Position numbers and translations under genes: made by a program
Assembly (NCBI GenBank): GCA_964187785.1
Contig: OZ076414.1
Location: forward strand, 30,690,001-30,754,000
Length of the DNA: 64,000 bases
Reading direction: 5' to 3'
DNA from: Amphiscolops sp. MND2022
Taxonomy: Eukaryota
The notes under the pieces: model-generated
Databases searched by the model: none
What the model saw: only the letters and a program-made list of their open reading frames with translations
Told to the model about the DNA's origin: nothing
Shown: positions 1 through 64,000 of the stretch, one piece after another
How positions within the stretch are numbered: position 1 is the stretch's first letter
How the letters are laid out: each line of letters starts with the position of its first letter

Positions 1-3000
1 TGCATCTGTTACGTGAATTAGTTGTAACTGCTGTCAAAAATTACATTGGAGGGGTAGCGAAATAGACTTCTTGGAATTCATTTCAGTCGCTTGTTCTATT
101 CTTATCGCCTCCGGTCTCACTTGCATTGACATGAAGAAAATGCTGATACGCTCTGGTACTTTTAACATCTGACCGCTTATCATGGCGATGTCAAAATGTC
201 GAGTATTCAGTTGCTTTTCTCATTCACTGTTTTGTCTTCATGATATTTTGCCATTTCATTTTGATGCATTTTTTCACAAAGATGAATATTTGAAACGCGA
301 AAGAATGAATCTTGAATTGCAAAAAGTTAACATAAAAGGTTCCTTAACTTGTATCCATAAATAAAGGTGAAAGTGATTGTTTTTCATTCTGATCGAAATT
401 GTGTTTTTTCCTCCTGATAATGATGCTTGTAACATTTTTAGCTAGCGCTAACCTTTTTTGTTTACGCTTTCACAACGGCCAATAAAAAGGCAATCTTTTC
501 CCCGGTATTATAAACCAATGAAAATTATCCTTTGGGGTTGAATGGCTGAAACCCATTAACTAATTTAAAAATTTATTTGGTCATATTCGTCAAATTTAGT
601 TGGTCATAATATCCGATCAAATAAATAGAAGTCACAGTACCTTGTGAATTCATTCTCGAAGGTTAGATTTTTGAGTTTTGGAAAGAAAGTAAATACTAAA
701 ATTTTTTATTCATTTACAATTATATTAACTTCGAAATTCCCCTAACCATCATTTTTTTACACCATAAGCAGTTTTTCTAAGTCGTTTTCTGAAGGTTTTG
801 TTTCCCGATGAGCTGAATTATCCCTTATAAAGTCTATGTCGGACAAGAGAAATGCATACAAAACAGTAATTGGTTGGGGGTTTTGAATACTAAATAAGTG
901 CGAACTACTAAATGGTAAGTTGGTGATAGCTTGTGGATCGTCATGGAAACAAAATGGAACTATACTGATAACATTTTTTTATTGATTGCGCAATTTTATC
1001 TATTACTAATTGGTCCCTAAAATATCTCGATATTTAGTGATTTTTCTATGCATAAAATGGCAAATGAATGCCTTTTAAAGCAAATAAAGATTGTGAAATA
1101 AATGTCAATATCAACCTATGGCTAGTCTCGGTTGTGATTCTCGGCTAACTTTTCCGAATAAAATCGGGCCGACTTGACAAACTAAGGTGCAAATTTTAGA
1201 TGGTACAAGTTGGTCACCTTTACTTCTATGATTTTTATGTAGGCGTTTGGAGTTGTCTAGTAAACATGGCATTTTCCTACGTAAGAATCACCACGATACT
1301 TAGAACACACGCTCTTTCTTGAACTAAAAACAGTTTATTTTTGAATGTATGTAATCGGAACTTCCTTTATTCCAGTTTTAAAGATAATCGGTCTTAAAGA
1401 TAATTCTCCTTCGTTAATTAAAAAATTTTGTGAGACTTGAAAAGTTCATTGCAAAGCGTCCATTAGTGTGTTTTGCAATCAATTGCATTCGCCCACTTTA
1501 TTCTTTTTATTCTGTCCCGAAATGTTTTCTCAATTTTCATTCGATCAAACTTAGAGCTTTCTAAGAACAAAATCCGGAAAACCTCAGAATTTTTACACAG
1601 AAAGAGCAAAAATTTCCAACATATTAACGCCTGCGAAGACTCAACACAAAAAAGTTGTTCTCGTCCATGTTTTTTAAAATGTTTTATTGAAATTCCAATT
1701 TCCAAGGATATGTTTCGCATACATGTGATGTTTTTAAATGGCATGCATGCGTAGAAGTTCATCTTTCAAGTAGTATATTCCAATTTATTATACTTCAATT
1801 TGGTCAATGAATTATCAATGTTTATGAATGTACATTGATAATGTAGTCTCAGGTCAATGTCAATGAAGAACGATTGGCTTGCACTCTACTCTAAATGGTA
1901 GCGTTGTCTCTTTCCAAGATTGGATATTGTGATGGACAAAAGGCTATCGGTGCAGACTAAGATGTATGTATGCATACATGCATAACATGTATGCAGTCTA
2001 AGTTGAACTTGCCCTGTTATCACGTCATCCTGGAGACATCGGGTGCTTTTAGGGAGAGTTCTGTTACTTGGTGAATAAAGAAAAGGAAAAGCTGGAGATG
2101 TTATAAGAGTTATAACTCTCAAGTTATAACTTATGTGATTGAGCCGTGCTGGGTGAAGGCAGGGAGGGTAGGAAAGAGGGTAATGGGCTTGGGATTGAGG
2201 GACCCATCATTCTGCTGGGGCTGGATTTGTTTTCACGCGGAGGGGCAGGATAAAGACTAGGGGGGGTGGGGGTTGTGTCAAGGAGTAAGATAGGATGGTA
2301 GCATTGATGGCTAACACTAAGACATGATAGTCGTCCGTTCAGTGGCAGGGGTTTGACGTGGGGTTGGGGGGGGGCAATGTTAGGTAAACTGAGAGGTGAA
2401 GATAAGTAGATAGATGGGCAGGATAGGATATGATGACGTATTATGGAAAGCTCCCTTATCGCTTGTAGTCTTAATGACGCCCCCGTTTGATTTATGGAAG
2501 TATTACTATGTTGGCAACTTGAATTTTAAGTGATTAACGACTCATTTTCCCATTCCACTGTCGAATTACAAGACACAGCAAACGCAACAAAAAGCAGAAA
2601 GAGATACATCTGAAAGAAGAGAGAAAGAAATGCGGAACGAAACAAGGAACCTATAGTAGCAGTAGTAGTTGGCCTATAAAAGCGGGTGAAAACAGCAGAC
2701 TTTCAGTAGGCAGGGACAAAGAAAAAAGCAAGATGATAGAGTATCTCCTGTTGAGAAGAAAAAAGTTATGTAACTGTTGTCCAATTTTATGCTATGTAAA
2801 CTCCTGACTGGGAAGTAACAAGTATTCGCGTCATAAACAAGTATAGGATGCGATATTTGTTGGGAGCAATATCAGTTATAACTAAGCATTGGTATTATTA
2901 CTGGTATTTCAAGTACAACTACACTATTATAGCATACTTATATATACTTATTCCCAGTTATGTCTACAGTTATATTTCAGGTACTACTTGTTCATAAACA

Positions 3001-4599
3001 GTTAAGCTAACTCGAACGAACACTAAGAAATACTTGATGCCAGTGGTATCAGTATATGCCACTATAGTGCTGATGAATTACAAGATACTTGGTACTGTTG
3101 CGGCAGTTCTGTCACAAAAATTACACCTTGCTTTTACAGTACTCGGCTATTAATTTTTCTTGTTTTTGTAAAGTATTTTGAGATTGTACTAGAATGTTAG
3201 TGCTTATATTATCACTACACAGAACCGATTCTGTGCTAGCTGAAATGTGAAAGAAAAAACCGTGTTTTAGAAACATTATTTCCCGCAACATTACTAACAA
3301 CGTTATCGTATGTTTGTTTTATTACAAAACATCCACTTCGTTTTCCCAAACAACAGCAATGTTTAGTATGGTGGAGTAATTATGCCATTTTCCTTGTTTT
3401 TCCACTTTCTAACTTAATTATACTTCTCGTTCCATTAAATTGACTTTTCTTTGTTTTCCATTTCTCCATTTCGCGCCATTATTCCACGACTCTTGATTGA
3501 AAGCCTGAATGAATAAAGAGGTTCTTGAGCAAGTCTTGTTGAAACTTATAACTTGCACTATCAATTACTCGCTCCATTCTCAATTTAGTCTCCGAGTCTC
3601 CAACTCAGCTGTCCCCCCGCCGCTCTTGTACGGTTCCTACCCCCTCTAGAAACCCGCTAGCCTGCCTGTTCCATCATCTATTGGTGCTCAGTCCGCTTTG
3701 CTTGTACCTCCGCGATTCCCGCCATTTGAGTCGTTGTTCAATCTTTTTGTTCAAGCTTTTCAATTATTTGTTCATCCATCCCGAACGTCATAGCTACCAC
3801 TGTTTCGAAAGCGAACAGCATTCTTTGCTTCTGAAACTATTAGAATTATCTCTAAAAGGTAAGTTTTTTGCCTATCTGTTTAGAAATACAGATTTTTGAT
3901 GAATTTCTGAAACTATCTCCGTGCCCTAATTAAAGTTTGCTCTTACAGTGAGTGTTTTCGAGTTCTGATTATTTGCTAAGTTGCGTTTTTATCAGCAGGA
4001 AAATTTACTTTGGAGATCTTAAGAATCATTGACTATGAGTCATAGTTTTCCGCGATCTCCCTCAAATTAGAAAATTTTTTCTATTGAAACCCAATATTCA
4101 AAACAGAATTTATCCATAAAATAGTTGTCTGAAATTCTAATCAACGTGGAAAGCCTGGAAGCTTTGATGATATCATTTTGTGTGAGCTTTGTTAATGTGT
4201 TTTTTGCATGTAGTCGGTCATACAAGCAAATTGTCTGGAAGCCAGAGACTTGAATAATTAAATTCTGATTACGTGACACGCTTATGATAATTTTTGTATC
4301 AAAATGTACCATTTGCATACGCGTAGACAGGAAAATAAATAAGACGTGGCCCTTTTTGCAAATTAGCTGGGTTTTTTGGAATACCTCAACTGTGTTTCAT
4401 TTCATTAACAAAAATTGGTTCGAAAGATAAAAATTTTTGTCGTGGTTACTTTGTGTAAATTACTCAATTTTTTGGCATATGTGTATATTTACCGGGTTGT
4501 TATGCTCTGAATGATTATATAAACCGGTCTTATGTATAACAGATACTCGAATTTACCAGAGCAAGTTAGTTTTTTTATATAGAATGGTTATAATTTGCG

Positions 4600-4955
4600 A
4601 AAACTATTAAAAAACGTCCCCGGGTACACTTTTGTGCCTTGTTTAGGCTTTGTGAGACTTTTTTTCGCAAATTTTTTAAATGTCTTCATAGGGTCCCCAC
4701 TTAAATTTTTCTATTTTGCAAACGAATGGATGTTCAAAAACTCACCAAGGGCCCCCTTTTGCATTTTTCGGCACTATGCGACTTACCGGAGACCAAAAAA
4801 AATTCGAAAAAATATTTCGAAAAAAAATTTCGGGAATTTTTTTTCAAATTTTTCCTCATGCGGGTACTGTAGAAGAGAATACTTGAAACTTTGAAGTCCT
4901 TTTGCTATTTTTGAGTCTTAGATATGGCGCCGACTTGGGCCGTTCCCGGCTTGTT
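4600..4955. repeat. Dispersed non-coding repeat with GC-rich terminus ...GGCGCCGACTTGGGCCGTTCCCGGCTTGTT
   Basis: Terminus repeated in degenerate form at 5341-5370 and, reverse-complemented, at 23636-23695; left boundary approximate. Confidence 0.6.
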
Positions 4956-7329
4956 TCAAATTGTATTGCGCAATTGTTTGGCGCCATCAAAGTTGAGAAA
5001 CGGATTTTTTCAAAGGTTTTGAAAATCCTAATTTTACTTTGACCTTGAGGGCCTGTTGCTTCCATGGTCCTGTCTTTTCAATTCATACGGCTTTTCGGCA
5101 CTGTGACTTTTTTCGAAAAATTCATTTGGCCAAAGGGAACCTCCTTCAGAGCCAAAAGAGTTTTCAGAGCCAAAAGAGGAAAAAGCGTTTTGTGAACGTA
5201 GAGGCTCTGCCTCTGGGTTTTTTGACCATATGAGACTTTTTTCGAAAAAAGAATTTCGACATCTATTTTTTTCAAATATTGATTTTTTGGTACTTCGAGT
5301 ATTTTTGGCGCTGTCCCCCGCATGTTTGAACCTTGAGTGGGGCACCGACTTGGGCCATTCCCGGCTTTTTGAAGTTTTCTTGAAATTTTCCGGAAAAAAA
5401 TTATTGTTAGATTGTATTATATTTCAACGTTTGAAAGCAAAATTTGCAAAGGTTCCTGTTTGCAAATACTTTTCAAATCTTTAGTTTTCAATCAAAGCAA
5501 AGATTGTCTATGCTCACCCTTTCTTTCAGATCGTCAAAGTTTTAAAATGAAATATCGATGGGGAAATTGGAAGGATAGCTAAATGATTCGCATAGTTTTA
5601 TGTGTGAACTTAACTTTCTTTTCAAAAATTGAGGTTTCACAATTTGATTCCCAAATTTGACTTTTTGAAAGCACACTTTGACAATTTCAATTTGAGCTGG
5701 TCTCATTTGAGAGGAATTCCGTTTTTTGTAACCTCTAATTTGTAAATTGTCTGTTAGTTGAATGCAAGTTTTTCTTGGCTAAATTCAAATTAGAGGGAAG
5801 TTTCGTTGGTAATTGGGTTGAAAATGGAGGCCATATACGGCATTAGAAAATGTTTCAACTATTATCTACATCAATGCTAAATCTATGTGCTGAATCAATG
5901 CACAAGTTTAAAGGTTGTAGCTCCAGTTTTGACTGCTAATTCGTGCTTATTAAATAAAAAGATGCATTTAACACAGTAGTCCTTTACAAGTAAACATATA
6001 AGTAGTGTAGCTCCTCCGAAAAAGTCTGCAGTTAAGTGGTAGTTAGAGATAGAGGGAAATGGAAAATAATGCACTCAAACACTTTTTCGGGTTTCCCTAC
6101 TTGTGATAGCAATTAACTTTGCAATTAAGGAAAAGTTAACTTCTTCCTGTTGAAATAATGAAGTCATGTATACCCCCAACAACCAATCGTGTACCATAGA
6201 ACTATTCTCGTATACATTTGGTATTGTATATTATACAAATATATACACGAGTGTATACCACATATACCTACAACTGTGGCCCGATTCTACCGTGGGGTGG
6301 TTATTGGTACCCGTAGTTGAGTTGTTGTTGTTATACTTTTTTAACTTATCTTTCCTGATGGCTGCTCATCACAAATGAACCACGGAGAAAATTGGGGAAA
6401 AGTAAAGAAAAACGCCAACAAGCTTATAATGTAGTGCGCAAGAGAAGCCCCTTTTTGCTCCGGTGCGTAATAGGAAAATGCGGTAGGCGAGTACACGGCT
6501 TTTGTATTGCTTAGCGCTTTGTTAAAATACTTTTGCAATGGTAGCAATTTTTGTCATTTAATAATCATTTCCAATCCGACCAAGCTAGCCTTTATCGCAT
6601 TTCGCATATTGCTCCTGCTTCCTTATCAATGAAAAAATCAAGTCTTGTATCTCTACGCAGTATAAGTACCGTGCTAGATGCTACGGGTACCTATATTCAT
6701 TTTTATTATTTATTTTCTTGCCTATTAACTCTTTCAGAAGCGCTAATGCATCGCTATCAAGTTAAACGGGAAGTTTATGACTGAAGCCGAACCGCAACCT
6801 CCGTAGCCAACACGGTCTCTAAATTATGGAATAATCGCAATCAATTTGAACACATTCTGAACGTATGAAGCAATAGCACCTTTAAAATTTCTTCCCACTC
6901 TAATATGTGCTTTTAATGCTGGTACTGCTACTGTTGTACTAACTAAAAAACCACTAGTTACTACTAGGCTGTAATAATTTTTCGATTTTCACGTGGTACC
7001 ATCCTCGGAAAGCGTCACTACTCGGGTCTCGTTCAAGTCATGACGAAATTTATTTTGCTCAATTTTATTTTTCCAAACTAGTTTTTATTATCGACGTTTC
7101 CCCTTTAAATCAGCAATCAACACCATATTACTTCTAACCAACATTACTAACTAACCAACCAACGGCAAAGCTTCATTGTTTTCCATCTTATTATGTAACA
7201 ACACTAACAATTGATACTCGAATTTCTACCTTTTTATACGCTTTATTGCCTCTGACCCAAGTTTTGGAAGTGGTTATAATAACCCCAAGTTATTAATTGA
7301 TTGGTTAATTTTGAACTTTGAACTTGCAG

Positions 7330-7491
7330 GGCGCATCTTCGAGCATTGTGGTCAAATTCGCAGACACAGAACGTGAACGAGCCATCCGTAAAATGCAACA
7401 ACACTTCAACGCCCAGATGACTGGAATGGCCAACGCCGGAGCAACCAGCAACCCCCTTTTGGCTGCCCAATACGCAACTGCCTACACACAG
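7330..7491 (+). CDS. CELF: CELF exon: end of RRM2 and start of linker (phase 0-0, 162 nt)
   Basis: ttgcag|GGCGCA...ACACAG|gtgaga; encodes [24 protein letters not shown]...AYTQ. Confidence 0.95.
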
Positions 7492-10400
7492 GTGAGAACC
7501 TAATTATAACTCGTACAATATTATAATCTAATATTTAATAATAAAGTACAACAAACCCCCCAAGACACTACTATCTTCGAAACATTCCCTCCTGTAGTAA
7601 TATACTTTGAGGTGTAATCACCCGAACCTTTTTTCACCCACTTGGGCAACTGAAGTTTGTCCGTATAGTAAGACCTTCACCCCCAGTCTGGTTAAAACTC
7701 AGTTTTAGGTTTTTTTGCTGTAACCCTTAATTCCGACAATCTTTTTCGGTGCTGTTCTTGGATCAGTAGCTCGAATAGAGCAAAAAGACTTAATAAACTT
7801 TACCTGAATTTCGCAAATAAAAGCGAAATGATGACTGTTGTTTTTGCAAGACTCGCTTCTTCGAGATCTGGGGAGAAGGAACTTTCTCACAGTCGGTGCC
7901 AAGGTAAATTGGATGTCGGTGCTCAAAGATCAGAAGGTCACAAGGTCAAATGAAGGCTATTTGATGACCTATACGCTGCCGACCTGCCGTTGGGCGCTTG
8001 TATGTGTTGTTAATATATGGGCTACTTAACTGTTGTTCAGTTATCGTACTGTACTACTCGCCTTTGTCGTATACTTTATCGTGTTTCGTTTCGCTCATTC
8101 GTTTCCTTTCGTTTCAAGTTATTTCTCTTCAAAAATGCCCTTCTAATTCTTATTCACCAATTTTTGAAAATTTCAAAACTCATTGAATATGTAAGAATCA
8201 TATATTTTTTCAAAAGGGCATCGATGTAGCAGGGACATTTTACAAGATGTTTAGACTTGGCGTTTAACGTGCCAATATAATCTTGAAGCCAATCCATTCA
8301 CACCAAACACCCAATATATTTTCATGTGTCATTGTTTTTCAGTTTGCCAATCACAGACTGAATTTATTTGTGATCGCTTCTCTCCTGTTACCAAACTTTT
8401 TGTGGCCGCTTCGTCATTCTCTATTCTACATGTTTATGTAATTTTACTGTGTATTTATGCAAAGTTACGTAGCCTTCGCATACTTTGTATGGCGACTTTG
8501 CTAATAATAAATGAAAATGACTTTTTTTTGCAATTTGAAGCATTCTATTCAAGTCCTACATAAACTCAGGTTCTATGTAGTCTAACTTTATTCTGATAAA
8601 GTTGATGATGCATTAAGATGAATTGGTGTTATTTTTATTCGCGTCAAAAAATTATACCGACCACTGAAAGTAACGGGTTAGCAGGTGAAAATGACTTTTT
8701 TTTGCAATTTGAAGCATTCTATTCAAGTCCTACATAAACTCAGGTTCTATGTAGTCTAACTTTATTCTGATAAAGTTGATGATGCATTAAGATGAATTGG
8801 TGTTATTTTTATTCGCGTCAAAAAATTATACCGACCACTGAAAGTAACGGGTTAGCAGGGTTTTACTGTTACGGCTATAAAGGCGGAGTTATGAGAAGTT
8901 ATAAATTAATAATGTCACCAATAATCTGAAAACCTCCTTCGGTTGACAAGGGGTTACGTAGAACCCCAATTTATTCTAGTTAAAATGTCTTAAGTACAAA
9001 CTAAGTGGCGCTGCTTCAAAATTCGTGAATGTTCCATAATAGAAAACTTTTAGTACTCTTACTCAAAAAACCACTGATCAAAATTCAAAAGCGTTTCAGG
9101 GGATTTTGATGTGCAATATTATAGGAAAATGAAAGTTAAAAATTTTAAAAGCTTGTTGCAGTGTAGTAATAATTGCAGCATATGTTGTTTAGGTAGAGCA
9201 GTTTCGATATATCACACTGTTGTGTTCTATAGTCATCATCAGGGCACGTCTCTGAGAAATTATTTTGTGCGTCTTTTGTATACAGTTTACACTTAGTCAC
9301 TGAATGTTATGTTACAGCCAACTCAAGTTCAAAATTGTAGTCGCTCATAGCAACGTCGCTCATCTTTTCAGTCAATCAATCTGTCACCGTTTGTACAATT
9401 TATCGTTTCTTGGCATAGAAGCCGAATGTAGATAAAACTATTTCTTGTATAGTTGTTTAAACAACGGGGCTGAAAGGTTAAAACCGAAGAAGCCTGATAA
9501 AACCGCTTGAAATTTTAAATCAGATCTTGACCTGCGGCTTCTATTTGGAAAAAAGTGTGAAATGACTTCGTGATAGTTGCGAAATAGACATGTTCACAAA
9601 TTTTGTTCACCTCTTCGAATGAGAAGTATCAAATGTTCTAGTTTTGTTGATCTTCAAATGATGAAAGTTTCAAGTTCAACTTCCTCTGTCTTTTCAACAG
9701 GAAGCAACTTCCGGTGTTTGTCATCCAATTTCACCCTCTGAGCTTTTCTGTTCACCCACTCCAAAATTAGTTCAGACCTTATTCACACCCAACAACACTA
9801 TCGAACAAATGCTATAATATTTGAAATAGAAAAAACAGATGAATAGCGTATGCATAGTGGGGTACTTAAAAGTTTAGTTTTTAGCTTTCGATCTCAAATT
9901 TTTGTCCCATTTTGGAATTTTCCCAGATCTGGTTTTGTTAACCATGCGTTTCGCAATCCGTGGTTTCAGTAGTGTTCATTGAACGAAATTTTTGCAGCGT
10001 TGCCCTGACTCATTTTCATTAGTGCATCATTTTTATCTACTATTAGTGGAGCAACAACACTATTATGTCCATATTGGGTTTTCGACAATATCTCACCCCT
10101 CCAGATAAACAAATTTTCCAAATTAATTTTTATTAAATGGAGTAAAAACTGCTATCTTGTTTCAAAATTTCAATCGATAATGACAGCAAAATAATCCGAC
10201 TTAGATGGCATTTGAATGATCGATTCTCACTTTTTCATAAGTGAAACGATTGCACGCAAACAATTTATTACCTTCTAACCTCTACTTTGAAAAAGTATTT
10301 TTTGGGAAAATTTGAAATGTGACACCACAAACTAAATCTTGAAATTACATGAATTTGTTTTGAGTGTTCTGTTGTAATTTCTCCCATCGAATTGTTAATT

Positions 10401-13400
10401 TTGTAAAAAAAAAGTGGTGTTGAAATTTTGACGCATCATTTCGAAGCTTAAAGTGATGTGGTGACTAATATTTTGGCCTTTGTGCACAACTGTCAAAACG
10501 GAAGTTGGGTATTGTGGGTCGTGGTCAATTAAGAACCAAGTACATTGCTGCATTAAGTTTTTGTTGGACGGTTGTTAAACCGTGCTCCTCTATGTACCCT
10601 CGTCTTTTTCTGTTTCCTTGTTTCAACTGTAAATGTACTACGTAAATGTGTATTCAGCTCATGATCTATTCTATTCCCCAAGTGGCGTGCGTAAACTTTG
10701 CTAGACTTTTTAAATATTTCTACAGAAAAAACGTACAAAATTCTTCTTGGATGAAATCTCTTTATTTCTGTATGCGAATGGAAAGAAACCATATTTTCAA
10801 ACTTATTTTTTGAGATCTTGGATGTCATCCTTGCGCGATGCGTTTTGAAATTGCGTCCATTATTTGATTTTATGTTTTCAAAATGAAATCTCTATTTTGC
10901 GTACTGGATTTTTCACTAGATCGAGGATCTTGCTTTTTAAGGCAAAAAAGCAATATCTTCGGCGTCTAATGCAAGAAACCTAGCTCCCAGCTTTATCCAC
11001 ATCGTTGGTTTCTACATGTATGATTCTTACATCCAGAAGTGTGATTCATGCATTGACATGTATGATTCATGCATTGACATGTATGTCGTTCTTTTCAGTT
11101 GGCACAACAACAGCAGCAGCAGTTGCTGGCCGCGACCCAGGGAGCCTACTACTCACCCTCTGGGTCCTGTGCTCCCCCTTCGGCAGCCACCCCCACGGGC
11201 AGTGTGAACGGGGCAGGAGGCACCTCTCCCGCCGTTTCCATGACACCCAATGGTAAGCCCCATGACACCCCTGCGTTCACACCACACACCATTCTGAGTC
11301 ACTCGAACTTCAAACTAAAAGCAAATGTAGTTGTATTCAAATCTATTTTTCTCAATGTTTGACAATGTGGCATTTTGTACCTGTTTGTTTGAATACCCAT
11401 CAATGTTGTCAATGAATTGTCAAGATTGTGATTTAGCTTTTCAAAAGGTTAGCTGGACGGTGTTCGTTAGGTGTAAGTAATGGAACACGTTAGGCTCCGA
11501 ATGTATATCTTAATCCTTGGATCTAAAGCTCTTACGGAACTTCTCGCGCAAAGATTTTTCCCGACCAATGAGCATTTAGTTTGGTTGTTTAGGACTTCTA
11601 GGACCACATCAACTTGCTAACTCGGCCATGTCTCTGCGTGGACTGGGCAACCAAACTCTAGGCAGTCCCATTACGTCATCAAACACCAACTCCCCCTCCG
11701 AGAAAAACTCCAACTGCGGCTCAGCCACTGGGGGTACGTTCAGCTAACATCTCTTGTTTTCGAATTCGCACTCAGTACTTTTTATGGCTAAAACTTATTC
11801 CTTCCTCGATGATTTCCTCTAAACTATCAATAGTGAAGAAATCGATATGCTACTTCCTATTACTTTGACAGATATACCTGCTCTCGATAATGTTGCACGG
11901 CAAAGATGAAGATAAAACTTAGTGATAAGTCAATTTAGCGTTTCATAATTGGATTTTTGGTCACTTAATCTTCCGCCATTATCATATTGTAGCCAAAATG
12001 ATAATCATGTTTCAATTAAAAGTTTCCCTTTTTAAAAATCTTTATATGTTGAATTTAGTGCAATTTTTGAGCAACCAAATCGGATTCAACCTGTTGTTGA
12101 CATTCTCATAAGCATTGTCGTTAAACTATATTATATTAATTTATGGGAAATGTTTGTTGCAGAGGACAACAACAACAATGGGGTGCTGATGGGGGGCAAC
12201 TCGTCCTTGGGGACAGCTAATGGGGGACAGCAGTCTAACGGGAGTACCCCAGGAGCCACCGCAGTCTCGGCCGGAAACCACCCCCTTCTCTATCACCCAT
12301 CCCAACTCGCAGCTTCTGCCACTTTACCCGAAATTGGTGAGCTTTCTTCTTACATGTATTTCCACATTGATGTTTCTGTTGAACATTTTTACCTGTACCC
12401 TGTTTCTCCTAATATGATTCATACGTGCGAAAATACAATCCTTGGGGAGGGTCGAGGATCCTACATACCGCAAAAGATGAAATTTACTCGAAAAAGTTTG
12501 ATTTTGGACTGATAATTTGAAGATTCTTTTCGAATATTATTGGACGTCTATTCTAAAAAACAGTTTATATACCAAAAGAAAAATGTAGAAACATAATCGT
12601 TCTTTAAAACAATATGCCGTGTTCTTGGTGTTGAAAAAACATTGCGCCTAATATTTGGGGGTACTTTCATTGGAGCATGCTTTGTAATAAAGAAACAAGC
12701 CGATAAAGGCCCCAATTGGCGCCCCGCTTCAAGTTCAAAGAGCGCAGTCTTTTAAATATGCTCAAGAGCTGCTTTTGAAAAAATTTTGAAGAATTTGGCA
12801 GTGCCAAAAAACAAAGGAGACCCTTAGGTCTAGTAAAAGTATGTGATAAACAACAAATCCGCGACGACAAGAAAGCACTAACAAAATGAACTAAGTGAGA
12901 CGAGGGAAAAATCCTCTCTGTAACAGTCTGTTTTTTTTTCTTCAAAAATTGCCTACTGAAACATGGTACTTTCACTTGTAATGTTGGTGATTCATCGGTG
13001 AAATGTAACCAAAGGAATTGTGAACTTGGTGACTCATATAAAACAATGTCATCAAGTGTACAAAAACTGGAACAACTTTCACTATAGGATAAGAGACGAA
13101 TACCTCTGCCCCAGTGCCCGAAGTGTTGAATGTTTTCTTCGTTCTGTTTTCCATGTTGCATATCTCCGTGAATAAGGCTCTGGAATTACTGTACTTGTAC
13201 TGTGGGTCGATTGTGGTAAATGATGGGTGTATGTTTGGTGTTTTAGTTGCCGCATCTCAAGGTGTTTCGTTAGCAGAGTTACAACAGGCTGCCATCTTGC
13301 AGCAAGCTGCTCTTACTGGCATGCCCCTTGGTAAGCACTTGATGTAAATATATGGTTTTGAAAAATTGGTATCGTAATTACGTCATATTACTACGTCACC

Positions 13401-16400
13401 GTAACATCATGACGTCATAACATCTGTGTCTAACGGCTATGATATTCGTGTTTCCTTGATTTTAGAATTAGAAAGTACTCAACTTATTTTTCAAAATTTT
13501 ATTTTTTGTGGGGGAAATCATTGAAACACCAAAAACTGAAAAAAAATAGTGCATAAGTTATCACAATATTTGCCAAAAATCTTCAGCTAAAGCAAGAATT
13601 ACATGAGTTTCTGTTCAATTGTTAATACTGTTTCTAACAAGACAACGAAAAAACCAAAACGTTTTTTTGTTTGAAAAGGTATCCTTATGGTTAGAAGGAT
13701 CAATGATGAAAAGTAGTACGTAAATGAATAGTTTTGTGCTCTGTTCAGACGTGCTTCAGCACTTTCTTATATCTGCTGCTGCGGCCGCAGCGCCACCTCT
13801 GAGGTAGGTCAAAGTTCATTTCAGTTGACCTTTATTGTCTTCCATTTATGGAAACGTGGTACTTGAGTAATTCTCCAATGGTTTGATACTCAAATGAAAT
13901 ATTTTGTCAATCAATTAATACAGACTGTTTCCTATTCGCGTATACTCATGTGTAATCGTTCTCTGGCCCTTTTAACGATGATAATAATGGTTATAACTAA
14001 CCAATTCCTTGTTAGCCAGGAGCAACTTCGCACTAGCAAATTTGCCTCATCTAAGCAATTTTGAGAATTAAACTTGGGGGGTGCTCATTTCTAAGCTAAT
14101 TGTCATATCCCCAAAAATGAATTGAACCAAGTTTTCTGAATATTCGGAAGTTCACAGTCAAACCTGCTCATTAAAGTTAAGAGGGCCATTTTCTTGTAAT
14201 GGTAATTGCCTTGTTTTGATAAATACGACAAAAGTTTCAAGTTAAATCAACTGTAGCTGCATTTGGTGGCTGTTGAAACAATATTATGTAATACATTGTA
14301 CATTTGTTTTTTGTTGTCTTGTGGTGTTTTTGTTTCGTACCGCATACGAAGTGGATCAACGTCAAGTGCCCAATTGACTGCTGACTGATTTAGGTGTACG
14401 ACAGATGAAATTTTTTAGCTATAAGGTATAAGCATCAAAAAACCCTTAATATCATTTAGCAGTTGATTTCATTGCAATGTTGACCTTTGTTACATAATAG
14501 CTAGGGTACCAAAAATGGTACTAGCCAAGATACTCAATTTTGCAGACGAAATTTTCAAATCGTAAAAAATTCTTACATATCCAATCGACACAAAAGTCCC
14601 AGGAGCAAAATCAGAATTGCAGGGGTATTTTTTGCTTTGAAATCAAAACAAAAATTACAAAAGTTTTTACACTTAGCTTTTTACTTTTGGTATCTTCATC
14701 ATGCAATATCTCGAGAACCGCGTTTAGTAACAAAAATGTCTGGAAAAACGTTACTCTTGATTCAGATCTCTTGAAAAAAATCGAAAAATTCCAAAACCCT
14801 CAAAATATCATAAATATACCTGAAAGTTTCGTTCGATTTCAAAAATATTGTCGTAATCCTGGTCAAATTCTGAGAAACTAAATCTCCTGAAGAAAAATGC
14901 ATTTCCAAAGTTTTCGCCAGTGATATTAGCTGTCTTTAGCTTTTTGGTACTATAATGTATTTCTTCATCGGCGTTTTAAAAAAATTGAGGAAAATTACAG
15001 CGACCTGCATAGAAAGAGCTGCTTGAGGATTTTAACAGCAATTACCATTTGTATAAATATTGTTTTTAATAGAAAAAATTAGGTCTGAGTGTCAATAAAA
15101 GCATCGGTCATGATACAATAGGTCTTTTACATCATGTAACAACTTCCGATTGTGTTGTAAAAACAGACTCGGATGTAAGACGCCTTTTCATAATAGTCTC
15201 AAACCTCACGGAGGGCTATGCCCCCACAAAAAAGACACAGGGCGACGTTGAAAGCATTTCGCAGCAGAAAAGGAGCCGTTCATTGTTTGCTGTACAATTG
15301 AGTCTACGCGAGTGAAAGCGAAATTAGAACCCCTTTGGGCTATGACGAATCGTATCTTAACTTGGTGTAAAATGACAACTCACAAAGCAAAGAATACAAA
15401 GTTGAAATTTTATGAGCTCCTTGCTTCAAATTTTCAAAATTCGGAGCTCCTTAAAACATGTTTTCTCAGAATCCGCGCACTCTATAATTTTTTATTACAA
15501 ACTGCCTTTGGGGTATCTGGGACGTTTTGATTGATATCCAGAAAAAGTTTTGAAAATGTAAAATTTTTAGGACCCTCTAAGTTGTATACATAAGTTTTTA
15601 CCTGATGAATAATTTATTTAGAATCAATCCTATTTATAGTTAATTTTTTGAAAATTTCAATGTTGACATGCTGGAGTTTCTGAGTTGTTTCTGACTAATC
15701 TTATTCCCCTGCAATGTGCAATAACTTGAATGTGAATCCACTGAAGTGCATTCTGGTGTAATAATCTCGACTCGTTGTTTTTAATCACTTTCCTACTCAT
15801 TGTAACCTGGCTCTGTTGTGAGTGATCAAACTTGTCATTAACATTTTTGTCTGACGCTTTTGTGAATTACTATTGTCGACATCTTGTTTTGGGCATTTCA
15901 ACTTCTGTCGCAGTAGGCGAATACATCGTGCAAATTTCTGAATCTTTGTTTTTTTTTCAAAAATTGATGGCTCAGGCTTGAAATAAGGAATGAAATGCGT
16001 ATTGGATAAACGAAAAATTCCATTTATTTTTGAATGATGGATTTTGTTTTAAAAAACGTGCCTAACTATTATAGAGGTTAGTGTTTTCCTCCAGGCCACA
16101 ATCTAATTCTTCTGAATGGTCCACTTTTTAACAGACCTTTAGCCCAAGATCTAATGATCCTTAGACGCGGCCAAACGGTCCCTCTTCGATTATTCTACAT
16201 TTTTACTTGAATTAAAGTTTCAAAAACAAAAAAGGACCTCTTTGTTTTTTTGGCACGTTGTGACGTTTTTTGAGTTTTTCGAAAAATTTCACCAAACGAG
16301 GGTTTGTTTGGTATTTTAGCTAGAAATTTTTTGAGCATAAAATATCCCCATTTCAACATTTTTTGGTACGTGAGGTTTTTGAGGATTTTTCCTAAAACTG

Positions 16401-19400
16401 ATCCTGAACATATTAAGACGTTCGCATTTTTCAACAAGGATAAATCAGTTTTAAGCGTTTTGGCTTCTCTTTGTAAAAATGGTGCAAGTTTCATCCAACT
16501 TCAAAAGACCTGGTTTTCTCTGCACCGAATCAACGCAATCGACATGTTTGACATGTGATTGGAGGGTTTTGGCGATGGTGTTTGAAACGATGGTTGGTTT
16601 GTTTAGTGCCTACGGGGGCGGGGGCAACTTCCTACCAGCAACAATTGGCAACAGCGCAAATTTTGGCGGCGGCAACGGCTGCTTCTTCCCCGGTACAGGG
16701 AGCCCTCTTGCAGGACTCGCCGGGGGCAGCTTCTCCGGGGGCAGTAGCGGCGGGGGCGGTGGCGGTGGGAGCGTCGCAGCAGCAGCAGCACTTGCATCAG
16801 CAGCAGCAGCAATTGATGGCGGCGCTTTTGATCCAGCAGCATCAGCAGCAGCAGCATCAGCAAATAGCGGCTGTGGCGGCCCAGCAGCAATTGGCGGCAA
16901 CGGCAACGGCGGTCTCCATGCAGCAGGCGGCTCTGGCGGCAGCGGCGGCCTCCTTGCAGGGCAACCAGACCCAGGCTTCGGCTCAGGCACAGGCGGCAGC
17001 CCAACATCTTCCATCCCAGCAGCGAGAGGGTAAGGACCTCCTGTTCCGTCTCAAAACTACCTCAACTCCCTCCCTCCCTCCCTCCCTGTATTACCATAAT
17101 CACTTCTCTTGGTATCACTCCACGTGAACGCAAACCCCTTTGTACGTGTACATGTATCTCGTGCTAATCTCTGCCACTTGGACTAAGCTTAGTTTTGGAT
17201 CCGATTACTAGCCGCGGCTTCTATCAAAAACAGCAGGTGTTTTCAATGAACGGTTTTTGTTACCACCCTCAACTAGTAATGGGAGGATTACGTCCAATGA
17301 AGCATATAAGGCCGAATCTTGAATCTTTAGGGTCAATATGTGAAGATATTGAAGAAATCCGAATCTTTAATCTTTCTTTGATTGAAAACGTTGAAACCTT
17401 TATTATGGAAGTTGTTTCACTAACATGAATCATGCCTTTGAAAGAAATGAAATTATTTCTATGTATACTTTTGAGGGCTCTGTCTCTGTACTATTATTGG
17501 TCGATCCTCTTTGATATTTTCACACATCCTTAAAACCACACTGCGTGGGTAACAGTAAGATTGACTTTTGCCCACAAACTTCTCTCCTTATTTGTAGATA
17601 CACTTCCACTTCTCACTGAGATCCTATAACACTGTAATCCCCAATGACTAAATCATCCCTTGAAAAGTTTTCTTCTTGAAGAAAAGTCAAGTTAGGACAA
17701 TGTAAATGAATCTTGTACGAAAGCCCATCGAGAATCAGAATAATCCCCGTAGATCATATCTTAGGATCGTGATTCGAAGTGAAGATCTTCTCCCTAATAT
17801 AGCTGTGTTCAATAGTTTGGTCTGAAAACTGCTGAAGATTTTGTTCAATTTTGAACTTTTGCCTGTGAATTTTGGAATGACAGTTTGCTTTAGTACCCAT
17901 TTTCCCAAGACCTGCGAAATTACTTCAGTTATGTTTCAACGGAATGGAAATGAAATACAATCGGTTTTAAACCTGCAACCTTTTGAATGCAAGAGTTCTG
18001 TTTTCCTGTTGACTTTTTTGCTCAAGTTATCCAATGCAATAATTCAATGAGTATATTTCTCATACATCTCTTAGTAAAAAAGCATTTTACGAATTTGACA
18101 CATTTTTGTTAAAACCTTCACGAATTGCAAATCCGCCCCCAAACCATCGCTATTCTTCCCTAATGAACGGCAACTTTGCACCGAAAGTCTTGATCATTTG
18201 CCCCCTAAGTAATCCCGAACCCTAAAATTTATAGAACTGATTCATTCAATTCAAGATTTATACGTTTAGTTTTCGTGGGTGATTTGTGCGTGTGTGTGGA
18301 ATTAACGACTTGTTTGTAGGAGTACTGCTCAATCCGTCAAAGCGTGCAAGTACGTGTTACGTCACAACTGATGTTGCGTAATCTGATCAATTAATCAATG
18401 TCACGTGACCGATCCTGCTGACCTAAGATTACTTGTGTGACCTCATGTGACCTGAGTAATGACCTCAGTCATACTGTCATCCACACTAATTCCTTCACAA
18501 GTATCCTCATTTTACTTGGCTCCTTTTCTTTTCCCCTAACAAAATATGGGGAATATTGGTAAAAAAAGCTTTAAACGTCAAAAGATGCTTACATTGTAGT
18601 TTCCAAAATTGGAAACTTTCTCCAAAACGAGATCAACAATTAGATCGAACTTTTTTCTGTTTTCATCTGATTTTTGGAGGGAAAAGGAAAAGCTGCCCAG
18701 TTTGTGTTCGGAGTGAACTGCCCTCACGTCTTACTTTCACTTTATGTTCCGCTTACTTACTGTTCTACTGCCCTTCCTTGACCCCAGTTCTCTCATTACT
18801 AGTGAACTTTGACCTTCGCATTATGTTTTCAGTTCTTGGGTCAGAACTTCAGTTAAGAACCTTTCAGTATGTCAGCCAGTTGGATATCTTGGTAACTAAG
18901 ACATGCAATGTATATTCATTCCCTTATGGTAGTGCAAAGTTTAAGTTGTCACTCTGCAAGAGATTGAAAGGCGAATTTTAAAATCGTTTTTGCTTCAAAA
19001 TTGTTCGCTTTTTACTTATTGGTCTAATGGTTGCTTTTAATAGGCTAAGATAGTACCCTGATGAACTTTGAGTTTATATAATTGCTCGAACTGAAAATTT
19101 TTGATGATAGGCGAAAAGTTAGTGAAAAGATCAAAAAACGAAAGAAAACGATAAAGTCAGATCTTCTACAAAATTGATTAAGGATGACCTCTTAGGTGTG
19201 AAACTCAATCGAGCGAGGATCTTAGAATTGCAAAAGTTTAAAGTCAGTATGCATACTTTGATGCGTTTCGACATAGAAAGCCCTGCTGGGGTGGCGACAT
19301 GTGGCCACGCGAGACTGGTCTCAGACAACTGCTTATCTCTCATCTGTAATATCGACACCACTCTGCAAGACTCCTCCTCTTCCAGAGTGACGTCATCAAA

Positions 19401-21863
19401 AATGACGTCATCCTCGCCATGGCGTCCGAGTAGCTCAGGCGTGACCTCGGTTGTCGGCACCGATGACTCATTGAACGGACCACTGGGGGTGGTGTTATCG
19501 GTGCCACAGATTCTGAAAAAAGGTACCATGTTGATGGATTGGTTGGCAGGGCAACATAATCTGCTGCTGTTCATTCAACCGTAGCGGGATCTTGGTTCAG
19601 TTGACATCATTTGTAGTTTGGTAGTAGTTAGAGGGTGCTGCAACATTTCCCTAGACTTGTCATAGTTTCTCTGTGCTTGGAATTTTGCCCAATTCGAGCA
19701 ATTCTGTCCCATTCGAAAAAAGTTTTTTGTTCATGGAAATGCTTTCACGTCGCGATTGCGATTTAAGTTTGACTTTGATTGAACTATTGAACAAAACTTT
19801 TCAATTAAGTACTTGTATTGCGATGTCAAAGAGCTTCCATGGTTTTGTCTCTCCTTTTGTTTTTTCACGGTAGTAATTTTTTTGGAAACTGTTATTTTTG
19901 ATTCCATGTTTAGAAGGTCATTGGATTTTGCGCTCAGATGGGTTTCTATTTCATTTGGACATCCGACGAAAATTCTGTTCAACTCTAAATTTGTGAAAAT
20001 GTTACCCTAGTGACAGGCATGATTCCAAGCACGGAGGTCTGAGCTTAATATTGTCGACTAGTTTCGGTTTGGGAGCACTGGAAGTTTCAATCATTTCACA
20101 TCTTGTTCTCTACACCCGGTGGATGGATTTATCCGGCACTTTTTGTTCACTTTGTAGGAGTTACCAACATTTATGTTCATGCCAACCTGCAGACTGACTG
20201 GGTCTCATGTATTCATGCATAAATGCTCCTATAGAATCAAACAACCCTCTCAAAAATCACCAATTTACTCCCGTACCCCCTATTCAAGAACAACTGTGAA
20301 TAACAACTTAGTTGTAAATGGAATGTCTACTAACAAAAACTGAAATTGCAAGAAAATAGCACGAATTGGAGTTCTATGAAGATTGAATTAGAAGAAGTCG
20401 AGCATTTTTGAAGCGCTTTTTCCATTTCTTATGTTTTTCGTCATGCTGAGTATTCCTTCCTGAAGTGAAGTCTTGAATGTTGTGACCGCATTATTCAATC
20501 AGCATCCAGTTTCCTCTCAAAAATTGCCCATAAACTTTGAAAGATCTCTTTGTAAAGACTACCAGGTCTCTATGAAGACTTCTTCTATTTTCGGTTTTCA
20601 TAGCACTCAAACAAAATAGTTAGAATATACATACTGGCTTCGGAAAGCTAAATATTTGATTTCAAAAAGCAGATTTTTCCAAAAAATCTTTTTTCAAAAC
20701 AACCATTTGACCCAAACCAGAATTCTATTACAGTAATTGCTTTTAAGTGAGCTATTGTTTTTGAAACACTGAGATGTTAGTTTTGATTAAAATGACAAAT
20801 GTGAAAAGGTTATCTATCTCGTTGAATCGCAAACCGTTAGTTTGAGAATGAAAGACAACTGAAATGACACCCTAAAACTCACAATCCCCTCCCTCTCCTC
20901 TCGCCTCGCCCCACTTCCGAACCCACCCCCCACCACGTTCCAAAAATCTACACCCCACCCACCCATCTGTCATCTCATCCATCATGGGCATCGTTTGAAA
21001 CTTGCAACTAGATGAGTTTGCGTGACGTCACCATCGAATGTATCTAGCTTGACCTTTAATTGACCGCAAGAGTCAAAAGTAGTTGGAAATGCTAACTGGT
21101 GTTTGTGTTTGCAGGGCCGGAAGGTTGCAACCTTTTTATTTACCATCTGCCGCAGGAGTGTACAGATGCGGACCTGACGCAGATGTTTATGCCTTACGGC
21201 ACTGTAATCAGTGCTAAAGTCTTCATCGACAGAGCTACTAATCAGAGCAAATGCTTCGGTAAGCACAGCCCTCGTTTCTAAGTTTCTAGTTTGCCATGTT
21301 CACTATGCAAAATCGACCTTGAATATGAATGAAACTTGAATTCAAGCAAGAACGCATCGAACAAACGACCACTCTCGAAATACAACGTTTACATTCAATT
21401 TTGACCCCCTAGGATTGAGGTGATTATCCCCGAACTGTTTTTTTGACGCGGATTTATAATTTTCGTCGTTGCTAATCGCACCAAAATCGGCACCCCGCCA
21501 AAGACTGTCTTTTAGATAGCTTAGTGCTGGTTTCATGACAATGCCAGAAATCTTAGTGACTTGAATGAATTCTTCAGAAAAAAAAGTGGCACAAGAGGTT
21601 TTCTAACTAAAGTATTTTAAAAACTAAACGGTCTCTTTGGTCTCATATACAGCTTTATATTTCCAGTGAAAAAATAATAGGGTTTTCTGCTTCTTTGTGT
21701 CAACCTAATTTAATGTGAATGTTTTCGGGTTTCAGGTTTCGTAAGTTACGACAACCCTCAAAGCGCAGAAGCGGCCATCCACTCAATGCATGGCTTTCAA
21801 ATAGGCAATAAGCGACTAAAAGTGCAACACAAACGGCCCAAAGATCAAAACAAGCCTTACTGA
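7330..21863 (+). CDS. CELF: CELF3-6 subfamily (Bruno-3/UNC-75-like) RNA-binding protein gene, 5'-partial, multi-exon
   Basis: Splice-consistent chain of GT-AG exons: RRM2 end [24 protein letters not shown], a Q/A/G-rich linker, then QQRE|[15 protein letters not shown]...SKCF|[42 protein letters not shown]. These motifs and intron positions match CELF3-6. RRM1/RRM2 exons were not found in 1-7329, so they lie upstream. Confidence 0.95.
8512..8859. repeat. 174-bp tandem duplication in CELF intron
   Basis: 8512-8685 and 8686-8859 appear identical (TGAAAATGACTTTT...GTTAGCAGG). Confidence 0.95.
11042..11083. repeat. 21-bp tandem repeat x2 in the branch-point region of exon 11099
   Basis: TGATTCATGCATTGACATGTA twice. 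Confidence 0.9.
11099..11252 (+). CDS. CELF: CELF linker exon (phase 0-1)
   Basis: cttttcag|TTGGCA...AATG|gtaagc; [20 protein letters not shown]...MTPN; phase fits both neighbours. Confidence 0.88.
11593..11733 (+). CDS. CELF: CELF linker exon (phase 1-1, 141 nt, not in ORF track)
   Basis: ggttgtttag|GACTTC...ACTGGGG|gtacgt; open in frame: (G)[46 protein letters not shown]; GC-rich island in AT-rich intron. Confidence 0.7.
12163..12336 (+). CDS. CELF: CELF linker exon (phase 1-1, 174 nt)
   Basis: tgtttgttgcag|AGGACAAC...ATTG|gtgagc; (E)[11 protein letters not shown]...TLPEI. Confidence 0.82.
13247..13330 (+). CDS. CELF: CELF linker exon (phase 1-1, 84 nt)
   Basis: ggtgttttag|TTGCC...CCTTG|gtaagc; (V)[27 protein letters not shown]. 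Confidence 0.82.
13749..13803 (+). CDS. Candidate frame-shifting CELF cassette exon (55 nt, phase 1-2)
   Basis: ctctgttcag|ACGTGC...CTGAG|gtaggt; open from phase 1 as (D)[17 protein letters not shown]; length not a multiple of 3. Confidence 0.5.
16607..17029 (+). CDS. CELF: CELF polyQ/Ala linker exon (phase 1-1, 423 nt)
   Basis: ggtttgtttag|TGCCT...GAGG|gtaagg; the Q-rich frame ends ...PSQQRE and joins GPEGCNL of the RRM3 exon, giving the conserved QQREGPEGCNL junction. Confidence 0.9.
18320..18349 (+). CDS. Candidate 30-nt in-frame CELF microexon
   Basis: ttaac branch-like motif, cttgtttgtag|GAGTACTGCTCAATCCGTCAAAGCGTGCAA|gtacgt; symmetric phase 1-1, (G)VLLNPSKRA; upstream GTGCGTGTGTGTG tract. 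Confidence 0.45.
19277..19522 (+). CDS. Candidate 246-nt in-frame CELF cassette exon
   Basis: acatag|AAAGCC...AAAAAAG|gtacca; symmetric phase 1-1, no stop (ESPAGVAT...PQILKK); GC-rich island; weak acceptor. Confidence 0.33.
21115..21258 (+). CDS. CELF: CELF RRM3 exon 1
   Basis: gctaac branch point, gtttgcag|GGCCGG...TTCG|gtaagc; [47 protein letters not shown]. Confidence 0.97.
21736..21863 (+). CDS. CELF: CELF RRM3 exon 2, terminal coding exon
   Basis: gggtttcag|GTTTCGTA...TAC TGA; (G)[41 protein letters not shown]. Confidence 0.97.
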
Positions 21864-22790
21864 CCAGTCAACACTTTCTTCTAATCACTTAACACATCGG
21901 CTGCCAATCTCAACTTGGTCACATTTCTTTCCTTAAACGGAACCAGTTAGACTACGACAACATTCGATCAACGACGGAGTCAATCGTATCCTATTGGCTG
22001 ACTCTTTGGGCGACTCTAACGTCATCACGACTAGTCATTAGCATTTACGTGTATTATCATTTCTGGATTGCCCATTGGCTGAATTTTTGTTCGTTTAATT
22101 GAATCTGTTTCATGGAGAAGATGAGAAAACTCATTTTGACAACCCGGCTTAATTTCTTCAATTTTATTTTTATAAAACTGCTTCGATGCTTATTGCTTTC
22201 TATCTTTTGGTTTAAAACCTCTGATTCATTTTCAAATTTAGTTAATTCATTCGGAGAAACAAGTTAACATTCTTACATTCTTATTTTTCCAGATAAACTC
22301 ATAATAATCAATATTCAATCAAACATCTATCGATGAATCTATTCACCACCAAAATCATTCCCGCAATTTTGATGCTCCCACTCCTGGGTGTCACTTGGAC
22401 ACAGCCCCCTGTCATTTCCCCATCCCTCCTTCTCCGCTCTACACTCCGATGACTCATCTTTACAATCTCACTCTCAGTGCAATTTGAGTTGTTAGGCCAG
22501 TTTATCTCTCTGCGCCCTCTTGCGCCCAATTTAATTCTTTAAGCACTTATTGCTGATTGGTTAATAATTCTAATTCATGCAAAGATGCAGATCTCATTAT
22601 TTTTAAAAAGCCAACATTTCTGTCCAGTTCTAGTAGCTACTAAAAATGTTCCAAATGATTTGTAGTGTGAAAGATTTGAAGAACATTTTTAGATTTGAAT
22701 TTTGGACAGCGATGACAGGCGGATCATTTTTATATCAAAGTCATGCTGCTTCTTATAAACTTTTAATGAATTTTGAAAGATTTTTTGTTT

Positions 22791-22796
22791 AATAAA
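22791..22796 (+). terminator. Possible CELF polyadenylation signal
   Basis: AATAAA ~930 nt after the stop codon; no transcript evidence. Confidence 0.3.
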
Positions 22797-23635
22797 GTAT
22801 ATGCGAACTTGGATGTTGAAAAATCTGTATAGTTTTCAAAATGTAAGCAACAGTTTTTGAAGCAGCTTGATCTTATTTTGGATGATAATCAGTTGTCATT
22901 AAACTCAACTCATGTCATTATTATAATAGAGGCCAATTGATCTGATTTAATTGATTTGATAATTAATTTGTTCAACGCTGATTCTTCTGGACCCCTCTTT
23001 TCCTCACTTGGGGAGGGGTTGGTTTCCAGAGTTGCCATATAAGGAGGTTTCTTTCGAGGGTTGTGCTGGCGATTTAACACGATTTGAATTGTAGTGTGTA
23101 CCATGATCAAACCGCTTACCATTTTCGGATGGTTCTTTGGTATCTGGCTCAGTTTATTACATTCTAATCATACTATTGAATTGATATCACTTCTTTATTC
23201 CATTATCGTTGCAGAAGAAACCGACCGAAGAGTTCAATCATTTTGCAGGCGCCTTAATTAAATTTTCATTATCAAAACCACTTTTTGCTTCAACTAACAG
23301 AAATTGATAGGAAGTGATTGACTAATCAACCAATGTTGATTTAAAAAATATAAAAATATATTGACAGCTTATTTAAAATTAAAAAAAATATTGACAGCTT
23401 ATTTTTGAAGGATTTTGACTCCGATTTCCTTATTTTGTAAAAATTCCTGAGTTTCTAGAATCTCATAACGCAAAAAATCACTTGTCAAAGATGCGTTTCA
23501 TCGTTCGTATCCAAAACATGAAAGTGATCGAAACTTGAGGCATGAGTCAATTTTTGATATTTTCCTGTCAATGTAAGCGACAGATATACAAGCAGTGATG
23601 TATTCTGGGTTCTGAACGCATTGTGTTGAGATAAT

Positions 23636-23900
23636 AACAAGGCGGGAACGTTTCAAGCCGGTGCTATACCTAAGGCTCAAAAAGCGCAAAGTTTCTAGAT
23701 GCTCAGGACGTTTTTTGAATAAAAAATTCGGAAAACAGTTTGGAAACACCCAAAGGGCGCCTTTCGTACTGTGAAAACACTTCAAAAGTTCGAATATAGC
23801 GTGCTTAGACCAATCCGAGAACTTTTTTGTTCCTACGCCTCCTCAGTGAAACTCATATTACCTCGGATTTAACGTCAAAAGTTCGGATACAACGCTTTAC
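23636..23900. repeat. Second, inverted member of the 4.6-5.0 kb dispersed repeat family
   Basis: AACAAGGCGGGAACGTTTCAAGCCGGTGCTATACCTAAGGCTCAAAAA aligns to the reverse complement of ~4900-4955; right boundary approximate. Confidence 0.55.
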
Positions 23901-24289
23901 TTCAGATATTACGTCAAAAATTTGGATAGTATTTAAAAAATCATTGGTGGATATTTATCGAGAGAAACTAATAACCGACAAAAATGAGAATTTTGGGCAG
24001 TCTCGTGTCAAAAATCCTGAAAACGGAGAACACTTTGGGTTTTAACATCCATTCTGTGGCAAAATATCAAAAAGGAAGAACCCTTTGAAGACTTTGAAAA
24101 ATTTTCAAAAAAATCAAAGCCGAAAAATTGGGAGTCTCATCGTACCAAAACCGGGACCCTTCTGCTTTGGAATGGTTTTGTATTTCATTTTAGAGGCTTT
24201 GGATGCGTTCAAAATCAAGTATTGAGTACTTATAGTTAAAGTGAACAGTGCACAAAAAGTGGACAGTTCAGAAAGAGACAGACAAAAAA

Positions 24290-24343
24290 TAGTCACTGTA
24301 ATAGTCGGACTTTTTTCCTTAACGGAAAAGCGTCGACTAAAAA
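24290..24343. repeat. ~54-bp host-side direct repeat, second copy at 39664-39717
   Basis: TAGTCACTGTAATAG.CGG.CTTTTTTCCTTAA.GGAAAA(A)GCGTCGACTAAAA on both sides of the Polinton, outside the TSDs. Confidence 0.75.
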
Positions 24344-24483
24344 TAGCTAAAAAGCTTGCTTGTCGGGGAAAATTCAAGATTTTTTCTGCGATGAAAATGC
24401 TTGGATAAATCGAGAAGTATCAATTTTTTTCCGTTTTTGTGCACTTTTTGTTGATTTTGGAATGTTTTCGTGGATATGACTAT

Positions 24484-24653
24484 AGTAGTATACGAATTCC
24501 CGATTCGGGGCAGTCAAATATATATTTTTTAAAAAATGTTGATTCTTTTTTTAAAAAAAAATCAACGTTTTTTTCACAACTAACTGTTAAAAAATAACCA
24601 AAGCAAACCATCTAAAAATTAGTTATTTTTCACATCTGAAAAATTAACAAAAT
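24484..24653 (+). repeat. Polinton left TIR
   Basis: Roughly 90% identical to the reverse complement of 39021-39190; contains CCCGATTCGGG and a ~45-bp AT-rich palindrome (24531-24574). Confidence 0.95.
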
Positions 24654-25925
24654 AAAAATCAATGAACAAATTTTTCCAGTGGAAAACTTTGTCATGAAGC
24701 AAAAATTCACTAACCTCGTTGCTGTGGATGGTAATAGAGAAAATTTGTATCGAGAGATTCCTTGTAGCAAAAATTTTTTGGAATGAATTACAGCAACGCT
24801 GGCTTAAAAGTGTAACATGTGCAATTCAATTCATTTTTGCAGTGAAGTGTGCAATGCAGACAAATTGACATTTCACACTCGAGAAACATGAAAGAAACAT
24901 CAAAGCAAATTTGCCAGAATTCGTGCCAGCATGGCAAAAATTTTGGCAAAAATATTTTTGCTGGCCAAAAATTTTGGCAAAAAATTTTCTCAGTGACAAA
25001 CTTTTTGGCAAAAACTTTTATCGCTAACAATTTTTTAGCTCCTTTTTGCAACCATGAAGTTGTTCTAGTTCTTGTGAATTATACCTAATCTTAATACATG
25101 GGAAAAGATAGTTTGCCTAATATCTCAACAGGAAATAGTTTTAGACAAAATTCACAGAAATAAAAGTTGAAGATAATTAAAAGTTACACAAATTTTGTTA
25201 CTGAACGTTTTCTCTAAAATCAACCCACTAATTACCACCTATCAAAACAGGTGTAAAAAATTGGTTTTTCTCATTTTTCTCAAAAGTGGTTGGAGTAAGA
25301 CTAGTAACACTTGTAAATTAGGTCCACTTCCATATACGATCTTTCTGATGGTATACTCAGCTCGTATGTGACCCGAACAGGTGTTGAGATCAGGGTTGAC
25401 CTTGAAACTTGCAAGATCAAAGGAACTGGCTCAACCGTTAGTTTTAGCATAATGACTCATAGGAACAAAAATGTAGGGCGTCAGAAAACAAGTCTCCCCA
25501 CCAAATTTCAGCTCGTTACTGAAAACCCACTGATTACCGCCTACCCCAACAGGTGTGAAAATTGGTTTTTTTTTCATTTTCCTCGAAACTGAGTTATCCT
25601 ACAATACCGACGCAGGAAATCAAAGTTATAGACAATAACAAGACAAACTTTTTTTCTGGAAGAAAGTTTTCTGTATCTTGGACCCACTGATTACCAGGTG
25701 AGAAAACAGGTGTGAAAATTGGGTTTTTCTCATTTTACTCGAGACTGGTTGGTCCTACCGTGAAAAGTCAGTAACTAAAATTGGAGACATCCAAAATATG
25801 AACAACTTTTGTTACTAACAAATTTTTTCATCTTGAACCCACAGGTGAGAAAAATAAAAAAAATTCCATTTTTTTAAAAAAAGACATATTGAAAAATTTT
25901 AATTAAACTATTTTTTCTTTAATAA

Positions 25926-28900
25926 ATGGAAATGGAGAATTGTAGTATCTGTAATTCTGAATATAAAAAAGCTTTCAAGTCTGATCATCTGAAATCAGTA
26001 AAACATCTTAAAAAATTAGATCAATATTATTGTAAAAAATGTAATATATATGCCTATCTCAGATAAAATTTCTCATTTAAGTTCAGATGAACATAAAAAT
26101 AAAACCCAACAACGACGTGTTTGGTGTGAAGATTGTAGTAAATATATATCTGATACAACAAAACATTTCCAAAGTGAAATTCATTTACAAAACCGTCAAC
26201 GGGAAAACATGCAAAATTTCAGTAATGGAGTAGAAATAATTATGAATGAAAATACATACATTAAACTTAAAATAAATCCAACTAGTAATCTCGAAGATCA
26301 TATAAATGAATTACTTAGTAAAAATTATTTTCCCCGATATAAATATCAATTGAGTTATCTAGCTAAATTTTCAAAAATAGTTAATGGAGAAGAAGAAGTA
26401 TTTAAAAGATGGACAAAATCAGATCTAACGTATAACAACACACAACAAGATATTCATAACACATTAATGCAGAAATTAGATGATGAACAATTAGAAGGAT
26501 CAGGTTTTGTGTTTCAAGAAATAGAAGAAGTTATTTTAGAAATATATAAAGTTAATGATATTCAAGCTTCATCATATATTGAATTACCAGGAAAATATAA
26601 GGATAATAAATCAATCATAAATATAAAGAATAATGATCAATATTGTTTTTTATGGTGTATTTTAGCCCAGTTATATCCAGTTGAGAATCATAAAGATAGA
26701 ATATCAAAATATATTATTCATTTAAATAAACTCAACCTGAAAGGATTAGAGTTCCCTATGAAAGTTAAAGATATTACCAAGTTCGAAAACCTAAATAATT
26801 TAAACATAAATGTATTTGAAATCACTGGAAATGTTTTAACACCAATCCACGTTAACAAAAATTACTTACAACCACAAATAGATTTATTATTGTATGAAAA
26901 TCACTATTGTCTAATAACAAAGTTGCATTGTTTAATAAATAAAGATTCACACGTGAAACATGTATGTAGAAGATGTTTAACAGCATTTAGTTCACAACCA
27001 GTTCTAATTGATCATATGGAAAGATGTATAAAACAACAACCAACTAAAATCACATTCAGTTGGAAGGATCAGTTAAAGTTCGAAGATTATCATATGAAAG
27101 TCCCTGTACCAATAAGAGTATATGCAGATTTTGAATGTATTAATCAACCTCAAAATACCCCCAACGTGCTATTCAAACAAATTCCAATTGCAGTAGGATA
27201 TTATGTAATTTCACCATTCGGAAATTATTACTATTCATACTTTGGAATAGATTGTACCAAGTGGTTTGTAAATAGAATGTTAACTTTAGAAAAAATTGCA
27301 TCAAAATCTTTTAAAACAAATTTAGAATTAGAAATGAGTCAAGAAGAAGAAGTACATTTTGAACAAGCAGAAGAGTGTTGGCTTTGTGAAAATCCACTCG
27401 GTGGTGAAAAAGTTAGAGATCATGATCATCTAACAGGAAAATACAGAGGAGCAGCTCATAATATATGTAACATAAATTGTAAACAAAGGTCATCAAGTTT
27501 TCTTCCTATATTTTTCCACAACTTTTCTGGGTATGATTGCCATCTTATATTTGAAGAACTTTTAACCGAAGCATACAATCAAAATTATAATCCAACGATA
27601 ATTCCAAAATCACTGAAAAATTATGTTAGTGTACAAGTAGGTTGTTTGAGATTCTTAGATTCATACCGATTTCTTTCTTCCAGTTTAGATAAATTAGTTA
27701 AGAGTTTAGACAATTTTCCTATCATGAAATTGGAAGGAATGAGTGTTGATTTATTCAAAAAGAAATTAGCTTATCCATATGAATACTTAAATCTTGATAA
27801 CTTTCAGGAACCATTAAAATTAACTAAAGAAGATTATTGGTCAACATTAACACAATCTTATCCATCATATGATGATATAAAAAGAACCCAAGAATTAATT
27901 GATAAAAACAAAATTAAAAATGGAAGAGAATTAACAATGTTATATTTGAAAATGGACGTTCTACAATTAGCTGATGTAATATATGTAACATAAATTGTAA
28001 ACAAAGGTCATCAAGTTTTCTTCCTATATTTTTCCACAACTTTTCTGGGTATGATTGCCATCTTATATTTGAAGAACTTTTAACCGAAGCATACAATCAA
28101 AATTATAATCCAACGATAATTCCAAAATCACTGGAAAATTATGTTAGTGTACAAGTAGGTTGTTTGAGATTCTTAGATTCATACCGATTTCTTTCTTCCA
28201 GTTTAGATCAATTAGTTAAGAGTTTAGACAATTTTCCTATCATGAAATTGGAAGGAATGAGTGATGATTTATTCAAAAAGAAATTAGCTTATCCATATGA
28301 ATACTTAAATCTTGATAACTTTCAGGAACCATTAAAATTAACTAAAGAAGATTATTGGTCAACATTAACACAATCTTATCCATCATATGATGATATAAAA
28401 AGAACCCAAGAATTAATTGATAAAAACAAAATTAAAAATGGAAGAGAATTAACAATGTTATATTTGAAAATGGACGTTCTACAATTAGCTGATGTATTTG
28501 AAAACTTTGTGGAAAGTTCTACACGAGAATATAAAATTAATCCTTTGTACTCTTATAGTCTACCTGGTTATACATGGAAAGCAGGATTGAAGTTGACTAA
28601 TATAAAGTTAGACTTTATAAAAGATACAGCGAAGCTGCCCTCCGGTAAAGAATTATTACTACCACTTGAAAATAATATCCGTGGAGGAATTTCAAGTGTA
28701 ATGGGAGATCGTCACGTGCAATCTGATGAAAATAAACAAATCTTATATATCGATGCAAATAATCTATATGGATGGGCAATGAGTCAATACGTTCCTACTG
28801 GTGAATTCGAAATATTACCTCTTAATCCGTGTAATTACATTCTAGAGCAATTAGTAGAAGATTTAATACAAATACCTGATGATAATGAATATGGATTCTT

Positions 28901-30197
28901 TATAGAATGTGATTTAGAATATCCTGTTGAAATTAAAGAAAAAACAAAAAACTTTCCTTTTTGTCCGTATCAAACAAAAGCAGATCCAAACTTATTCTCA
29001 TGTTATATGAATAATGTGAATCAACCTAATTACAAACCAACCCCAAAACTTATGTGTGATGTAACCAATAAATCGAAATATATGATACATTATAGGATGT
29101 TTAAGTTTTATCTTAACCAAGGGATGAAAGTAACGAAGATACATACAACCTACCGGTTCAAGCAAAGTGCATGGTTAGGTAAATATATCGATCATAATAC
29201 TCAGAAACGCACAGTAGCGAAAACAAACTTTGAAAAGGATCTTTATTAATTAATGAACAATGCTATCTTCGGCAAGACAATGGAAAATGTAAGAGATAGA
29301 ACCAATCTAGAATTCATTGATCATTCTCAAATAGATCAAATAATAAAAAGACAATCCAAGTTAAGTTTCAAAGGAATCATGGATCATTATTCTAAGTTTA
29401 GTGTGTACAAGTTTGATAAAGAAAAAACAGTCTTTGATAAACCAATTTATTTAGGTTTTACAGTTTTAGAACTATCAAAACTATTAATGTATGACTTTTA
29501 TTATAACAAATTACAACCATATTGGAAACAATCCATACAACTACACTACATGGATACTGATAGTTTTATTCTTAGTTTTGATACAAGCCACCAAGAACTA
29601 ATAAACTTTTTACAAGAAAACAAAGATGAATTTGATTTCAGTGAATTAGATAAATCTCATGAATTATATAGTCCTATTAACAAGAAAGTTATAGGAAAAA
29701 TGAAAATTGAAACAAGTCCAGTTTTGGTGTTAGATACATTCACAGCATTGCGATCAAAGTCATATTCTTTTAGTTACAATAGTATCATTCAAAAAGCGAA
29801 ACAAAAAGGAATACAAAAAGCTCCCAAATGTGAACACTACAAAAATTCATTGTTTAATTCAGAAACATCAAGTTCTACAAATATATCAATTAGATCTAAT
29901 TTACACAACCTTACAGTTGAAAAACAAAACAAACTAGCTTTGAATCCTTTTGACGATAAACGAATGTATATAAATCCAATAGAAAGTTTACCATGGGATA
30001 AACACACCCAGAAAGGTGATTGTCCTTGTATATATTGTTTGAAATTAATTGGTTTGTATTATAAAGATTTAACTATAAATGATAACAATACCAAGAAAAC
30101 AGATGAAGAAATATATTGGAGTGTTTGGTATTGGAAACAAGCACTCACCCATCAACAACTTCTGAAGTTGATAAGTGATCGAGCACATGTTTTATAA
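25926..30197 (+). pseudogene. Protein-primed family B DNA polymerase (pPolB), disrupted
   Basis: Three N-terminal CxxC...HxxxxxH zinc fingers; vOTU-like D..CFLW and NHYCL motifs; EndoVII-like CWLC...RDHDH.TG.YRG.AH..CN; exonuclease motifs; YIDANNLYGWAM, [K]LMNNAIFGK, YMDTDS. Lesions: 2-bp loss near 26045, 518-bp tandem duplication, TAA at 29247-29249. Confidence 0.95.
27461..28496 (+). repeat. 518-bp tandem duplication inside pPolB
   Basis: 27461-27978 vs 27979-28496; three substitutions seen (K/E, K/Q, V/D codons); TA microhomology at the junction. Confidence 0.95.
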
Positions 30198-30324
30198 AAA
30201 TAAATATATCATTTTATAAATTTATTTATAATTATTATCATTTTATAAAAATAAATATATTGTTTTATAAATTTTTTTATCATATCAGCAAAGCTGTATT
30301 ATTATATATTTAAATTATATTTGT

Positions 30325-31554
30325 TCATAATAAATCAAAATGCCTTTGTCCATCACTACTGATACTTATCAGCTTGGGTGTTAGGACTAGGGCATAAGCT
30401 ATATAGTCTGCTACATCAATGGCAGCATTAAATTTAAATTCTAATCTAATAGGTTGACTCGCAATATTATCTTTTTGTTTGGATAAGTCAAATACATAAA
30501 AATTATAATTTGTTCTGAATTTATGCAAATCAATAAATGGATTGAGTAAGTTAGTTTCACTTTTTAACAAATAGAAGTTTTCAATTTCACACTATGCTTG
30601 ATCATATTTATCTCTATCATAATCACATTCTATTACATCATCTGGATATTTTTCTGATCCTATTTTACAAACTGCATTTGAAACAGGTAAACGATCAAAT
30701 ATTGCATTATCATGTGTTTGTGAATCAATTTTATTTCTAGCTTGAAAGCCAACAATTACAAAAGTTGGTGTTGATTCGCCACTATTACCTAATTCAAATG
30801 TCCAATTATTATTCGTGTTAACATCTTTTCTAAATACAATCCGTTCCATGTAATATATTTCAGTTGGATCTTTGTCTAATATTTGATCCATCACGAGATG
30901 TTGGTTTTCCATTGATGGTATGTAGTGTGGAATGTACCAGGAGATGTCTTTTATATTTATTTTTGCAGCATCCACACCATTGTCTCTGATAATAGGATCA
31001 TTATTATTATTACGTTTTAACGTGAGACTGTAACCCAATCCATAAGTTATTTTTTCTTGATCAGCAAATCCAAACAAGTCTTTCAGTTTTATTCCAACAA
31101 AAAAGGTTCCTTTTTCTGTTTTATTGTTTGTTAGTTCTTGTCTTCTAGTTGCTTGTGATTCTTCAAATCCGTACATCAATTGACTTGTTTGTTGATTGGA
31201 TGTTAAAAGTTTATACATCAATGTAATTGGGTGTAGATTATCAACTTTTTCTAAATGCTTGCCCGAACTAGTAGTTAACTTAGCTTCACTAAATAAAGCA
31301 ACGGGTCCAAAATTAACTAAACTTATTTGATCACCATCTGCATATCTTGTATCATCATTTTTAAGAACTTCAAATTCTAATGATATGTATGAGTTTTGTA
31401 AACAAATATATGCATCTTCTCTTGGGAAGATGATGGAAATATTTGAATTATTATTGTTGATTGTAGCTAAACTACTAGGTGAGTATTTAATAAAATCAAT
31501 TTTATGAATAGGTTTATCCATAGCATATTTATTTTTCAATGAGAATAATTCCAT
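30325..31554 (-). pseudogene. Polinton major capsid protein (double jelly-roll, PY/hexon) with one in-frame stop
   Basis: SYISLEFEV...YADGDQISLVN...LFSE and FDLSKQ...LEFKF...YALV...SSDG patterns resemble Polinton MCP; ORFs 31554-30592 and 30570-30325 are in frame across TAG at 30594-30592. Confidence 0.85.
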
Positions 31555-31622
31555 TTATAAAAGAATAAGTATTCATGATGATGATTTAAAATTTATATTT
31601 ATATTATTTTTACTAAATAAAT

Positions 31623-32143
31623 TTATTCTAAAAAAGTAAACTCAGAATTTAGTTTAGTTTTATTGTTTTTATACACATCGTAAGTTTGTTTTAATTTGTT
31701 GTATTCATTCAGATCAATTTTATTGTCTTCTAAACATTTTGAATGTAGTTTTTGGTAGTCATGTAGTGTTCTAACAGCAAGAGTATTTTTTTAATATTGT
31801 GTTGTTCTTTTCTTTTCAGGTACTCTCCAGCAATTTTACTGATTATACATAAACCTGCACCTATACCACTTGCTTTAGGTACAACAACAAGTCCAACTCC
31901 TGTGACACTCAACGTGACACATGTTGATGATACTGCTAGTACTGAAACTCCATCAATAGATTGAATCAAACAATTTATAAGCTTGTATTGTTTACTTTTC
32001 TTTTTATATTTTTTAGCTTCATGATTATAAAAATTTTGAATATCTTTTATATTTTGAATTGAATTATTGAAACTATTTATTTCTTTCAATCGCATATCAA
32101 GATTATCTGATTCACGTAAACAAGGATACAATTTGGCACTCAT
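31623..32143 (-). pseudogene. Small Polinton protein with central hydrophobic Gly-rich segment, frameshifted
   Basis: MSAKLYP...coiled region...LSVTGVGLVVVP..SGIGAGLC; after a -1 shift near 31790 continues TLAVRTLHDYQKLHSKCLEDNKIDLNEY...*. Confidence 0.6.
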
Positions 32144-32167
32144 TTAATTTTAAATAAAAACTTAATT

Positions 32168-32878
32168 TTAGTTTTCAAAAAGTATGAAATTTATCTCAGT
32201 ATCGGTTAGTTTCATTCTATATTTAAGGTCAACTATATCTTTGTATTCATCTTTCTTTAAGCACTTCACGATATCTTCTCGCGTTGAATAGTCTAAATCA
32301 GATAAATAATACACACCATCTGATGTCTTTATTTCTGTTCCGTATTTTTCCAACAAGTATTCATCACTAAAATATAAGTACTCATTAAAGATTTGGTCTT
32401 TTTTTTCAAATGAGTCAAACAATCCTTTGTTGTATAGTAATTGAATAGTATCTTTGACTGCTTGATTTTTACATTTTTCCAAATCTGAAATAAGGTTTCT
32501 CTCAAAATGATTACGTAAAATGGTTTGTTGTTCTTCCACTAACTTGGCAGCATCCAAAATTATTTCTTTTTTCTTTTCTAAAAATTTATTTTTAATATCT
32601 TGTTCTAAATACTTTAAATTTATTTTTATATCTTCTATACTCTTGTTAATGTCTAAGAAAAACTTTGCATTGACTACGATTTGTGTTTCACCGTTGTCAA
32701 ATATAATTTCTTGTAGGTTACCGAAGGTGCTTTGCATATCAAAATTTTCTAAAGTATTAGACAAATCATTAAGTTTCAAGTTAATTAATTTGGTTTGTGA
32801 TTCCAATTCTTTTTCTAAATTCTCAATCTTGTCTTTTTGTAAGCTTTCGGCACTATAACCAAATTTATGAATTGACAT
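32168..32878 (-). CDS. Polinton hypothetical coiled-coil protein, 236 aa
   Basis: Intact ATG-to-stop ORF between the integrase and the hydrophobic ORF; no catalytic motif recognised. Confidence 0.7.
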   Translation of the reverse strand: MSIHKFGYSAESLQKDKIENLEKELESQTKLINLKLNDLSNTLENFDMQSTFGNLQEIIFDNGETQIVVNAKFFLDINKSIEDIKINLKYLEQDIKNKFLEKKKEIILDAAKLVEEQQTILRNHFERNLISDLEKCKNQAVKDTIQLLYNKGLFDSFEKKDQIFNEYLYFSDEYLLEKYGTEIKTSDGVYYLSDLDYSTREDIVKCLKKDEYKDIVDLKYRMKLTDTEINFILFEN

Positions 32879-32895
32879 TATTTATATAAATATAT

Positions 32896-33768
32896 TTACT
32901 CATTTTGATGGAAAATATTCATACTTTCTAACGTTTTGTTGTTAGATTCAAAGTTGAATATACTTCTTAAAAGTTCTTGTTCATAATATTTTCCTTCTAT
33001 TTGTTCGTTGTTTTCATCTACTAAACCATACGTAACTGGATTTGTATTGTTAATTTTATGTATTTTAAAAAGTTCTCTGTTCCAATTTGTTGTATAACCT
33101 TTACTATATAAATTGCGTTTATCAGGAACTCTTACATAGTCTCCCACTTGAAATTTGGGTTGTTTGTTTTTAAAATTATTACGCAGAGCGCCTTCGGTAT
33201 TGTTAGGTATTAGTTTTTGATTAGTTGACATTTCAAAAGGTGTCATCTTAGTAGTTCCATGCACACGATTATTATATTTTTCCATAGCAGTATCTAGATG
33301 ATTCAACCAACAAGCTTCACCTTCAATATACATTGGTTTTTTTATTAGATTTAATAATGTTCTATTGAAGCGTTCAACAAAAACAGCTTTTAAATCTGAA
33401 TTAGTTGAATAAATTTGAATTTCATTTTGTTTAAGAAAATCCAAAAATGTTTTACTATAAAACTCTTTACCTCTATCTGACCAAATTTTAGCAGGTTTTC
33501 TTTTTGCTTTTTCGATAAGACTTTTTAATGCAGTTGTTGTACTTTTTCCTGACTTATCTTTAAGAGGAATGGCCCATGCATACTTAGTATGATTGTCAAT
33601 TATTGTGAAAATGAACTTGTAGTTTTTGTTATATTTTGATAAGCTAGACCTGTCTATCAGATCGATACTCCAACACTCATCTTTATAGTGAGTTTGTATT
33701 TGAATTCTTTGAAACTTCTTGATTACAGGAGAGAATATTTCTTTAACAATTTCTTTCTTTTCATTCAT
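32896..33768 (-). CDS. Polinton retroviral-like (rve) DDE integrase, intact
   Basis: WSIDLID, IWSDRGKEF, VERFNRTL (D,D,E); C-terminal KFQVGDYVRV...EGKYYEQEL; no N-terminal HHCC. Confidence 0.95.
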   Translation of the reverse strand: MNEKKEIVKEIFSPVIKKFQRIQIQTHYKDECWSIDLIDRSSLSKYNKNYKFIFTIIDNHTKYAWAIPLKDKSGKSTTTALKSLIEKAKRKPAKIWSDRGKEFYSKTFLDFLKQNEIQIYSTNSDLKAVFVERFNRTLLNLIKKPMYIEGEACWLNHLDTAMEKYNNRVHGTTKMTPFEMSTNQKLIPNNTEGALRNNFKNKQPKFQVGDYVRVPDKRNLYSKGYTTNWNRELFKIHKINNTNPVTYGLVDENNEQIEGKYYEQELLRSIFNFESNNKTLESMNIFHQNE

Positions 33769-33782
33769 TTATTTCCTGATAA

Positions 33783-34790
33783 ATGAATAAAAAATTATAT
33801 ATAGGTTTATTATGTGTAATTTTTATTATAATTTTGTGGGTGTATTGGTATTATATTAAACCTAATTATTATAAAAAATTATACCAAAAACTAAAACAAT
33901 TCAAGGGATTTAAATATTCGCATTTAACTAACAAAGAAGAAGAACAAGAACTTACTCCACCAAACACAAGTACAAATAGTCACTTTTTGGTGTATGGTAC
34001 TAGTGGATCAGGTAAGACTAGTTTCCTTAAGTATTATTTAGATCAAACTAAAACAAATTTTATAGTATTCGGTAGAGATGAGACTGAGTTTAAAGATAAT
34101 TATATACCTTTGTTACAGTTAGAAAATATTGAAATAGAGAAACTTGCTAATAGAACTATAATTTTAGATGATGCAGGAGCATTCAAACAACTCAGAACTA
34201 AAGTAGAAGACTTATTTCGGTTTGGTAGACACAATAATATACAAGTTATATACCTTGCTCACTATGCAAAGGATGTTCTCCCAATAGTGAGAGAGAATTG
34301 TTTTAAATTATATATCACTATAAATAATCCAGATAGTTTCTTTGAAACCATAATACAAACTTATTCAATTAAAGTATTAAGGTGGAAACAATATCGTAGT
34401 CAGTTAGAATTTGGTGTAATTGAATTTGATACTAGATCACAAAAGTATAAAATACTCAATCAAAAGTACCAACTAATCTACGATACAACTAAACATAAAT
34501 GGAGTCCTGAAGATTATGTAAAATATGAAAGTTATTTCTTTACAGGTGAAGAATATAATAAACTTAAAATATTCCTAGAAGATATGTCAGATCAAACAAT
34601 TGAAATAACACCTTTTAATGTAGCTTATTATTATGTATATTATTGTAAACAAAATAAAATAAAAGTGAATGAATCTAAAATAGACAACTACGTTGAACGC
34701 ATGCAACAACCACTAATTTCAGATCAACTTAAAGAGGAATTTAAGAAAATTATAATTGATCAAGCAATCAGGTTTAGTAAAAGTAATTAA
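33783..34790 (+). CDS. Packaging-type (A32/FtsK-like) ATPase 1 with N-terminal hydrophobic helix, intact
   Basis: Walker A GTSGSGKTS, Walker B IILDD, GRHNNI...YLAH motif; N-terminus IGLLCVIFIIILWVYWYY. Confidence 0.88.
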   Translation: MNKKLYIGLLCVIFIIILWVYWYYIKPNYYKKLYQKLKQFKGFKYSHLTNKEEEQELTPPNTSTNSHFLVYGTSGSGKTSFLKYYLDQTKTNFIVFGRDETEFKDNYIPLLQLENIEIEKLANRTIILDDAGAFKQLRTKVEDLFRFGRHNNIQVIYLAHYAKDVLPIVRENCFKLYITINNPDSFFETIIQTYSIKVLRWKQYRSQLEFGVIEFDTRSQKYKILNQKYQLIYDTTKHKWSPEDYVKYESYFFTGEEYNKLKIFLEDMSDQTIEITPFNVAYYYVYYCKQNKIKVNESKIDNYVERMQQPLISDQLKEEFKKIIIDQAIRFSKSN

Positions 34791-34807
34791 AAAATGGGTC
34801 TGATTTC

Positions 34808-34928
34808 TTAGTAAAAATCACTAAGCAAATTCACTAAGAGCATATATTTTTCACTAAGCAAATAAGGTTACACTTAAAACATCATGCTCTTACTGAATTT
34901 GCTTAGTGATTTAGTGATTTTTTACTAA
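34808..34928. repeat. ~36-bp inverted repeat between the two ATPase genes
   Basis: TTAGTAAAAATCACTAAGCAAATTCACTAAGAGCAT (34808-34843) vs ATGCTCTTACTGAATTTGCTTAGTGAT(TTAGTGAT)TTTTTACTAA (34884-34928). Confidence 0.9.
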
Positions 34929-35007
34929 ATAAACGAAGTGTATAATTTGTGGAAAAAGTAATGAAAAATCTGTCTGCTCCGATTGTGAGAATAAAAAAAA
35001 ATGTAAA

Positions 35008-35886
35008 GTGTGTAATATACTGAAAACAGATTTTTACAAATATAGAAATGGTAAATTGTATAGTACATGTATAGAATGTTTCAATAAAAGAGTAAAATGT
35101 GAATTCTGTAATAAAGAAGTAAATAAAACCTATTTATCAAAACATTTAAAAAGATGTAATATCAATCATGATAATACAAATAATGAAATTATAAATCATA
35201 ATGAAAATCATGATAATAATAATTATACAAATAATATTATTACAAATGATGATACTGATAATAATGATAATATTATGTTCACCGGAGGCCAGCAAAGCTG
35301 TAATCGAACATTGATAGTTGATCCATCATTTTGTGGTAAGACCCATTTGTTATTAAACAAATTACAATTAATTCGTTTAGATAATCCTGAACAAAAGATA
35401 TGTGTCATTACGAGGAGTCCGGAACAATACAATAAAATTGAAATAGAAGATGTTTCAGTGGAAGAAGATTTAGGTGATAAAAGTATTCAAGATTTTCAAA
35501 ATTGTTGTGTTGTATTTGATGATATGTTAGACTCCAATCAGAAATTAATAGATCCATTTTTTACTAGGGGAAGACATAATGATCTGGATGTTTATTATTT
35601 ATCACAGTCATATTTTGATTTACCTAAAAGAACAATTAGAAACAATAGTAATATTATAATTTTATTTCAACAAACATTGAAAGATGTAGAACACATTTAT
35701 AGAGACATAGCAGGTTTTGATATGTCTAATGATGAATTCAAAAGTTTATGCAGAGAAGCATGGCGGGATAATTATAATTATTTATTAATAAATAGGTTAG
35801 AAGATAAAAATGGGAGTAAGTATATGATATGTAATGAATCCAATCTGCAATACCAGATATTTATTCCACAAACTGATCCTTTTTAG
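35008..35886 (+). CDS. Packaging-type ATPase 2 with Cys-rich N-terminus, Walker A degenerate
   Basis: LIVDPSFCGKT (first Gly appears as Asp), VVFDD, GRHNDL..YYLSQSYF...IRNN; in-frame CxxC pairs extend upstream to ~34939 without a clear ATG. Confidence 0.8.
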   Translation: MCNILKTDFYKYRNGKLYSTCIECFNKRVKCEFCNKEVNKTYLSKHLKRCNINHDNTNNEIINHNENHDNNNYTNNIITNDDTDNNDNIMFTGGQQSCNRTLIVDPSFCGKTHLLLNKLQLIRLDNPEQKICVITRSPEQYNKIEIEDVSVEEDLGDKSIQDFQNCCVVFDDMLDSNQKLIDPFFTRGRHNDLDVYYLSQSYFDLPKRTIRNNSNIIILFQQTLKDVEHIYRDIAGFDMSNDEFKSLCREAWRDNYNYLLINRLEDKNGSKYMICNESNLQYQIFIPQTDPF

Positions 35887-36835
35887 TAAAAGTGCTTACT
35901 AGGTTTTGATATTGATTTGTTGTAATACATTGGTTTTGTAAAAGTTTATCTGCAATTGCTATGATTTGTTCACTAAGCATAGGATTATCATTTCCTCCTA
36001 CTTTTTCAAAATAAAGTAGTTTTAATTGATCTACAAGCTCATCAGGATCCGATGGAAGGAAGACATACTGATTAAATCCACTTCCTAATTGGGATAGTTG
36101 ATAAGGAATATGTTGATATATGTATTGATTAATTAAATCTTTAATGAAATAATATCTCTTTGATTTTTTATCTCCATAATTTATATTATATTTCATATCA
36201 TTTAAAAAAGAATAAATTAGATTCACGTTTTGTGGTTGCGTGTCTAGCTGTGCATTAGTTATAAAATATTGAAGATCGGGATCATTTAAATTGTATTTGT
36301 TACCACTACTGAAGAAGGTTAGTGTATTTTTTTTAATTAGTACTTGTTGAGGATTAATAGGGTTAATTATGAATAAATTTGGATTACCTTCACCGCTTTG
36401 CGTAACAGGTTCTAAACTAAATTGACCTTTGTTTTTGTCATTAGGTAAATTAGAAACTGTCTTGATTATAGTAGAATCAACTTGGTTGGAATTCACAAGA
36501 TCTGTAACAAGTTGATTATTACGGTAAGTAATTTCATCATATTCTTTAATCGATTTTTGTAAATTTTTATTCAAAGCGTTACTCGATTCTCGTATTGCTT
36601 GTGTTGTAGTTTGAGTAGAATCACGTAACGCTTGTAATTGTTTTTCAGATTCTAGCTTGGTTTAGTTTTGGCTTTTTTTCTGATTTTCAGTAACTGGTTC
36701 AAAAACTTCTTCCATATCGTAATGAAAGTCTTGCTTCCCTAGTTTCTCTTTTAATCTTTCAGCTTTTATTAAAGATTTTGATTCTTGCAATTTTTTTAAT
36801 TTTTCTAAATCATCTCGATTATGAATTGAATACAT
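35861..36835 (-). pseudogene. Conserved-looking Polinton protein of unknown function, one in-frame stop
   Basis: MYSIHNRDDLEKLKKL...EEVFEPVT...QN*TKL (TAA 36664-36662), in frame with ORF 36574-35861 ending LPSDPDELVDQLKLL...GGNDN...QIIAIADKL, a motif I recognise from Polinton ORFs. Confidence 0.7.
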
Positions 36836-36884
36836 AATTTATTATTCATAAAAAATAATATTTATTTTACAGCAAGGCTGTAAA

Positions 36885-37287
36885 TCAATGAATTTTACCC
36901 AAGTACAGACCTTTTCCTTGATGAACAAATTTTATAATATCAGGAGCAGTTGCGGCTATCATTCGAGGATTTTTACTTGCTGCTGCAGTACCGATATTAG
37001 CTGCGAGTTCTAATGCTCTTCCAGGATTGTTCAAAATTTTCTTTCCGACACTCTTGGCGGCTTTTCCTATACCTCGGAAAAAGTCACCTAATCCTTCTGC
37101 TTGTATAGTTTGGTCTGATACAATTAATGATTTATTTCTTTTGCAAGTTGAACAAGTACCTCTTAATAATTTAACAACTGCTCCAGTTTTTTTTATTTTG
37201 AGTAATATCTCCACGAATATTTGTGGTAGTGGAATAATGTTTTCCACCAACACAATATGATTTATTTTTAAATTTACTAAAGCTCAT
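36885..37287 (-). pseudogene. Small Polinton protein: zinc-ribbon-like N-terminus plus amphipathic helix, +1 frameshift
   Basis: MSFSKFKNKSYCVGGKH..., then after one extra A in the 37187-37194 run ...GTCSTCKRNKS...EGLGDFFRGIGKAAKSVGKKIL. Confidence 0.65.
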
Positions 37288-37344
37288 TTATTAGAAAAAA
37301 AATATTCATTTTTTTTCTAAGCAAACCTTTGGTTTGTATATATA

Positions 37345-38372
37345 TTAAATGTTGATGATTTGAATTGTAAATGTTAATGTCTCGCCGTTGAAATCAACTG
37401 GGTTATGATTGTTATCCTCAAGGAAAAATTGAATACTATCTAACCTTGTTTTGTTTATTTTTTTTATACAAAATAATATTGTGTTCTTTTATAATTTTAT
37501 ATCCGGGAGGAGCACTAAGATTAAATGAAAATAAAATTTGTTCTCGTATACCATTAACAATTGAACCATCTACACAATCACATTTAAGATGAACTTTGTC
37601 TGTAGTTGTTATCATAACTGGTTTTTCTGATATATGAGTTCCTTGTATATAGTGTGTATTTGTGAATCCTAGAAGTTCATTTAATTTTGAATTAAAATAA
37701 ATGGGATTAGAAGTTGTTAAAACTGATTTCATTGATATTGTATCTGCTTCTATGTTGAGTTTAAACTTAGAACTACCACCAGGTAAAGTACAACATTTAA
37801 TAAGTTCTTGCTGGATGGTATTATTTATATCAACTAATTCATATGCTCCTGGTGGTAGTTCTATTTCAATGGAATCAGTTACAGATCCAATTCCAGAAAT
37901 AACAATTGGTTTATCTTTAATATTTTGATTAATTTGATCAATTATTTTCATCAAATAATCATAATCTGTTTTAGTAATAGTCTTAATTTTAGCATTATCA
38001 TTAACTATAAGTTTTTTAATTTTTTCTATATCACCAGAGGTTTTATATAAATACTCAACATTTGTTACTAATTGAGTGTCAACATCATTTTCTTTTAACA
38101 TTTTTTCTGTATAAAGAAGTTTAAATTTATTGTTCTTCTCAGTAATGTTATAAACTGTATTATATACTTCTAAACTTGTTACTCCCATCATCCATTGTTC
38201 AGGCAATTCCAAAGGAATATCAAATGAAAAATATTCTTTTTGTTTATTCATTTTAAATTCTAGAGTTTCCTGAGGTTTGGATAAAGTATATTCAACAATA
38301 TCCAAATTAGATTTTGCAATACTCAACAAGAGATTCTTGTTTATTATAAGTTACAAAATTTGATAGATCCAT
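37345..38372 (-). pseudogene. Polinton minor capsid protein (penton/PX), two frameshifts
   Basis: FSFDIPLEL...SLEVYNTVYNI..KNNKF...PGAYE...LLGF...CDCVDGSIVNG....FSF....PPGYKI; C-terminus restored as LDSIQFFLED...VDFNGETLTF by removing one A near 37460; ATG at 38372 shifts near 38330. Confidence 0.82.
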
Positions 38373-38375
38373 TTA

Positions 38376-38558
38376 TTAAGAGAAAAATTGTTTATATCCA
38401 CTTGCGGATATCTTATTTATGAATTCTTGGTTTTGTTTTGATAATTTTTTTTGATTATTACCGAAGGAGCTTTGCTTATGAATATTATTGTTATCATTTT
38501 CATTCTCTGGCTTTTGAATAACTTTAAATTGAGCTGAATAATTATTAATTTTCTTCAT
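38376..38558 (-). CDS. Polinton small hypothetical protein, 60 aa
   Basis: ATG in TAAATG context; stop followed directly by TAA-ATG of the penton. Confidence 0.5.
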   Translation of the reverse strand: MKKINNYSAQFKVIQKPENENDNNNIHKQSSFGNNQKKLSKQNQEFINKISASGYKQFFS

Positions 38559-38599
38559 TTAAGAAGAAAAAATTTGTTGAATTTTTTTTCTAAGCTTGC

Positions 38600-39000
38600 T
38601 TAATTAAGTTTAAAAGTTTGATAGTATAAATTTAAAACTGCATTTTTGAAGCCTATAATTTGTGTAAGATATAACACATACAATAAGCTGCACAATAACT
38701 GTCGTCTTTCTGGATTTGATATTCTGAATAGATACCATTATTAATTTGTTTTGTTATATTTAGTGGTGGTGGACAGTCATATGAATCAAAATAAAACTCG
38801 TTAACAAACATAACCCAATGTGTTCCTTTAGTTGGATGTAAGTTAACTATACCACTGGTGGTTATAAATTTATCATCTCTCATATATATTCCACAAGATG
38901 TGTTCATGAGTTTTAAGATTTCTTTTATTTCTACATTGGAAGTTGCTTCATTTTTTAATCCATATTTATTAACAAATTCTTTGAATGATAAATAATTCAT
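38600..39000 (-). pseudogene. Adenain-like cysteine protease (PRO), frameshift just after the catalytic Cys
   Basis: GTHW (His), YFDSY (Asp), IQ....YCAAYC (Gln/Cys); the alternative frame continues VLYLTQIIGFKNAVLNLYYQ...*. Confidence 0.88.
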
Positions 39001-39020
39001 TTAATAGTTGTTTTTCATCA

Positions 39021-39190
39021 ATTTTGCTAATTTTTCAGTTGCGAAAAAAGGCTGATTTTTAGATGGTTTGCCTTGGTTATTTTTTAACAGTTAGTTGTGA
39101 AAAAAACGTTGATTTTTTTTAAAAAAAATAATCAACATTTTTTTAAAAAAAAATATTTGATTGGCCCGAATCGGGAATTCGTATACTACT
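39021..39190 (-). repeat. Polinton right TIR
   Basis: Reverse complement of the left TIR; ends ...GAATTCGTATACTACT followed by the TSD. Confidence 0.95.
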
Positions 39191-40230
39191 GACTATCGAT
39201 AGAGTGAACAAATGGCCCTGCATTAACATACTCTTTACAGATAAATATATATTTTTTCAAACACGTATGAAATGAACAAAATTTTGTCAATATTTTTGAC
39301 CATTTCGATGGTTTCGAAAATTTTCCGCAAGTTAGTAGTTTATTGGCTACGGTCGAGACTTGAAATGTGTCTTAGCTGAAATATTTCCGGTCGCAAAATA
39401 TCCCACTGCTTAGCAGGCGTCTTATTTTCTAAACAGAAAACAAAAAAGCTGATCTGGAGAAAGGAATGAGAATAAATTTTAGCAATAATATAGCTAGGTT
39501 TTTATAATTTGAAGCTCTTAGTGGCATTTCCCAAGAAAATGGGAACGGCGCAAGTCGGCGCACCGCTCAAGATTCAAAAGAGCAAAGCAGGGACACAACG
39601 CTGGAAAAGTAGAATCATCAAAAACCAAATTTTTAAAACAAACAAGTAGACACACAAAAAAACTAGTCACTGTAATAGCCGGGCTTTTTTCCTTAATGGA
39701 AAAAGCGTCGACTAAAATGATTCAAATATATTCACACTAGATTTTTAAAAATGATTCAAGCTAGCTTCAGTATTTACCCTTGCTGAACTTACCTGAACGT
39801 TTTACATGTCCTTCAAAGTTGCCAGCAACTTTTATAATTTTCTAAAAGTTTTCACGGAAATTTCCATGCGAAAATGTTCTCCTGTTGTAATCCACTACTT
39901 TTATCAAGCTGCCTAAAAACTTCATGCACCGTTTCGACGGTACTCAACAGTTTTGGTATCTATACAACGTTCCACCACTATGTGCCTGTCGGTAATTGCT
40001 TCATCACTCGGAAAAACGATGACTAGCCTGAGGACATCGCAGAACCTTGTCAAATCAGTTTTTTCCTTGAGATTGACCTCCATAAACTCTAGTGAAAATT
40101 TATGTTTTAGGGTAGTTTCCAGTAAAGTAACTCCCTGTACTTTAAGAGAAGCAATACTTTATTGTATAGACCATATGGTGACTGAGCGGATCTCAGACTT
40201 CAAGCTCTATAATTCAACCAGTACATTATT

Positions 40231-43200
40231 TGTAAATATGTAAGATAAAATGTACAACTTGTTGATAAAGTTAACGTCACTCATATGTTGTTTTTAATTT
40301 AGTATTTTGTTCTTCGCTTCTTTGATTGAGCCCTGTCACACTCCTCCTTCGTTTCTTGACGTTCAGTCATGAAAAAATTGAACATAAATAATTTGGCTCT
40401 GTAAGTTTCTGCTGCTTCTAAGTTTTTCTATTTTCTTTAGCTGCTTCTTGTGGCTACTTTTTAGTTTTCATCTGTTGATGAACTGATAGTGATGATTTCG
40501 GGGGGTTGTTTTCCTTGTTCAACTCCACAGATCATAACCGGGTTTCCAAAGTAATTTGGGGTCTTTCGTTCTCTTCTTGGTCGGTCGCTCGCTTGTTGAC
40601 TTGACGTTTCTTCTTCTGATTTCGGCTCTTCTTTTGGCTGTTTTTCCCAGTTTGTTGTGGCTTTTATTGGTGCCTTTTGTCGCCTCCTTTCCTCCTCTTC
40701 GTCAGTTGAGTCTGTTTCTAGTAGTTGTTGCCAGTTTTGTAGTCTGTGGAACTCTTTTGGGAGTTTGGATTTTTTCTTCTTTTCGTTCACTTTAGCTGGT
40801 TGTGGCTTTTTGTTTGGTGCGGCGTTTTTGATTGGTTCGCTGTCAGTGCTTGATGTTCGTCTTTCTTGTTGTGAGTCTGCCGTTGGTTGGCTTGTTGTAG
40901 CTTCTTGGTTTGGTGCTGTTCGCGCATCATTTGTAATTGCCATCGCTACGTCTCGCTTGCTGTATATAGTTGGTCGCCGTTTTGTGCCGCTCACTGTGAT
41001 TGTGTGATCTGTTTCTTTTGTGATCACCCCTTTTTACTTCTTGTAGAGTCCGTCCAGCTTCGTACCTCTTGCACGTTCTCTCACCACTATTTCCGAGTCT
41101 TGTTCCCCCGGAAAGTCTGACAGTTCCAATTGGAAGTTGTTGTCGTTTTCTGAAACATTCAAGTTATTTCTTGGATTTGTAGTAATAATATCTTTTACAG
41201 TCGTGAATTTCCGATTGTTATGTAGTTCTGCGGCGCAAAGTTTATTTTGTCGTTTCGCACCCCTTAGTGCGTAGAGCATTTCTGATAATCCTGTGTTATC
41301 TTTTTCTAGTATTATTTTCTTGTTTGCTCGTAGTCGATCGTTTATTGTCCTTATTAGTCTTTCGACCTTTCCATTACCTTTGTGGTCATTTACTGGGCAG
41401 GTAATATGTTTTATGAAATATTTTTCGCAAAATTCTTTAAATTTGTCGCTGGTAAAAGCTTTGCCGGGGTCTGTCCTTATTTGTTTTGGAATTCCGTTAT
41501 CTGCTATATATCTTTGTAAAAATTCGTTAACTTTTCGTGTTGTCGGTGCTCTTAGAAACTTTGCATCTTGAAACCCGGTTTTACTGTCAATCGATACGAT
41601 TAAGTATCTTTTTGAGCTTGCTGCTATTTTGAACGGTCCTGCGAAGTCGATTGCAATTTTGTCGTTAGTTTCTTCCGGCGTTGGTATTTTTCCAAAATTA
41701 TTTTGTTTTAATATTGGTTTTATCGACTTACCGGCTTCTTGGCAGTTTGGGCAGCTTTTGGCTAAAAGTGTGATGTCACGGTGAATGCGTGGTCACCAGA
41801 TGTCGCTGATCTGTTGGAGCATCGCGTCTCTGCCGGGATGTCCCCAGTGTAAAGAATTTTTGATTGGTGCTTGCAGTAATTTTGGGATTACGAGCCGGTC
41901 GTCAAGATATTGTAAGTCATTTTCGTCTAACGATAATGCTTGAAATCTTTCACGCCATGGGCAGTCTAAAGCCTTTATTTAGCCTTTTGTTGAATTTTTT
42001 ACGATTCCGATAATTTTCTGTAAAAACTCGTCGTCTAGGTAATTTGCGGCTAGTAAATTTTGTCCAATTTGATTGGCGAATTTTAGTTTGGGTTGTAATT
42101 TGCTTGAGACTTGATAAATTTCAATACCTGGTAAATTTTCTGCTGATTGGGCTTGTCCCATTTTGTTGGCGGCGTTTGAATTATCGTATTTCGTGCTTTC
42201 ACGTGCGTTTGTTTGTTTGCCTTGTATTGGCCAATGTGCACTCTTACTTCGTTCGTAACTTCTTTTCAGCTTTAGCAATCTCCGCCCTCTGATTGGTTCG
42301 TTTAATTCAATCACTAAAATGGCATTCAAGTTGTTTACGTGATTCACTGTGAACCATATATTGCAAAGTTCAGTTGCTTTTACGCTTTCTCCTTCAATTG
42401 GTGATGGGTGGCGTGAGAGGTAGTCGGCAATTCTCATCGTTCTACCTGGTGCATGGGCTATTTCAAATTCAAATGGGAGTAGGCGATCCACCCATCGTGT
42501 TAGTCGGCTCGAGTATGTTTTATTATTTTTGTTTCCTTCAAGTATTGACGCCAGTGCTTTGTGGTCTGAATTTATTTGGAATTTTGTTCCGTATAAATAA
42601 TTTTTGAAATGTTGTATCGCCCATACAATGGCGAGTAATTCTAGTTCGTTTATAGAATATTTACTTTCTAACGGCGTTAAAAATCTTGATGCGAAATGTA
42701 TTGGTCTCCAGTTGTTTTCGTTATTTTCGTCTGTTTGTTGTAGTACAGCGCCTAATCCGGCTTTACTTGCATCGCAAATGATTCTGATTGGGCTGCTTCT
42801 TTTGAAGTGTCCTACTTCTGCGACTTGTCTTACTTTTTCATTTATTAGTTCAAATGCTTTGTCGTGTTTTTCGCCCCAATTCCAGGGTTGATCCTTTTTT
42901 AGTAGTGGACGTAGTTCGTGGCAAAGTTGCGCCAAGTTTGGTATGAACCGATTTAGTTGGTTCACTGCTCCTAGGTATGATCGGAGTTCTTCTAAACTTT
43001 TCGGTGTCAGTTTTTTCCGTTATGGCTTGAACTTTGGAGTTTATTGGTTTTATTCCTGTTTGAGATAATTTATACCCCAACCAGTTGATCTCTTCTGCCG
43101 CAAATTTACATTTTTCCCATTTTAGTCTGATATTAGCGTTATCTAGCTTTTTCAGAACTTGTTTTACTGTTTCGAAGTGTTTTTCCTTTGAGCCCCGTGT

Positions 43201-45150
43201 TACGATTAATATATCATCTAGAAACACGTATGTGTTTGGGATGTTTCCCAACTCTTGGTCCATGGCCCTTTGGAATTCTGTGGGCATTGTAGTGAGCCCA
43301 TAGAATCCTGTTACGAACCTGTATGTGCCGGTGGCTTTCCCACCTATAATTTGAAAATTACAGTGTTTTGATGTTTCTTCATCAAGCGGCACTTGTCCAT
43401 ACGCGTAGCGCATGTCAAGTGATGTGTTAAGTGCCTTTCCGTTTTCTTTGTTGTCTAATTGCTCTGCTACTAAGTCAACTAAATGTTCTAGGTGGGGCAT
43501 TTGGTATTTATCTTTCACAATTTCATTATTCAGTGCACGCGCGTCTAAAGCAATTTTCACACTTTAGTCTTTCTTCACTGTGATTACCACAGGTTGTATA
43601 AATTGCTTATCTGTTACTTCACTGACTCGTTCAATGTGGCCTTCATTTAATAACCTTTCGATTTCGTCTTGTACCGCCTCCTGGAGTTGGATCGGTACCC
43701 TTCTACCTTTTTGTTGTGTTATTTTGGCGTTTTGTTTAAATTCAATTTTTACTTTATGTTTGTTTATTTTGTTGGTCGTTCCAATTTTCTGGTTCATTCG
43801 CTTTGTTTGGTTTATCCAATTTAATTGGTTGTGTAGTTCCGCTTGTTATTTTACAAATAGTTCTTTTACCTTCGTTTTGATTGGGTGAGACGAAATTGTA
43901 GTTGAAGGCGTTCAGCCAGTCCCTTCCAATTAGTGATTTTGCGCCTCTTTCTGCTATCAATATTCTCGCCTTCTGCAGTTTGCTGTCTCCCACTTCCAAT
44001 TTGCAGAACACATAACCCAGTAAGTTCAATTTTCGTTTATTGAAGTCCACGTATTCTTCGTCTTCTGGTAGTTGTCGTATGAATAAAGTTTTTCTTTTCC
44101 TTATTCGTTTAATTTCTTCAATTTCGAATATTGTTACTGGTGACCCTGAGTCAACCATTGTTTTGAAAGGATTGATCCATTTTCAACTCCGTTTATTGTT
44201 AGCACAATTTTATCGTCTTCTATTGCTGATCCCGAACTACTTTCTTCGAAATTCATCTATTCTTTGGATTCTTTGCTATGGCGGTTTTGTGATTTTTCGG
44301 CTTTTTGCAAAACTACCGGCTCCTCTGGTTTGGCAACATTTTGCAAAGTGGCCCTTTTTTCCACATTTCATGCATGTAATGCCCATTGCCTTACACTCCG
44401 TTAGGTGTTGTGGGCTGAATGGAGCTTCACAACGAAAGCACTTTTTTGTCGGTCCCCACCGTTTGGTCTCTGTATTTATTTTATTGATTTCGTTTGGTTC
44501 GTGTTTAATGTTTGGTTTGTCCAGTTTATCGAATGTTTGTTGTCCCAGCGTTCCTTCTTCGTAGGCTATTGCGAATTGAATTGTGTCAGCGATTGATGTT
44601 TTGGGCTCTGTACATAATTTTTGTTGAACTTCTTTATTCATATTCACAATGAATACGTCCTTCACCAAACTTTCAGTTATTGTCCCAAAATTGCACTTCG
44701 CCGCCAGTCTGTTAAGTTCGTTCCAGAACTGCTTTAGCGTTTCGTTTTCGTTTTGTTTTCTGCTCAGGAACTTGAATCTGTCCAGCGTTTCATTTTTTGG
44801 TTTTTCGAAGCAGTCTTTGCATTTTTGTAGTAGTTCGACCAAAATGATTGTAGCGATATTCGTTGTCGGGAATTTATCTGAAATCGTCTTCCTTGCTGCC
44901 ATTCCTGGGGCTAGGTAGAGTACGCTGTTAGCTTTCTTCATTGCTGTTGCCTCTTCCATGTCTCCCATGAGGCTTTTTTCTTTTGTACCTGTAGTTTTGA
45001 TATGTTCTGCTACAGAGATGTTTCTTTTAGCCATAAGGGCTACTTCAAATAGGTCTCTCCACTTTTCCCATTCTAATTCAGGGGTTTTTGTTGCTTCTTG
45101 CCAAAAAAATTGCTCCGTATCTTGCCATCGAAATATCTAATCGATCTTCC
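40231..45150 (-). mobile_element. Degenerate Ty3/Gypsy LTR retrotransposon (element A), 5' LTR not found
   Basis: gag with two Cys/His knuckles, protease DSGS, RT (FLDD), RNase H (CDAS..GLGAVL), integrase (DFAGP, TDPG, KVERLIRT); PPT GAAACGAAGGAGGAG (40355-40341) then TGTGACA; boundaries approximate. Confidence 0.88.
40461..45130 (-). pseudogene. Gypsy A gag-pol, multiply frameshifted
   Basis: ORF fragments 44276-45034, 43754-44158, 43564-43797, 42850-43560, 41979-42965, 41034-41279, 40461-41027 in gag-PR-RT-RH-INT order. Confidence 0.88.
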
Positions 45151-46089
45151 CGTAGCTTCCGAATTGCAGGTCTTAAGGATTTCCATCACATCGTTCTTGT
45201 CTTTTCGTGCTGTCATTGCTTTACAAGTTTTGTTTAAATGGCTCGAGTTCTTCTTTTTCAGTTTCCATGCAGTTCAAACACATTGGGAATAAAAAACCTT
45301 GATTCCAAAGCGCATTGCGAGATAGACTGAGAGTTCAAGCATGAACTGTTTGAAGAGTTAAGTTCAATTCAGGTCATTGTTTATTGTTGAATAGTATGAT
45401 TTGTGTTTTTCTATTGTTCAGACGGCTTTGCAAGCATTGATGTTAGCAATTGACATTATGTGAATTTTACATGAGGATTGAGCGTATGGAGTTGATCGCG
45501 TTTTTGCTCTTACGTTACGTAAAAGGACGCTATCGAACAGCTGTATTTTATTTCACTAATGCTTCTTTCAAAAGCTGGAATCTTTCAACAAGGTTTTCTA
45601 GCAAAGCTGAATAACGTCAAGACGCTTATTTTTTTCAAGTTGTTTTCGACTCAGAATAACATCAATCGTTCGGTTCTAGTTAAAATTGCATCAGCATTCG
45701 ATCCTAATTAGTTTGAGACCTTTTCGATTGTAGATATTTCGATCTCAGAAAGCAATCCCACTAGTTTCTAGTTGATTCTTTAACCAATTTTTCTATAAGT
45801 TTCATGATTTTTCAATTTGCCTTCAGTAGTTTGATTCTTTCCATAGCACCTTTGGTAACGTATACAAACCGGAGACTAGGGAGTCTCTCCTGTCATATTC
45901 ATGACTTCTTATTCATCTGTCTCCATTGACATCACTTCTGAAACCACCTATGAGTCCAAAGGGTTGCCTGCCCTGTCGCATGCAGCATGCGGGTAGCAAC
46001 GTTTTAGGTGAAAAAAAAAATCAAGACCATTGCAGTATTTGTTCGTTGTTTTTTTGTCCGACAGAAACCTGCTTTTGAAGATTTGTTAT

Positions 46090-46295
46090 TGTTAACGACT
46101 ACGACTCAAGTAAAGAAGAATATGATAGCGACTGTAAATTCGACGGTATTGCATTTTATGGCAATAGATGTTATTTTGCCACTTTGGCATAATTTGGCAG
46201 GTTGTTAATATGTTACGTAATAAAGTATTTCACACTATTGTTTTTCTCACATTAGCTTTAGGTTATGTAATGTTAGTTGTCTAGCACCTACCACA
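46090..46295 (-). repeat. Gypsy B 3' LTR, 206 bp
   Basis: Matches 51280-51493 except three substitutions and one net 8-bp complex indel; preceded on the minus strand by purine tract GAGGGAAG (46303-46296). Confidence 0.95.
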
Positions 46296-46597
46296 CTTCC
46301 CTCGGTATTAATGAAGGTCATGGGGTTTTGTACATTTGTACTTTATTTACGTTTACATTAACATCGTTATGTGATTGGTCCGTCTTTTGGCCAATACTTT
46401 TACAGAATGCTAATTTTTTCATGGTATATAATTGTCAACTAAAAACACAATTAAACAACTGCGAACAAATGTTACTACAACACCAGTTCTTTTAAAACTC
46501 AAACTGCGTGCTGGGTTCATGAATAAATATAACTAGGCCGCACTTTTATCAAGGTTTTCAGCAATGCTCGATGAGTTTTTTTTTTTAGTTTTTGCTT

Positions 46598-49500
46598 CTA
46601 CTGAGGAGGAGGTATTTCATATACTCTGGGTAAACTTTCTCCAACGCTGGCTTCCTGCTCAATCTTTTTGACAATTATGTTATTTCTTAGCCAATCAGGC
46701 TTTTTCTGGGTTCTCATTGAGCTTCTTTGTGCTACTTTCTCCCACTTTATCTGTCCCTTCACGCGTACTTTCTTTTCTTTGTTCTTTTCCTCCTGTTTTT
46801 CTTTTTCTTCTTCTTCCATACTTTCTGTTGTTTTCATTTCTTTCTCCTCATTTGCCGGTATTGTTGATTCGTCTGCGCTATTTGCTTCAGCGCTTTCTTC
46901 TTGTGGTTCTGGTTGTTCATTACGTTCTTCCTTTTCTCCGCCCTCGTTTGACGAGAGTCTGCCTCGATAATATTTTTTTTCTGCCATTTCTTCCCAGACT
47001 GGCTTTTTCTTTGCAGATGCCACTTTTTGCATCTTTGCCTTCTTTGATTTTATTGGCCTTGGTGCGCTCGTGCTGGCTCCTTCATTATGCCTCAGTGCGC
47101 TTGTGCTGGCTCCTTCGTTCACTTTAGCCACATCTCGCTTTGACAGTATTATTGGTTTTCCGGCTTTCGGCTGAACTGTGATGGTGTGCTCACTTTCAGC
47201 GGTCACCCTTCCTTTCATCTTTTTGAAGTTTTCTTCGAGTTTTGTCCCTCTCACACGTTCTCTTACGAGAATAGTTGAGTCGGCTTCTTCGCTGAAGTCC
47301 TCGGGTTCGATCTGGAGCTTTGGGTCTTCTTCTAAAATACACTTTTTTATCATAGCAGATTTTAATGTATTTGGTGTTCTACCCATTTGCTTTTCGAATG
47401 CTGATTTGTTGTCCGCTCCTTTTTCCGATGTTAGCGCAAATAATATGTTTGATATTCCCGTTGTGTCCCTTTGGACAATTATGTTTCTATTTGTTCTAAT
47501 CCTTTCGTTCACCGTTCGAATCATTCTCTCAACTTTCCCATTTCCTCTATGATCACGTCTTGGGCATACTATATGCTGAATAAATTTTTCTCTACAAAAT
47601 GCTTTGAGTTTATCCCCCGTAAACACTGTTCCCGGGTCCGTCCGTATTCTTTTCGGAATTCCATTTTTGGCAATGTACTCTAACAAAAATTCGATTACCT
47701 TTTCAGCCGTTGGGTTTGGTAAAAACATTGCATCCGGCCAACCTGAATTATTATCAACCGAGACCAACAAATACTTTTTCTGTTTTCTTGCATTTTGAAA
47801 TGGGCCGGCAAAATCTATGGATATTTCGTCATTAGGCTGATTCGCTTCCGGTATTTTTCCAAAATCTTTTTGACTCTTTAGACATTTAAGATTCTTACCT
47901 GCATTTTGGCATTCCACGCAATTTTCCGCTTTTTCTATGATCTCTCTATGGATTCTTGGCCACCATACATCTGACGCTTCCCGTAGCATCGCATTTCTCC
48001 CTGCGTGACCGAAATGGATAGCACGTAAAACATTCTCTCTCATGTCTTTAGGAATCACTAATCTCTGATCCATGTAAAGTAAGTCTTGTGAATCTAAGCT
48101 AAATGATGAGAATTTTTCCCTCCACGGGGGCGGTAGTCGAGCAATTACGGACGAATTTTTATCTTTTAGTAAGCGGATATTTTTTTGAATGTTCTTGTCG
48201 TTTTCGTAATTGGCCTTCACGTAAACTTGGCTGATTTTTGAATTGACTAGATCATTCGCCATTCCTGCGTTAATTGGCTTATCGTTTATTTGTTCACAAT
48301 TTACGCTCGACTGCGTAGGCTGGTGAATTGTTAGCCCACTCTTATTTGCCAATTTCGTTCTTTCAAAACATTCCTCGCTTCTGATTGGTTCATTTTCTTT
48401 TGCTGACTTTCTATTTAATGTTGGGACGGTTTCTTTCACCACATTTATCGTAAACCAATTATTAAATAATTCTTCCGCTTTTAGAATTGAACCATTATAC
48501 TCGGAAGGGCGGCGTGACAATTAATCTGCTAAACCTAAGGTTCTGCCAGGTTCGTGCACCACATTAAAATCGAAGGGAAGGAGTCTATCCACCCACCTTG
48601 TGAGTCTACTTGAACACGATTTGTTTCCTTTATTCGACTTCAGAACGCTCTGTAACGCCTTGTGGTCTGACACTACTCGAAATTTATCCCGTACACGTAA
48701 TTTTTAAAATGTTCCACTGACCAGACTACAGCTAGTAACTCTAATTCATTTATTGAATATTTTGCTTCTAAATCAGTTAAAAATCTTGACGCGTATGAGA
48801 TTGGTTTCCACCGTTCCTTTTCTTTTTGCTGAAGTACCGCGCCTAATCCTTGTTTGCTGGCATCGCAGATTATTCTCAATTCTTTGTTTCTTTTAAAAGG
48901 CGTTAATTCCGCGACTTTTTTTTTACTTCTTTGTTGACTCTTCTGAATGCTTTTTCATGTTCTTCATTCCATTCCCATTTGGCTTCCTTTTTTAAAATTG
49001 AACGAAATGGAAAGCAAATTGTAGCCAAATCTGGGACAAATCTATTGAATTGATTCACTGCGCCTGAGAACGATCTTAGTTCTTTCAAATTCGTTGGTCT
49101 GAGTTTTTCTGTAATTCCTTGTACTTTCGAATTTATTGGCGAAATGCCTGATTTTGTCAACTTGAACCCTAACCACTCGATTTCTTGTTTAGCAAATTCG
49201 CATTTTCCCGCCTTTAATTGTAGTTCTGCTTCATCTAGCACTTTAAAAATTTCCCGCACTTTGTTCAAATGTTCAGCTTTGTTTTTCTTGGTTACAATTA
49301 AAATATCATCGATAAAGACAAACACTTCTCTAAATTTTGCTAATACCAAATCCATTACTTTTTGAAATTCTGTCGGCATAACAGTTAGACCATAAAAACC
49401 TGTTACAAACCGATACGTTCCCGTCGATTCTCCGCCGATAATTTGAAAATTACAGTGTTTCGCTGTTAGCAAATGTAGTGGAATTTGACCGTATGCGTAT

Positions 49501-51280
49501 GTCATATCAACCGATGAATACCATGCCTCACCTTCTTCATTATCTAGCTTTTCAGCTACCATGTCTAACAAGTTATCAAGGTTCGGCATTTGGTATTTAT
49601 CTTTATCAATGGCTTGATTTAGCGTTCTTGCATCCAGCGCGTTTTTTACCGAACAGTCTTTCTTCACTGTTATTACTGTTGGCTGTATAAATACGTCGTC
49701 CTTGACTCCGTTACTTTTTTCTATATGGCCTTCTTTTAGTAATCGTTTTATTTCCGCATCTACCGCGTTTTGTAGTTGAATTGGGATTCTTCTCCCTTTT
49801 TGTTGCGTAATTTTTGCATCCGGTTCTAGCTTTATTTTGATTTCGTGATCTTTTATCTTCCCGTTTCTTTTGAACAGTTTTGGAAATTCGTTACAAACTT
49901 GCTTGGTTTCCGTACTTAGTTCTTCTTCTTTTTCAATTGAATTAACTTCACACTCACCTTTGTTAGCTGGGGCAATTGTATATTTCAACGTTGACAACCA
50001 TTCTCTGCCGATGATCGATTTTGTACCACTCTTTGTGACTAGGATTCTCGCCTTTTTAATATATTGATCCCCCACTTGTAATTCACAGAAAACGTATCCC
50101 AGCAACTTCAACGGCTTCCCGTTGAAATCCACGTATCGCTCGCCTTTAATCATCTGGCGCACTTGTATTTTTTCTCTTTGCATGATCTGTTTAATCTCAT
50201 CTAGCGCGAAAATGGTTACTGGCGACCCTGAGTCGATCATTGTTTTGAAGCGATTCCCATTAATAAACCCTTCCATATAATACGGTTTAATGTTTTCATT
50301 TTGGCCATCTACGTTCAAAACCATGAAATTATCGTCATCCTCTTCTTCTTCCTGATCGACCAATCGGACGCGGCTGTTTATTTGTTCACTACTGCCACTT
50401 GCTCTGAATCTATCACTTTGCTGTAAATTATCCTTTTTCTTTTGATTACGAACTTTCTCCAAGTGGCCTTTTCTGCCGCAGTAATTACATGTCGCATTTG
50501 GTCCTTTGCAGAATTTTAAATGGTCCATTGTAAAATTACCGGCACCGCATCTCCAACATTCTTTTGTATTCTGTCGGTTACCACTTATTGTACAAACTGG
50601 TTCTTCTTTAATTTTCGTCTCATTTCCAATGTAGCCGTATGTTCTCTGTCTTTTCAATCCGTCTTCAAATGCAATGGCGAATTGTAGTGCCTCTGCCGGG
50701 GTCTCTTTCGGCTCCGTGCACAGCTTTTCTGCACCTGCTTATTCGCCATATTCAGTACAAACACGTCGTACACCAAACCTTCTGTTTGATTACCAAAGTC
50801 ACATTTGGCTGCTAATCCATTGAGGACGTTCCAGTACTCGTGTAGTGATTCCGATGGCTTCTGTTTTCGCGACAATAAGGTATGTCTGTCCATCGTATTG
50901 TTTCGACGTATTTGGAAACACTCGTTACAATATTGGCGAAATTGTTGTAGTTGGATCAGTAGGATATTAATCTGGGGGAACTTATCCATTAGCATTTTTC
51001 TGCCGGTTTTTCCCAATGATATGTACAGTAAACTGATTACTTTTCTTGCTGCAGGGGCTTCCTCCATGTTTCCCATCAGTGCTTGGGCCCGGGGTTGCTG
51101 TTCTGCATTTCTTGTCAATTCGGAGACGGAAATTGAGTGACGGGCCAACACTGCTACCTCGAATAGTTGCAGCCATTGGTCCCAGTCGTACGAAGGGGAT
51201 TTTTTGGCATCTTGCCAGAAATAACTCAGTCCAGGGACTGGGGCATTTGATTGATCCTCATCAGCTGCTCGCAGCGCCAT
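46598..51280 (-). pseudogene. Gypsy B gag-pol (probably a single ORF originally), three frameshifts
   Basis: Knuckles CWRC/CNYC..KGH, IDSGS, FIDD, CDAS, HxxH...CxxC, DFAGP/TDPG/VERMIRT; shifts near 50720, 48910 and 48530. Confidence 0.92.
51265..51279 (-). promoter_or_regulatory. Gypsy B primer-binding site, tRNA-Ser-like
   Basis: TGGCGCTGCGAGCAG immediately after the 5' LTR; complementary to a CTGCTCGCAGCG-CCA 3' end of the kind found in animal tRNA-Ser(CGA/TGA). Confidence 0.75.
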
Positions 51281-51493
51281 GTTAACGACTACGATTCTGG
51301 AGTGGAAGTAAAGAAGAATATGATAGCAACTGTAAATTCGACGGTATTGCATTTTATGGCAATAGATGTTATTTTGCCACTTTGGCATAATTTGGCTGGT
51401 TGTTAATATGTTACGTAATAAAGTATTTCACACTATTGTTTTTCTCACAATAGCTTTAGGTTATGTAATGTTAGTTGTCTAGCACCTACCACA
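51280..51493 (-). repeat. Gypsy B 5' LTR, 214 bp
   Basis: TG...CA, adjacent to PBS and TSD. Confidence 0.95.
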
Positions 51494-51657
51494 GTTATTT
51501 TCCGACTCCTTATTTTATAAATGGGGGAAGAAAATCATGATCTGTGACGGTTTTTTCCGAATTTTGCCAAATCTCCACAATCTCCACCTTTTGATTACTT
51601 GACTATTTTATATAGCTACTTGTAACTAATATAGTCAAGTAACTAAAATAGCATACA

Positions 51658-51800
51658 GCGGGAATAATATCTAAAGTCAAAACAGGGAATAAGATCCAAA
51701 GGGAATAAGATCTAAAATTTCAGGACGGGAATAAGATCTAAATGGAATAAGATCTAGAATCACTAAATTTAAGATCTTATTCTTTAGATCCTATTCCCCC
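51658..51800. repeat. Short-motif array (G)GGAATAAGATC(T/C)A with inverted copies
   Basis: About five direct copies at 51659-51757, then inverted AGATCTTATTC and AGATCCTATTCCC at ~51773-51798. Confidence 0.8.
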
Positions 51801-52492
51801 TCCCAAAATAGCTATGACTCAGTTAGTGAAGGCGAACAGGGCGGAAAGTATCCCGGTGCTTAGCGGGCGTCTTGTTTAGCTTGTTCACTGTCATTTTGGT
51901 TATCAGCACATTGTTTAGGTTTTTTTTTCATGGCGTGGATCAGTTTTTGTCTGATTTCACATTGAAGTTTGTTTTAATATTTGAATTCTTGTTCGATATT
52001 TAATTCTGATGATGTGTTCGTGATTATTTATAGGCCACTAAAACTCTGCGTCTATCGTTGATAGATCTGCATCCGTCTTAATGAAGATCGGAACGGAGAG
52101 CGCGGTCCGTTTTTCGGTTTCCTCTGGCAGGTTTTTCTGGCTAACTGTTTTCTCATTGTCATTTTAAATTGAGACTGACTGCCATTTTGTAATCAGCCGA
52201 TGTTTTACGAATGAGTTACAATAACAAGAGTGACTACAAAGAGTGTATTCAAACCCAATATTTTCATCTTAAGTGACAAAAATACCTCAAGCTTGCTACA
52301 GTATCTAACTAATCCAATTGCTCAATAATGAGGAAGTCTATACACCGATCTTACGTTCGACGGGTCTTAATCAACAGTCTGAGTTTTGATCTTTTTTGCA
52401 CAAATGTAATTTCCTGAATTGCTTTTGTTTCAAATTTTGCTTAGCAAGCAGAACGTTTCTGCAAATCAGAAAGCAACATGGTGGCTGAAACG

Positions 52493-52746
52493 TGTTGAAG
52501 CTACAAAAATACGTTTCCAATTTTAAACAATGATGATTTCGAGCATGTTAATCATATTTCATATACACGTCAGCTTTCAAATTGAATCATGAATTGTTCA
52601 CGTTTATGCTATTACTCACTTTTTTTGTTGTTGATTAAATCAATTCAGCTGCTTCTGAATAGAAAACATTTCAGTTCTAAAAAGATTGTTTTGATAATAA
52701 TCTCTTGCTCTCCCGCAACAAAATCAAGCTATCAACATAAACAACA
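52493..52746 (+). repeat. BEL/Pao 5' LTR
   Basis: TGTTGAAG...AACAACA, matches 60427-60679. Confidence 0.97.
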
Positions 52747-52785
52747 TTTGGTACCTGTCGACACGGGAAAAATCAGCGAAGCAGC

Positions 52786-55700
52786 ATGTCGTCAACCTAC
52801 GAGAGGAAGACGCTTGAACAGTTGAAACGTTCCCGCTCAGCAATTCTTGGTGTGACCACCAAATTAGAAACCAAGCTTAGACCCTATTTGGATAAAGCTA
52901 AAGAATATATTACGGCTGATGACCTCAGCTATCTTCGTACAATTGAAAGACAATTGGAAAAAAGATTCGAAGATGCAGGCGCTCTAAATTCTGCAGCATT
53001 AGAACGTACTACAGATACAGATTCAGATCTTGAAAAGGAAATTGAAGACGCTGAAGATTTCGAGAACAAAATCGGAACACAACTTGAACGAATTAGCAGC
53101 TTTTTGGATCAATTTGAAGTTTCTGATTCTGCTGTGGCAGCTGCAATCAATGCATCACCTACATCCAGCTCTTCTACAACAGGAAATTTGAAAATGCCCA
53201 ATTTTGATCTTCCGAAATTCAAAGGTCACTACAAAGACTGGACTCCATTTTACGAACAGTTCATGGCTTCAGTGGATAGCAGCACAACAATTGCAGATAT
53301 TCAGAAGTTCAACTTTCTCAAAGCAGCTCTCAGTGGTGAAGCTCTACAATTAGTTTCGCACTTGCCATTATCTAACTCCAATTACAAAATTGCTTTGAAA
53401 TCCTTGATGGACCGTTACGATAACGAGCGACTGACAGTCAATTCCCATTTAGACGCAATACTTCAGTTGCAGCCTTTGAGTGGTGAGTCAGCTTCACAAC
53501 TTCGACAACTTCTCGTAAGTTTTGAAGAAAATTTAATGGCAATTGAAGCGCTTAAAGTAAACACGAAAAATAGTGACTTCATTTGGGTACGAATTTTATC
53601 CGAGAAGCTAGATCAGGAATCTAGACGCCAGTGGGAACTAGACTATCCTGGAAAAAAGTTGCAAACACTTCAGCAATTGCGAGATTTCATAAACAAACGT
53701 GTTCAAGCTTTAGAGGCTTCAAGTTCAGTTACAACCACTCGTAAAGTTAATCAATCTACCAATTACAACAAATTCGGAAGAAATCAAAAGATTGAACGAA
53801 GATTTCTCAAAACTACAAGACTACATCTGAAAGATGTCATTGCTGTTCAGAAAACCACAAAATCTTTGCTTGCAAGAAGTTCGCTTCACTCAACATTAAA
53901 GACAGAAAAAATCTAGTCTATTCGTCCAAACTATGTTTCAATTGTTTATGCCATGGGCACTTACCGAAAGACTGCAAATCGAAACATACTTGCAAAAAGT
54001 GTCAAGGTAAACATAATTCAATACTTCACACAGATTCATCTCAAATTGGGGAAGTTTCAGGATCAGTTATAGCGAACCAAGCACTTACCTTTTCGGCTTC
54101 TGGCATCATACCAACAGCTTTGGTACCAATTGAGGATGATTCCTCCAATATAACGATTTGCCGAGCTTTGATTGACAGTGGCTCCCAGCTCAGTTTAATT
54201 TCTGAATCAGCAGTGCAACGAATGCATTTAAAACGACAGAAACGATCACTTACAGTTAACGGTATTGGGAATGTTTCTAAAACCTATAACTCGGGAAGTG
54301 TAAATCTGTGTCTCAAACCAAAGAATGGAATGAAAGTCATAAAATCCATGCATTTATTCTTCCTAGCCTTACACAACTCCTACCAAATCGCTCATTTGAC
54401 GTTGTATCACAGTTTCACATGCGAACTGTTGAATTAGCGGATCCTTCTTTTAATGTCTCCAGTGCAATAGAATTAATCTTGGGATCAGATGTAGCAGAAG
54501 AGATCATTTTAGACGGAAAATTCACGGAAACCAATGGATTGCATTTCCGTAACACAGTTTTCGGTTGGATTGTTTCAGGAAAGCAACCGAATCAAAGTTG
54601 CACAATTGCAAATACTTCACTCTGTATCAATGACAATTTTGATCTGAAAAAATTTTGGGAATTGGAAGAAGTACCAATCGCCAATAAGAATACTGCTGAA
54701 GAAATAGCTTGTGAAAAACATTACCAAGAAACTACCATTGTGCAAAACAACAGATTTGTTGTCGGAATGCCGTTCAAGTCTGATGCTACACCTTTAGGTG
54801 ATACTTTCGTCCAGGCTAAAAGAAGACTTCTTTATTTGGAGAAGCGTCTTGAAGCCAATCCTGCTTTGAAGAAAAGTTATTCAGGTTTCATTCATGAGTT
54901 CCAAGACTTGAATCATCTTGAAGCAGTACCGAACGAGGAACTCGTCAAAAAAGACTCTGACGTGAACTTCTTACCTCATCATTGCGTACACAAAGAAGAT
55001 TCCACCACGACTAAACTTCGAGTTGTATTCGATGGATCAGCGAAATCGAGTACTGGTGTTTCACTGAATGGATCTCTAATGGTAGGACCAACAGTCCAAG
55101 AAGATTTGTTTTCCATCCTCATCAGATTTCGTCTCCATAGAGTAGCGCTTTCAGCAGACATTGCTAAAATGTATCGACAAATTGCTCTCGAATCAGTTGC
55201 AAAGGATTTTCACCGCATTCTTTGGCGAGATTCAATCACAGATTCAATACAGCAGTATCGAATGACTAGAGTGACGTATGGAATAGCATCATCAGCTTTT
55301 CACTCCACACGTTCAGTAATAGAAGTTGGTAATCGCTGTAGTGATGACTTGCTCGCAAAAACTATCAAGCACGATTTCTACGTTGATGACTACCTTTCTG
55401 GTGCAAACTCTGTCGAAGAAGCAAAAATCAAAGTTACAAAAATTTATGAAAAACTCAAAGAGTATGGATTTGAACTTCGCAAGTGGTCGTCTAGTCATCA
55501 TGAAATCACCTCTTCATTGCCTGAAAATTTGCGAGAAAATCCAGACAAAGAGAAAGTCATGGACGAAAACTACAAAATCAAGACCTTGGGTGTGTCTTGG
55601 AAACCTAATTCTGATTCTTTTCAGTTCTACTCGAGTGTTTGTTCGAATGACAAAATCACAAAGCGTAAACTACTCTCAGAAACAGCCAAGCTTTTCGATC

Positions 55701-57985
55701 CAGTTGGTTGGCTAGCACCAGTAGTAATCAAATTCAAAGTAACTTTGCAGAAACTTTGGATTCAAGGAGTGGGATGGGATGATGTACTTCCAACAGAGCT
55801 TCAAAACGAGTGGATAGAAATCCAGTCCGATTTGAACAATTTGATCAGTTTACAGTTACCACGGTGCATTGTTCCAACTGAGAAAAGTGACAAGGTTCAA
55901 CTACATTTGTTTACAGACGCTTCCGAAGTAGCCTTTGCCGCAGTTATTTACATACGAATAACAGACTCTTCGGGAAAAATTTTCACTAACTTGGTTTCCT
56001 GCAAAACACGAGTTGCTCCCATTAAAACAATTTCGGTACCACGTCTCGAGTTGTGTGGAGCACATCTTGGAATCAAACTTCTAACAAAAATTAAGGACAT
56101 ACTGGAACTGTCTATTTTGCCTCAGCCTGAAATATATGGTTGGACCGACTCTAGGATTGTGTTACAGTGGTTAGCACAACTTCCACGAACATGGACAAGT
56201 TTTGTTGCCAATCGTATATCCGAAATTCAACAAATTTTGCCTCGGGCAAACTGGAATCATGTCAAGTCAAATTCCAATCCGGCTGATTGTGCATCACGCG
56301 GGACTCTTGTCAAAGACCTCATAGACACAAGTTTTTGGTGGCACGGTCCTGATTGGCTCTCTCAACCCGAAAGCACCTGGCCACAGCCTTCTTCAACGGT
56401 GAATGAAGATAACAAGCAACAGATCGAGTCGGAGAAAAAACACAAAAGATGCGAGACTGTTGCAAGTGCAGTTATTGCAACTCAGCCCTGGATAGACATC
56501 AGCCGTTACAGTAGCCTCTCGAAACTTCAACGCATCATAGCGACGATCATCAAGGCTTCTCATCTCTTCAAAGATGCCTCCAAAGGAGTTTCAGTTACAC
56601 CTCAACTTTTAAACCAAGCAAAACTCATTCTTTTGAGACAACATCAAGCACAGTATTACGCCACAGACTTGGCAATATTAACGACAGGCAAAGAATTACC
56701 TCGCAACAGCAAAATTCTAAATCTCTCTCCTTTTTCCGACGAAGACACTGGAACCATACGGGTTGGCGGTCGTTCAGCACAAAGTCAGATACATCACGAT
56801 CAGAAGTTTCCCTATCTTGTCCATTCTGACTCACATCTGGCCATTCTCATTCTTCGCTATTATCATGAAGCTACCCTTCATGGCGGGGGGCAGCTGACGC
56901 TCAGCAGCAGATCAGAATATTGGATTCCCAGAGGCAAGAACATTTGCAACAGAGTCATCAAAAACTGTGTTAAGTGCAGTAGATTCAATGGTGATGTACC
57001 TGTGCAGATAATGGAAGACTTGCCCAGTGAACGTTTGGATGCTGGTACTCCTTTCATAAACACTGGTGTTGACTTTGCCGGACCTATTGTGACGAAACCT
57101 AACTGCAAAAACTACATAGCAATTTTTGTTTGTTTTGCTACGAAGGCAGTTCACATAGAATTGGTGACGGATTTGTCCAAAGATTCCTGTATACTGGCTT
57201 TAAAACGATTCATATCCAGACGTGGATTGCCGGAGAAACTATTTAGCGACAATGGATCGAACTTCATTGGAGCTAGAAATGATTTGATGAAAGTCAGAGC
57301 CATTCTCAGCAAGGATTCGGGCGGCAATTCTGTCACAGACTTCGTCATTCAAAAAGGCATTCAATGGGTGACAATACCTCCTCGTGCACCTCATTTTGGA
57401 GGCCTCTGGGAAGCAGCTGTGAAGTCCATGAAGCGACATCTGAGACGAAGTGTTGGTACCCAGATTCTGTCATTCGAAGAACTCAATACATACCTCATCC
57501 AAATCGAGGCGATTCTGAATTCTCGGCCAATCACTTCGATGTCAAATGACCCAAACGATTTGAGACCACTCACGCCTGCTCATTTTCTTCTGGGAAGATC
57601 AATGAATGACATACCGGAGTCGAACCACAGTGTTGACGATGACAATCTTCACATTAAAACGAGACATCGATTGCTTGAGAAGATGAAGTTTTCTTTCTGG
57701 AAATCGTGGCATCGCGACTATCTGGTCACCCTGCAAATACGCAAAAAATGGCTTTCCAATGGACCAACATTTGCAGTTGGAGACCTGGTTTTGATTGCAG
57801 AGGATAATCAACGACCTTTACAATGGAAACTAGGCAGAATCACCGAGTTGTACTCAGGAAATGACAGTGTCAATCGTGTTGCCAAAGTAATCACGGATGC
57901 AGGAATGTTAGTACGACCTGTTGTTAAGCTTCGTAAGCTTCCCGTTGATCCTTTATTGCCAGCAAATCACTCGCAGCTCATTTAG
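52786..57985 (+). pseudogene. BEL/Pao gag-pol polyprotein, two frameshifts
   Basis: LPKFKG.Y.DW..F...F gag region, three Cys/His knuckles, ALIDSGSQ, LPHH..HKEDSTTTKLRVVFDGS, FYVDD, FTDAS, DFAGP/FSDNG/LWEAAVKS; shifts near 53800 and 54320; 54308-57985 open for 1225 aa. Confidence 0.93.
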
Positions 57986-59129
57986 AAAGAAAAACATTTT
58001 GTCAAAAAAATTTATTTTTTTTGGAACTCGAAAACTCTGACGATTTTGGGATGACAAAACTAATGCCAAAAATTGATGACCCATGGCTTCGACCTATAAA
58101 ATACACCAATCGCTTCGGGGATGTTGCCTCCATAACGCCTTGGAAGCAGAATTTCCAATATCGCCCCTAAAGTGCGAAAAAATCATCTTACCCTGATAGT
58201 GTCTGTTCTTACACTTGTTAACTTCAAGATTTTCGTTACTTTCTTGGTCACAATCCCCTGATTACTTCTGGATCTCTTAGCCCTTGTTTGCATACATTCC
58301 AGGGCTAGCCTAGAGCAATTATGAATCCATTGAAACTACAATTTGAGAATTTCTCCCTTATTTTATTGATTTACACTCATTTTCCACAACTTTGTTTTTG
58401 AATGCCGACTGTCTTTCCAGTGCCAAAACTTAGTGACGCTAGCGAAATCAGCCTATGGATATTCAAGAGGGCCAAAACAGCTCTGTTATCAACGCCTTGG
58501 AGTTACAATTTCAATTTACTGCGAAAATATTCATTTTTCTTTATTTTTGTTGAAAATTCTCACATCTAGTTGGTTCAATTGATGTGATGTTTTTCTAGTG
58601 CCAAAATACGCTCGACACTACACCAGCCGTATAGAAGGGTTTATTCGACTCCTAATACTCTTGCCTACAACTTCTTGGAGCGGGATTTCGCTTTTTGTCA
58701 TTTATTTTATTTTATTGACAAATAAACATACTCGAATTCACCACAGATTTAGCTGATAAATTATATAAACAGAGGAGATACAGAAACAAAACTAATCAAC
58801 AGAGAACCAGTTACAAACCTCACTCATTGGCATTTTCTGTTGTTCTGTTCAAATGGGGCAACAGTCAGCTCGGGCTCAGAGATTACCTCAAGAAATTTGA
58901 TGATAAGATTTGAAGATTTTCGTCATTTTTCAAGTATTTCTCAATTTTACACAAAGTGTTTGTCGCATGAATCGGCAAACAACCCCTGGATACGTGATTT
59001 ACGATACTCCTATCAACAATTTGTATGCATTATATTATCTCTGGAATGTAACAGAAATTGTGGTATCTTGCATCAGTTGGCGAAACTTTCACTGAGTACG
59101 GAGAGCTCAAAGACCCTTGGGAAGACAGA

Positions 59130-60377
59130 CTAAGGATACTCCAGGAGTTCTACTTCGCTCAATGGAGTCAAATTTGGAGCATTCATCGCATCCTTAGCAG
59201 CCTTCCCAAAGTTAGCTAATCGTCTGTTCTTTTTACGAGATTTGTAATGATTTCGTGGATTGCTACGACGAAGAAACTTATTCAAATCGTAGCCAACAGC
59301 TTGAAAGGCCTCACAATGTTCCAAAACATCGCGCCGATAAAGGAAAGACCACACAGTTGACTCTTCACTATCGACTGAACAAACCAGTGGATTCTCAAGC
59401 CTAAGGAACTGAGCAGCCTTCCATTGTTTCAAAGCAACTCTCCATTCCCTAACCTCAAGAAGTTTCACCAGCTGATCCAACCCATAGCGATCAAGCCACT
59501 GCCTGATGAAACCTTTACCAGCGCCACTGCTGAACTGTCCAAAAACACGATTAGCTCTTTCTTGATCGTTACCATTAATACCCTCCCAGCCATGCACAAG
59601 AGCCCATCGGACGGTCCCATCTGTATTCAAAGAACGCCCAGTGAGTACACAATGAGCATAGCAAGGAGGTTGAATGATGACGTCTCCGGGCTCAGCCAAG
59701 TGATACCGCAAATCCCGTATCAACTTTCGTTCTCTCCTGCTGTATAACGTTTTTGGCTCAAATAATAGTCTGTACAAATGATTGAAAAATTGTACGCTCA
59801 TAAGGAACTGAGAAGAGGCAATAGTGGACGCAAAAATCCAAATCTTGCGACCGGATTCCAATTTCGCTATACTTTCACTTCCTCCCCATTCAATATGAGC
59901 ACAAGTGAACCAAGGGCCTTTGGTAGCTAAAAGAGCCTTGGAACGAATTTTAATGTATTCCGGAGCGAGACAACTGATAAACTTGTCGGGCAGTTCAAAG
60001 GAAAACGTCAAGCAGCCCTTGAAGCCAGGATTATCAGTGCCTACACTCCAACGATGAACAGTGGCTTTTGCTGCTGCCTTGAACGAGGAAAACAATGTTG
60101 CGCCCTCGTTCCACGCTAACTTTGCCTTCCCAGTCAAATTACAGAGGTTGTTTGCCTCAGGACCCCGAACAACAAGTGGCTGCATTGGGAAACTACCCAC
60201 CCAGTTGATCACAGAAACAACTAGAATAGGAAGAATCCCCCTCCTCCTCCACGGCAGACCACCTTGCTGCTCAGCAATCCTGAAAATACTCTCAACTTTT
60301 TCTTCATTTTCGATCATGCTACTATGAGGTAACTCCTCGCCTCCGCCTCCTTCAACCCCTGAACATTCTACATTCAT
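59130..60377 (-). CDS. JmjC-domain 2-oxoglutarate/Fe(II) dioxygenase-like protein (KDM2/KDM7-like core), antisense inside BEL/Pao
   Basis: FTCAHIEWGGS...GRKIWIFA and EPGDVIIQPPCYAHCVLT align by eye with PHF8/KDM7 YTDFHIDFGGT...GEKIFYLI and KQGQTLFIPTGWIHAVLT; T158, H161, E163, K178, H242 present; intact, intronless, 415 aa. Confidence 0.8.
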   Translation of the reverse strand: MNVECSGVEGGGGEELPHSSMIENEEKVESIFRIAEQQGGLPWRRRGILPILVVSVINWVGSFPMQPLVVRGPEANNLCNLTGKAKLAWNEGATLFSSFKAAAKATVHRWSVGTDNPGFKGCLTFSFELPDKFISCLAPEYIKIRSKALLATKGPWFTCAHIEWGGSESIAKLESGRKIWIFASTIASSQFLMSVQFFNHLYRLLFEPKTLYSRRERKLIRDLRYHLAEPGDVIIQPPCYAHCVLTGRSLNTDGTVRWALVHGWEGINGNDQERANRVFGQFSSGAGKGFIRQWLDRYGLDQLVKLLEVREWRVALKQWKAAQFLRLENPLVCSVDSEESTVWSFLYRRDVLEHCEAFQAVGYDLNKFLRRSNPRNHYKSRKKNRRLANFGKAAKDAMNAPNLTPLSEVELLEYP

Positions 60378-60426
60378 TTCTGAAAATATTAAAGCATCTG
60401 ACGCAGATCCTTCAAGGCGGGCGGAA

Positions 60427-60679
60427 TGTTGAAGCTACAAAAATACGTTTCCAATTTTAAAAAATGATGATTTCGAGCATGTTAATCATAGTTCATATAC
60501 ACGTCAGCTTTCAAATTGAATCATGAATTGTTCACGTTTATGCTATTACTCACTTTTTTGTTGTTGATTAAATCAATTCAGCTGCTTCTGAATAGAAAAC
60601 ATTTCAGTTCTAAAAAGATTGTTTTGATAATAATCTCTTGCTCTCCCGCAACAAAATCAAGCTATCAACATAAACAACA
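60427..60679 (+). repeat. BEL/Pao 3' LTR
   Basis: Matches the 5' LTR; followed by the TSD. Confidence 0.97.
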
Positions 60680-60807
60680 AAACGATCAAAACACTTTGAT
60701 TGGAATCCCAACTGCAACCCATTTTGGTGTTGCCGGTAGGCTAAAAACTTGACTGGAAAAGCCTAACTGGCAACGTACGGTGCATCTATCATAAGGCACA
60801 CTTTGAA

Positions 60808-61078
60808 TGTAGACACTTTCTCGATATTTATTGCTCTCTTCAATACTAGACACTCACTGTTGTATCTCGAACAGACGTATAAGAAAAAGAATTCAAAATT
60901 TAATTTCAACTGTCCTGTTACTATCCTTTTTCTATCTGTTCGTACAAAGTTTCATCTGCACTTATGTGGCAGGGCAGGTATTTAATCTATAAATAACACG
61001 ATAAACAGTATAAATAAACAAAGAAGAAGGCAGACAAATTAGTTTCTAGAGTCTAAATGAGTTCGTCTGTCCTCTACA
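60808..61078 (-). repeat. Gypsy D 3' LTR, 271 bp
   Basis: TGTAGA...TCTACA terminal inverted hexamer, directly next to the PPT; partner LTR not in the window. Confidence 0.75.
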
Positions 61079-64000
61079 TTCCCCGATCCACTATTGGCTG
61101 GTGATCGGCCAATGGAGGCGTTCTGCTTTCTGTTGTGGCGGTCAGTCCTCCACTGGTCCCGTGTTTGAAGGACGGTTAACCGTCCCTGGCAGTTTGATCT
61201 GTTCCGGTATGCAATGGCCGTAACGTCTGAACTTGGTTCTTTGACCGGTCTAAGGTTGTCGTCTTTCCTCTCCGGTTGAGCTTCTGGTTGACTTGGTGTG
61301 GCCTCCGAGTTCAGTCTTTCTACGGTGTTTCCTGTAACCATGACAAACAGTTTTATTATATCTAACGATTGGGTTAGTTTTTGTCAACCTCTTTGATCTG
61401 AGTATAGTTTCCTTTTCTTCAGAGTCAATTTCAGTACTTGAGCTCAGGTTACTTGCTACGGCTAGATAAGAATTTTGTAGGTTGTCTTCTAGTGTGTTCG
61501 AATAAGTGTTATTATCAGTAAATACCTAACTGTTCTCATCTCGGATAAAAAATTCCAGGTCTGCGCATTTAGCGTCTTCTATAGCACAGTCTCTTTCCGT
61601 GGCCGTCATATTTGTTGCTTTAATGGTCAATGGGCTGGTCCGTGCTGCTTCCCGGCATAGGTGTGTTGGTTGGTGTTTGTGGGGAGTTCGGGCTGGTACG
61701 ATCTTTGACTAGCTTTGGTCCACCTCGTCCGAACGTACTCTTTCTGAGGGGCGTGTTGTCGAGAGGTTCTGGCATCTTTGGACTCTCTGTGTCCATTAAT
61801 GGCGTCTCTGATCCGCTGTCCGATTCTATCACCATTGCCCATTTTTGTTTGGATGGTGATATTATAAATCGGCCGTCCGGTCCGCGTGGCCCGATCCCTC
61901 TGTTGCTTTTTTCTTGATTTAAATCAGAGATAGGTTTACGTATCACTTTCCTTATGTAATACTCTTCTGTTTGGAGTCGTGCCCGATATTGCTAATTGTG
62001 GTTTATCGCAATGCTTTTTCAAATTTGTTTCCTTTGTGTTTTTTCTGTAAAAATAAAAAAAGATAAAAACTAACTTCTTTTGTGTTTTTTCTCGGCTTTG
62101 ATAGCAGCTGGTCAGACACATCGCTAGCTCCACATAATCAAAATACCTGTAAGGTATCTGGTATCGCTGAAACGTAACATTTTCTTAACTTTTCGATTTC
62201 ATCAAGGTTTAGAAAGTGGCTTATCTCCGTATTTGGTTTTCTGCCATAGTGGAGTTCAGAAGCGCATTTTTGTGGTCGTGTGTGAGGTGTTTTTCTCATT
62301 ACGTCCAGTGACATATCCAGGGCCCTACCGAAACGTTCTCCGGCTTTAATGTTTGTTAAAAGGTTTTCTTTCAGAGTTCTGAGCCCCCGTTCTACCAAGC
62401 CGGTGGGTGTATGGATATACGATGGCCCGTATTATAATTTGCTGTAGTGGTTTTTGCAGAAGTCTCTGAACAGACGTCCCGTGAAAGCGGTAGCTTTATC
62501 CGTTCTAATTGTTTTTGGTATACCACTTAGCTGGATGTATTGTTCAAGAAATTTTACCGCCGCCTCGCTGTCCGTAGATGTACAAAAGCTTACCGCCTGC
62601 CAATTACTGATCCCGTCCATGGATAATTTCATTTAAAATTCGTGAATCCAGGGCATTTTTTACCGACTTGTCCTTCTTTACCGTATTTGCAGCCGGACTG
62701 ACGAAACAGTTTTTGTCAATGTTGTTTGCTTTTTCAATGTGGTCTTGTTTCATGAGTTCATCGACTTCTTTTCCGAACGATTGTTGTAAGTGGATCGGTA
62801 TTGATCTTCCTTTTTGCTGTATTAATTTTACGTTTTCCTTTAGCTGTATTTTCACTTCGAGTCCGTTCACGGTGTGATTCTCGTTGAAAAGTTTTTTGAA
62901 TTTTCTTTTTAGGATTGTTATGTTCTGATCTTCCGTTATGTGATTCATCTGTGGATCGGTCTTACTTGTATCCAGCGTTATTCCCATTTTCTCTCTCCAG
63001 TCCAAACCTAATAAAATGTTGGTTCTCTTTGTTGTTACCAGGACTTCGAGGTTGTTTCGCTTCCCGTCTATTTCTACTGTTGCGATTGTCTTTCCTTCGA
63101 ATCTAATCCGATTGACCTTTACATCTCTATATTCGGTTTCATTTGGCTTCAGTAGCGTTATTCTGTTGAATTGTGATTTCGGTATCAAGGTTACCGGTGA
63201 GCCGCTATTTATTATAAATTTGATTGATCGGTTATTGACCAATGCTGTAAGAGTGTAGAATTCCGGACCATCCTTTTTCATTGGCGTGTTGAATGAATCT
63301 TTTGATTTACTGAATGGTTTTTTGTAATTTCCTGTATGCGGTTTACTCTTTTGTTAGTTCTACAACATTTCGCGTAGTTGCCGAACTTTTCGCTTTTCGA
63401 ACATTTCTTTCTTCTAGCTGGGCATTCGTGCTGTCAAGACCAGTTAGGTGCTCCGCATTTAATGAAGTATATTATTTGAATTTAGCAGGTTTATCCAATG
63501 GTTCTTTCGTACTTCTTGTCTTTCTTCTATTGAGATATTTTCTTCTCATCTTCTGTTTCTAGTGAGTCGTTCAATCTCCCATACATGTACTCGTGTAGTG
63601 CTTCGGTAATTGCCTCCATTGACACGTTGCTTTTTCTGAATTTTTTCTTGAGGTCATAATCGCCAGTCGATTTTACAATTACAGAAAAATATATTGAAGC
63701 CACAAGTTCCGCTGCGGTTATTGTTTCGAATTCGCAGTTTCTCTCGACTTCTAATATCCGTTTCCAGACGTCTCCCGCGGACTCGTCATCTACTCGTTTC
63801 AGGTCGAAGAAATCGCCTCTGCTGTGTTGAACGTTTCTCTCCGGTGTGAAATGTAGTCGGAATTATGTGTATAATTTGTATAACGGTAGTTAGCTTGGCT
63901 CTCTCTCTCTAACCGTTTTGATCATTTACGTGATAGCACTTTGTCCAATTGCCCACAAAAATATGTCTTGTATCTCTGTTTCTAATTGATCGCGGTATTG
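60808..64000 (-). mobile_element. Internally deleted Ty3/Gypsy (element D), 5' end probably beyond the window
   Basis: 3' LTR, PPT GATCGGGGAA (61088-61079), integrase remnants (TDKATAF, VERGLRTLKE), protease remnant FIINSGS, gag remnants; RT/RNase H missing. Confidence 0.85.

Follow-up and report, generated by a model that had tools for sequence, protein, structure and literature searches.

Introduction

The endogenous virophages of Cafeteria (mavirus and the EMALEs) are integrated elements with terminal inverted repeats (TIRs) in a protist host, and their genes carry one promoter motif (TCTA) that matches the late promoter motif of the large virus that helps them (10.1101/068312, PMC8547959). 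According to these sources, the helper (CroV) is known, reactivation has been shown and different families within one host carry different motifs. The matching of promoters to a helper has been shown for protist virophages. In animals, Polinton-like viruses (PLVs) with small genomes occur in entomopoxvirus occlusion bodies, have highly divergent capsids and are proposed to be poxvirus parasites (PMC11296320); the terms promoter, motif, TAAAT and transcription have no occurrences in the main text of that paper. The animal Mavericks/Polintons and adintoviruses encode a DNA polymerase B that is protein-primed (pPolB), a retroviral-type (rve) integrase, an A32 ATPase and a double-jelly-roll major capsid protein (MCP) in intronless ORFs, between TIRs and a 6-bp target-site duplication (TSD), and no shared pox-type initiator is described in the available portions of PMC8097293 and PMC8502044. 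These animal elements raise the question of how they are expressed and whether any of them act as virophage-like defences against large DNA viruses.

Two further systems are relevant because of their start signals. In the late promoters of vaccinia, TAAAT lies over or just ahead of the ATG and is followed by G or A, a T is found ten bases upstream of TAAAT with weaker flanking Ts, the spacer is variable and there is no room for a 5' UTR (PMC11980589, PMC5294985). TAAATA is a variant named for vaccinia (PMC5294985), and TAAA is frequent even outside promoters (PMC12917281); TAAAT is itself a short, AT-rich motif. The linear yeast elements pGKL1/2 also have a TAAAN initiator at their gene starts, together with an upstream UCS, and they encode an RNA polymerase and a capping enzyme of their own (PMC6211774); they are described as capsidless plasmids (PMC10328495).

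In this work we analyse the gene starts of a Polinton found in the window (the whole stretch of 64,000 nucleotides of Amphiscolops sp. MND2022 examined here) and of its relatives in the same genome. Our literature search found no report of a pox-type late initiator across Polinton genes.

Results

The element and its genes

The window contains a decayed copy of an integrated Polinton/Maverick (family A, subfamily A1), recognized by its TIRs, 6-bp TSD and core genes (rve integrase, a pPolB that is broken here, double-jelly-roll MCP and A32-like ATPase). Its features are the following:

24478-24483: left TSD, 6 bp, same letters as 39191-39196
24484-39190: integrated element, 14.7 kb, GC 0.28
24484-24653, plus strand: left TIR, 170 nt, 91% complementary to the right arm
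25926-30197, plus strand: pPolB, broken, with an Endonuclease_7 domain
30325-31554, minus strand: MCP, double jelly roll (PF21738, E=2e-13), internal stop in this copy
31623-32143, minus strand: gene of ORF 32143, frameshifted in this copy
32168-32878, minus strand: gene of ORF 32878
32896-33768, minus strand: retroviral-type integrase (rve, PF00665, E=6e-14)
33783-34790, plus strand: A32-like packaging ATPase 1 (PF04665, E=6e-6)
34926-35886, plus strand: ATPase 2 (zinc finger and A32-like), TAAAT upstream, lacking a start codon in this copy
35861-36835, minus strand: gene of ORF 36835, frameshifted in this copy
36885-37287, minus strand: gene of ORF 37287, frameshifted in this copy
37436-38372, minus strand: putative penton gene, frameshifted in this copy
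38376-38558, minus strand: small ORF
38653-39000, minus strand: putative cysteine protease
39021-39190, minus strand: right TIR, its inner end 18 nt from the protease initiator
39191-39196: right TSD, 6 bp, copy of 24478-24483

The pPolB gene is damaged by an early frameshift, an internal 518-bp tandem duplication and an internal stop. Although several starts in this copy lead short or frameshifted ORFs, long ORFs run from the same positions in 20 sister copies. The penton and adenain-type protease of a Polinton are putative here, 37436-38372 being assigned by position and motifs and 38653-39000 by position and His/Cys motifs; neither had a Pfam match in scans of the window copy and of related element ORFs. 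The second ATPase sets family A apart from the animal Mavericks and adintoviruses, and its orthologue in subfamily A2 matches PF04665 just under the cut-off (E=1e-4). PF21738 is the only MCP Pfam match, with no virophage capsid family, so the element may work like a virophage, but it is not a member of the Lavidaviridae. There was no RNA polymerase Pfam match among the 49 element ORFs scanned, and no stable hairpin lies between pPolB and MCP (z -0.23).

Start signals in the window copy

The initiators in this copy are:

25912-25928, plus strand: pPolB, TAAATG (25923-25928), T-tract at -11..-9
31552-31568, minus strand: MCP, TAAATG, T at -10
32141-32157, minus strand: ORF 32143, TAAATG, T at -10
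32876-32895, minus strand: ORF 32878, TAAAT-A-ATG, T at -10
33766-33785: back-to-back initiators of integrase (33768, minus strand) and ATPase 1 (33783, plus strand), two TAAAT 8 bp apart
36833-36852, minus strand: ORF 36835, TAAAT-T-ATG, T at -10
37285-37301, minus strand: ORF 37287, TAAATG, T at -10
38370-38386, minus strand: putative penton, TAAATG, T at -10
38556-38572, minus strand: small ORF 38376-38558, TAAATG, T at -10
38998-39014, minus strand: putative protease, TAAATG, A-rich in place of the T at -10

An earlier note on this DNA had described TAAATG at nine of eleven starts, far above what AT richness would give. Both points hold, since TAA adjoins the ATG at 25926 and 33783 (plus strand) and at 31554, 32143, 33768, 37287, 38372, 38558 and 39000 (minus strand), against a background of 31 among the element's 504 ATGs (6.2%; P(>=9 of 11)=6e-10). 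The two starts listed there as exceptions (32878 and 36835) do lack TAAATG, but each has TAAAT one codon ahead of its ATG; when TAAAT may lie anywhere from -12 to -3 relative to the ATG, all 11/11 starts carry it (background 54/504 element ATGs, P=2e-11). The ATPase 2 start, called unclear, is indeed missing from the window copy, but in sister copies TAA-ATG is present in 21/22 matches. For pPolB, 15/20 sister-copy matches read TAAATA with the ATG two codons downstream, which makes TAAAT, rather than TAAATG, the conserved unit. Between integrase and ATPase 1, the two TAAATs are so close that the complement of each provides the other's T at -10 to -12; in subfamily A2, where this spacing is wider, the integrase lacks the -10 T.

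The signal in families A and B

We clustered recurring ORF starts, blind to the motif, in subfamilies A1, A2, B1 and B2 of two distant Polinton families of the same genome. TAAAT is present at 59/68 of these starts (51 of them exact TAAATG), and the base that follows it is G in 51, A in 6 and T in 2, although the subfamilies share ancestry and the 59 starts are not independent of one another. The two families are only 37-45% identical in the MCP and 36-42% in the integrase, and the gene order of family B differs from that of A and is largely one-strand. Family-B pPolBs match PF03175; that of B2 is 45% identical to the A2 protein, while that of B1 has no BLAST match to family A pPolB, yet starts at TAAATG.

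A T lies at -10 of TAAAT in 47/59 starts, compared with 153/443 non-start TAAATs (p=5e-11), with neighbouring Ts at -11 (43/59) and -9 (40/59), and A1 and B1 alone give 25/30 (p=1.5e-7); the position tested came from PMC11980589, and the peak was visible in the start profile before the test. Thus, the A/B starts show the features of poxvirus late promoters, TAAAT(G/A) at the start and T at the tenth upstream base. Compared pairwise, A1 sister copies have an identity of 0.97-0.99 over positions -11..-9 and of 0.98/0.94 for the motif's first two bases, while the spacer shows 0.75-0.91. In variant starts TAAAT stays and the ATG shifts, mostly giving TAAATA, and TAAAT is kept even when the displaced ATG is out of frame (TAAAT-ATG). 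In the eight displaced-ATG starts, the anchoring of the T-tract is a tie between TAAAT and ATG (13/24 each). TAAAT is not depleted within A/B coding sequence. In A/B coding strands, the poxvirus early terminator TTTTTNT occurs 17 times where 33 are expected; this depletion was discounted because A6 runs are low as well (122 vs 210).

Unlike the vaccinia promoter, the signal sits on an integrated 15-kb element in which no RNA polymerase was found, and it stands before genes for replication as well as for the virion, a distinct early class not being seen. There are at least 125 near-identical MCP copies in the genome and 2,790 first-look candidates.

Controls and distant relatives

Family C, a host-type Polinton of the same genome, has the signal at only 1/69 ORFs. 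Among host genes it is found in 0/9 tubulin matches (8 distinct) and 0/3 histone genes. The enrichment in related Polintons over host genes that the earlier note had asked about is therefore seen, 59/68 A/B starts against 0/11 distinct host genes (a small sample); neither a similar TAAATG frequency in host genes, within this small sample, nor its lack in related Polintons was encountered. Distant AT-rich viral elements from IMG/VR carry the signal in 4/41. Searches of IMG/VR with the window MCP, the C-terminal part of pPolB, or integrase and MCP alignments gave no relatives, and a pPolB alignment gave five distant viral contigs and, in addition, at least one metagenome contig. In two relatives from elsewhere, the starts read TAAAT in 3/3 (L154) and TAAA(A)TG at three of the first four (L164); L165 was left out because it is too incomplete.

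Discussion

These start contexts likely mean that the two Polinton families rely on a poxvirus-like helper, and not on the host, to transcribe their genes. Our main reading, to which we give a probability of roughly 60%, is that the A/B genes start at a pox-late-type signal probably read by a co-infecting poxvirus-like virus, the element being a virophage-like satellite. The signal consists of a T-tract about ten bases upstream and of TAAAT, which overlaps the ATG or closely precedes it; a cytoplasmic DNA virus would supply both the RNA polymerase and the late factors that read it. By analogy with mavirus, the satellite of this animal virus may integrate silently with its own integrase and be expressed once the cell is infected by a compatible helper. 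It has the mavirus-type combination of one helper-type promoter motif on its genes and no own RNA polymerase found; it differs from mavirus and the EMALEs in living in an animal, in having a Polinton-type capsid (PF21738) and a pox-type motif, and in its putative helper, and from the entomopoxvirus PLVs in consisting of high-copy chromosomal insertions. A large DNA virus of any kind, or a cytoplasmic linear element, would fit as the helper if its polymerase reads TAAA(T). The broader statement, that this animal Polinton lineage represents endogenous virophages of a poxvirus-like virus, with a vaccinia-type late promoter on every gene and hundreds to thousands of copies beside host-transcribed Polintons, seems to us evenly balanced.

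The virus-type initiator proposed in the earlier note is supported in part: the signal has a gene-by-gene pox-late architecture, related Polintons keep it, and the sampled host genes and family C lack it. The search for NCLDV sequences in the same species gave no viral RNA polymerase: the Rpb2-type matches in the assembly are three split (exon-wise) loci, which we read as host Pol I/II/III, with no viral-type Rpb2. VLTF3, NCLDV capsid and D5 had 0 matches, the VLTF3 and capsid searches being run without a positive control. The main reading predicts a pox-related virus in the animal host, and none is recorded in the assembly. An exogenous helper need not occur there. With a pox-late-type promoter on the genes of two animal Polinton families and none in a third family, the question of expression becomes testable, and, if our reading is true, start-codon context alone would sort animal Mavericks into helper-dependent and autonomous ones and predict the helper's family.

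The alternative that survives best, although we consider it unlikely, is an autonomous nuclear element, for which TAAAT and the T-tract would form a compact core promoter that host RNA polymerase II reads, possibly aided by a factor that the element encodes, the pox likeness being convergent or inherited. The failure to find helper genes in the assembly favours it, as does the very high copy number, which counts against a helper since it shows very efficient integration, and this is more readily imagined for an element that is nuclear and autonomous. Nevertheless, the start contexts of family C in this genome are different ones, just 8 bp separate the divergent A1 initiators, and AATAAA occurs in A/B coding strands every ~360 nt (2.8 per kb, without depletion and partly due to AT content; family C has 0.6 and host exons 0.09). 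A zinc-ribbon protein of family B, whose Atlas leads to TFIIB-type and VLTF3 clusters are weak (0.81-0.84), could have been the element's factor; we regard this role as unsupported, as the leads are below 0.9, the homologues are only 51-100% identical, the model has pLDDT 43 with no PDB match, and no counterpart was seen in family A.

A persistent cytoplasmic linear element of the yeast virus-like-element type, or a non-pox giant virus, is an improbable source of the polymerase. The TAAAN initiator of the pGKL elements comes with slippage leaders (PMC6211774), TAAAT is a motif in ranavirus polymerase promoters (PMC5294985) and L164 uses TAAAATG; against this, the T peak exactly at -10 is a vaccinia late feature, the assembly search showed no viral-type Rpb2, and such plasmids are, in the part of PMC10328495 that treats them, reported from yeasts only.

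Equally improbable is a translational signal, in which an in-frame stop before the ATG would serve termination-reinitiation on polycistronic RNA or shield the start from upstream reading. Family B genes are indeed tightly packed, nearly all of them on one strand, and some TAAs are upstream stops, but among 76 starts this is so in just 6; another 13 lie within the upstream gene's coding sequence, and for 14 the nearest 400 nt upstream contain no gene on their strand. Additionally, the stop is nearly always TAA rather than TGA or TAG, TAAAT is kept when the ATG shifts, even out of frame, and the spaced T-tract is conserved. Trans-splicing was rejected as an explanation because no AG precedes these starts.

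Finally, it is very improbable that the motif is the poly(A) signal of the upstream gene, running into the following start because the genome is compact, or the product of AT richness (the element is 72% AT) and ORF calling, because, while AATAAA or ATTAAA holds 34/59 initiators, genes with nothing upstream on their own strand also carry TAAAT, the composition-matched background is 6-11% (4/41 in the AT-rich IMG/VR elements), and the other 25/59 initiators lie in other hexamers (TATAAA, AGTAAA, TTTAAA and others).

Results

The integrated Polinton of the window (24484-39190) has 170-nt terminal inverted repeats, a 6-bp target-site duplication and a GC content of 0.28 (0.37-0.39 in the flanks), and encodes an rve integrase, an A32-like ATPase, a double-jelly-roll capsid and a pPolB bearing Endonuclease_7. 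This copy is decayed. In the 1.07 Gb genome of the host, an animal with intron-split genes, a first look at the MCP gave 2,790 candidates, with at least 125 scored matches, that of the window among them, whose identity was 93-100%; 20 of the 125 were retrieved as sister copies of subfamily A1, from plus-strand matches only.

An earlier note had placed nine of eleven start codons of this element in TAAATG, the poxvirus late initiator, and all nine were found there. As background, TAA directly precedes 31 of the 504 ATGs of the element (P=6e-10 for the observed starts). The two starts described as exceptions are indeed not exact TAAATG, but they still bear the motif, as TAAAT-A-ATG and TAAAT-T-ATG, and TAAAT thus lies within -12..-3 of the ATG at 11/11 window starts, against 54/504 in the background. 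Long ORFs of the sister copies begin at the same places; the ATPase 2 start is TAA-ATG in 21 of 22 matches, and the pPolB start reads TAAATA, with ATG two codons further on, in 15 of 20.

Using distant capsids as search queries, subfamily A2 (MCP ~80% identical) and family B were found in the same genome. Family B is 37-45% identical to family A in the MCP and 36-42% in the integrase, its gene order differs, and its genes lie nearly all on one strand. ORF starts were clustered blind to the motif over A1, A2, B1 and B2, the survey adding ten B copies, ten more A-type copies (one of which turned out to be A1) and eight end stretches. TAAAT stood at -12..-3 of 59 of the 68 recurring starts, 51 of them with exact TAAATG.

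Recurring starts with TAAAT, by subfamily
A1: 13/16
A2: 12/13
B1: 17/19
B2: 17/20

By our reading, most of the nine misses are short terminal-arm ORFs or internal fragments, and one is the zinc-ribbon gene of B1, probably genuine and with no motif at its first ATG; one of the 59 matches is an internal pPolB fragment.

PMC11980589 describes vaccinia late promoters as containing TAAAT, in most cases with G next, and a T conserved ten nucleotides upstream amid weaker Ts; intermediate promoters are described there as lacking this T. Upstream of TAAAT, T occupies -10 at 47 of the 59 starts, and it stands at -11 in 43 of them and at -9 in 40. At non-start TAAATs, a control set drawn from the Polinton of the window plus four loci with some flanking DNA included, T is at -10 in 153/443 (p=5e-11). 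The -10 T is present at 25/30 starts of A1 and B1 alone, and at 10 of the 11 window starts named earlier. Among A1 copies TAAAT is kept and the bases immediately upstream are variable. Pairwise identity of these copies (ungapped, the ATG positions being conditioned by the filter) is highest at -11..-9 (0.97-0.99) and at the motif; in the spacer it is 0.75-0.91. At the eight displaced-ATG starts, the T-tract was anchored on TAAAT no better than on ATG (13/24 each). The divergent integrase and ATPase 1 initiators of A1 are 8 bp apart, each providing the other's upstream Ts; in A2 the spacing is wider.

The host genes do not share this context, in a small sample: TAA precedes ATG at none of eight distinct tubulin starts (nine found in 30 loci), all with A at -3, and at 0/3 histone genes. 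Family C, found by a PF00770 search of the genome (seven places, all retrieved, L166-L179), has a GC content of 0.41-0.42, a protease matching PF00770, an integrase and an A32 ATPase, with TTTCAG before some starts and TAAAT at 1/69 ORFs of the seven loci. Four distant IMG/VR elements have TAAAT at 4/41 (a fifth one, nearly identical to one of these, was excluded). Related Polintons do carry TAAAT-type starts, namely A2, B1, B2 and two contigs from elsewhere: L154 (TAAAT at 3/3 genes) and L164 (TAAATG or TAAAATG at three of the first four starts). The latter, JBCDHL010000319.1 (3 kb), was binned with a Chlamydiota MAG, probably as a eukaryotic contaminant; it is a piece of the A/B lineage, with an integrase 48% identical. 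Integrases of A, B and L164 form a group that excludes C and is moderately supported (82/92). The start signal is genuine, is specific to its lineage, and agrees with the poxvirus late promoter at two positions.

Several side observations concern these starts. The putative protease start (window 39004-39025) has no -10 T; an A-rich TGAAAAA stretch, loosely like a poxvirus early core, stands there instead. Many A1 and A2 copies retain this stretch, while others read GGAAAAA. TTCAA is enriched about -22 to -16 from TAAAT at family B starts (8/34 vs 17/443, uncorrected p=1e-4), occurs upstream of two L154 genes, and is possibly a second upstream element. B1 and B2 (L083:533-3643 and L088:607-4179) have virion genes in common and unlike pPolBs, both starting at TAAATG, only that of B2 matching family A. 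TAAAT also heads each of several free-standing endonuclease VII/HNH-like genes of family B, whose positions vary:

L048:1699-2397, endonuclease VII/HNH-like
L048:6631-7413, endonuclease VII/HNH-like
L044:6567-7331, endonuclease VII/HNH-like
L051:7571-8131, endonuclease VII/HNH-like
L085:4456-4902, endonuclease VII/HNH-like

The product of another family B gene, L050:8347-8859, has a zinc ribbon at its N-terminus and, in addition, two helical repeats. Clusters of TFIIB type and of VLTF3 came up as weak leads for it; structure prediction did not resolve its fold.

Discussion

The bipartite T-tract/TAAAT signal stands on nearly every A/B gene, replication and virion genes alike, and no RNA polymerase was found among the scanned element ORFs. 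We infer, with a probability of about 0.6, that the elements of families A and B live as satellites of a pox-like virus, integrating by their own integrase and being expressed upon co-infection; their helper dependence is likely. Vaccinia polymerase recognizes TAAA directly (PMC12917281), and its slippage there adds a 5' poly(A) leader (PMC6211774), which would place A at -3 of the AUG. Mavirus is reported to have promoters matching the late motif of CroV, the virus that induces the provirus (10.1101/068312), and EMALE types to differ in promoter motif (PMC8547959). Among Rpb2-type loci, the assembly shows three, all exon-split. Searches of the assembly for VLTF3, NCLDV capsid and D5 gave 0 matches, those for VLTF3 and capsid being without positive control; an exogenous helper need leave no trace in the assembly.

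Reading of the A/B promoters by host Pol II remains the serious rival. Against this rival, AATAAA in coding strands reaches 2.8 per kb in A/B, with no depletion (0.6 in C, 0.09 in host exons). This density is consistent with transcription that bypasses nuclear processing, but AT content accounts for part of it. Depletion of TAAAT within A/B genes was not seen, and TTTTTNT depletion was discarded as evidence, being confounded by general homopolymer avoidance. That the motif is a poly(A) signal would agree with the 34 of 59 starts sitting in AATAAA/ATTAAA, but the other 25 lie outside these hexamers. Stop-start coupling with an upstream gene is contradicted by the TAA serving as its stop in only 6/76 starts, with 13/76 inside the upstream gene and 14/76 without one within 400 nt.

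A pox-late-type signal in an animal Polinton is a new form of virophage-style promoter matching. No report of TAAAT(G) promoters in a Polinton was found in the literature searched, supplements and subscription papers being outside its scope; the word promoter is absent from PMC8502044 and two 2026 preprints, and both promoter and motif from the portion seen of the entomopoxvirus-PLV paper (PMC11296320).

Other features of the window and genome

The window pPolB contains a 518-bp duplication, and similar internal tandem duplications of gene blocks occur in the genomic copies L001, L003, L067 and L073. Further repeats were observed as follows:

30190-30283, between the converging ends of pPolB and MCP: here an AT-only unit of 43 nt is duplicated and each strand carries T runs; a stable fold was not found
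24654-25920, the left arm, 1.3 kb long: it lacks conserved long ORFs, and a stretch of 137 nt is duplicated in it (25157/25616) alongside short repeated motifs
40400-51500, right of the Polinton: direct repeats of 191 nt, and decayed ORFs resembling those of LTR retrotransposons (by eye, gag/RT-like)

Histone genes form large tandem arrays with a period of ~3.63 kb elsewhere in the assembly (G000 C67, C33, C4 and others).

Follow-up and report, generated by a model that had tools for sequence, protein, structure and literature searches.

A predicted JmjC-type oxygenase gene carried antisense by a BEL/Pao retrotransposon: a candidate tool against host chromatin silencing

The window that we analysed (the whole stretch of DNA, 64 kb) contains an 8.2-kb retrotransposon of the BEL/Pao type, a group known from metazoans (Table 1). 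Its gag contains DUF1759 and its pol contains RVT_1, Peptidase_A17, Integrase_H2C2, and DUF5641 (all recognized by Pfam), and the LTRs and the duplicated target site agree with this assignment. The two LTRs, which both have TG..CA ends, differ by two mismatches and one single-base indel. The 5-bp target-site duplication is perfect, and there is a single pair, which encloses the entire element. Between the stop codon of pol and the 3' LTR, on the opposite strand, lies an intronless open reading frame (ORF) with an ATG start and 415 codons plus a stop. An earlier interpretation of this locus (the sequence-only reading) had described this ORF, the near-identical LTRs, and the perfect duplication, and the coordinates bear it out. 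We found no tandem repeats in 57900-60700. Also, the gypsy-type and Polinton-like elements of the window hold no further copy of the ORF, and the window's ORFs in 5034-19574 and 61039-61946 include no host genes that Pfam can recognize.

Table 1. Parts of the BEL/Pao element and of the antisense gene within it, with positions in the window.
Feature	Position	Strand	Basis
Target-site duplication, left copy, AAACG	52488..52492		Read directly; same as 60680-60684
5' LTR, 254 nt, TG..CA	52493..52746	+	Direct repeat of 60427-60679
BEL/Pao gag-pol, broken by two frame changes	52786..57985	+	Pfam domains; tblastn against intact L001 polyprotein
Non-coding spacer, pol stop to antisense ORF stop	57986..59129		Longest ORF at most 97 aa; collinear with L013 and L007
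Antisense accessory ORF, 415 aa, predicted JmjC-fold Fe(II)/2OG oxygenase	59130..60377	-	ORF reading, family alignment, model
49-nt spacer, ORF ATG to 3' LTR	60378..60426		Sequence reading, position only
3' LTR, 253 nt	60427..60679	+	Direct repeat of 5' LTR
Target-site duplication, right copy, AAACG	60680..60684		Read directly

The sequence-only reading had set the intact ORF against a gag-pol with two frameshifts. Both are there: relative to the intact 1736-aa polyprotein of a related element (L001), gag-pol is spread over three reading frames (tblastn), with 1700 of the 1736 residues covered and the aligned pieces free of in-frame stops. But one of the two frame changes may be natural, because gag and pol are also in different frames in L012, the closest relative from another assembly. 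Furthermore, the insertion is young (the LTRs are about 99% identical), so the intactness of the ORF in this copy proves little.

If there is an antisense transcript, then it must start within the 49-nt spacer or the LTR. A promoter search of the minus strand in 60378-60700 gave no TATA match. On the plus strand, this short spacer is purine-rich beside the LTR, which is the position of a polypurine tract. The 3' UTR of the antisense gene is probably in the longer spacer, between the two stop codons; this spacer has seven matches to A[AT]TAAA on the minus strand, which by themselves are uninformative as poly(A) signals.

The ORF is more than a chance open frame, as its relatives match at E = 2e-229 to 8e-45. 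Sibling copies of the window element at two other loci carry it (L013, which aligns to the window element from LTR to LTR at 91.6%, and L007, which aligns at about 95%), so it is not confined to one insertion. Three more BEL/Pao families encode the protein at 46-66% identity. The family at 52% identity has four nearly identical ORF-bearing copies with 100%-identical LTRs, and one of these copies is L001, whose LTRs enclose the ORF as well as the intact polyprotein. L006 and L012 are additional BEL/Pao carriers, and diverged BEL/Pao families with the ORF were found in three assemblies. In Ty3/gypsy-type elements (L009, L010, and L011), more distant relatives are again antisense and in the same position, with pol on one side and a third ORF, in the sense orientation, on the other, well within the LTRs. 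Another relative lies directly next to a Polinton-like polymerase gene (L014), and another is beside an rve-containing neighbour (L015). In one case (P0012 from L005), a 179-bp satellite array comes after the gene, and the type of element cannot be seen. The sequence-only reading was thus right about the linkage to BEL/Pao but missed the Ty3/gypsy-type and Polinton-like occurrences.

We found no named or Pfam-annotated relatives in word-indexed profile searches (with alignments A1 and A3) or by cluster look-up, and no member of the family in NCBI or UniRef. Patterns from alignment A2 gave no relatives in JGI metagenome contigs or in IMG/VR. As judged from these searches, this appears to be an unnamed JmjC-type family that has so far been seen only inside or beside mobile elements. 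Pfam does not detect it and no named protein belongs to it, so annotation misses it. The ORF is antisense and follows pol, before the 3' LTR, in the window element; the siblings L013 and L007 have it too, as do four copies of another family. It thus agrees with the aORF-3R class, whose ORFs have this place and orientation in most copies.

What does the protein look like? AlphaFold2 modelled the 415-aa protein with a pLDDT of 89.8 and a pTM of 0.87, as a single JmjC core plus helices, and the C-terminal tail was modelled confidently as well. When the model was compared to PDB with Foldseek, there were 422 matches at E<=1e-3, and the best 50 of these 422 were all JmjC enzymes. The top matches were TYW5, ceKDM7A, FIH, KDM5B, PHF2, KDM7A, and JMJD5, with E about 3e-8. 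We also modelled a gypsy-borne relative that is just 22% identical; it has the same fold, with KDM7A, ceKDM7A, KDM2A, PHF8, and PHF2 among its top matches. For both models, the Foldseek probability to many JmjC structures was 1.00, with TM-scores of only 0.3-0.5. In contrast, Pfam gave no family for the window protein at E<=0.1, so its JmjC model (PF02373) does not recognize the protein, and just 2 of 32 relatives had a sub-threshold JmjC match (best E 9.7e-4). Identification as JmjC, as proposed from the sequence, therefore stands on the model and on the family profile but not on Pfam. (A search of PDB with the single sequence gave ATP synthase gamma at E 1.2, which is a chance match.)

The residues that such an enzyme would need are nearly invariant. 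The metal triad comprises H161 (kept in 86 of 93 relatives), E163 (87 of 92), and H242 (95 of 98). Among the residues predicted to bind 2-oxoglutarate (2OG), K178 is kept in 84 of 92 relatives, and the position of T158 is threonine in 81 of 93 and serine in a further 9. All five had been picked out by the sequence-only reading, which also pointed to a basic stretch near the C-terminus (KSRKKNRR); this is present near residue 380 and is conserved across the family as a basic motif. The mean column identity of the family alignment is about 20%. The modelling, taken together with these residues, supports the prediction that the protein has the JmjC double-stranded beta-helix fold and all of the residues for binding Fe and 2OG.

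The KDM2/KDM7(PHF8)-type core that had been proposed fared less evenly. The only matches of the family profile in PDB are ceKDM7A (E 0.025), PHF8 (0.57-0.82), and PHF2 (0.92), which are marginal E-values. In the alignments to ceKDM7A and PHF8, the T, HxE/D, K, and H are in register, and the motif around the second histidine is aligned too. However, the fold search fails to separate demethylases from hydroxylases: TYW5, FIH, and JMJD5 match both models as well as the demethylases do. Given the likeness to KDM7 and PHF8, we find it plausible that the predicted enzyme has histone-demethylase or anti-silencing activity. The main alternative is that the product is a JmjC hydroxylase that aids replication by acting on a host protein (for instance, a restriction, translation, or splicing factor), on the element's own proteins, or on an RNA or tRNA base. 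The best single match of the window model is TYW5, which is a tRNA hydroxylase, and FIH and JMJD5 are among the best matches for both models. Also, as expected from the sequence, the protein has no reader or targeting domains (no PHD, CXXC, or F-box/LRR; Pfam detects no domain of any kind), and JmjC proteins that stand alone, with no reader domains, often hydroxylate proteins or RNA. On the other hand, the profile matches in PDB are confined to KDM7/PHF8/PHF2, whose second-histidine motif is shared, and the top matches of the gypsy-borne model include KDM7A, KDM2A, and PHF8. On balance, we think that a hydroxylase is possible but less likely than a demethylase.

It is less likely still that the protein opposes heterochromatin without catalysis, as a scaffold or decoy. 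Non-catalytic opposition to heterochromatin has been reported for Epe1, a putative demethylase of fission yeast (PMC7192584), so there are JmjC proteins with non-enzymatic anti-silencing roles, and the conserved basic motif and the confidently modelled tail could serve as interaction surfaces. But the Fe/2OG residues are kept in 91-97% of relatives, and it is hard to explain why the full set would be retained, when the mean column identity is so low, if the role were free of catalysis. We consider this explanation to be improbable.

The ORF is under purifying selection. Between the window copy and L007, dN/dS is 0.28 (Fisher p 1e-6), so it does not evolve neutrally. Most pairs from different families are saturated for dS, so for those we compared pN to pS, and the pN of the ORF to that of gag and pol. 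For the window copy and L012, pN is 0.21 and pS is 0.70, while the same pair has pN of 0.19 for gag and 0.18 for pol. In other words, the ORF's non-synonymous rate is about equal to that of gag and pol. (The four copies of the 52%-identical family are uninformative for dN/dS because they differ by at most 1 nt.) This matters for the idea that the antisense transcript is the functional unit, with self-regulation via double-stranded RNA or small RNAs and an incidental protein. The position and orientation are those of the plant aORF-3R class, where antisense RNA has been proposed to play a role (PMC7264820). But synonymous change is far above non-synonymous change, the catalytic residues are conserved, and relatives that are only about 20% identical still have the fold, all of which makes this very unlikely.

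Finally, it is scarcely credible that the ORF is a mere passenger (a host gene picked up in a single transduction, or an independent insertion, that does nothing for the element): beyond the ability of retroelements to transduce host sequence, nothing speaks for it, and against it are the collinearity of sibling copies from LTR to LTR, the ORF's presence in diverged BEL/Pao families of three assemblies (and inside the LTRs of L001) and deep within gypsy-type elements, the purifying selection, and the lone target-site duplication around the whole element. The sequence-only reading had supposed that the element captured a processed host JmjC gene, but no donor was found. The two conditions that the sequence-only reading had named as refuting it (no JmjC profile or structural match; an ORF that is confined to this copy with target-site duplications of its own, or that evolves neutrally across copies) are disposed of by the JmjC fold and residues, by the ORF's presence in sibling and distant copies, and by the purifying selection.

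We are confident that the ORF belongs to the retrotransposon as a genuine accessory gene: the fold, the residues, the selection, and the conserved linkage to BEL/Pao, Ty3/gypsy-type, and Polinton-like elements all point the same way. That the family occurs in two retrotransposon superfamilies and beside a Polinton-like polymerase suggests that the gene has been useful enough to be acquired repeatedly, which marks an arms race between host and element.

Hosts silence transposons largely via histone and DNA methylation, and we see the ORF as a candidate element-encoded tool against host chromatin silencing. The antisense gene would presumably give rise to a separate mRNA, with a promoter that lies within or beside the 3' LTR. 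Its product would be a stand-alone and catalytically competent JmjC-type Fe(II)/2OG oxygenase, which may enter the nucleus via the conserved basic C-terminal motif. There, it might strip repressive methyl-lysine marks from histones, as is done by KDM7 and PHF8, its nearest structural and profile relatives. By acting on copies of the element, or more broadly, it would counter chromatin-based silencing by the host and keep the element transcribed. This explanation as a whole, from the accessory gene through the demethylase and anti-silencing step, is tentative, and we would give it slightly less than an even chance. A more specific version is that active JmjC histone demethylases form a family that is specific to mobile elements, has been exchanged among BEL/Pao, Ty3/gypsy, and Polinton-like elements, and erases H3K9- or H3K27-type marks to allow escape from chromatin repression in an animal genome, which would be the first transposon-encoded histone demethylase known. 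This version is possible, but we are more doubtful of it. Also, an antisense transcript that overlaps the genomic RNA could contribute to RNA silencing, which would work against an anti-silencing role.

To our knowledge, mobile elements encode few counter-measures. VANC is known from the VANDAL elements of plants, fungal DNA transposons have TET/JBP, and the gypsy elements of orchids encode an AlkB RNA demethylase. If our interpretation is correct, a JmjC enzyme of LTR retrotransposons would add the layer of histone methylation to these. Topical literature searches (for JmjC or demethylases together with retrotransposons or with Polinton/Maverick elements) found no account of a mobile element with a JmjC gene, which fits the earlier impression that no BEL/Pao-JmjC system had been described. 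What appears to be new is JmjC as the cargo; that mobile elements can have accessory genes for 2OG-dioxygenases or for chromatin modifiers was already known.

Among known JmjC enzymes, the predicted protein may be closest to the KDM7/PHF8/PHF2 and KDM2 (JHDM1-type) demethylases. It shares with them a JmjC double-stranded beta-helix followed by a helical region, as well as the HxD/E...H triad, the 2OG lysine and threonine, and the second-histidine motif, all in register, and these proteins recur among the top fold matches. However, it is only about 12-15% identical to them, it lacks PHD, CXXC, and F-box domains, it is not seen by Pfam's JmjC model, and it is encoded by a mobile element rather than by a host gene. 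TYW5, FIH, and JMJD5 resemble the predicted protein in size and in being stand-alone JmjC enzymes, and they match its fold equally well, but they have no profile match in PDB, and they are housekeeping or regulatory enzymes of the host that are not borne by elements.

Among accessory genes of mobile elements, one close parallel is provided by the TET/JBP dioxygenases, which DNA transposons of fungi (Kyakuja-Dileera-Zisupton and others) have captured, which have moved between lineages, and for which a role in escape from silencing has been proposed (PMC12730594). These are also accessory Fe/2OG dioxygenases that can erase an epigenetic mark and that occur in several unrelated transposon lineages. 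But they act on DNA bases and are carried by DNA transposons (none was found in a retrotransposon; PMC12730594), whereas here a JmjC protein is encoded by LTR retrotransposons, probably in an animal. The AlkB-type m6A RNA demethylase ORF of orchid Ty3/gypsy elements (PMC9289625) is another case of an LTR retrotransposon with an additional ORF for a methyl-removing, 2OG-dependent oxygenase; it differs in being AlkB rather than JmjC, in acting on RNA, and in being limited to one plant lineage of giant elements. In bdelloid rotifers, unrelated classes of retroelements have accessory ORF3 types in common (PMC5408684). This resembles our family in that the same enzymatic accessory ORF was acquired, in a modular way, by different lineages of retroelements, although those ORFs are GDSL esterases and DEDDy exonucleases in the sense orientation, with no JmjC among them.

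In position and orientation, the window ORF is the same as the plant aORF-3R of Grande, RIRE2, and Retand, which are antisense, lie between pol and the 3' LTR, and are present in most copies (PMC7264820). Nuclear localisation was reported for one of them, and transcription from its own promoter was reported for Grande (PMC7264820). The two differ in that the plant aORFs have no recognizable similarity to any protein family (PMC7264820), while the window ORF has an identifiable fold. If our prediction holds, then the antisense accessory ORFs of retrotransposons, whose function in plants is unknown, would gain their first identifiable enzymatic fold.

The antisense gene lies inside an LTR retrotransposon, and our reading of ORFs, LTRs and Pfam domains agrees with the sequence-only reading in placing a 415-aa ORF between the pol stop and the 3' LTR. 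The proposed near-identical LTRs and perfect target-site duplication are also present: the LTRs differ by 2 mismatches and 1 single-base indel (about 99% identity), and AAACG is found on both sides. The internal sense genes match DUF1759 (gag) and RVT_1, Peptidase_A17, Integrase_H2C2 and DUF5641 (pol), so the carrier is, judged by its domain set, a BEL/Pao element, a group known from animals, which makes an animal host likely. Between the ATG of the ORF and the inner edge of the 3' LTR are 49 nt; between its stop and that of pol is a spacer of 1.14 kb, in which no ORF exceeds 97 aa. A search within the window for a second copy of the JmjC-like gene found none; there is one copy only.

Features of the window element, of its Polinton/Maverick-like neighbor, and of two gypsy-type carriers (L009 and L010; unprefixed positions are those of the window)
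Feature	Position	Strand	Basis or remark
Antisense ORF, 415 codons plus stop, ATG start	59130-60377	minus	ORF reading
5' LTR, TG..CA ends	52493-52746		direct repeat with 60427-60679
3' LTR, TG..CA ends	60427-60679		direct repeat with 52493-52746
Target-site duplication AAACG, perfect 5 bp	52488-52492 and 60680-60684		flanks the LTR pair
gag-pol, BEL/Pao	52786-57985	plus	Pfam domains, intact relative polyprotein
Polymerase-like protein with Endonuclease_7 motif	26050-27993	plus	
Double-jelly-roll capsid domain ORF	30592-31554	minus	
rve integrase ORF	32896-33768	minus	
Pox_A32-like packaging ATPase ORF	33783-34790	plus	
Third sense ORF, 870 aa, no Pfam match	L009:6556-9168		between antisense ORF and 3' LTR
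Third sense ORF, 701 aa, no Pfam match	L010:6986-9091		between antisense ORF and 3' LTR

The earlier claim that gag-pol carries two frameshifts stands only in part. A related family has an intact polyprotein of 1736 aa. Judged against it, gag-pol is spread over three reading frames, which implies two frame changes, and it covers 1700 of the 1736 residues with no in-frame stop in the aligned pieces. But one of these changes may be a natural feature and not damage, because gag and pol are also in different frames in L012, the closest relative from another assembly. Because LTRs of about 99% identity mark the insertion as young, an intact 1.2-kb ORF in this single copy is weak evidence when taken alone.

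What kind of protein does the ORF encode? No Pfam family matched it at E <= 0.1, and a single-sequence search of the PDB gave nothing meaningful. A word-indexed search found 12 relatives (E from 2e-229 to 8e-45), and phmmer, run exhaustively against 1.84 billion representatives, returned 100 with E <= 1e-3. None of these was named, none had a Pfam domain where precomputed Pfam was shown, and the sources among the relatives listed were ENA metagenome-type or Logan assemblies, never NCBI or UniRef. In an alignment of 32 sequences with 21% mean column identity, H161, E163, S169, G176, K178, Q236, P237, H242, V244, T246, G263 and E265 are nearly invariant. The proposed iron-binding triad and 2OG-binding residues are present, and most family members keep them: H161 in 86 of 93, E163 in 87 of 92 (with aspartate in 2 more), H242 in 95 of 98, K178 in 84 of 92, and T158 in 81 of 93 (with serine in 9 more).

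An AlphaFold2 model built on the alignment (pLDDT 89.8, pTM 0.87) had 422 Foldseek matches in the PDB at E <= 1e-3. The top 50 are all JmjC proteins, among them TYW5, ceKDM7A, FIH, KDM5B/KDM5C, PHF2, KDM7A and JMJD5, with E values of about 3e-8 to 4e-7 and modest TM-scores of at most 0.48. The model of a gypsy-borne relative that is only 22% identical (pLDDT 88.1) matched KDM7A, TYW5, ceKDM7A, FIH, JMJD5, KDM2A, PHF8 and PHF2. Viral structures, namely giant-virus cupin/JmjC proteins and plant-virus AlkB domains, matched more weakly. We conclude that the ORF encodes a JmjC-fold Fe(II)/2OG oxygenase whose cofactor-binding residues are all in place.

The sequence-only reading had gone further and proposed a KDM2/KDM7-type demethylase core, and the protein sequence does tilt that way, on marginal E-values. 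The alignment profile matched only six distinct PDB sequences, all from one subfamily: C. elegans KDM7A (E = 0.025), four PHF8 constructs (E = 0.57-0.82) and PHF2 (E = 0.92). We give these some weight because all come from one subfamily and because the catalytic residues (threonine, HxE/D, lysine and second histidine) align in register. However, the fold fits hydroxylases too, and the match of the model does not separate them from demethylases. The main rival to a demethylase keeps the same gene and changes its substrate: the protein could instead hydroxylate a protein of the host or of the element, or an RNA.

The basic stretch noticed near the C terminus is real and is conserved as a motif. 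Two lysines and an arginine, followed by an asparagine and a hydrophobic residue, lie in the last 50 residues (59130-59300) and are kept in both BEL-borne and gypsy-borne members. In the model, the acidic and hydrophobic tail after this motif packs against the catalytic domain (pLDDT about 95). This region could act in localization, in interactions or in autoregulation.

The contexts that we compared cover 15 loci from five assemblies or runs; most of the 100 relatives are on short contigs. The window itself is from contig ctg185903 of ENA assembly ERZ25074608. Sibling copies do carry the ORF. L013, at another locus, can be aligned to the window element over its full length, LTRs included (91.6% over 8209 columns), and has the ORF, split by a frame change, beside a decayed pol. 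L007, a second sibling (about 95%), likewise has it; its pol has, at L007:13722-21068, at least 5 tandem copies (91-100% identity) of an internal 1589-bp stretch that corresponds to the Pao peptidase region. Another BEL/Pao family, whose ORF is 52% identical, has four copies (L001-L004). In each, the ORF and gag-pol are tail-to-tail, with the ORF about 1.4 kb farther downstream. The LTRs that we examined, those of L001, are 100% identical, and the ORF lies between them. Coding sequences in this family are at most 1 nt apart, and in one copy the 1736-aa polyprotein is uninterrupted, so the family has spread very recently. Further BEL/Pao carriers are L006, from the same assembly as the window (ORF 47%), and L012, from assembly ERZ1742291 (ORF 66-69%). 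The ORF is part of the element and not a lone insertion.

The contig of L012 (L012:1-8759) has low coverage and looks as if the element had been circularly permuted: one end holds the C-terminal part of the ORF, and the other holds its N-terminal 297 aa, after gag and the expected LTR position. A D-galactarate dehydratase/altronate hydrolase domain is found on a fragment beyond this N-terminal part; the contig may therefore be a chimera. In L005 (assembly ERZ25071359), the gene of the relative P0012 is followed by more than 46 copies of a 179-bp satellite, and this array (L005:3305-11681) hides the element context.

The gene is also found outside BEL/Pao. In L009 and L010 (the window's assembly) and L011 (assembly ERZ17099311), ORFs of 19-33% identity lie antisense and tail-to-tail behind a Ty3/gypsy-type pol with RVT_1, RT_RNaseH, Integrase_H2C2 and rve but no Pao peptidase. 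L009 and L010 are 13-14 kb elements with 100% identical LTRs, and the antisense ORF is well inside them, flanked on one side by pol and on the other by a third ORF, in sense orientation, that may be env-like. In L015, from a Logan run, a family member faces an rve-containing ORF. In two unrelated carrier families, sequence downstream of the antisense ORF's stop is duplicated in short tandem units of about 157-183 bp that are 83-90% identical (L001:11930-12273 and L009:11225-11564); the window copy has no such duplications. This region is overlapped in L001-L004 by a small ORF of 131-210 aa, in sense orientation and with no Pfam match.

The window has other mobile elements. An AT-rich block at 24000-40000 (26-29% GC) with intact ORFs looks like an integrated Polinton/Maverick-type element; it has no JmjC-like ORF. 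At L014, a family member and the gene of a 1446-aa protein overlap tail-to-tail. This protein is homologous to the block's polymerase-like ORF (E = 2e-40), and an adenovirus-type protease gene is nearby, so by gene content the context at L014 is Polinton/Maverick-like. In a neighbor-joining tree, the BEL/Pao-borne ORFs group together as a single clade, those of gypsy-type elements fall into at least two groups, and the Polinton-side member stands apart. About 1 kb from the BEL/Pao element is a second LTR element (46108-51496, minus strand; LTRs of 191 nt, 98% identical), which is Ty3/gypsy-like by its ORFs (RVT_1 with aspartyl protease, and Integrase_H2C2 with rve). Older fragments related to it (70-73% repeats) lie at 41979-43560. 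A short way past the 3' LTR, a 225-aa ORF matching retroviral-type aspartyl protease (62604-63281, minus strand) marks another retroelement fragment.

Is the protein under selection? By Nei-Gojobori estimates on codon alignments, the ORF does not evolve neutrally (dN/dS near 1) between the window and L007: dS is 0.14, dN is 0.039, and dN/dS is 0.28 (Fisher p = 1e-6). Against the decayed sibling L013, dN/dS is 0.45-0.55, as expected if the divergence is partly neutral decay. Against L012, pN is 0.21 and pS is 0.70, which is near saturation (p = 6e-37); pN is 0.19 for gag and 0.18 for the longest single-frame piece of pol. Against the 52% family, dN is 0.43 for the ORF and 0.27 for pol. Thus, constraint on the ORF is similar to that on gag and pol in the close pair and somewhat weaker than that on pol across families. 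This constraint and the conserved catalytic residues rule out a neutral passenger, and they argue that the selected product is the protein and not merely an antisense RNA.

The antisense gene presumably has a transcript of its own that starts on the side of the 3' LTR, in the way reported for the antisense aORF of the plant element Grande (PMC7264820). A promoter motif scan for the antisense gene found none. If the protein is a demethylase, it would enter the nucleus and remove repressive methyl-lysine marks, as KDM7 and PHF8 do, and chromatin silencing of the element would be relieved.

Parts of this arrangement have precedents. The plant elements Grande, RIRE2 and Retand have an antisense ORF at the same site, between pol and the 3' LTR, but the plant ORFs resemble no known protein (PMC7264820). 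As with the JmjC-like carriers, unrelated retroelements of bdelloid rotifers share accessory enzymes (PMC5408684). Orchid gypsy elements carry another 2OG enzyme, but it is an AlkB m6A demethylase (PMC9289625), whereas here the fold is JmjC. TET/JBP genes occur in many lineages of fungal DNA transposons, and the authors explicitly found none in retrotransposons; in contrast, the JmjC-like carriers include LTR retrotransposons (PMC12730594). That paper's 2025 list of 2OG dioxygenases and chromatin enzymes in mobile elements includes SET methyltransferases and VANC but no JmjC gene (PMC12730594). Our literature search for a JmjC gene in a transposable element found none among the papers searched, which does not prove absence. 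So the role that such a gene would fill was already known, while the enzyme family is new and its range of carriers is unusually broad.
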